A stretch of DNA of 32,000 nucleotides from Dickeya dadantii NCPPB 898 (lineage in GTDB: Bacteria; Pseudomonadota; Gammaproteobacteria; Enterobacterales; Enterobacteriaceae), in the NCBI RefSeq assembly GCF_000406145.1, contig NZ_CM001976.1, positions 446,930-478,929 on the forward strand, read 5' to 3'. Under the pieces are notes generated by a model. It ran no database searches and had not been told where the DNA came from. It was given only the letters and a program-made list of their open reading frames with translations. Within the stretch, counting starts at the first letter, position 1. Every line of letters starts with the position of its first letter. Shown here one piece after another: positions 1 through 32,000 of this stretch. The translations under genes were made by a program, and so were the position numbers.

Positions 1-1
1 C

Positions 2-43
2 CACCGCGCCCGCCCCCTCCCCAAAAAGGGGGCGGGCGCGGTG
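2..43. repeat. Perfect 16-bp GC-rich inverted repeat (arms 2-17 and 28-43, 10-nt loop). Terminator-like or REP-like hairpin at the window edge.
   Basis: Read directly: caccgcgcccgccccc / gggggcgggcgcggtg are exact reverse complements. It lies about 100 nt downstream of the minus-strand gene ending at 141. The minus-strand 3' side runs off the window, so no T-run can be assessed. Confidence 0.4.
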
Positions 44-140
44 CCAGACGCTATCATGATTGGCAAACCATAAGGTCTGGTTGCTACTAATAACGTTAAT
101 TGGTTGGCTTTCGACTAATACTGATGGGAAATGACGCCAT

Positions 141-542
141 TTATTTTAAATCAGCATGCTTAAATGTTTGTTCGCCAGCCTGGCTATTTGTCATTTTTAG
201 CATGCTATTCTCTTCTGTATAAGTGATTAAGGCGTCATTCGGGTTATCTCGCCAACGGCCTATGTAGTTAGGTTCCGAATCACTTCCAGCGGTTCGCCAT
301 AGCACTCGTGACCCTTCTATCATCTTGCACTGATATTTCCACAGGCTATTATCACTTGGCCTGTGATATTGCAAATTAACGAGATCCCCATTCACTTTTG
401 TTTTCATTATTTTGGGTTCTTTTGCGAACTCCATTGACATGGCTGCTTTACAGATTTCAGCATTCGAGAAGGGAGCTGAAAAAGCGGGAATAGCCATTAA
501 TGAGGTACTTAAAATCAGAGAGAACTTAATTAAATGCTTCAT
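141..542 (-). CDS. Small secreted or periplasmic protein of unknown function (133 aa)
   Basis: Clean ORF in an AT-rich patch. The N-terminus MKHLIKFSLILSTSLMAIPAFSAP looks like a Sec signal peptide with an AFS-A cleavage site. I recognise no family. Confidence 0.6.
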   Translation of the reverse strand: MKHLIKFSLILSTSLMAIPAFSAPFSNAEICKAAMSMEFAKEPKIMKTKVNGDLVNLQYHRPSDNSLWKYQCKMIEGSRVLWRTAGSDSEPNYIGRWRDNPNDALITYTEENSMLKMTNSQAGEQTFKHADLK

Positions 543-570
543 AAACCCTCTTTATTTTGATAAAAATTTA

Positions 571-1050
571 TTACCATAACGATAATAATAAGGTGTGTTC
601 CTGTATTTCTGACGGGACAAAACCCCAGTATTGGTAGAACGCTTTTGCCTCATCAGATAACGCATGTACCAATAACGCTTTGTTGCCTACCTGCTGCGCT
701 ACATTGCGGGAGCGGAGTACCGCATCTTTCAGAAGCCCGGCACCGATCCCCATACGTTGATAACGTTCATCAACGGCTAATCGGCCAAGTACCAGAACAG
801 GAATGGGGTCAGGCATATTGCGCCGGAATGCGCCCGGTGCAACCTGACGCTGGATGCTACCCGACGCGAGGGCATAGAACCCCACCACACGCTGTGTACC
901 GGCTTCACACACCACGAAGGTGCGTGAAGCGCCCAGCGTCTGATTTTTTAACGCCTTGCGTTTCAGCCATTCATTCAATGACGGCTCGGAACAATGAAAA
1001 TCCACAACTGCATGTTGAGGCAGCAATAATTCAGGTGCCGTTATTCCCAC
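571..1050 (-). CDS. GNAT-family acetyltransferase toxin of a type II TA pair (TacT/KacT/AtaT-like)
   Basis: The 159-aa protein has a GNAT acetyl-CoA motif region (RYQRMGIGAGLL ... AKAFYQYWGF). It lies immediately downstream of a DUF1778-type gene and overlaps it by 10 nt, which is the canonical TacA-TacT arrangement. Confidence 0.85.
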   Translation of the reverse strand: MGITAPELLLPQHAVVDFHCSEPSLNEWLKRKALKNQTLGASRTFVVCEAGTQRVVGFYALASGSIQRQVAPGAFRRNMPDPIPVLVLGRLAVDERYQRMGIGAGLLKDAVLRSRNVAQQVGNKALLVHALSDEAKAFYQYWGFVPSEIQEHTLLLSLW

Positions 1051-1313
1051 GGAGATTTCCTGTTCAGTAATGCATTCACACGCGGATTATCTGTGACTGG
1101 TGATTCCAACACCTGAATGAAAGCATCATATTGTTCATCATTGACCAGAAACAGCCTTTGATCCAACAACACATCCTCAGCCTCACGGCAGGCAGCATCA
1201 AGGATAAACTCTGTTCTTGATTTCGACAGCAATTTAGCGGCGACATCAATCAGCTCCCGCTGTGATGCTTTAGCACGAATATTAATCGGCATTTCTTTTG
1301 GCTCTGTTCGCAT
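1041..1313 (-). CDS. DUF1778 (RHH-type) antitoxin partner of the GNAT toxin (TacA/KacA-like)
   Basis: The translation MRTEPKEMPINIRAKASQRELIDVAAKLLSKSRTEFILDAA...RLFLVNDEQYDAFIQVLESP is typical of DUF1778. I prefer the ATG at 1313 (codon 25 of the tracked ORF 1041..1385), which gives about 90 aa. The upstream extension is Tyr/Leu-rich and looks non-coding. Confidence 0.8.
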   Translation of the reverse strand: MRTEPKEMPINIRAKASQRELIDVAAKLLSKSRTEFILDAACREAEDVLLDQRLFLVNDEQYDAFIQVLESPVTDNPRVNALLNRKSPWE

Positions 1314-1595
1314 CGTGACCTCTCTGTGTAGCGAATAGCTATACATCCAGTATAGTGAACGGTACAGCAAATAGCCACACGCCATTCATGAACAACATTT
1401 TCGTCATAGCGGGGTTGGGTTAGGATCTGTTACACGGAATCGAACCGGAACGGATAAGAATTAATCTTATTGATAAAATGACGTGATATAGCTCATTGAA
1501 AACATGGGCTAAAAATGAAGTGGGGGCATAAAAGGGGGCACCTAAATTAGGTTGGTGAGTATTAAATTTTATTATTCAATCAATTACATCATTTT

Positions 1596-1616
1596 GCGAG
1601 TCCGGCCTTCGCACCA
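1596..1616 (+). other. Remnant of a tRNA-Leu (leuX-like) 3' end, possibly an att-type scar. Not a functional tRNA.
   Basis: gcgagtccggccttcgcacca matches my memory of the T-arm/acceptor 3' end of E. coli leuX (tcgagtccggccttcggcacca) except for the first base and one missing g. The upstream sequence is AT-rich and cannot form a cloverleaf. Confidence 0.5.
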
Positions 1617-1630
1617 AAATTCAAAAATCA

Positions 1631-1655
1631 AGCCACCTTCGGGTGGCTTTTTTTT
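1631..1655 (+). terminator. Rho-independent terminator
   Basis: Stem agccacc / ggtggct with a ttcg tetraloop, followed by a run of 7 T. It sits 15 nt after the tRNA-like remnant, where a native tRNA terminator would be. Confidence 0.8.
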
Positions 1656-1839
1656 GTGTCCGCTATCGTCCGTTTTATTCAATACATTATTGTTAAATAA
1701 AGATTTAATTCGTGATTTGTGCCTGTGTTTTTTGTCCGTCATCATATCAGAAGATATTGGGGTCAAGATGAGGGCCAATTCGCTTCGATTATGAGTTGAC
1801 CCCCAATTATGGTGCTGACTGACGTTGCTGTGTAGATAT

Positions 1840-1866
1840 TCTCCCCACCGCTTCCGAGTGGGGAGA
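1840..1866 (-). terminator. Hairpin 20 nt downstream of the methyltransferase stop. Possible weak terminator.
   Basis: tctccccac / gtggggaga is a 9-bp perfect stem with a 9-nt loop. There is no clear T-run on the minus strand, so this is weak. Confidence 0.3.
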
Positions 1867-1885
1867 AAATTAGGTGCGGTCTACC

Positions 1886-2608
1886 TCAAACTTTCCGTCC
1901 CACGATTTGGATAATGTTGAAGTATTCTCCGGCCCCCGCTTCCATAATGGGGACCATCATTTCCTGAGCAAGAGAACATTCCATAAAGTCATCCCATGCC
2001 TGCTGGCATGAATCCATTTCGCGCAGCAGGGTAATTTCTATACCGGATTCTTTTTCCCATAGCGCTTTCCACCAGCTACAGGAATAAAAATACCAGTCTG
2101 GTGTCCAGAAAGGTTTGACGACTTCGGGCAGGTTGCCTTCAGAGTAGTCCTGTATAAATCCGGGTACGGCAACCGCTATCAGCCCGCCTTTTTTCACAAA
2201 CGGCAGCAGTTTCGTCAGCATGCCGTCGTTGCTGCCAAAATACTGCCAGGCATCCACGCTGATGATCATGTCGAAGTATTCATGAGCAAAGGGTATCTCC
2301 TTTGTGGCGTCTACCAGCAGAGGAAAAATTTTAGAATCAACGCCCAGACTGGCGAAGCGCTCTGCGTTTTCGGTCGGGGAGATCCATAAATCGGCGGCAA
2401 ACACCGTTACGTCGTATTTTTTCGCCAGCAGGATGGACGAAATGCCTTTCCCGCAACCAAGGTCCAGGATACGCATACCCGGCGAAATGGGGAGCATAGT
2501 GGCCATTTCCTCCGTAATGCGCATGGCATTCGGCCCCATCATGGTGTCCAGAAGAAACGCATTGTCATAGCCATCGGTAAAAGGAGTATTAATAACCATA
2601 TTCATCAC
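1886..2608 (-). CDS. Class I SAM-dependent methyltransferase. YjhP-like by position downstream of topAI.
   Basis: SAM-binding motif I is present (RILDLGCGKGISS), followed by an acidic residue after beta-2 (FAADL). The tracked start at 2608 is GTG, and an ATG follows at 2605. The AAGG Shine-Dalgarno overlaps the topAI stop codon, leaving a 7-nt gap. Confidence 0.85.
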   Translation of the reverse strand: MMNMVINTPFTDGYDNAFLLDTMMGPNAMRITEEMATMLPISPGMRILDLGCGKGISSILLAKKYDVTVFAADLWISPTENAERFASLGVDSKIFPLLVDATKEIPFAHEYFDMIISVDAWQYFGSNDGMLTKLLPFVKKGGLIAVAVPGFIQDYSEGNLPEVVKPFWTPDWYFYSCSWWKALWEKESGIEITLLREMDSCQQAWDDFMECSLAQEMMVPIMEAGAGEYFNIIQIVGRKV

Positions 2609-2615
2609 CTGTACC

Positions 2616-2885
<270 letters not shown>

Positions 2886-2949
2886 TTAATCATCATGTGC
2901 AAAAACAAGCCAACACCCGCAGATGTTTGCGTAAAGTTTAAGCGCAGCG

Positions 2950-2989
2950 ATAATCAGTCCGGCCTGAGCGGTCGGGAAGCTGATTATCT
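2950..2989 (-). promoter_or_regulatory. Stem-loop in the putative long topAI 5' leader
   Basis: gataatcag / ctgattatc are 9-bp perfect arms around a 22-nt GC-rich loop that is itself partly self-complementary. It lies 77-116 nt upstream of the topAI start. Confidence 0.3.
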
Positions 2990-3317
2990 GATGATGACAT
3001 TCTCCAGCATCAAAGCCTCGGTACGAGTTGAAAGGTCGTTACGCAGTTGAAGCTAACACGCTTAGATTTTTTAAAAATACTCCCACAGCACAGAAATGTG
3101 ATTTCAGGTGAGGTTACCCAGTGCGGTGTAGAGTCCCGCCCGTCAGAGCGGGGATATCAGGCGCGGTTTTATTATGTTGTGGATATCGATCCGCCGGGGT
3201 GAGTAATAGGCTTGTTCATGGCAGCATTGTCACTATATACAATGCTGCATCATTCTCCGGCGTATCTGGCGCTCGTCACTGTGTGCCGTCAGCGGCCATC
3301 AACCATGCGGCTGAACT

Positions 3318-3671
3318 TTAAATCACGTAGCGCGGTATCAATTCACCCACATGCGGCACGGTCCGTGTGCAGCGTTCCGCCTGCTCGCAAATCTCCAGCA
3401 GCGCCGGGATCAGGTGCGCGGCGGCATTCAGGCTGGCGCCAAGATGGCGGCGCTGTTCGGGGCCGATGTCGGCGCCGTTTTGCAACCGGTCGCCAAGTTC
3501 GCTGAGCCCGTGGCACAACCCGGAAACGGATTCAGCGGCGATAGCGCCCAGATCGCACAGTTGAGCATCATCAAGCTGGTAGAACGGCAGGCTGGCGATC
3601 AGGTCACGAAAAATGGTGATGCTGCTGTCAGCGGGAGTGGTGTGGGTATCCGTCATAGTTAAATCTTCCAT
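3318..3671 (-). CDS. Hypothetical acidic helical protein (112-117 aa)
   Basis: This is the most protein-like of several overlapping ORFs here (ITIFRDLIASLPFYQLDDAQLCDLGAIAAESVSGL...). The ATG at 3656 has a GGAAG Shine-Dalgarno about 10 nt upstream and is a better start than 3671. No family recognised. Confidence 0.5.
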   Translation of the reverse strand: MEDLTMTDTHTTPADSSITIFRDLIASLPFYQLDDAQLCDLGAIAAESVSGLCHGLSELGDRLQNGADIGPEQRRHLGASLNAAAHLIPALLEICEQAERCTRTVPHVGELIPRYVI

Positions 3672-4128
3672 TGCTAGATAGTTATGCCATCACGCCTTCA
3701 GGTTCCAAGCTAAAGGTGTGACCCAGACAGGGTTGGAACACCGGATCTAGCGACCGGCCAACCTTACGGTTGCCCTGCCTGAGCCACGGATAAAGAGTGT
3801 GCACGCAGCCCCTGAAAAAACAAAGCGTTTTCCAGTTCCAGATATTCGGGGTTCCACGCCCGGCTGCGGATATGGCCGCAGCACAAGCACTCTATGCCAG
3901 CCGCTAACCGGGTGAAAGAAGCTGGATGGATTTACAGTGATGTTGCGATGCATTTTGGAATGCTGCTCGCAAAATGGGCCAGAATTGCTCCCTAAAAACT
4001 GTCGCTGGCAGGTCGCGCTAGCCCTCTGCAACTCCCCATTCCCCACCCGCTTTTCCCTATTTGCCGCCGGAGGGATTTGTCCGTGCTGAATTATGGTGTG
4101 AAGACATCTATCTGTCGGGGGAAACACC

Positions 4129-4932
4129 ATGAAAGGGTACCATTTAAAAGAGCAACATCGCCGTAAATCCTGGGTGCGTGATACGAATACGGATGCAGAG
4201 GCGGCTTTGCTGAACTACCTGCCCGAACTACTGAACATGCTGAAGCTGACAATGCCGGTGCCGCCGTCGGTGATTACCCGCGACATTGAGGGCGAAACCT
4301 TTTTCGATATTCTCTATCGGTGTGATTTTAACGCCCGGCAAAACATCCACCAGATTGAGAAGATCTTTTCCGTGAAAGAAGAGTTTACGCCGGAGTGGGT
4401 GCCCGGTGCCGATCTGGCGCTGCCGGTGATCGCTCAGGAAGACCACGTATTACCGGACAAACACTACCTGCTGTTGGGGTTGGATTTGTTTGCCGCCGTT
4501 GAGCAAGGCGATACCTGCATCTCGCCGCATGGCTGGGGAGACAATCATCTGACCGGTAAAGACATGTCGGCAAGCGAGTTTCTGGAACTGAAACCCCGGC
4601 CTGCTTGCCTCTATGCCGGCGTGCTGCATGGACATGCAGGACAGCCGCTGTCGCCGCCGCAATTGTTGGGTTGGCTGGAACTGATGCGTCAGGCGTACGG
4701 CTATCCGTCCTCGACGGTAGTACTACTCGCTCCGGTGGCTGAATCGTCCGGCTTTGCCGGCTGGTTCGGTCTGTATCAGCGTAACGGTGTGATAGGGAAG
4801 GCGCCGCAGTGGCAAAGCCTGTCGGTGCTGGCGAAAGACGTTCATTTCTGGGAAGCGATGAAGGAAACCGGGCTGGCGCATAATGTGTATGTCAGTGGTA
4901 TGGGCGCGAATTCAGCTTATCAGGGGAACTAG
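4129..4932 (+). CDS. Hypothetical protein (267 aa)
   Basis: Long ORF with normal amino-acid composition and an ATG start preceded by gggggaaacacc. No signal peptide, TM segment or recognisable motif. A hairpin at 5006-5036 (atctcttg / caagagat) lies downstream. Confidence 0.6.
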   Translation: MKGYHLKEQHRRKSWVRDTNTDAEAALLNYLPELLNMLKLTMPVPPSVITRDIEGETFFDILYRCDFNARQNIHQIEKIFSVKEEFTPEWVPGADLALPVIAQEDHVLPDKHYLLLGLDLFAAVEQGDTCISPHGWGDNHLTGKDMSASEFLELKPRPACLYAGVLHGHAGQPLSPPQLLGWLELMRQAYGYPSSTVVLLAPVAESSGFAGWFGLYQRNGVIGKAPQWQSLSVLAKDVHFWEAMKETGLAHNVYVSGMGANSAYQGN

Positions 4933-5125
4933 TTTCTCTGTTTTGCCGGTTCTTTTCGGTTGCTGGTGTATCTCGGGCAGGTACCACGTCCTCCGCTATA
5001 AGGCTATCTCTTGGTCAGGCTGTCTGATCAAGAGATTTCGCCTGTTGATAAACATTTAACCCACCTTAACGTTAAACGTTGCTGTGCTTCGCTATTTTTC
5101 AGGCCGCACGGCTCTTCATGGCTTG

Positions 5126-5608
5126 CTACTGGGGTGTTTTGAGTGGTTTCTTGATAGGAAATGTCGCGAAGGGTTTGATTTCTTTGAGGACGAACATACT
5201 TTGCATCTCTTTGATGCCAGGCAGGCGTCTGATGACGGACATAGCGAATTCCGCATAGGAATCCAGATCGCGTGAAACCACCTGCAACAGGAAGTCGGCG
5301 TCGCCACCCATGCTGTAGCAGGCCACCACGTCTTCCAGGTCTGTCACTTCCTGCTCGAATTTACGCGCCTGAGCTTCACTGTGGCTATCAATCGTGACAC
5401 GAACGAATACCATGACGCCAAGGCCAATTTTCCGGCGGTCCAGTACGGCGCGATAGCTTTGGATGACATCTTCTTCTTCCAGCTTGCGGACTTTGCGCCA
5501 GCATGGAGAGGGAGACATACCTATTTGTTCTGCTAATGTCTGGTTGGTGATTCGGGCATCTTTCTGTAACAGGGTCAGAATCTTAATGTCTGTTAGGTTT
5601 AGTTTCAT
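5126..5608 (-). CDS. Lrp/AsnC family transcriptional regulator
   Basis: N-terminal wHTH LTDIKILTLLQKDARITNQTLAEQIGMSPSPCWRKVRKLEEEDVI followed by a RAM/ASNC ligand domain. It is divergent from the 5772-8137 gene string. Confidence 0.9.
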   Translation of the reverse strand: MKLNLTDIKILTLLQKDARITNQTLAEQIGMSPSPCWRKVRKLEEEDVIQSYRAVLDRRKIGLGVMVFVRVTIDSHSEAQARKFEQEVTDLEDVVACYSMGGDADFLLQVVSRDLDSYAEFAMSVIRRLPGIKEMQSMFVLKEIKPFATFPIKKPLKTPQ

Positions 5609-5771
5609 TCTGGTAATTTTCTTTCTTTTTGATGTCTTATATGGGTTAATCTTACCCTTATTGGTTGTATTCTCAACGGTTATAGATAGAAAATTTCCTT
5701 TTTAATGATTCATAATACTTTTCCAAAGCTAATGGGTAATGCGGTCAGTAAAGGGAGCGGTAAGGAAAAGT

Positions 5772-6146
5772 ATGATCCTGCATATTGTGCTGTTCACATT
5801 CAAAAACCCTTATAACTGGTCATCGCCAGCTGCGCTGGAAGCGGAAGAAATTACACGGAGTCATCCGCTTCATATCAGTGAAATTCGTGGTTGGGGATGT
5901 GGACGAAATATTACTGATAGAGCGGTGGCTGCCGATTTCGTTGTGTTAGGTATGTTCGATACCCAGCAGGATGTTGCTGCTTATCTTGTCCACTCAAATC
6001 ATCAGGTTGGGGTGGAAAAGTGGAAAGCTATCGCTGAATGGAACGTAGTGGATATCGATTTGAATAGCGATTTATCGCATACCTATGGCCTGTTACGGTC
6101 GCTGGGAATGGCGGGAAATAATTGCCTTGAGGTCGTTGGGGATTAA
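5772..6146 (+). CDS. Dabb (stress-responsive alpha/beta-barrel) domain protein
   Basis: MILHIVLFTFKNP... is the typical Dabb N-terminal strand, and HSNHQVGVEKW is typical of the C-terminal half. I prefer the ATG at 5772, which is in frame with tracked ORF 5739. Confidence 0.75.
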   Translation: MILHIVLFTFKNPYNWSSPAALEAEEITRSHPLHISEIRGWGCGRNITDRAVAADFVVLGMFDTQQDVAAYLVHSNHQVGVEKWKAIAEWNVVDIDLNSDLSHTYGLLRSLGMAGNNCLEVVGD

Positions 6147-6148
6147 TC

Positions 6149-6571
6149 ATGAAATTTGATGCAACTTCTCATAAGTGTACGATTGTTATCGATAAAGATT
6201 TAGGTGCGGGCCTTTCGATCAACGCGGCCAGCGTCATTGGTATCAGTTTTGGGCGGACGGTGGAGAACCTGGTTGGTCCGGATATGCAAAGTCAGGATGC
6301 CGTGAACTACCCTGGTGTGATTTATGCTCCGTTGCCGGTGTTGCTGGCGCCGGGGGGATACGTGCAGGAGTTGCTTCGACATGCCGAAAATGACGAAGAA
6401 GTTTACGCCATGCCTTTCAGCGCACTAGCGCAGTCCTGCCGAACCTATGATGAATATGGTGAGCGAATATCTGCGGTAAGTAGCGATAATATCGAACTAG
6501 TGGCGATTGGATTAATTGGTCCGAAAAAGAAAATTACGCGGCTAACGGGTAATCTCCCACTCTTTAAATAA
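6149..6571 (+). CDS. DUF2000-like small protein (family assignment from memory)
   Basis: The 140-aa ORF starts 3 nt after the Dabb stop. Features GAGLSINAASVIGISFG and a C-terminal LTGNLPL fit my recollection of DUF2000. Confidence 0.6.
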   Translation: MKFDATSHKCTIVIDKDLGAGLSINAASVIGISFGRTVENLVGPDMQSQDAVNYPGVIYAPLPVLLAPGGYVQELLRHAENDEEVYAMPFSALAQSCRTYDEYGERISAVSSDNIELVAIGLIGPKKKITRLTGNLPLFK

Positions 6572-6703
6572 TATATGAGTTATTTGTTAATTCACGCAAG
6601 TTTTATTAGTAATGACGATTGTTGCTAATAAATCTTGTGTGGAATGCAATCGTGCTTTTCTGCTGTTTCGCCTATTTATTTCATACTGCTCAAGGAATAT
6701 GAT

Positions 6704-7132
6704 ATGTATGCTATTTTCAAACCAGCGCTGATGCAAAAAGCTCAACATATATATGAAGAACACTTGCGTTTTGAGCGAGGTGAAACCACGTTATCTGCTC
6801 TACGCGAGCATCAGAAAATACAATTAATATCAACGTTAGATTATGTCACCAACCATTCTTTATTTTATAAAAAACATTTGGCAGGATTGACTGCTAATGA
6901 TGTGAGTCAATTCAGCCTTGAGCAGATATCTTCATTACCTTTTACTACAAAAGAGGATTTGCGTAAAAACGGCGGATTATTGCCTTCGGCAGCTTTGCAT
7001 GACTGTTGGATTTATTATGAAACAACAGGCACAACCGGTACTCCCACTCCGTGCCCACGTAATGAAATTGATTCATTACATAACAATACGCCTTTGATTC
7101 TTCGCTATCGTGAGAGGCTAGAGAACAATTAA
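6704..7132 (+). pseudogene. N-terminal fragment (about 143 aa) of a phenylacetate-CoA ligase / F390-synthetase-like adenylating enzyme
   Basis: It contains LPFTTKEDLR and the AMP-binding P-loop-like YYETTGTTGTPTP, then stops about 30 aa later. Intact family members are about 430 aa. The ATG at 6704 has an AAGGA Shine-Dalgarno. Confidence 0.65.
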
Positions 7133-7149
7133 ATCAGAGTAATGGTTTA

Positions 7150-7470
7150 TTGATTGTGGCAAATGCATATCCTCAGATTAACGATTTCTATATGGATCTC
7201 CGGCTGAAATTAACGGGAACCTTTGTGTTTGATACACCGCTTTATGGACTGGCGATTAAGGAAACGCTACCCAATCGTCCAGTGATCGTTGCCTCTCATC
7301 CTGCGCCTGTCCCACTTATTCAGGAACTCTTACCGGACGGTTTAAGTGTGGAGCGTGTGGTTACGATGTCATCCACCAGCGCGGCGGCCCAGGCGGTAGC
7401 CAACCATGAAGTTGATATGGCATTGACGACGGAGGTAGCCGTCAATCAGGGAACTGGTTTAGACATGTGA
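7150..7470 (+). pseudogene. Internal fragment of a BacA-like prephenate decarboxylase/dehydratase (PDT-fold) gene
   Basis: YPQINDFYMD...FVFDTPLYGLAIKE...VIVASHPAPVPLIQ...SSTSAAAQAV...MALTTEVA..GTGL parallels my memory of B. subtilis BacA (HFYMRPDLQL..CDTPMYGLAV..VIVSHPSPINLI..NSTSAAAKRV..IAITNELA..YGL). It starts at a TTG with no Shine-Dalgarno and lacks about 85 N-terminal and about 25 C-terminal residues. Confidence 0.6.
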
Positions 7471-7510
7471 TTGGAATATAACCACAACGTTGAATGAGGA
7501 AAGAGACACA

Positions 7511-8137
7511 ATGCTGGAACCCGCACAAATCCTGGCTTATATCACCGCATTGGGGTTGGCGGCTGCCATTCCCGGTCCGGGGATGACGGCGCTGGTTGCG
7601 CGTAGTGTCAGTGGCGGCGCGATCACTGGCTTTACTATGCTGGCTGGCTTGATTATCGGCGATTTGATTTACCTGTCATTTGCTGTTTTCGGATTGGCGG
7701 TCGTGGCGCACAGTTACGGTGCGCTGTTTACTCTGATCAGCTGGGGGGCGGCGATTTACCTTGGCTGGCTTTCCTGGCAGTTCTGGAGCCATAACCCAGA
7801 GGCGATCGCTATCGATCAAAGAATCAGCCGGCGTGAGCTGGCTTCCGCCTGGTTCTCCGGCCTGACTATTACGTTGGGTAATCCCAAAACCATTGCTTTC
7901 TATCTGGCGTTATTGCCGCTGGTGATCACACTGGATACCGTGTCGCTGCAGACTTGGGCATTGATGCTGGTGCCACTGACCATCAGCGTGTTGCTGGCGG
8001 TAGGTGCGGTATTTATTCTCGGTGCATTGAGAATTCGGCATTTGCTAGCCAGCACTCGCGCGCAGCTCTGGCTTTTCAGAAGTGCGGCGATGATTATGCT
8101 GGCCGCCTCACTGGGAATGGTGTGGAAGACACTGTAG
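7511..8137 (+). CDS. LysE/RhtB family amino-acid exporter
   Basis: About 208 aa with six hydrophobic segments. The N-terminal motif is AIPGPGMTALVARSV and the mid-protein motif is LGNPKTIAFYLALLP. I prefer the ATG at 7511 (AGGA upstream) over the TTG at 7490. Confidence 0.85.
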   Translation: MLEPAQILAYITALGLAAAIPGPGMTALVARSVSGGAITGFTMLAGLIIGDLIYLSFAVFGLAVVAHSYGALFTLISWGAAIYLGWLSWQFWSHNPEAIAIDQRISRRELASAWFSGLTITLGNPKTIAFYLALLPLVITLDTVSLQTWALMLVPLTISVLLAVGAVFILGALRIRHLLASTRAQLWLFRSAAMIMLAASLGMVWKTL

Positions 8138-8206
8138 GCGGCGCCACGCATAACACAGGAGGAACTACGGTCGCGTTTTCGTGGCGTTGTCTCCCGCCTG
8201 CGGTTC

Positions 8207-8833
8207 TTATACCTGATACAAAAAACGGCACAGCTGAAACGCCATAAAAATCATGTAGCAGCCGATCAGGGTGTCGATGACGCGCCAGGTGAGCGGGTTG
8301 GCGAAATAGCGCGAGCAGGCGGCGGCCGTGTAGCCGATGGTGTAGAACCAGATAAACGACGCGCTGATGGAGCCGGCCAGATAAAACAGTTTCAGGTCGG
8401 GGGCGATGCCGGAGGAAATGCCGCCGATGATCGCCACCGTGTCCAGATAGACATGCGGATTGAGCAGGCTGACCGCCAGACAGGCGCCGATCACCGTGCG
8501 CCGGCGGCGCAGGCCGTCGCCCTGGGTGGTGAGCGTCAGCTGGTTGTTGCCGCGCCAGGCGCTTTTCAGCGCGTTGTAACCGTACCACAGCAGAAACAGC
8601 ACCCCGGCCAGCGTCAGCGTGGTGATCGCCGGTTTGCTGTCGTTGATGATTTTGCCAAGCCCCAGCACGCCGAGCGTCATCAGCGCCATATCGCATAAAA
8701 AACACACCGAACTGACCCAGAACACGTGCTCCCGGCGCATCCCCTGGCGCAACACGAACGAATTCTGCGCACCGATCGCGACGATCAAACCGGCGCTGGT
8801 CATAAAACCGGTGATAAAAACAGGTAGTGGCAT
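8207..8833 (-). CDS. LysE/ArgO family basic amino-acid exporter
   Basis: IGAQNSFVLRQG, FLLWYGYNALKSAW and LLNPHVYLDTV track my memory of E. coli ArgO (GPQNAFVMNQG, FLLWYGFGAFKTA, WLNPHVYLDTF). The 255-aa ORF in another frame (8094..8861) is Arg/His-rich shadow sequence. Confidence 0.85.
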   Translation of the reverse strand: MPLPVFITGFMTSAGLIVAIGAQNSFVLRQGMRREHVFWVSSVCFLCDMALMTLGVLGLGKIINDSKPAITTLTLAGVLFLLWYGYNALKSAWRGNNQLTLTTQGDGLRRRRTVIGACLAVSLLNPHVYLDTVAIIGGISSGIAPDLKLFYLAGSISASFIWFYTIGYTAAACSRYFANPLTWRVIDTLIGCYMIFMAFQLCRFLYQV

Positions 8834-8852
8834 GGTTTCTCTTGAATCCCGT

Positions 8853-8900
8853 GTGAATCAATAACTTTGTGAATCAATAACGTGGTGAATCAATAACGTG
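8853..8900. repeat. Three head-to-tail 16-bp direct repeats (gtgaatcaataac + 3 nt) in the 5' region of the ArgO-like gene
   Basis: Units are at 8853-8868, 8869-8884 and 8885-8900. The 13-nt core is identical in all three, and units 2 and 3 are fully identical. The array starts 20 nt upstream of the start codon at 8833. Confidence 0.9.
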
Positions 8901-9010
8901 AAGAATTACGCCGGGGCGGGGCGTTATCCCTCGCTCCGGCGCTCGGCGTGCATCATTGATAAATTACGGTGAGAAGGCCAATGAATAGATTTAATCGGTA
9001 ATCAGGCCGG

Positions 9011-9787
9011 CTAATGCTTTGAAAAGATATTCTCCCGGTGGTGCTGAATATGCGCGAGCTTCGGCGCATATTTCTCTTCTTTGGGCAGATGCAGCGGCTT
9101 GCCTTCATATTGTTCAAACTGACTTTGCACAATATCGCTGGTCAGGACTTTGATGCGCGGCGACAGCAGTAATTCCAGATGATCGTTAAAACCAATCAAC
9201 CCTTGGTCAAAGGCTTTGTCGTGCAGCGCGGACAGACATAATCCGTTGCTGGGATCCAACCGGTGCTCGGCGATGTCTTTCCACGGGCGAATATGACTGG
9301 CGATCAATAAGATCGGCTCTTCCAACCCGGTAATACAGCAGCGTTCGTCGTACGCATTCAATACCCGTTTGCGAAACTGTTGCTGGCCGACGCGCGCTTT
9401 GGTGGCGGTCAGGCATTCGTGGCCGCAATAATCGGGCGCGCTTTCTTCTTGCGCGTGCAGCGGCGTTGTATCGGGGGCCGCCAGCGCCGCTATCGCCTGC
9501 TGGCATTGCTGCTCGAAGGCTTCCGGGTCTTGCTCCAGTTCCTGCCACAGTTCGCGATCGGCTTTGGACGCCTGGCTTAACCCGGTACGACCGGAGTCGA
9601 TGATCACCGGGTCTAGACTGGCGATATTCACCAGCTTCATCGCCAGCGCGGAAGGGGTTCTGCCAATCAGCTTGGCGTAGTGGATAATCTCGGGATTGCG
9701 GGAGTGGAGCTTGCCGAACGGTAATTGGCTGTACAACGTAAACGCAACCAATAATTGGTCACGCGTCCAGAGCGTGGAGGCTGCCAT
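9011..9787 (-). CDS. HNH_2-type endonuclease with an uncharacterised N-terminal domain (putative restriction-like nuclease)
   Basis: C-terminal motifs CCITGLEEPILLIASHIRPW and NGLCLSALHDKAFDQGLIGF are characteristic of the HNH_2 (COG3440-like) family. I do not recognise the roughly 130-aa N-terminal domain. Confidence 0.8.
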   Translation of the reverse strand: MAASTLWTRDQLLVAFTLYSQLPFGKLHSRNPEIIHYAKLIGRTPSALAMKLVNIASLDPVIIDSGRTGLSQASKADRELWQELEQDPEAFEQQCQQAIAALAAPDTTPLHAQEESAPDYCGHECLTATKARVGQQQFRKRVLNAYDERCCITGLEEPILLIASHIRPWKDIAEHRLDPSNGLCLSALHDKAFDQGLIGFNDHLELLLSPRIKVLTSDIVQSQFEQYEGKPLHLPKEEKYAPKLAHIQHHRENIFSKH

Positions 9788-10003
9788 GCGTGTTCCTGCG
9801 AGTTAACGTATCGCATTAGTCGATGCGCTAACTATGCCAGGCGACGGCGTAAAAATCATGGTGTTCATCAACGGGATGAAGCACGAATTGCCGGGCGCAT
9901 CAATTGCGCCCCCCGGCCAAACCCAGTAGGGTAACGGGTACAAAAAACGTGTGGTGGTGACCTGCCGCGTACTTCACGCCTTCCATTTTCTTCGGACATT
10001 ATT

Positions 10004-11395
10004 TTGAACGCTGCTGTTACCTCTCAGGGTGCGGGATCCGCCGTCGACGGATTACCGATGCCGGCGCGTATCGGCGCCATTTTCGCTATTGCGTTCGGCA
10101 TTGCCATGGCGGTGTTGGACGGGGCGCTCGTCAACGTGGCGTTGCCCACCATCGCCGCGGATTTCAACACCAGCCCGGCGTCGTCGATCTGGATCGTCAA
10201 CGCCTATCAGCTGGCGATCACCATGACGCTGCTGTCGCTGTCGTCGCTGGGCGATATCGTCGGTTATCGCCGCGTCTATCTGGTGGGGTTGGTACTGTTT
10301 ACGCTGATGTCGGTGGTGTGCGCGCTGGCGGATTCGCTACCGACGCTGACGCTGGCGCGCATTCTGCAGGGGCTGGCGGCCGCGGCGCTGATGAGCGTCA
10401 ACACCGCGCTGATCCGGCTGATTTACCCCAGAGATAAGCTCGGGCGCGGCATGGCGATCAACTCGCTGGTGGTGGCGGTGTCCACCGCCGCCGGGCCGAC
10501 CGTCGCGGCGGGGATTCTGGGCGTGGCGTCGTGGCAGTGGCTGTTTGCCATCAATATACCGTTCGGTATTGTGGCGCTGCTGTTGGGGTGGCGTTTCCTG
10601 CCGCGTAACGACGGAGTAAGAGCGCAGCGTTTCGACGCCCCGAGCGCGTTGCTGAACGCGCTGACCTTCGGGCTGTTTTTCATCGCGCTGGGTGGATTCG
10701 CTCACGGTCAGAACCTGTGGCTGGTGCTGGGCGAACTGGCGCTCACCTTGCTGGTGGGCGGCTATTTCTTCCGGCGGCAGTTGACTCAGTCTTACCCTCT
10801 GTTGCCGGTGGATCTGCTGCGTATTCCGGTATTTGCGCTGTCGATGGGTACGTCAATCAGTTCGTTCTGCGCGCAGATGCTGGCGATGGTGTCGCTGCCG
10901 TTCTATTTCCAGAGTGCGCTGGGGATGAATGAAATCGAAACCGGTCTGCTGCTCACCCCCTGGCCGCTGGCGATCATGGCGGTGGCCCCGCTGGCGGGGC
11001 GCTGGCTTGAGCGCGTCAACGCCGGGGTATTGTGCACCATCGGGCTGTCGCTGTTTGCGCTGGGATTGTTCTCGCTGGCCTGGCTGCCGGCTTCGCCGGG
11101 CTATCTGGACATCTGCCTGCGTATGGTGCTGTGCGGCATTGGCTTTGGATTATTCCAGTCGCCGAACAATCACACCATCATCAGCGCGGCGCCCCGCCAT
11201 CGCAGCGGCGGCGCCAGCGGCATGCTGGGCACCGCCCGGCTGGTGGGTCAGACCGCCGGCGCGGCGCTGGTGGCGCTGATGTTCAACCTGTTCGGCGAGT
11301 TGGGCACTCATGCGGCGTTGATGACTGCCGGGACCTTTGCCACGCTGGCCGCCATCGTCAGCGGTCAGCGGATTTCGCGGCTGAAAACGGACTAG
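10004..11395 (+). CDS. MFS transporter, DHA2 (EmrB/QacA-like, 14-TMS) subfamily
   Basis: About 460 aa and highly hydrophobic with many TM segments (I did not count them). Typical MFS motifs are present (LGDIVGYRRVY, LQGLAAAALM). The start is uncertain: TTG at 10004, or ATG at 10058. Confidence 0.9.
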   Translation: MNAAVTSQGAGSAVDGLPMPARIGAIFAIAFGIAMAVLDGALVNVALPTIAADFNTSPASSIWIVNAYQLAITMTLLSLSSLGDIVGYRRVYLVGLVLFTLMSVVCALADSLPTLTLARILQGLAAAALMSVNTALIRLIYPRDKLGRGMAINSLVVAVSTAAGPTVAAGILGVASWQWLFAINIPFGIVALLLGWRFLPRNDGVRAQRFDAPSALLNALTFGLFFIALGGFAHGQNLWLVLGELALTLLVGGYFFRRQLTQSYPLLPVDLLRIPVFALSMGTSISSFCAQMLAMVSLPFYFQSALGMNEIETGLLLTPWPLAIMAVAPLAGRWLERVNAGVLCTIGLSLFALGLFSLAWLPASPGYLDICLRMVLCGIGFGLFQSPNNHTIISAAPRHRSGGASGMLGTARLVGQTAGAALVALMFNLFGELGTHAALMTAGTFATLAAIVSGQRISRLKTD

Positions 11396-12842
11396 TCAGG
11401 TTGTTGCCGTCGGCGCTCAGCAGGTGCTGGAACGACGGCAACGCGCAGAGGCGCTGCGTCAGTTGATGCGCTTGCTCAGCGCTAACCAGATTGGTGAATC
11501 CCATCAGTAATCCTCCGGCGCTGTCCGGCCGTTGCCGCCATTGGCTCAGTGCCTGAATGGATAACCCGGCGGAGATGGCTTCTGCCGCGATATCCACATC
11601 GAGCGAGTCTCCCGGCGGCAGGCGGGCCAGCAGATGCATTCCGCCCGCACTGGCGTGAAGATGTAGTTTGTTGCCTGCCAGTGTGGTGAGTGCGTCTTGC
11701 AGATAACCACGGCGCCTGGCGTAGAGCGCCCGCATTTTTCTGATATGCCGGGCGAAATATCCCCGCTCCATAAAGTCGGCCGCGGTGGCTTGCGCCAGCG
11801 TGAAACCATTACTGTGCAGGATTTGCGCCGTCTGCTGAAATATCGGGATCTGTGTCTGCGGCACCACCAGATAGGCCAGTCGCAGGCCGGGGAAAAAAAC
11901 TTTACTGAATGTCCCGGTGTAAATAACCCGTTCGTCGCTATCCAGACTTTTTAGCGCAGGTAACGGTCGGCCGTGATAGCGGAATTCGCTGTCATAATCA
12001 TCTTCGATAATCCACGCTCCCCGGCGAGCCGCCCACGCCAGCAACGCCAGACGGCGCGGCAACGATAGCGCTACGCCAAGCGGGCTCTGGTGGGTCGGCG
12101 TCACAACGGCGAAGCGGGCGTGCCCTGCGTATTGTTCACCCGCCGCCACATCGATCCCTGCTTCATCCACCGGCACCGGCGCCAATTGCATACCGGCGTG
12201 CAGCAGAAACCGACGCGCAAACGGATAACCGGGGTCTTCATACCACCCGAGATCGCCGGGTGTGAACAGCGACCGACATATCAAATCCAGCGAGCAGTGG
12301 TAGCCTGCGGTGATGAAAACCTGTTGCTCTGAGCAGGCGATACCGCGGGAGATACCGAGATAGGCGGCAATAGCACGGCGTAACGGGAGGCATCCCTGTG
12401 GGTCAGGGTAGGCCAACGCATCACCGCCCAGCGTTCGCAGGCGCTGTCCAGCCAGTCGGTTCCAGGTTTTACGCGGAAAGGCGTCCAGAGCCGGTAATCC
12501 CAACTGAAAAGGCAGAATCGCCGGGCTTTGCGGTTCGGGCTGCGGGCGTGATGGCGGCGGGGCGGCGGGCGCATGACCTGGCGTCAGGTTGGTTAGGCCG
12601 GGTGAAACGATCGTACCGGCCGGCCCTCGGGGTAGCAGATAACCTTCGCTTGTCAGTCTCTGATAGGCCGCTTCCACCGTGCCGCGCGCCAGATTCAGCT
12701 CGCTAGCCAGACTGCGTACTGAGGGTACCCGCTCGCCGGGGTGTAATTGCCCGGTGGCGATCGCATCCCGAATCCGCTGGTAAAGCTGTTGATTGAGCGG
12801 TGCCGAAGGCCGTGGCGAGAACGGTCTGGTCAGAAAATCCAT
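11358..12842 (-). CDS. MocR/PdxR-type regulator (GntR wHTH fused to a fold-type I aminotransferase-like domain)
   Basis: N-terminal GERVPSVRSLASELNLARGTVEAAYQRLTSEGYL, and a C-terminal PLP-lysine context TFSKVFFPGLRLAYL. It is divergent from the GNAT/AhpD pair. Its 3' end overlaps the MFS 3' end by 38 nt. Confidence 0.9.
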   Translation of the reverse strand: MDFLTRPFSPRPSAPLNQQLYQRIRDAIATGQLHPGERVPSVRSLASELNLARGTVEAAYQRLTSEGYLLPRGPAGTIVSPGLTNLTPGHAPAAPPPSRPQPEPQSPAILPFQLGLPALDAFPRKTWNRLAGQRLRTLGGDALAYPDPQGCLPLRRAIAAYLGISRGIACSEQQVFITAGYHCSLDLICRSLFTPGDLGWYEDPGYPFARRFLLHAGMQLAPVPVDEAGIDVAAGEQYAGHARFAVVTPTHQSPLGVALSLPRRLALLAWAARRGAWIIEDDYDSEFRYHGRPLPALKSLDSDERVIYTGTFSKVFFPGLRLAYLVVPQTQIPIFQQTAQILHSNGFTLAQATAADFMERGYFARHIRKMRALYARRRGYLQDALTTLAGNKLHLHASAGGMHLLARLPPGDSLDVDIAAEAISAGLSIQALSQWRQRPDSAGGLLMGFTNLVSAEQAHQLTQRLCALPSFQHLLSADGNNLTSPFSAAKSADR

Positions 12843-12948
12843 CGCTATGTCCTTATCAATATGACATATCTTGCCCCTATTGAGTGGGTCATTGTTGGCC
12901 TACAGTAGCCCGCATTGCAACCCCCTTAATGCAGTAAGGAGCAGGAAG

Positions 12949-13398
12949 ATGGCCGACATTCACCTGGCATTGGCCAGTAGTCAGACAGAGCAGCTGGCGT
13001 GTTTTAGCCTGATGCAGGCCCTGCGACCACATTTAACCGACGGTGAGCAATTTGTTCGTCAGGTACAACGACAGGCTCAGCACGGTTATCGGCTGCTCGT
13101 GGCCTGGCAGGAAGGCATGGCGATCGGGCTGGCTGGGTATCGGTTGCAGGAAAATCTGGTTTATGGGCGCTTTTTGTACGTTGATGACCTGGTATGCCAG
13201 GCCGATGTGCGCGGGCAAGGCATCGGCGATCGGCTGATGCAGGCGATGTATCAGGAGGCCGCGCGCGAACGGTGCGCTCATCTGGTGCTGGACTCCGCGT
13301 TATCTAACGCGTTAGCCCATCGTTTCTATTTTCGTCAGGGGCTGCTGGCGCGAGCCCTGCGTTTTAGCGCGCCGATTCACTGTGGAGAAGTACTATGA
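12949..13398 (+). CDS. GNAT family N-acetyltransferase
   Basis: Motif A VRGQGIGDRLMQ and a C-terminal FYFRQG. I prefer the ATG at 12949, which has an AAGGAG Shine-Dalgarno, over the TTG at 12871. Confidence 0.85.
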   Translation: MADIHLALASSQTEQLACFSLMQALRPHLTDGEQFVRQVQRQAQHGYRLLVAWQEGMAIGLAGYRLQENLVYGRFLYVDDLVCQADVRGQGIGDRLMQAMYQEAARERCAHLVLDSALSNALAHRFYFRQGLLARALRFSAPIHCGEVL

Positions 13399-13826
13399 AT
13401 GCATTACGTTTGCCCTATGCCACGCTGTCGCCGGAAGCCTATCAGGGGTTGTTGATGACTAAAAAGGCGCTGGAGAAAAGTACCCTCGGGCTTGAGCTGA
13501 TAGAACTGGTTTATTTGCGCATTTCTCAGATCAACGGCTGTGCCTTTTGTTTAAAAATGCATGCCGGATGGCTGCGGGGGGCCGGCGTAAGCAATGAAAA
13601 AATGGATAGTCTGGCTGGGTGGCGGGTCTGTACATTGTTCAGCCCTCGCGAGCAGGCCGCGCTGGCCTGGACGGAATCGCTGGCGGATGTGGCGCTGACC
13701 CATGCTCCGGATGAGCACTTTACGCCGCTGCGCGAGCACTTCACCGAGATGGAGATCGCCGATCTTTGCTTTGCCATCGCCCTGATGAGCGCCTTCAATC
13801 GACTGGCTATCGGGGCACGTCAGTAG
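13395..13826 (+). CDS. Carboxymuconolactone decarboxylase / AhpD-like family protein
   Basis: A CxxC motif sits in the typical context (INGCAFCLKMH). The size is about 143 aa. An ATGA overlap couples it to the preceding GNAT gene. Confidence 0.85.
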   Translation: MNALRLPYATLSPEAYQGLLMTKKALEKSTLGLELIELVYLRISQINGCAFCLKMHAGWLRGAGVSNEKMDSLAGWRVCTLFSPREQAALAWTESLADVALTHAPDEHFTPLREHFTEMEIADLCFAIALMSAFNRLAIGARQ

Positions 13827-13920
13827 CCAGCTGATACCCACCGGGGTTGGCGCATGCATCCCGGTGGAGAACGTCCGGTTGTCTGTGAAAGCGATTCCTG
13901 CTACACCTGATGCCGCCAGT

Positions 13921-14103
13921 GCCAGCGGTATGTTGGGCACAGCCCGACTGGTGGGGCAGACCACCGGCGCGGCGCTGGTGGCACGGATGTTTAACCTGTT
14001 CGGCGGGCTAAGGACCCATGCGGCGTTGATGACGGCTGGCACCTTCGCGACGCTGGCCGCCATTGTCAGTGGGCAGCGGATTTCGCGGTTATCTCAGCCT
14101 TAA
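13921..14103 (+). pseudogene. Orphan 3'-terminal fragment (about 60 codons) of a second, diverged MFS transporter gene
   Basis: ASGMLGTARLVGQTTGAALVARMFNLFGGLRTHAALMTAGTFATLAAIVSGQRISRL aligns without gaps to the C-terminus of the intact MFS protein encoded at 11213-11380. By my hand count there are 23 mismatches in 168 nt. The tracked ORF (13864..14103) has an unrelated 19-aa N-terminus. Confidence 0.8.
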
Positions 14104-14113
14104 CGAAGAATAG

Positions 14114-14140
14114 GGCCGTTCCCGCGATACTGAAACGGCC
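14114..14140. terminator. Weak hairpin between the MFS fragment and the 3' end of the DUF4276 gene
   Basis: ggccgtt / aacggcc is a 7-bp stem with a 13-nt loop. There is no clear T-run on either strand. Confidence 0.25.
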
Positions 14141-14162
14141 TGATGTTGCGACGTAAGTAGAA

Positions 14163-14786
14163 TCACGAAGACATACGGGAGCGTAGTTGGGTAATAAACC
14201 GCTGCGCCCAGGGAGAGGCCTGCTGTACTTTGGCAGGGTCAATGAGCGCCAGTAAGGTGAACGAGTGTGCCCCTTTGCCGTAGCGGCCTTTGGTTGTGCT
14301 GCGGGTCGCGTTTTCAAGCATGTCGTAAACCTGCCGTTTAGCGATGCGTTCTACATTCCCTTGAGGTAAGAGACTTGTTCGAAAGCCCTGACCAAAAAAC
14401 GACGCCAACGTGATACTGTCGGCAATCAGCCAGCTTTCCATACACTGTGTCATCAGATGACATTGTTGATCGTCCGATCCAGCCGGTTTTTCCCAGCCAT
14501 CGCCTTGTCGTTGCCTGAGGTGTAGCCAAGGCTGCCACTGGTTTGGATCTGCGTTCTGCTGTGCTACTGCGATGACAGGCTCTTCACTATCCACCAGCAA
14601 CATGGCGGGGGTTTCCTGACGAATAGCGATACAGAACGAGTTATATGCATCACGTCGGCTACCACACGCGATGATTCTGGGCATGGTTCCTGTCAGCCCC
14701 GCTTTTTTCAGAAATTCGGCAAATCCTCTACGGCATTCTGCTCTCAGACTATTGGTATCACCACCGCCTTCGACATACACGTTCAC
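14163..14786 (-). CDS. DUF4276-like protein (Toprim-like putative nuclease), partner of the upstream ATPase
   Basis: The 207-aa protein starts MNVYVEGGGD (conserved Glu near the N-terminus) and has a later acidic strand-end motif MLLVDSEEP. This is consistent with a Toprim-type E...DxD/E arrangement and with my recollection of DUF4276. Its GTG start forms a GTGA overlap with the ATPase stop. Confidence 0.75.
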   Translation of the reverse strand: MNVYVEGGGDTNSLRAECRRGFAEFLKKAGLTGTMPRIIACGSRRDAYNSFCIAIRQETPAMLLVDSEEPVIAVAQQNADPNQWQPWLHLRQRQGDGWEKPAGSDDQQCHLMTQCMESWLIADSITLASFFGQGFRTSLLPQGNVERIAKRQVYDMLENATRSTTKGRYGKGAHSFTLLALIDPAKVQQASPWAQRFITQLRSRMSS

Positions 14787-15943
14787 CAGCGTGTCCCTCC
14801 GATATCACCACGTGTCCACAGTTGCCCCAGCCGATAGTTTTCGAGCCAGGGTTTAAGGTTTTCGGCATCCAGCCTCGTCATCGTGGTGCCTTCCAGCGTT
14901 TTTTCTGCGACCAGCACGGCATCGGGTTGATCGCTCATGGCGTCAACCAGTACATCGGAGTGAGTGGTGACGATCAATTGCGTACGGTTGCTCGCTTCTT
15001 TCAACAGAGCTCCCAGCGTGGGGAGCACATCCGGGTGTAAGCCCAGCTCGGGTTCTTCAAGACAAATCAATGGTGGGGGATTGGGGTGACACAATACGGC
15101 CAACAAGCATAAATAGCGCAATGTACCGTCAGACAACCGCGTGGCAGGAATGGTAAATCTCCCTTCATGGAAAAAGACCTGAACCGTGCCCCCTTCGATC
15201 TGCACGTCGTAATCATCAATACCGTCATAAAGTGCCTGTAGCGCTTTTAGCAATCGCTGTTTGACCAGAGGGTCACGACGCAAACGGTTCAGCACTAGCC
15301 CCAGATTGGTACTGGTGGATTCCAGATGATCATTGGGCAGATCGGCCTTTTGTGGTTGACGTGGTGGCGTATAGCGACCGAAGCTCCACTCCCGATACAG
15401 ACGAATTCGGGCAAGTTCTTGAGCAAGATAGGTAATTTCTGGATATTGGTCTGGATCCCGGCGTTGAGCCAGAATCGATTTTTCCAGATCGATATCTTCC
15501 AGTTGCAGTGCCCTTTTCTTGTTTTTCACATTCAATGTGGGCCGGGCGTTATTGAAATGGTAGTAAAAATAGGGCTCAGGATGCCCGTCAGCGGGGTGTT
15601 CGTTTTCAATCCGCTCATCCACCATTTCAAAACGCTGGGCAACTTCCGTAAAAGAAAGCTGATAGCGCAAAGATTGTGGCCCTTTGGGATTGGTGAATAC
15701 GGCATTTAGTGTAGCGGTAGGCTTGCCCTGACCACCTTTCCATAGCCAGTCGCTGACCCCACCTCCATCCCTTATCGGCGTAATCAGTTTATCGGGGGCA
15801 TTACGTAATAACTCGATGGCCTCCAGCAAATTGGATTTACCCGAACCGTTAGGGCCAACAATGACATTGAGCGCTTTAAGTTCGATAGGCTGAGTTGACG
15901 CGCCAAAACTCAGAAAGTTGGTGAGCTGGATGGATTTAATCAT
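14783..15943 (-). CDS. ABC/SMC-like AAA ATPase (AAA_21/AAA_15 type), soluble
   Basis: Walker A is VGPNGSGKSNLLEAI, the signature-like motif is RLSDGTLRYL, Walker B is PLICLEEPELGLHP, and the His-switch is IVTTHS. A long helical insert separates Walker A from the signature motif. There are no TM segments. I prefer the ATG at 15943 (MIKSIQLTNF), which is the typical N-terminus of this family. Confidence 0.9.
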   Translation of the reverse strand: MIKSIQLTNFLSFGASTQPIELKALNVIVGPNGSGKSNLLEAIELLRNAPDKLITPIRDGGGVSDWLWKGGQGKPTATLNAVFTNPKGPQSLRYQLSFTEVAQRFEMVDERIENEHPADGHPEPYFYYHFNNARPTLNVKNKKRALQLEDIDLEKSILAQRRDPDQYPEITYLAQELARIRLYREWSFGRYTPPRQPQKADLPNDHLESTSTNLGLVLNRLRRDPLVKQRLLKALQALYDGIDDYDVQIEGGTVQVFFHEGRFTIPATRLSDGTLRYLCLLAVLCHPNPPPLICLEEPELGLHPDVLPTLGALLKEASNRTQLIVTTHSDVLVDAMSDQPDAVLVAEKTLEGTTMTRLDAENLKPWLENYRLGQLWTRGDIGGTRW

Positions 15944-16065
15944 GTCACTTTTTCCACAATGCATTTCTCTGCATGTTAACGCGCCAGTCGCGCGTATTCA
16001 AAAATATGGATGTATGAAAAACACTGGCGCGAAAACGCTTTTCACTGTACCTATTTTTACCGGCA

Positions 16066-16827
16066 TCAGCCCGCCACCATCACCGTCACTCCCAGCGCTT
16101 CAAACGCGCTGACCGCTTCCTGACTGATGCCGGCGTCGGTAATCAGGTAGTGAATGTTGCTCCAGTCGCACGGCAGGGCGAACATCGACACCTTGCCGAT
16201 CTTGCTGGAGTCCGCCACCACATAGACGGTCTTGGCCGAGCGGATCATGGCGCTTTTTACCTTGATGTCGGTTTCGCTGGGAAAGCTTAGCCCCATGCGC
16301 GGGGAGATGGCGGCGGTGGCGAGAAACAGTTTTTCGGCCAGTACGTTCTCGAAAAAGCTGGCGGCTTTTTCCCCAGAGGTGGAGAGGGTGGGAAACTTGA
16401 AGGTGCCGCCGGTGAGCAGAATGTTGATGCCGGGTTCGCCGCCCAGTTTGAGCGCGATATTGACCGCGGTGGTGATCACCGACAGCCGGTGAATGTCCGC
16501 CATGTGCTCGACCATCGCGGTGGTGGTGGTGCCGGAATCGAAAATCACCGTGTCGCCGTTTTCGATCTGCGCGGCCGCCAGCCGGCCGATGGCGTCTTTT
16601 TCTTCCAGATTGATCTGCCGTTCCAGCAGCATCGCGCCGGTGTTCTGCTTGCCGGTCACCAGCGTGGCGCCGCCGTAATAACGCTGAACGTAACCCTCTT
16701 TCTGCAATTCGCGCAGATCGGTGCGGATCGTGGCTTCGGTCAGCCCGAAGGTTTCGGTCAACATTTTCACGGTGACGGTACCGTCTTCGCGCACCATCTC
16801 CAGAATTTTTTCCCTACGTTGCTGCAT
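16066..16827 (-). CDS. DeoR family transcriptional regulator (sugar-phosphate sensing)
   Basis: N-terminal HTH VKMLTETFGLTEATIRTDLRELQKEG plus a DeoR C-terminal sensor domain (FDSGTTT...LTGG). I prefer the ATG at 16827. The tracked ORF extends to a TTG at 16878. Confidence 0.9.
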   Translation of the reverse strand: MQQRREKILEMVREDGTVTVKMLTETFGLTEATIRTDLRELQKEGYVQRYYGGATLVTGKQNTGAMLLERQINLEEKDAIGRLAAAQIENGDTVIFDSGTTTTAMVEHMADIHRLSVITTAVNIALKLGGEPGINILLTGGTFKFPTLSTSGEKAASFFENVLAEKLFLATAAISPRMGLSFPSETDIKVKSAMIRSAKTVYVVADSSKIGKVSMFALPCDWSNIHYLITDAGISQEAVSAFEALGVTVMVAG

Positions 16828-17139
16828 ATCCGCCAGTTGTTCACTTTTGCTTTTCAATCGAAACTCTCCTGTACTCAAACCGGTGACGATGTTCCGCCGT
16901 CAACCCGCTAATTGCCATGAAGTTTACCCTTCACCTGCCCGGAATGCGAGGTGACGGCGGCGAAAAAGCATGGACATTTTCGCTGATCCCGCGATGCGAT
17001 CCCCCTCATCTGCCGCAGTTCACGCCTGCCGTATGCGCCTTCTTGCCGGATCACACCGTTCTCACCGCGGTATTATTTTGATCTGCTTTTGTTTGATATT
17101 TGATCTTGTCCACAGAATAGGCTAAACAGAGAGCGTATG

Positions 17140-17153
17140 TTTTCGATCGAAAA
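17140..17153. promoter_or_regulatory. Perfect 14-bp palindrome TTTTCGATCGAAAA in the deoR/transketolase divergent region. Candidate operator.
   Basis: Read directly. It lies 49 nt upstream of the transketolase start at 17202. Nearby tttgat(c) motifs recur at about 17080-17110. Confidence 0.3.
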
Positions 17154-17201
17154 TCAATTGAAAATGATCGGGAGCGATTTGTCAGCGATCAGGAGGTAAG
17201 G

Positions 17202-18005
17202 ATGGACGTACAGACAATCAGGCAGACAGCGCGACAAGCCCGGCGCTATGTGTTGCAGATGAATCATCGGGCGGGCAAAGGGCACACCGGCGCGGATCTG
17301 TCGGAGGTGGACATCATCTGTACTCTGTTTATGGCGGTGATGGATCGTTCGCAGGCGCGGCCGAATCAGGATCGGTTCATCCTGTCGAAAGGCCACGGCG
17401 CGGGCGGGCTGTACTGCAGCGCGGCGGCGATGGGGCTGCTTGACCCGGCGACATTAGATCAGTTTATGGGCGACGACACGCTGCTGGCCGGTCACCCGAT
17501 TCATCAAAAACTGCCGGATCTGGTGGAGATCAACTCCGGCGCGCTGGGGCACGGGCTGCCGATCGGCGTCGGGCTGGCGCTCGGCAACCGGCTTGCCGGT
17601 CGCAGCCATCGACGTGTCTTCGTGCTGATGGGCGACGGTGAACTGGCGGAAGGCTCCAACTGGGAAGCGGCGATGGCGGCCAGCAAATTTCGGCTCGATA
17701 ACCTGATCGCCATTGTCGATCGAAACCGTCTGCAACTGGCGGGGAAAACCGAAGACATCATGCCGCTGGAACCGCTGGAGGATAAATGGCGCGCTTTCGG
17801 TTTCGACGTGCACCACTGCGACGGCCACGATCCGCAGGCAATCATCCACGCCGTCGAGGCGCCGTCGGTGGGCAAGCCGCGGGTGATCCTCGCCAATACC
17901 GAAAAAGGGCACGGCATTTCGTTCATGGCCAACGTACCGGCCTGGCACCACGCCGTCCCTAACGATGAACAGCTGGCGCAGGGGCTGGCGGAGCTGGAGG
18001 ACTGA
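17202..18005 (+). CDS. Transketolase, N-terminal (TPP-binding) subunit of a split enzyme
   Basis: GHTGADLS, SKGHGA and the TPP/Mg motif GDGELAEGSNWEA are present. The size is 267 aa. A strong AGGAGG Shine-Dalgarno precedes the start. Confidence 0.9.
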   Translation: MDVQTIRQTARQARRYVLQMNHRAGKGHTGADLSEVDIICTLFMAVMDRSQARPNQDRFILSKGHGAGGLYCSAAAMGLLDPATLDQFMGDDTLLAGHPIHQKLPDLVEINSGALGHGLPIGVGLALGNRLAGRSHRRVFVLMGDGELAEGSNWEAAMAASKFRLDNLIAIVDRNRLQLAGKTEDIMPLEPLEDKWRAFGFDVHHCDGHDPQAIIHAVEAPSVGKPRVILANTEKGHGISFMANVPAWHHAVPNDEQLAQGLAELED

Positions 18006-18007
18006 CG

Positions 18008-18928
18008 ATGCAAGATTTACGTGATGCGGTAGTCGCCGCACTGCTCGAAGAGCAAAACGCGGGCGCCAATTTGTGCGTAGTGGTGGCGGATTCCACCTCC
18101 ACATCGAAAATCGCGCCGTTCGAGAAGGCCTTCCCCGAACGGGTGGTGAATGTCGGGATTGCCGAGCAAAACATGGTGGGGATGGCGACGGGTCTGTCGT
18201 TGAGCGGCCCGACGGTGTTCACCGCCAATGCCGCGCCGTTTTTGCTGGCGCGTTCCAACGAACAGGTGAAGAACGACGTCTGCTATACCGACGCCAACGT
18301 CAAAATGCTGGGGCTGAACGCCGGGTTTGCTTACGGCCCGTTGGGGGCGACCCACCACTGTATGAACGATATCGCCATCGCCCGCTCGTTCGGCAATTTG
18401 CAGATTTTCGCCCCGGCGGATGCGGTGCAGGCCAGCGCGATAGTGCGTTACGCCATTCGCCATCGCGGGCCGGTGTATATCCGTATGGACAGCGACAAGG
18501 TACCGGTGCTGCATGAGGCCGACTGGTCGCTGACGCCGGGCAAGCCGGAGATGGTGCAACAGGGGAGCGACGTGGTGGTGTTCTGCCTCGGTACGATGGT
18601 CCATGAGGCGCTGGCCGCCGCGACGGACGCCACCATCGTGTCCTTACCTTCGCTGTGGCCTTTGGATGAAATGTCACTATTGAAAATTATTAGCGAGCAT
18701 CAGTATGTGATCTCGATGGAAGAACACGTACTCAGTGGTGGCCTTGGCAGCATCATTGGTGAATTGTTGCATAAACACCATGCGCGGCAACGCTTCACCG
18801 CGCTGGGTGTCCCGCCTTATGAATTTACCCATAGCAGCAGCCGCAGCGCATTGCGGCGTCAGTTCCACATCGATGCCGCCGGACTGCGCTTAACCCTGGA
18901 ACAGCTTGCGTTACGCACCATTGCCTGA
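18008..18928 (+). CDS. Transketolase, C-terminal (pyrimidine-binding) subunit
   Basis: It starts 3 nt after the N-subunit stop. GIAEQNMVGMA is present along with a C-terminal transketolase_C-like region. The size is 306 aa. Confidence 0.9.
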   Translation: MQDLRDAVVAALLEEQNAGANLCVVVADSTSTSKIAPFEKAFPERVVNVGIAEQNMVGMATGLSLSGPTVFTANAAPFLLARSNEQVKNDVCYTDANVKMLGLNAGFAYGPLGATHHCMNDIAIARSFGNLQIFAPADAVQASAIVRYAIRHRGPVYIRMDSDKVPVLHEADWSLTPGKPEMVQQGSDVVVFCLGTMVHEALAAATDATIVSLPSLWPLDEMSLLKIISEHQYVISMEEHVLSGGLGSIIGELLHKHHARQRFTALGVPPYEFTHSSSRSALRRQFHIDAAGLRLTLEQLALRTIA

Positions 18929-18941
18929 GGAGAAAAACCTG

Positions 18942-19745
18942 ATGAGTCATGACAACGAGTATGACGTGAATTTGCGTTATGGCGTGGATACCGACCTGAG
19001 TCTGAGCGACAAGGTGGCGGTGGTCACCGGCGGGCTGGGCGGCATCGCGATGGCGAGCAATGAGATGCTGCTGGCGAAAGGCGCGCGGCTGGCGCTGCTG
19101 TACCCCGCGTTCGAGCGCGACAAAGCGGCGCAGGCCGCCGAACGGTTTGACCCGACGCGGGTGCGGCTGGTGGAGTGCGACGTCACGACGCCGGCGGAGG
19201 TGGAGCGGGCGTTTGCCGCGGTGGAAGCGCATTACGGCCGCATCGACATCCTGATCAACTGCGCGGGCTACGTGATGCTGCAACCGGCGTTGGAAACCGA
19301 TTTCGACGAATGGCAAAAGCAGATTGCCGTCAACCTGACCGGCCCGTTTCTGTGCTCGCAGGCGGCGGCGCGCCATATGGTGGCCGCCGGCCACGGCGGC
19401 AAGATTATCAACATCGCTTCGCAGGCGGCGTCGATCGCCATCGACAACCATGTCGCCTACACCTCCGCCAAGGCCGGGCTGCTGGGCATGACCAAGGTGA
19501 TGGCGAAAGAGCTGGCGCCGCATCGCATCAACGTCAATACGCTGTCGCCGACGGTAGTGCTGACGCCGATGGGCGAGAAAGCCTGGCGCGGCGAGAAGGG
19601 CGAAGCGATGAAAAAGCTAATCCCGCTCGGGCGCTTCGCCTACACCGATGAAATCGCCGCGGCGGTGCTGTTTTTCGCCAGCAACGGCAGCGACATGATC
19701 ACCGGCGCCGATTTGATGATCGACGGCGGTTTCACCATCTGGTGA
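18942..19745 (+). CDS. SDR family oxidoreductase
   Basis: The Rossmann motif is VTGGLGGIA and the catalytic motif is YTSAKAG. The ATG at 18942 is preceded by a GAGGAG Shine-Dalgarno. Confidence 0.9.
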   Translation: MSHDNEYDVNLRYGVDTDLSLSDKVAVVTGGLGGIAMASNEMLLAKGARLALLYPAFERDKAAQAAERFDPTRVRLVECDVTTPAEVERAFAAVEAHYGRIDILINCAGYVMLQPALETDFDEWQKQIAVNLTGPFLCSQAAARHMVAAGHGGKIINIASQAASIAIDNHVAYTSAKAGLLGMTKVMAKELAPHRINVNTLSPTVVLTPMGEKAWRGEKGEAMKKLIPLGRFAYTDEIAAAVLFFASNGSDMITGADLMIDGGFTIW

Positions 19746-19837
19746 TTGAAATAGAACATTGAAAATAGACTGAAAAACAACTGATTACGCTGTTTCGCCG
19801 TACCCCGACAATAACGAAAGATAGAGAGAACATCATC

Positions 19838-20773
19838 ATGAAATTGCGTTCAATGCTGTTAACTGCCGCCATCACCAGTGCCTTATCGCTGACCGCCCAC
19901 GCGGCGGAAAAAGGCACCATCATGATTCTGGTCAATTCGCTGGATAACCCCTATTACGCCTCGGAGGCCAAAGGCGCGGATAAAAAAGCGCAGGAGCTGG
20001 GCTATAACACCACCGTGCTGTCGCATGGTGAAGATGTGAAGAAGCAAAGTGAGCTGATCGACGCAGCCATCGGCAAGAAAGTACAGGGTATCGTGCTGGA
20101 TAACGCCGATTCCACCGCCAGCGTGGCGGCGATCAAAAAAGCGAAAAGCGCCGGGATTCCGGTGGTGCTGATCAACCGTGAAATCCCGGTGGATGACGTG
20201 GCGCTGGTGCAGATCACCCATAACAATTTCCAGGCCGGTTCCGACGTCGCCAATGTGTTCGTCGGCAAAATGGGCGAGAAAGGCAAGTACGCCGAGCTGA
20301 CCTGTAGCCTGGCGGACAACAACTGCGTCACCCGTTCCAAATCCTTCCATCAGGTGCTCGATCAGTACCCGGAAATGACCAGCGTCGCCCGTCAGGACGC
20401 CAAGGGCACCTTGCTTGACGGCAAGCGCATCATGGACAGCATCCTGCAGGCGCACCCGGACGTGAAAGGGGTGATCTGCGGCAACGGTCCGGTGGCGCTG
20501 GGGGCGATTGCCGCGCTGAAAGCCGCCGGCCGCAACGATGTGGTGGTGGTCGGTATCGACGGCAGCAACGATGAGCGCGACGCGGTGAAAGAAGGCGCTC
20601 TGAAAGCCACCGTGATGTTGCAGGCGCAGGCCATCGCCGCGCAGGGCGTCACCGACCTCGACAACTATCTCCGCAAGGGCGAAAAACCCGCCAAACAGCG
20701 CGTGATGTTCCGCGGCATTTTGATTACGCCGGAAAACGCGAACAAGGTGCAGGATTTCAACTTCAAATCCTGA
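19838..20773 (+). CDS. Sugar ABC transporter periplasmic substrate-binding protein (RbsB-like, PBP type I)
   Basis: The signal peptide is MKLRSMLLTAAITSALSLTAHA. The mature part begins ...ILVNSLDNPYY and contains GIVLDNADS, both typical of ribose-type binding proteins. Confidence 0.9.
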   Translation: MKLRSMLLTAAITSALSLTAHAAEKGTIMILVNSLDNPYYASEAKGADKKAQELGYNTTVLSHGEDVKKQSELIDAAIGKKVQGIVLDNADSTASVAAIKKAKSAGIPVVLINREIPVDDVALVQITHNNFQAGSDVANVFVGKMGEKGKYAELTCSLADNNCVTRSKSFHQVLDQYPEMTSVARQDAKGTLLDGKRIMDSILQAHPDVKGVICGNGPVALGAIAALKAAGRNDVVVVGIDGSNDERDAVKEGALKATVMLQAQAIAAQGVTDLDNYLRKGEKPAKQRVMFRGILITPENANKVQDFNFKS

Positions 20774-20816
20774 GTCCCGGCTGTCGCGCCCCTGCGGGGG
20801 CGCAGAGGAGATCATT

Positions 20817-21449
20817 ATGTCCAAGAGGTCCAGACCGCTGTGGCTGGCGCTGGCCGTTCTGGGATTGGGGGGCTGCCGCATCGTGTCGCAGCAGGAACTG
20901 GCCGACCTGAAGCATCCCCCTAATCCCCATATGGCGAATCTCGGCGACACCTGGCGGCAGCACATTGTGCCGCAGGTGGTCCGCGAGGCGCGCCCGGTCG
21001 CGGCGCTGATGAAAGATGTGCAGGCGAGCAGCGACATGGACGCGGCCTGCAAGCAGTTCGGTTACCGCTCGCAGCAGGAAAACCCCTGCGTGTTCACCGT
21101 AAGAGTCACCGGTACGGTGGTCAGCATCGATACCGCCTCGCGCAACGGCAAAATGGTGGTGCGGGACGACAGCGGCGCGAGCGTCACCGTACAACTGGGG
21201 CCGACGATTCGCGGCACCGACCTGCGTGACGCTTACCGGGGCGCGAGCTATCAGGATTTCAACGATCAGGTGCTGTACGGCGATTTCGGCCGCGCCATCA
21301 ACCAGCAGGCGCTGGCGATGATTCAGGCCGCTCACCCGAAAACGGGCGAGCGACTCGACGTGGTGGGGGTGTTCAGCAGTTGGGACATCCCGCAGGCGGT
21401 GCCGGATATCACGCCGGCGCAGATAACGCGTGACGACAAGGGGGGATGA
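20817..21449 (+). CDS. DUF2291-like lipoprotein associated with sugar ABC transporters
   Basis: A lipobox is present (LAVLGLGGC). The gene sits between the SBP and ATPase genes. The family assignment is from memory. Confidence 0.7.
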   Translation: MSKRSRPLWLALAVLGLGGCRIVSQQELADLKHPPNPHMANLGDTWRQHIVPQVVREARPVAALMKDVQASSDMDAACKQFGYRSQQENPCVFTVRVTGTVVSIDTASRNGKMVVRDDSGASVTVQLGPTIRGTDLRDAYRGASYQDFNDQVLYGDFGRAINQQALAMIQAAHPKTGERLDVVGVFSSWDIPQAVPDITPAQITRDDKGG

Positions 21450-23053
21450 TGGCCGACATGAGCATACCGATGAAAGTGGCTGCCGTATTCCGCGCCCCGA
21501 TGGTGACTACGGCGCCGCCGACGCCGGCGGCGGACGCCGGGGCCGCGCCGGAGGTAATTATCGAAACCCGCAACCTGTCGCGCGTGTATCCGGGCGTGAC
21601 CGCGCTCGATGAGGTCAATTACCGGGTGTACCGCAATAAGGTCAACGTGCTGATCGGCGAAAACGGCGCGGGCAAGTCCACCATGATGAAGATGCTGGCC
21701 GGGGTGGAAACGCCGTCGTCCGGGCAGATCCTGCTGGATGGCAAACCGGTGACGCTGGGGTCGACCCATCAGGCGGAACGGCAGGGCATCAGCATCATCT
21801 TTCAGGAACTGAACCTGTTCCCCAACATGAACGTGATGGACAACATCTTCATCGCCAACGAGTTTTTTCAGCGCGGCGTCATCAACGAAACATTTCAGTA
21901 CGCGCTGGCAAAAACCTTGCTGGAACGGCTGGAACTGGATATCGACCCCTACACCCCGCTTGGCGAACTGGGCATCGGCCACCAGCAACTGGTGGAGATC
22001 GCCCGCGCCCTGTCCAAGGACACCCGGGTGCTGATCATGGATGAACCGACCTCGGCGCTGAGCCAGTCGGAGGTGAAGGTGCTGTTCGGGGTGATCGAAC
22101 AGCTCAAGCGGCGCGGCGTCACCATCATCTACATCTCCCACCGGCTGGAAGAGCTGATGGAAATTGGCGACCACATCACCATTTTCCGCGACGGCCGCTT
22201 CATCTGCGAGCGTGAGGTGCGCCACGCCAGCGTGCCCTGGATCATCGAACAGATGGTCGGCGACAAGAAAAAGCATTTTGACTATCAACCCGCGCCGCAG
22301 GGCGACACCGTGCTGACGGTGGCGGGGCTGACGGCGCTGCACCCAAGCGGCGGCTACCGGCTGCACGACGTCTCTTTCAGCCTGCGTAAAGGCGAAGTGG
22401 TGGGAATTTATGGCCTGCTGGGGGCCGGTCGCACCGAACTGTTCAAGGGATTGATCGGCCTGATGCCGTGCCAGCAGGGCAGCGTGCAACTGAACGATGA
22501 CTGCCTTGACGGTCTGGGATTCCGCCAGCGGCTGGAAAAAGGCATCGCGCTGGTGCCGGAGGACCGGCAGGGCGAAGGCATGGTCCAGTTGATGTCTGTG
22601 CGCGCCAACATGACGCTGTCGGCGTTCAGCCTGCGCGGTTTCTGGCGCGCCTGGGCGTGGCTGCGCGAACCGGACGAGGCAAAGCAGGTGGACGAGATGG
22701 TACGCCAGCTGGCTGTCAAGGTCAGCGACGACGAGTTGCCGATCACCTCGCTGTCCGGCGGCAACCAACAGAAAGTGGTGCTGGGCAAGGCGCTGATGAC
22801 CCGGCCACAGGTGGTGCTGCTCGACGAGCCGACCCGCGGTATCGACGTCGGCGCCAAAACCGATGTCTACCACCTGATTGGGCGCATGGCGCAGCAGGGG
22901 CTGTCGGTGATGTTTTCGTCGTCCGAACTGGACGAGGTGATGGCGCTGGCCGATCGCATTCTGGTGATGGCCGACGGCCGCATCACCGCCGATCTGCCGC
23001 GTAGCCAGGTCACCCGCGAAATCCTCATCAGCGCTTCCACTCCTCACGACTAA
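21446..23053 (+). CDS. Sugar ABC transporter ATP-binding protein (duplicated ABC domains, RbsA-like)
   Basis: Walker A motifs are GENGAGKST and GLLGAGRTE. The signature is LSGGNQQK and the Walker B motifs are VLIMDEPT and VVLLDEPT. The annotated start gives an unusual Pro/Ala-rich extension of about 40 aa. An in-frame ATG at 21500 is an alternative start. Confidence 0.9.
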   Translation: MMADMSIPMKVAAVFRAPMVTTAPPTPAADAGAAPEVIIETRNLSRVYPGVTALDEVNYRVYRNKVNVLIGENGAGKSTMMKMLAGVETPSSGQILLDGKPVTLGSTHQAERQGISIIFQELNLFPNMNVMDNIFIANEFFQRGVINETFQYALAKTLLERLELDIDPYTPLGELGIGHQQLVEIARALSKDTRVLIMDEPTSALSQSEVKVLFGVIEQLKRRGVTIIYISHRLEELMEIGDHITIFRDGRFICEREVRHASVPWIIEQMVGDKKKHFDYQPAPQGDTVLTVAGLTALHPSGGYRLHDVSFSLRKGEVVGIYGLLGAGRTELFKGLIGLMPCQQGSVQLNDDCLDGLGFRQRLEKGIALVPEDRQGEGMVQLMSVRANMTLSAFSLRGFWRAWAWLREPDEAKQVDEMVRQLAVKVSDDELPITSLSGGNQQKVVLGKALMTRPQVVLLDEPTRGIDVGAKTDVYHLIGRMAQQGLSVMFSSSELDEVMALADRILVMADGRITADLPRSQVTREILISASTPHD

Positions 23054-23069
23054 CCGGCCGGAGTTCATC

Positions 23070-24137
23070 ATGAGTCAAAAATACACGCTGTATATGTACC
23101 TGCTGAAAGCCCGTACTTTCATCGCGCTGCTGATCGTGATCGTCTTCTTCAGCCTGATGGTGCCGAACTTTCTCACCCCTTCCAACCTGCTGATCATGAC
23201 TCAGCATGTGGCGATCACCGGGCTGCTGGCCATCGGTATGACGCTGGTGATCCTCACCGGCGGCATCGATCTTTCCGTCGGCGCGGTGGCCGGTATCTGC
23301 GGCATGGTGGCGGGCGCGCTGCTCACCAACGGCATTCCGCTGTGGGGCGGCAATGTCCTGTTTCTCAACGTGCCAGAGGTGATCCTGACGGTGGCGGTAT
23401 TGGGGATGGCGATCGGGCTGGTGAACGGGGTGGTGATCACCCGGCTGGTGGTGGCGCCGTTCATCTGTACGCTGGGCATGATGTATGTCGCCCGCGGCGT
23501 GGCGCTGTTGTTCAACGACGGCAGCACCTACGCCAACCTCAACGGGATGCCGGCGCTGGGCAACACCGGGTTCGCCTTTCTGGGTTCCGGCACGCTGCTT
23601 GGTATTTATCTGCCGATCTGGCTGATGCTGGCGTTTCTGCTACTCGGGCTGTACCTGACGCGCAAGACCCCGCTGGGCCGCTATATCTACGCCATTGGCG
23701 GCAATGAGTCCGCCGCCCGCCTCGCCGGGGTGCCGATCGTCAATGTGAAAATCTTCGTCTACGCCTTTTCCGGGCTGTGCGCCGCGCTGGTGGGGCTGGT
23801 GGTGGCGTCGCAGCTGCAAACCGCCCATCCGATGACCGGCAACATGTTCGAGATGGACGCCATCGGCGCCACCGTGCTGGGCGGCACCGCGCTGGCGGGC
23901 GGCCGCGGTCGGGTGTCCGGTTCGATTATCGGCGCGTTCGTGATCGTGTTTCTGGCCGACGGCATGGTGATGATGGGCGTCAGCGACTTCTGGCAGATGG
24001 TGATCAAAGGCGTGGTGATCGTCACCGCGGTGGTGATCGACCAGTTCCAGCAGCGGCTGCAAAACAAGGTGGTCATGATGCGTCGCCACGAAAAAAAGCA
24101 GGCGGTTAACCCGCTGTCGGAGGTGAGCCATGTCTAG
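23070..24137 (+). CDS. Sugar ABC transporter permease (RbsC-like)
   Basis: The 355-aa protein is polytopic. The motif GGIDLSVGAV and the family-typical IGGNESAARLAGV are present. Confidence 0.9.
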   Translation: MSQKYTLYMYLLKARTFIALLIVIVFFSLMVPNFLTPSNLLIMTQHVAITGLLAIGMTLVILTGGIDLSVGAVAGICGMVAGALLTNGIPLWGGNVLFLNVPEVILTVAVLGMAIGLVNGVVITRLVVAPFICTLGMMYVARGVALLFNDGSTYANLNGMPALGNTGFAFLGSGTLLGIYLPIWLMLAFLLLGLYLTRKTPLGRYIYAIGGNESAARLAGVPIVNVKIFVYAFSGLCAALVGLVVASQLQTAHPMTGNMFEMDAIGATVLGGTALAGGRGRVSGSIIGAFVIVFLADGMVMMGVSDFWQMVIKGVVIVTAVVIDQFQQRLQNKVVMMRRHEKKQAVNPLSEVSHV

Positions 24138-25641
24138 AGACCTGATCGTCGCGCTGGACGAGGGCACCAGCAACGTCAAGGCGGTGGCGATCGACGCCGG
24201 CGGCCGGGTGCTGGCCCGCGCCTCCCGACCGCTCGGCCTGATCACCCCGCGCGCCGGCTGGGTGGAGCAGGATGGCGAGGCGCTGCTGGCCGGGTCTTTC
24301 GCGGTGGTGCGCGAGGTGATGGAACAAGTGGGCGCCGAACGCGTCGCGGCTCTGGCGGTCAGCAATCAGCGCGAGACGGCGATCGGCTGGCAACGCGACA
24401 CCGGTCGGCCGCTTTCCGCGGCGCTAAGCTGGCAGTGCTCCCGCTCGGCGCCGTTTTGCGAGCAGCTACGGCGCGACCAGCAGGAGGCGGCGATCCGCGC
24501 GGCGACCGGGCTGCCGGTGGCGCCGCTGTTCTCCGGCTCCAAAATGCGCTGGCTGCTGGACAACACGCCGGACGGCCATGCCCGCGCGGCACGCGGCGAA
24601 ATTTGCCTCGGTACCATCGACGCCTGGCTGCTGTGGCACCTCACCGGCGGGCGGCAGTTCCGCTGCGATCTTTCCAACGCCGCTCGCACCCAGTTGCTCA
24701 ATCTGCACCGCTTGCAATGGGATGACGCGATGCTGGCGCTGTTCGGCATCCCGCGCGCGGCGCTGCCGGAACTGATGCCCTCGGCCGGCGAGTTTGGCGT
24801 CACCTGCGGCGTGCCCGGCGTGGCGGACGGCATCCCGATTCTGGCGATGGCGGGGGATTCCCACGCCGCGCTGTACGGTCACGGACTGGGACGGTTGGGT
24901 GGGGTGAAAGCCACCTACGGCACCGGGTCGTCGGTGATGGCGCCGCTGGGCGCGCCGGATACGCGCATCACCACGCTGGCGACCACCGTCGCCTGGCACG
25001 ACGGCGAGCGGGCGGTGTACGCGCTGGAGGGCAACATTCCCCACACCGGCGACGGCGTGGCCTGGATGCTACAGGCCACCGGCCTCAACCGGTTGCCGGA
25101 GGCGGAGCTTGCCGGGGCGTTGCAGACGCTGCCCGCCGGCATCGATTCCACCGACGGGGTGTATTTCGTGCCGGCGCTGACCGGCGCGGGCGCGCCCTGG
25201 TGGAACGATCGGGCGCGCGGGGTGATGTGCGGCCTGAGTCGCGGCAGCGGGCAGGCGCATCTGGTGCGGGCGGCGCTGGAGGCTATCGCCTACCAGATCG
25301 CCGATGTGGTGGCGGCGATGCGGCAGCATCCGGATTTTCATCTGGATCGGCTGATGGTGGACGGCGGGCCGACCCGCAACGCCTGGCTGATGCAATTTCA
25401 GGCCGACTTGCTGGGCTGCCCGGTGGCGCGCAGCACCACCACCGAGCTGTCGGCGCTGGGGGCCGGGCTGCTGGCGCGCCGCGTGCTCGGCTCGCTGGAA
25501 GATGAACAACTGGCGCGGCTGTTGCCGACGCACGATAGCTGGCTGCCGGACGACGCGCGCCATCAGCGTTATCAGGCGAACTGGCAAGGGTGGCAGGCGG
25601 CGGTCCGGCGCACGCTGTGGCAGGCGGATCTCAATGGGTAA
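24130..25641 (+). CDS. FGGY family carbohydrate kinase
   Basis: The N-terminal motif is LDEGTSNVKAVAID, with later GDSHAALYG and a C-terminal VDGGPTRN. Its start overlaps the permease stop by 8 nt. Confidence 0.9.
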   Translation: MSRDLIVALDEGTSNVKAVAIDAGGRVLARASRPLGLITPRAGWVEQDGEALLAGSFAVVREVMEQVGAERVAALAVSNQRETAIGWQRDTGRPLSAALSWQCSRSAPFCEQLRRDQQEAAIRAATGLPVAPLFSGSKMRWLLDNTPDGHARAARGEICLGTIDAWLLWHLTGGRQFRCDLSNAARTQLLNLHRLQWDDAMLALFGIPRAALPELMPSAGEFGVTCGVPGVADGIPILAMAGDSHAALYGHGLGRLGGVKATYGTGSSVMAPLGAPDTRITTLATTVAWHDGERAVYALEGNIPHTGDGVAWMLQATGLNRLPEAELAGALQTLPAGIDSTDGVYFVPALTGAGAPWWNDRARGVMCGLSRGSGQAHLVRAALEAIAYQIADVVAAMRQHPDFHLDRLMVDGGPTRNAWLMQFQADLLGCPVARSTTTELSALGAGLLARRVLGSLEDEQLARLLPTHDSWLPDDARHQRYQANWQGWQAAVRRTLWQADLNG

Positions 25642-25651
25642 GGAGAGCACG

Positions 25652-26449
25652 ATGCAACGCGATTTTTATGATAAGACGGTGGTGATCACCGGCGCGTGCC
25701 GGGGGATTGGCGCCGGGATCGCCGGGCGGTTTGCCCGCGACGGCGCTAATCTGGTGATGGTGTCCAACTCGGAACGGGTGATGTCGACGGCGCAGGAGAT
25801 ACAACACCGCTATGGCGCAGACGTGCTGCCGCTGGTGGCGGACGTGACCGAGGAAGCGCAAGTACAGGATGTGTATCAGCAGGCGGCGGCGCGCTTCGGG
25901 CAGATTGACGTGTCGGTGCAGAACGCCGGGGTGATCACCATCGATTACTTTGACCGGATGCCGAAGGCCGATTTTGAGCGGGTGCTGGCGGTGAATACCA
26001 CCGGCGTATGGCTGTGCTGCCGTGAAGCGGCGAAGTACATGGTGAAGCAGCAGCGCGGTTGCCTGATTAATACCTCGTCCGGTCAGGGGCGCAAAGGCTT
26101 TATCTATACGCCGCATTACGCCGCCAGCAAGATGGGGGTGATCGGCATTACCCAGAGTCTGGCGCAGGAGCTGGCGCCGTGGAACATCACCGTCAACGCG
26201 TTTTGTCCCGGCATCATCGACAGCGAGATGTGGGATTACAACGACCGGGTGTGGGGGGAGATCCTCAGCACCGATGACAAACGCTACGGCAAGGGCGAAC
26301 TGATGGCGGAGTGGGTACAGGGCATCCCGCTCAAACGCGCCGGCAAACCGGAAGACGTGGCCGGGCTGGTGGCGTTTCTCGCCTCCGACGACGCGCGCTA
26401 CATCACCGGGCAGACGATTAATGTGGATGGCGGGTTGATCATGTCGTGA
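25652..26449 (+). CDS. SDR family oxidoreductase (second copy in the locus)
   Basis: ITGACRGIG and YAASKMG are present. The ATG at 25652 follows an AAGGAG Shine-Dalgarno. The upstream part of tracked ORF 25502 is Arg-rich read-through of the kinase 3' end. Confidence 0.9.
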   Translation: MQRDFYDKTVVITGACRGIGAGIAGRFARDGANLVMVSNSERVMSTAQEIQHRYGADVLPLVADVTEEAQVQDVYQQAAARFGQIDVSVQNAGVITIDYFDRMPKADFERVLAVNTTGVWLCCREAAKYMVKQQRGCLINTSSGQGRKGFIYTPHYAASKMGVIGITQSLAQELAPWNITVNAFCPGIIDSEMWDYNDRVWGEILSTDDKRYGKGELMAEWVQGIPLKRAGKPEDVAGLVAFLASDDARYITGQTINVDGGLIMS

Positions 26450-26487
26450 CGGGTTCGCGGCGGATTACCCGCTGCGTGCGATCCGCA

Positions 26488-26543
26488 CCCAAGTCCGAAC
26501 CCCAACTGACTGCGCTAATCGCGCCGGTTGGGCAGGACTTGGG
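26488..26543. repeat. Long imperfect stem-loop at the junction between the catabolic locus and the cyt island
   Basis: cccaagtccgaaccccaac (26488-26506) pairs with gttgggcaggacttggg (26527-26543), with a small internal mismatch. It lies between convergent stops at 26449 and 26552. There is no T-run. Confidence 0.35.
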
Positions 26544-26551
26544 TCGCGGCA

Positions 26552-27211
26552 TTATCCTGATAATGGCTGGCTGACTTTCAAGCCGTCCAGATTCACGGCG
26601 TAGTATGCATGGGATGAGATCGTGATAAACAACACTTTTTCTTCGCTAACATCAACATTGACCAGCATCCCTAAAGGGATCGCGATTAACTTTTGATTCT
26701 GCTGGATAGCGAACAATAAATTATAACTGTAGCTGGTACTGCTGCCGCTCTCTTTTGACCAGAAAATCCATGCGCTTTCACTGTTGCGATGCAGGTTTAA
26801 AAATCCCGTTTTAATGGTATCGATAATTTGATTTTTGAGTGAAGCGGAGAGCGAACCGCCGATCACCGAATCAATATGATCGGAAACTTGTGCGATGGTT
26901 TTTTCAGGCGAGTCGCTGGCAATGTGGGAATTAATCACTTGCTCTATGGTTAATCCGGCTGCGTTGGCCACATTAATTGCTTTGGGGGTATCAAAGCTGA
27001 GACTGGACGTTAATGCATTCTGAAATACCCGGCTGATGGCAAACGACTGGGGAATATATTTTGCATCAACGCTGAACAGAGTTTTGAAATGCAATGGCTG
27101 ATCTTGCTCGGCCTGCAAAGCATACCCCCTGAGCATGGTGGGAGCAGGGGTAACGTTCAACACGATCGGGCTGTTATAAATTGTCGGATGTAAGTCGTCG
27201 GTAATATACAA
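26552..27211 (-). CDS. cytD: Cyt-like delta-endotoxin (cytolysin) paralog, 4th in the operon
   Basis: ESAWIFWSKESGSSTSYSYNLLFAIQQN and the C-terminal VLFITISSHAYYAVNLDGLKVSQPL strongly resemble my memory of B. thuringiensis Cyt2 (AWIFWGKE..NYTYNVLFAIQN ... [25 protein letters not shown]). It has a TTG start and lies in an AT-rich island. The symbol is assigned by transcription order only. Confidence 0.8.
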   Translation of the reverse strand: MYITDDLHPTIYNSPIVLNVTPAPTMLRGYALQAEQDQPLHFKTLFSVDAKYIPQSFAISRVFQNALTSSLSFDTPKAINVANAAGLTIEQVINSHIASDSPEKTIAQVSDHIDSVIGGSLSASLKNQIIDTIKTGFLNLHRNSESAWIFWSKESGSSTSYSYNLLFAIQQNQKLIAIPLGMLVNVDVSEEKVLFITISSHAYYAVNLDGLKVSQPLSG

Positions 27212-27282
27212 CGTAGACCCCCATTTTTAGGGTAATGAAATGATATCCTGTTGATTAATCGGGGAAGGATACGTCCTGATGA

Positions 27283-27894
27283 TTATCCCAGCGGCGTGAC
27301 AACCTGAAATCCTTTTACGCCTATCGTGATCTGCTCTTTTTGCAAGGTTAAACGCCAGTCTTTGGTGCTAAATATATCGGATATCGCGGTGTTCGGCGTC
27401 ACGGTGATAATTAGCGGGCCAGCGGCCATCATGGCGCCTGTTTCTTCACCCTGACTGACAATAAATAAACTGTATGAGTAACTGGTTACCGAATGCCCCG
27501 CATCAGGTTGGGCATTGATATGAAACCAGGGTTTATCTTTTTGTGTTTCCAGATCACAAAAGGCATGAGATAAGATATTTTGGATATAGGTATCCTGACT
27601 AATACCCAGCACGCCTTCTATTTTCAGCTGCTCGGACAGTGTGGTGGTTAAGGCTGACAGTGTGCTAAATGACTTTTTTAAGGTCATGTTATTGGTGGCG
27701 ATGATGGCTAAGTCAGGTTGCGCTTGTGCTTTCTTCAATGCTTTAGCCAAATCTAATTGACCATTATCATCGACTTCGTGTGCAAAAAGTTGGGCCAACT
27801 GTATGGCCTGTGCATAATAGTGCTCGTTTTCCAGATTGAGAAAAACCTGATACGGTAAGGTATTACCATCATCTGGGTAGATTTCTATACTCAT
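27283..27894 (-). CDS. cytC: Cyt-like delta-endotoxin paralog, 3rd in the operon
   Basis: It is colinear with the other three paralogs (FDLxKAL..., DLETQKDKPWF, SYSYSLFIVSQGEETGAMMAAGPLIITV). The ATG is preceded by a GGTGAG Shine-Dalgarno. Confidence 0.8.
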   Translation of the reverse strand: MSIEIYPDDGNTLPYQVFLNLENEHYYAQAIQLAQLFAHEVDDNGQLDLAKALKKAQAQPDLAIIATNNMTLKKSFSTLSALTTTLSEQLKIEGVLGISQDTYIQNILSHAFCDLETQKDKPWFHINAQPDAGHSVTSYSYSLFIVSQGEETGAMMAAGPLIITVTPNTAISDIFSTKDWRLTLQKEQITIGVKGFQVVTPLG

Positions 27895-27909
27895 GTTCTC
27901 ACCATGAAA

Positions 27910-27978
27910 TTAATGTTGATCATGCAGTTAATATTGTTCATGTAATTAATATTGACCAATGTAATTGATATTGATAGG
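27910..27978. repeat. Four degenerate tandem repeats of about 18 bp (TTAATATTGNNCATG-like) filling the cytB-cytC spacer
   Basis: The units are ttaatgttgatcatg (27910), ttaatattgttcatg (27928), ttaatattgaccaatg (27946) and ttgatattgatagg (27965). The periods are 18, 18 and 19 nt. Confidence 0.8.
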
Positions 27979-27990
27979 TCCAGTCTGCCA

Positions 27991-28590
27991 CTATTCTGCC
28001 GTCAGTGCCTCAACAATCACCATACTCTTGAAGTTCATTTTTTGTGTAATTGATGAGCCTGCTACCAATGCCAGAACATTAGCACTTGCTTTGGTAATAG
28101 TAATCTCTACGCTGGTTAACTGACCGACCATGACTGAGCCTGTGGTCTCATTTTGTGTAACGTCAAACATATTATATTGATAATGCAGCGTATTCGATTG
28201 CTCGCTGAAAATTGTAAAGTAGTTACCGTTTTTCTGCGCATTGAGGTCGATAAAGGCTTTAGCGGCAATACCGAATGCCATCCAATTTTCCGTTGCCGCG
28301 CCTTGCACCATGCGGATAAGGTTCTGAAGCTGGTCTATCGCGACCCAGACCTGAGACACGTTACTGTTGCCTTTTACGGTATGCGTGCCCACGACCGCCA
28401 GGGTATCGTGACTTTTGGCGAGCGAGAGCGCCTTTTCGAAATTGATGCCCTCCTGAGGAAGACAGGCTTCATTGAAAATGCTAGCCATATTCATGGCCTG
28501 ATCAACATTCTTTAAATCAACGTTTAACGTTACACTGAAATTTTTACTTTCGTCGGCAGTATTAGTCGGATTCAATGCAATATTGTTCAT
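27991..28590 (-). CDS. cytB: Cyt-like delta-endotoxin paralog, 2nd in the operon (most divergent)
   Basis: It shares INFEKALSLAKSH, IDLNAQKNGNYF, YQYNMFDVTQNETTGSVMVGQL and a C-terminal VIVEALT with its neighbours. Confidence 0.75.
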   Translation of the reverse strand: MNNIALNPTNTADESKNFSVTLNVDLKNVDQAMNMASIFNEACLPQEGINFEKALSLAKSHDTLAVVGTHTVKGNSNVSQVWVAIDQLQNLIRMVQGAATENWMAFGIAAKAFIDLNAQKNGNYFTIFSEQSNTLHYQYNMFDVTQNETTGSVMVGQLTSVEITITKASANVLALVAGSSITQKMNFKSMVIVEALTAE

Positions 28591-28627
28591 CTCAGTGCCT
28601 TAGTTCATAACCGTTCGGGATAATAGT

Positions 28628-28656
28628 AAAAATGCCATGGCGAGCATGGCATTTTT
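28628..28656. terminator. Bidirectional intrinsic-terminator-like hairpin between cytA and cytB
   Basis: aaaaatgccatg (28628-28639) and catggcattttt (28645-28656) are exact reverse complements around a 5-nt loop. That gives an 8-bp G/C-containing stem flanked by A5/T5, so a U-run follows on both strands. Confidence 0.6.
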
Positions 28657-28660
28657 AGGA

Positions 28661-29296
28661 TTAGGATTTTAGCGCTTCAACAACAGTGATGGATTTCACA
28701 TTAACGGAATAATTATGTTTGTCTTTTGTGGTGATCCAAAGCACTTGCTGTTTATCGACATCGACGGTAATCGTCAGGCCGATAGGGGCAGCCGCCATAA
28801 CGGACCCGGTATCCTGATTAGCAATAGCAAACAGGATGTTGTAGGTATATGTGGTTTTTGACTCGCTTTCCTTATTCCAGAAAATCCATTTACTTTCTTT
28901 TTGCGCGTCAAGGTTGGTAAAACCTTGTTCAATCGTGTTGGCGAATTTTTTATAGGTTGGACTTTCTTTATCGAGCACCACGCCGACAACGGTATCCAGC
29001 AGCTTCATAACGTCATCAACCATGGCGGATACCTGGTTGTTCTGTTTGACAATCGACTGATTTATTGTGCCGATTATAGCCATTTCAGGATGTTGTTTTA
29101 CCAGACCGATGGCTTTGTCAAAGTTAAATTCAAGATCGTCCCCATTAATGGCATCCTGAAATACTCTTGACATGGCAATTGCCTGGCCAACATATTTTGT
29201 CGGCATTTGGAATAATGTATTGAAATTGAGATCTAAATTTGAATCTTTGGCCAGTATTTCATTGCTGTTAAGAACGACAATATTGTCGAATTTCAT
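28661..29296 (-). CDS. cytA: Cyt-like delta-endotoxin paralog, 1st in the operon
   Basis: FTNLDAQKESKWIFWNKESESKTTYTYNILFAIANQDTGSVMAAAPIGLTITVDV...VLWITT...YSVNVKSITVVEAL is present. I prefer the ATG at 29296 (GGAGAG Shine-Dalgarno 7 nt upstream) over the tracked TTG at 29311. Confidence 0.85.
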   Translation of the reverse strand: MKFDNIVVLNSNEILAKDSNLDLNFNTLFQMPTKYVGQAIAMSRVFQDAINGDDLEFNFDKAIGLVKQHPEMAIIGTINQSIVKQNNQVSAMVDDVMKLLDTVVGVVLDKESPTYKKFANTIEQGFTNLDAQKESKWIFWNKESESKTTYTYNILFAIANQDTGSVMAAAPIGLTITVDVDKQQVLWITTKDKHNYSVNVKSITVVEALKS

Positions 29297-29649
29297 GGTA
29301 ATACTCTCCAAATATAAAATATAGAGATGAGGGTGGTCAGAGCTATTTTCCTTTTAAGGTTAGGATTCGATCTTATAAAAATCAAGTTACATAATTGTGT
29401 ATTTTAATTGTGCGAAATAATTTGTTTATGGCTAATCATTCGTCGGGTTATTTTTGGGGATTTCAATGAATATATTTATTTCAGGGTAAGTGCGTGTTTT
29501 ATTTCCCCTATTTTAATTTTTATATTGCTGATGATAGTCAATGATATTTTGCTACGGGCGTTGAATGCGCCTTTCTAAAAACAAGAAATAACCTCATCTT
29601 ATTGATAATCACGCAAATGGTGCAGGTGGGGAAGTTTTTGCACTGAAAT

Positions 29650-29701
29650 AGCCCTCGATTTTATGCTATCCGGCGTCGGCCGCGGCCTGCCGGAGAGGGC
29701 T
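29650..29701 (+). terminator. GC-rich nested hairpin followed by TTTT, isolated inside the AT-rich cytA upstream region
   Basis: The outer stem is agccctc / gagggct and the inner stem is ccggc / gccgg, then ttttc. No plus-strand gene lies upstream of it in the present arrangement. Confidence 0.4.
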
Positions 29702-29890
29702 TTTCATTCATTTTTATTATTTCTGACGCTAATGAATCCAGTGTTTATCGGTTCTTTCTCTTTTTGAGAAAGCCTGCATCGAAAATTGATAACAGTCGAC
29801 AGCAATAATAACCCGTCTCTGGCGTTAATCTTGCAATGCCAATATGCATGTTTTTGTTAATCATTCCTCAGGAACGATGTGGAGAACATC

Positions 29891-31423
29891 ATGACTCATC
29901 AACTGGCAAGGCGAATTTATCAATATCTATTAATGGCATTGTTATTAGGCGGTACGACTTATAGTTATGCCGGCAAACAAAATGACACGCTGGTTTATGC
30001 CTCCGACAGTGAGGTGGAAAACGTCAGTCCATACCACAATAATATGCGCGAAGGGGTGATTCTGGCGCATCTCGCCTGGGATACGCTGATATATCGCGAT
30101 CCGAAAACCGGAGAATATAAAGGCGAACTGGCGACCGACTGGAAATGGGAATCGCCGGTGGTATTGCTGCTGCACCTGCGTAAAGGCGTGACTTTCCATA
30201 ATGGCGATAGCTTTAGCGCCGATGACGTGGTGTATACCTTTCAGAGCATCGCCGGGCCGAATACCGCCTCGGTGATCCCGCAAAGCGTGGACTGGATCGA
30301 CCATGCGGAGAAGGTCGATGACTACACCGTGCGCCTGCACCTGAAAAAACCGTTCCCGGCGGCGCTGGAGTACCTCTCCGGCCCGACGCCAATCTACCCC
30401 GCTAAATATTTCCAGCAGGTGAAGCTGGAGGGCTTCAGCAAAGCGCCTGTCGGCACCGGCCCGTACAAAATCGTCAAAGTGACGCCGGGGCAAGGGGTGT
30501 CGATGGTGAAAAACCCGGACTATTTCAAAGACAGCCCGATCGGACAACCGAAAATCGGCAAACTGCAGTTTGTGGTGATCCGCGACCCGGAAGCGCGCGT
30601 GGCTCAACTGATGACCGGCCAGGTGGACTGGATCTGGCGCGTGGCGTCGGATCAGGTGGACTCGTTGTCCGCCATGCCGAACATCGCGGTGAAAAGCGGT
30701 GAAACCATGCGCGTCGGCTTTCTGGAGCTGAACACCAACGCCAGCGGGCCGGAGGGCGTGCCGTTCAAGGACCTGCGCGTGCGTCAGGCCATCAATTACG
30801 CCATCAACCGTCAGGCGATGGTGGACAATCTGGTACGCGGCGGCAGTAAACCGGTGTATTCCGCCTGCTTCCGCACCCAGACTGCCTGCGACGCCAGCCA
30901 GGTGATTCAGTACCCCTACGACCCGGCCAAAGCCAAACAGTTGCTGGCGGAAGCGGGGTACGCCAACGGCTTCGACACCGACTTGTGGGCCTATCGCGAG
31001 CGTGATTACGCCGAAGCCATCATCGGCGATCTGCGCAAGGTCGGCATCCGCGCCCGCCTGCACTTCGTGCAATACCCGGTGATGGCCAGCGCGTTGGCGT
31101 CCGGTCAGGCGCCGCTGGCGTTCAGCACCTGGGGCTCGTTCTCCATCAATGACGCCACCGCGTTCGTTACCCCTTATTTCGGCGGTAAAGGCAGCGATAT
31201 CTGGAAAGATCCGCAGGTGATCGCCGAACTGGCGAAAGCGGACGAGGTGGTGGACCCGCAGCAGCGCGCCGCGCTGTACGCCGCACTGCTGGGTCGCATT
31301 TCGGCGCAGGCGTATATGGCGCCGCTGTTCTCCTATTCCACCCATTACGCCTTTACGTCCGACCTGAACTTCCAGGACTGGCCGGATGAACTGCCGCGCT
31401 TCGCCGAGGCGAGCTGGAAGTAA
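29891..31423 (+). CDS. ABC transporter substrate-binding protein, family 5 (peptide/nickel/opine, DppA/OppA-like)
   Basis: It has a signal-like N-terminus (LLMALLLGGTTYSYA), a size of about 510 aa, and family-5 motifs (TFHNGDSFSADDVVYTF, GTGPYKIV). I prefer the ATG at 29891 over the GTG at 29879. Confidence 0.9.
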   Translation: MTHQLARRIYQYLLMALLLGGTTYSYAGKQNDTLVYASDSEVENVSPYHNNMREGVILAHLAWDTLIYRDPKTGEYKGELATDWKWESPVVLLLHLRKGVTFHNGDSFSADDVVYTFQSIAGPNTASVIPQSVDWIDHAEKVDDYTVRLHLKKPFPAALEYLSGPTPIYPAKYFQQVKLEGFSKAPVGTGPYKIVKVTPGQGVSMVKNPDYFKDSPIGQPKIGKLQFVVIRDPEARVAQLMTGQVDWIWRVASDQVDSLSAMPNIAVKSGETMRVGFLELNTNASGPEGVPFKDLRVRQAINYAINRQAMVDNLVRGGSKPVYSACFRTQTACDASQVIQYPYDPAKAKQLLAEAGYANGFDTDLWAYRERDYAEAIIGDLRKVGIRARLHFVQYPVMASALASGQAPLAFSTWGSFSINDATAFVTPYFGGKGSDIWKDPQVIAELAKADEVVDPQQRAALYAALLGRISAQAYMAPLFSYSTHYAFTSDLNFQDWPDELPRFAEASWK

Positions 31424-31469
31424 TCGCCGCCGGGAAACCGGCCGCGCCTGAGTTGTAAGGAGTTCGCTT

Positions 31470-32000
31470 ATGGTGAAGTACGTTTTTCATCGGTTACTGG
31501 TGGCGCTGGCGGTGCTGTTTACCGTGGCGGCGGTCAGCTTTTCGCTGCTGCACCTGTCCGGCGATCTGGCGACCGCCATCGCCGGGCCGGACGCCACCGC
31601 CGAAACCATCGCCCAGATCCGGGTGCAAAACGGGCTGGATAAACCGCTGCTGACCCAGTTTTCCAGTTGGATGTGGTCGGCGCTGCAGCTGGATTTCGGC
31701 CGCTCGTTCTACTTTGAGAACACGGTGATGGAACTGGTCGGCCAGCGGATGCCGGTCACCCTCAAACTCGGCGGCGTGTCGCTGCTGCTGGCGCTGGTGC
31801 TGGCGATCCCGCTCGGGGTGCTGGCGGCGGTGTTCCGCGATACCTGGGTCGATCGCCTTGCCATGCTGGTGTCGGTTATCGGCCAGGCAATGCCCAATTT
31901 CTGGTTCGCGCTGGTGCTCATCCTGATCTTCGCCGTCGGGCTGAAATGGCTACCGGTAGCGGGCAACGCCAGCTGGCAAAACTTCGTGCTGCCGGCGGTG
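31470..32000 (+). CDS. ABC transporter permease (DppB/OppB-like), 5' partial; runs off the window
   Basis: This is not in the ORF track because no stop is reached. The ATG at 31470 follows an AAGGAG Shine-Dalgarno. My translation is MVKYVFHRLLVALAVLFTVAAVSFSLLHLSGDLA...LDKPLLTQF...FGRSFYF, the typical N-terminus of this permease family. The frame stays open for 177 codons to position 32000. Confidence 0.85.
   Translation, partial: MVKYVFHRLLVALAVLFTVAAVSFSLLHLSGDLATAIAGPDATAETIAQIRVQNGLDKPLLTQFSSWMWSALQLDFGRSFYFENTVMELVGQRMPVTLKLGGVSLLLALVLAIPLGVLAAVFRDTWVDRLAMLVSVIGQAMPNFWFALVLILIFAVGLKWLPVAGNASWQNFVLPAV

Follow-up and report, generated by a model that had tools for sequence, protein, structure and literature searches.

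HEC-01 (Hma-embedded candidate 01) is defined as an ABC ATPase + TOPRIM candidate by Payne et al. (bioRxiv 10.1101/2024.01.29.577857), who also describe the metal-binding site of OLD as common to HEC-01B. In the same study, HEC-01 does not protect E. coli against any phage of the panel. In contrast, a cold-seep representative reportedly protects E. coli B from at least one of T4, T5 and T7, according to a single unquantified statement in a second preprint, which also counts HEC-01 as one of the candidate defence families that are most abundant in environmental genomes. The representatives that have been tested experimentally may be of a sub-family other than PDLC04177/PDLC04201, the models that are matched by the pair described here.

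An AAA_15/21 ATPase and a DUF4276 Toprim protein are also combined in Mad3 and Mad4 of MADS. Deletion of mad3 and of mad4 weakens MADS defence, and mad5 can be deleted only together with mad2 or mad3 (Maestri et al., preprint 10.1101/2023.03.30.534895). Mad3-Mad4 is counted among the ABC-ATPase/TOPRIM systems (PMC11464382), and DUF4276 has been published as a member of the Toprim superfamily (PMC12065111). In PARIS, an AAA_15/21 ABC ATPase (AriA) and a Toprim-family effector (AriB, a 35-kDa DUF4435 protein) are encoded by two separate genes, and the trigger-facing pores of AriA are poorly conserved (PMC11464382). An ABC ATPase and Toprim chemistry are fused in one polypeptide in OLD and GajA, and Gabija contains in addition the UvrD-like helicase GajB. 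AbiL consists of two genes for an AAA_21-type ATPase and a small Toprim-superfamily partner, AbiLii, which is of the RloB type.

The ATPase and its DUF4276 partner

The DNA analysed, called here the window, is a stretch of 32,000 nucleotides of Dickeya dadantii NCPPB 898. Two intact ORFs that overlap each other on its minus strand encode an ATPase and a DUF4276 protein (Table 1). A sequence-only reading of the window had picked out these ORFs as a coupled pair, and both ORFs and all of the motifs that it quoted are confirmed. It had also taken the pairing of an ATPase with DUF4276 to be undescribed, which is incorrect, because the pair is already catalogued as HEC-01 in PADLOC. The ATPase matches the HEC-01A model PDLC04177 over its full length (E=3.8e-192), and five more HEC-01A models match it at E<=1e-34. 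The partner matches the HEC-01B model PDLC04201 (E=2.6e-83, residues 1-205 to model positions 4-200 of 202), and only HEC-01B models are matched by it at E<=0.1. The searches of Pfam, which had been suggested together with those of PADLOC, assign AAA_21 (E=3.3e-38, aligned along the whole model, 1-304 of 304) and AAA_15 (E=3.3e-19) to the ATPase and DUF4276 (E=3e-28) to the partner, for which DUF4276 is the sole Pfam match even at E<=10. As in HEC-01, the gene for the ABC ATPase is followed by an adjacent and co-oriented gene for a TOPRIM-like protein, here with a 4-bp overlap. Judged by its sequence, the pair is an ordinary stand-alone chromosomal member of the catalogued candidate HEC-01. 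What sets it apart is that it stands alone among metabolic genes and has long resided in a single genus.

Table 1. Positions of the features of the HEC-01 pair and its surroundings in the window
Feature	Position	Strand	Basis
HEC-01A, soluble 386-aa ABC-type ATPase of the SMC/Rad50/OLD class	14783..15943	-	Pfam, PADLOC, fold matches
Walker A / P-loop GPNGSGKS, aa 30-37, Lys36	15833..15856	-	sequence
ABC signature LSDGT, aa 270-274	15122..15136	-	sequence; invariant in alignment A2
Walker B / D-loop LICLEEPE, aa 292-299, Glu296/Glu297	15047..15070	-	sequence
H-loop TTHS, aa 326-329	14957..14968	-	sequence; invariant
HEC-01B, 207-aa DUF4276 protein, predicted Toprim-type metal-dependent nuclease with C-terminal helical domain	14163..14786	-	Pfam, PADLOC, AlphaFold2
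Glu6 codon, predicted Toprim catalytic Glu right after strand b1 (VYVE-GGGD)	14769..14771	-	invariance and model
Asp66-Ser67-Glu68 codons, DxE variant of Toprim DxD, end of strand b3	14583..14591	-	invariance and model
Coupling junction: Shine-Dalgarno GGAGGG (14795-14800) and GTGA stop/start overlap (14783-14786)	14783..14800	-	sequence
Possible own promoter: TTGAAT (16001-15996), 17-nt spacer, TAACAT (15978-15973)	15973..16001	-	by eye
Possible intrinsic terminator after HEC-01B: hairpin GGCCGUUUC...GGAACGGCC, then CUAUUCUUCGUU	14101..14141	-	weak, by eye
Relic 3' end of an MFS-transporter gene, convergent with HEC-01B	13919..14087	+	169-bp copy
2149-bp segment (MFS relic, pair and upstream region) missing in D. 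oryzae ZYY5	13917..16065		blastn

The 386-aa form of the ATPase begins with MIKS, and an upstream ATG at 15964 would yield a protein of 393 aa. The 386-aa start agrees with the N-termini of the homologues and with the PADLOC model, of which positions 4-393 of 393 are matched by residues 1-386. The Walker A, signature, Walker B/D-loop and H-loop motifs of an ABC ATPase are present in canonical order. Residues G30, P31, N32, G33, G35, K36 and S37 of Walker A are invariant in 32 homologues, and L292, C294, E296, E297, P298 and E299 of Walker B are invariant in the alignment of the ATPase homologues. The protein is soluble, because its maximal Kyte-Doolittle value is 1.39 and no 19-aa stretch has a transmembrane-like hydropathy. 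The long helical insert that had been noticed in this protein is present between Walker A and the signature motif, with a size of roughly 220 aa, but it is not purely helical in the low-confidence AlphaFold2 model, where a region rich in beta structure (about aa 76-145) is followed by helices. The pLDDT of this model is only 58, because no available homologue is less than 75% identical. Foldseek matches this model to SMC, cohesin and Rad50 heads, OLD (6p74), GajA and PtuA (E=2e-10 to 1e-7), so that an ABC head fold is recovered, with supportive weight only at this pLDDT. The heads of RecF and RecN are also resembled by the ATPase in sequence and fold searches. The ATPase is 76-81% identical across proteobacterial classes, with synonymous sites saturated, and the mean column identity of its alignment across classes is 87%. 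For a putative sensor, such conservation is unusually high.

HEC-01B begins with MNVYVEGGGD and contains LLVDSEEP at aa 63-70. Its AlphaFold2 model (pLDDT 93.9, pTM 0.90) has the order b1-a-b2-a-b3...b4, which is the order of strands and helices in Toprim domains. In this model, strand b1 is formed by residues 2-5 and strand b3 by residues 61-66, such that a conserved glutamate (E6) is found at the end of b1 and the DxD motif after b3 is found as the variant D66-S-E68, in which both acids are invariant. E6, D66 and E68 are the sole invariant columns of an alignment of 124 diverse homologues (A4), whose members are at most 55% identical. These three residues are predicted from the model to occupy the catalytic positions of a Toprim domain. 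The Toprim-like acidic pattern that had been recognized by eye in this protein is therefore borne out by the topology of the model and by the invariance of E6, D66 and E68. In the fold search, the match to a solved Toprim structure is below significance: the top PDB match, the OLD nuclease of T. scotoductus (6p74), has a probability of 0.84, a TM score of 0.42 and a Foldseek E value of 0.12. Alignments A1 (36 sequences) and A4 of DUF4276 are likewise not significantly related to P2 Old by hhalign (probability <1%), although A4 pairs VYVEGGGD with VLLVEGKTE of Old. With A1 and A4 as profiles, searches of the PDB sequences give no relative of solved structure, and no significant match to viral structures is obtained when the model is searched against BFVD with Foldseek.

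The pair is distinguishable from each of the other ABC-ATPase/Toprim systems. MAD3 models match the C-terminal half of the ATPase (PADLOC mad3, E=8.4e-26; NCBIfam, 90.9 bits), but the NCBIfam score is far from the MAD3 equivalog cut-off of 420 bits and none of mad1, mad2 and mad5-8 adjoins the pair, which rules out MADS. PARIS shares the two-gene split with the pair. However, HEC-01B matches models of DUF4276 and HEC-01B and has no DUF4435, its 207 aa compare with 35 kDa for AriB, AriA matches the ATPase weakly and only in the C-terminal part (E=4.3e-4), and the ATPase is highly conserved, unlike the trigger-facing pores of AriA. PARIS is therefore excluded. OLD 6p74 is the best fold match of HEC-01B and is among the top matches of the ATPase, but the two ORFs are separate here and no helicase is present in the neighbourhood, so that the pair is neither OLD nor Gabija. 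AbiLi models match the ATPase (E=1.1e-26), but AbiL is rejected, because none of 36 HEC-01B homologues gives an RloB match at E<=10.

Genomic setting and relatives of the pair

HEC-01B starts with GTG, which overlaps the TGA of the ATPase gene by four bases. The GTGA overlap had been recognized as the link between the two genes, and it is preceded by a Shine-Dalgarno sequence (Table 1). The B gene directly follows the A gene in all related loci examined, and the two genes overlap by 4-7 bp or adjoin each other in those with an intact B gene. The candidate promoter of the pair is weak, with 8 of 12 consensus matches, and its spacer carries the palindrome ACGCGC-GACTG-GCGCGT. The hexamers and their spacing are kept in Ech586 and D. 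undicola despite unrelated sequence further upstream, and the palindrome is not conserved in D. undicola. The candidate terminator hairpin is part of the minimum-energy fold (-16.9 kcal/mol), with a segment z-score of only -0.92. A consensus scan of 13800-16300 detects no promoter and no terminator at the expected place.

The GC content of the pair is 0.51-0.53, as compared with 0.56-0.64 for the neighbouring genes, in agreement with what had been read from the sequence, and its GC3 of 0.52-0.53 is foreign-looking beside the 0.62-0.84 of the flanking genes. The neighbours are MFS, MocR, GNAT, CMD, DeoR and transketolase genes. The pair lies outside any defence island, with a sugar-catabolic operon on one side and the MFS/MocR/GNAT/CMD genes on the other, and no helicase, BREX or methylase gene adjoins it. 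The pseudogene scar that had been noticed beside the pair is real. It is the relic of an MFS 3' end and is 96% identical to that of D. oryzae ZYY5 and 86% identical to the MFS gene of the window at 11213-11380. However, it is not the insertion footprint of the pair. Colinearity with D. undicola holds for positions 13919-16003, and the MFS gene next to the pair is intact in that species. The relic is likewise colinear with an intact MFS gene abutting the pair in a 'D. dianthicola' contig.

The pair occupies the same chromosomal position in at least eight Dickeya species. D. dadantii 3937, which is genetically tractable, also carries it. A blastn comparison of the window with D. oryzae ZYY5 yields alignments for 8207-13916 and 16066-22863 but none for the DNA in between, and in this strain the CMD gene is immediately next to deoR. 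The dN/dS values within Dickeya are 0.04-0.08 for the ATPase and 0.04-0.17 for the pair, and the dS of the pair relative to D. undicola is similar to that of the flanking genes. The pair is kept under strong purifying selection in Dickeya, and a decaying remnant is ruled out by the dN/dS values together with the intact motifs. Truncated copies are found in D. ananatis and other lineages, and in several lineages an intact ATPase gene lies beside a truncated B gene (loci L085 and L100/L101).

Members of the family occur both inside modification-based systems and alone. At least five lineages have relatives, with an ATPase 73-80% identical to that of D. dadantii, within operons of BREX or of the Hma-like type. 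The genes pglX and pglZ of type I BREX flank them in P. aeruginosa, Malikia and Acidithiobacillus, and in B. pseudomallei and an IMG/VR contig they lie inside DUF6079-methylase-SNF2 helicase systems. Such embedding in BREX-I/Hma-like operons, co-oriented with the system genes, is seen in 5 of about 11 independent lineages sampled. Stand-alone copies are found in Dickeya, Pectobacterium, P. mediterranea and two metagenomic lineages. HEC-01B has no homologue in 50,697 phage and 72,556 plasmid records by tblastn and no PHROGs family. With the pair as query, blastn, which sees only nucleotide identities of at least about 65-70%, gives no similar DNA among 5,426 complete E. coli genomes.

Possible functions of the pair

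The best explanation of the pair is that it encodes an ATPase-gated Toprim nuclease acting in defence, which we regard as moderately probable. HEC-01A and HEC-01B would form a complex, in which the ATPase may hold the Toprim nuclease inactive. PARIS, in which an ATPase scaffold sequesters a nuclease until a trigger frees it, provides a plausible mechanistic analogy. The ATPase would sense an infection cue or a foreign element, and the nuclease would then be released or activated in an ATP-dependent manner. The freed nuclease would cut nucleic acid, either tRNA/RNA as in PARIS or DNA as in OLD and Gabija, and the spread of the invader would be blocked. The cue itself is probably conserved and not a fast-evolving phage protein, because the ATPase is unusually conserved. 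Examples of such a cue would be a factor that counteracts restriction or BREX, or a structure of nucleic acid.

The sequence-only reading had proposed that the pair is an immunity module. This proposal is reasonable, because the relatives with a 73-80% identical ATPase sit in BREX and Hma-like systems, but the phage assays of HEC-01 give a mixed picture, with no protection in Payne et al. and reported protection by the cold-seep representative. A role of the pair in defence is plausible. It is favoured by the full-length model matches, the motifs, the coupling of the genes, the model and invariant acids of HEC-01B and its best fold match to an OLD nuclease, the embedding in BREX/Hma-like operons, dN/dS, GC3, the absence from ZYY5, the effect of mad3 and mad4 on MADS and the cold-seep report. 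It is disfavoured by the negative assays, the single and unquantified form of the cold-seep report and the lack of a defence island around the locus. Neither the single fixed site in at least eight Dickeya species nor the very slow evolution of the ATPase is typical of defence sensors, which usually show fast turnover and diversification. The absence of a homologue of HEC-01B from PHROGs and from the phage and plasmid records searched and the Toprim links below significance also count against a nuclease acting in defence.

Another explanation is that the pair is a non-autonomous nuclease arm or accessory of methylation-based immunity (BREX, Hma or MADS), as Mad3-Mad4 is in MADS. On this view, the copy in Dickeya would be an orphan that either cooperates with a methylation system encoded elsewhere or has acquired a different role. 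The co-oriented pairs in the BREX-I/Hma-like operons of nearly half of the sampled lineages, the requirement of MADS for mad3 and mad4 and the dependence of mad5 deletion on that of mad2 or mad3, and the failure of HEC-01 alone to protect E. coli are all consistent with this explanation. We nevertheless consider it unlikely. Stand-alone copies are common, the Dickeya copy is under purifying selection where no BREX or methylase gene adjoins it, the ATPase scores far under the MAD3 cut-off, and a methylation-dependent restriction arm should be lethal when the methylase is missing.

It is doubtful to a larger extent that the pair serves cellular DNA maintenance or repair, such that an SMC/Rad50/RecF-like ATPase recruits a Toprim nuclease to DNA ends or structures, or in plasmid restriction, and phage defence is not its function. 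The similarity of the ATPase to SMC, Rad50, RecF and RecN heads in sequence and fold, its high column identity across classes, the single locus in Dickeya species with dS close to that of the flanking genes, and the negative phage assays of Payne et al. would be accounted for by such a function. However, the distribution of the pair is patchy, as it is missing in D. oryzae ZYY5 and undetected by blastn in the E. coli genomes at the identities given above. Truncated copies in D. ananatis and other lineages, the foreign-looking GC3, the repeated embedding in defence operons and the lack of linkage to the usual repair partners also argue against it. A selfish, toxin-antitoxin-like addiction module, in which the ATPase restrains a Toprim nuclease toxin and the carrier DNA, including BREX islands, is stabilised, is quite improbable, because no copies are found in the phage and plasmid records searched, where such modules thrive, and purifying selection acts strongly on the active site of the nuclease at a stable chromosomal site, even though the regulator gene comes first in the coupled pair, AriA is deposited as 'AriA antitoxin' (PDB 8v45), and an intact ATPase gene beside a truncated B gene is expected if loss of the toxin, but not of the antitoxin, is tolerated.

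Defence by an ATPase-gated nuclease may take a more specific form, which is proposed here tentatively as an unlikely one. The slowly evolving HEC-01 sub-family would be a guard module, whose ATPase senses a conserved signature of defence failure and frees the DUF4276 Toprim nuclease to act on a substrate that is new for this fold. For example, this signature might consist of anti-BREX or anti-restriction proteins that mimic DNA, or of a nucleic-acid intermediate that is conserved, as opposed to the variable proteins of phages. If so, the embedding between pglX and pglZ, the stand-alone working in Dickeya and the miss by a standard coliphage panel would all be explained.

The pair does not represent a new kind of system. 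HEC-01 is reportedly abundant, yet its activity is contested. To what is known of this family, the present analysis adds that invariance in the partner is confined to the three residues predicted to be catalytic in its Toprim site, that close relatives occur at a fixed place in BREX, between pglX and pglZ, and that the pair is native to D. dadantii, including strain 3937, and selectively maintained there. Because the pair is native and maintained, Dickeya would provide a natural host, in which its function may be tested with the phages of this host and heterologous expression is avoided.

Genes and family assignment of the pair

The genes encoding the ABC-type ATPase (HEC-01A) and its DUF4276 partner (HEC-01B) are listed in the table, together with the motifs quoted in the sequence-only reading, all of which are found in the two proteins. 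Neither protein contains a transmembrane-like segment.

Genes and motifs of the pair (nucleotide positions on the window scale)
Feature	Position	Strand	Length
ATPase gene (HEC-01A)	15943 to 14783	minus	386 aa
DUF4276 partner gene (HEC-01B)	14786 to 14163	minus	207 aa
ATPase motifs	GPNGSGKS aa 30-37; LSDGT 270-274; LICLEEPE 292-299; TTHS 326-329		
Partner motifs	VYVEGGGD aa 3-10; LLVDSEEP 63-70		

An alternative in-frame ATG at 15964 would extend the ATPase by seven residues; the shorter 386-aa form is preferred, with support from the N-termini of homologues and the PADLOC model. The stop/start overlap reported for the two ORFs is present, since the GTG start codon of the partner shares four bases with the TGA of the ATPase gene, and a GGAGGG Shine-Dalgarno sequence is located 8 nt upstream of this GTG. 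The GC dip over the pair is likewise borne out, GC3 being 0.52-0.53 for the pair versus 0.62-0.84 for nine neighbouring genes. A promoter for the pair was not found by a consensus scan. Homology with D. undicola ends only about 60 bp upstream of the ATPase start codon, and this stretch contains weak TTGAAT-17-TAACAT hexamers that are kept among Dickeya. The partner stop codon is followed by a hairpin and then a U-rich tract, which are not statistically distinctive. Both the promoter hexamers and the hairpin terminator are tentative assignments. A perfect palindrome with 6-bp arms (ACGCGC-GACTG-GCGCGT; 15979-15995, minus strand) lies inside the putative promoter spacer; it is nearly identical in D. 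parazeae Ech586 and is not kept in D. undicola.

The exact database entries, WP_033111555.1 and WP_081639205.1 of Dickeya dadantii, carry no annotation beyond "AAA family ATPase" and "DUF4276 family protein". The ATPase matches the entire AAA_21 model of Pfam (E=3.3e-38) and also AAA_15, and the partner matches DUF4276 (E=3e-28). In PADLOC-DB, the proteins match HEC-01A (PDLC04177, E=3.8e-192) and HEC-01B (PDLC04201, E=2.6e-83) from end to end. NCBIfam holds a model for neither protein; the closest is MAD3, which the ATPase matches with 90.9 bits versus a cut-off of 420. The profile searches agree with the two-gene ATPase/Toprim-type candidate proposed from the sequence, but the pairing is not undescribed as had been thought, because it is already catalogued as HEC-01, in which an ABC ATPase accompanies a TOPRIM protein and which is embedded in Hma systems (Payne et al., bioRxiv 10.1101/2024.01.29.577857). 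In that study, structure prediction identified HEC-01A as an ABC ATPase and gave HEC-01B the same metal-binding site as B. pseudomallei OLD, and HEC-01 in E. coli protected against none of the phages tested. A 2025 cold-seep preprint states, without quantification, that E. coli B is protected by one HEC-01 representative from one or more of the phages T4, T5 and T7. The Menshen study (PMC12065111) adds DUF4276 and RloB to the Toprim superfamily as new members, and the PARIS Nature paper (PMC11464382) counts MADS3-4 (AAA15/21 ATPase and DUF4276) among the ABC-ATPase/TOPRIM systems. In MADS, deletion of mad3 or mad4 lowers defence, and mad5 can be deleted only jointly with mad2 or mad3. These models and papers indicate that the ATPase-DUF4276 pairing is already named and modelled, and that experimental support for its function is mixed.

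Predicted structures and conservation

The AlphaFold2 model of the partner, built from 36 homologues, is confident (pLDDT 93.9, pTM 0.90). Its elements are arranged as b1(2-5), helix, b2(37-40), helix, b3(61-66)...b4(109-112), after which comes a C-terminal domain made of helices, and this predicted order is that of a Toprim domain. Many columns are invariant among close homologues. When the alignment is widened to 124 cluster representatives (38-54% identity), the sole invariant columns are E6, D66 and E68, all at positions singled out in the sequence-only reading. In the model, these residues are placed at the ends of b1 and b3, the canonical places of the Toprim Glu and DxD (DxE here). Thus, both the motif and the predicted topology of the partner are those of Toprim. 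The fold comparison is less decisive than the element order: the top Foldseek match in the PDB is the T. scotoductus OLD nuclease, but it is not significant (E=0.12, probability 0.84, TM 0.42). Nothing significant was detected in a viral structure library with the model, in two profile searches of PDB sequences with the partner alignments, or in two hhalign runs against P2 Old. Besides motifs and topology, the remaining support for a Toprim assignment is its accord with published structural work.

No solved structure is close to the ATPase. Its best sequence matches (SMC heads, OLD, a retron ATPase and AriA) cover only the N- or C-terminal motif regions. AlphaFold gave a poor model of it (pLDDT 58), as every homologue that could be retrieved shares at least 75% identity. 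The fold matches of this model, to SMC, cohesin and Rad50 heads, OLD, GajA and PtuA (E=2e-10 to 1e-7), agree with a predicted ABC head fold. The conservation of the ATPase is striking: it is 76-81% identical across Gamma- and Betaproteobacteria and Acidithiobacillus (mean column identity 87%), with synonymous sites saturated over the same taxa (pS about 0.8), and over this span the identity of the partner is lower, at about 55-64%.

History of the locus in Dickeya

The pair is flanked on one side by genes for an MFS transporter, a MocR-type regulator, a GNAT acetyltransferase and a CMD-family protein, and on the other by those for a DeoR regulator and then a split transketolase, an SDR and a sugar-binding protein. 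The 3' ends of the convergent MFS (plus) and MocR-type (minus) ORFs share 38 bp (11358-11395). Clusters of the pair at 90% identity cover D. dadantii (including 3937), D. zeae, D. oryzae, D. parazeae Ech586, D. chrysanthemi and D. ananatis, and further B proteins occur in D. undicola (92% identical) and D. dianthicola (89% identical). Both in D. undicola and on the contig coding for the D. dianthicola-labelled B, A and B are succeeded by an intact, convergent MFS gene and by HNH_2 and LysE, in this order. Because 13919-16003 of the window is colinear with this arrangement (88% identity to the D. undicola type), the pseudogene scar beside the pair is a relic 3' end of an MFS gene that formerly abutted the pair. 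This relic shares 96% identity with the MFS 3' end of D. oryzae and 86% with the window's own MFS gene. It stayed behind once the MocR-GNAT-CMD block came between the MFS gene and the pair.

In D. oryzae ZYY5, CMD abuts deoR and the entire 13917-16065 region is absent, and none of 74 other deoR loci of Pantoea, Erwinia and related genera contains the pair. The pair is therefore not an invariant core pair with a constant neighbourhood, although it is much more stable in Dickeya than a typical defence island gene. Its dN/dS is 0.04-0.17. Relative to D. undicola, the pair (dS 0.38-0.60) and the flanking genes (dS 0.28-0.42) have diverged to a similar degree, consistent with long vertical residence. 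Relative to Ech586, dS is 0.05-0.11 for the pair and 0.47-1.77 for the flanks (MFS, LysE, HNH_2); the same flanking genes diverge least from the 'D. dianthicola' contig (dS 0.16-0.27). This discordance, compared for 8207-13916 versus 14056-16100 against loci L076, L077 and L091, indicates recombinational exchange between Dickeya species at the locus.

Shortened copies of A (350, 363 and 166 aa) or B (149 aa) occur in assemblies of D. ananatis, D. oryzae and D. dadantii (P0394, P0408, P0403, P0399); these could be occasional gene decay, or assembly or annotation artefacts. On the far side of the MFS gene, 9011-9787 (minus) encodes a 258-aa HNH_2 protein matching the PADLOC 'HNH' model over its full length (PDLC04132, E=4.7e-125). 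The equivalent slot in D. undicola (L092) contains an MvaI/BcnI-type restriction enzyme, Dcm methylase and Vsr, and McrBC lies a few genes beyond it in L091, so that this side looks like a small variable defence hotspot. A 240-aa SAM-dependent methyltransferase (1886-2608, minus) matches PADLOC mad2 (E=9.7e-17) in the methyltransferase core only, probably a generic domain similarity rather than a MADS component.

Relatives and possible function

A is directly followed by B in every related locus examined, and wherever B is intact the called genes overlap by 4-7 bp or adjoin. A truncated B (152 or 95 aa) lies next to an intact ATPase in L085 (8350-8808) and L100/L101 (8524-8811), which, like the shortened Dickeya copies, could reflect occasional decay or artefacts of assembly or annotation. 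In P. aeruginosa, Malikia and Acidithiobacillus, the pair occupies a slot in type I BREX between pglX and pglZ; in B. pseudomallei and one IMG/VR contig it lies inside DUF6079(BrxC-like)-methylase-SNF2 helicase(-PglZ) systems, and one copy is in a defence-island-like region with DUF4007 and AAA_15/DUF3696 genes. The copies of Pectobacterium aquaticum, P. mediterranea and two metagenomic lineages stand alone, with housekeeping genes around them. Phage and plasmid records and PHROGs yielded no homologue of the partner, and the DNA of the pair was not matched in complete E. coli genomes by blastn, which detects at least ~65-70% nucleotide identity.

The pglX gene of the BREX-I loci with an embedded pair is broken into two ORFs (2855-4660 and 6241-7983 in L078; also L082-L084 and L096), corresponding to residues ~69-625 and ~642-1217 of solved PglX/BrxX (PDB 8c45, 9ewz). 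Defence-like cargo between the halves varies: Shedu-like SduA_C; AAA_21 and a small ORF, SIR2_2 and DUF87; or SLFN_AlbA_2/HATPase_c_4/Fic-like_C. In all of these loci, the PglX C-terminal half and PglZ enclose the HEC-01 pair. The sole match in the viral-contig collection, L095 (IMGVR_UViG_3300045256_000750, 1793-14452), is a Hma-like operon in the order DUF6079, pair, N6_N4 methylase, second AAA_21 ATPase with a 169-aa ORF, and SNF2 helicase, with no recognisable phage region in the 14.7 kb read of the 44.7-kb contig.

Family membership, gene coupling, the invariant acidic triad, purifying selection and the embedding of relatives in modification-based defence are established. By analogy with PARIS, OLD and Gabija, the ATPase and partner may act as an A-B complex whose predicted Toprim nuclease would be gated by the ATPase through ATP binding or hydrolysis, and the gated nuclease would then cleave nucleic acid of the invader or the host. 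That the ATPase evolves slowly points to a trigger that is itself conserved. The position of relatives within BREX suggests that anti-restriction factors could be this trigger, a possibility raised by Payne et al. for embedded ABC-ATPase systems in general (10.1101/2024.01.29.577857). Alternatively, the pair may be a dependent nuclease arm of methylation systems, may serve DNA maintenance or act against plasmids, or may be an addiction module. The finding is a correct reading of a candidate defence system that is already catalogued. It is useful above all because D. dadantii 3937 provides a native, tractable host for testing a family of disputed activity.
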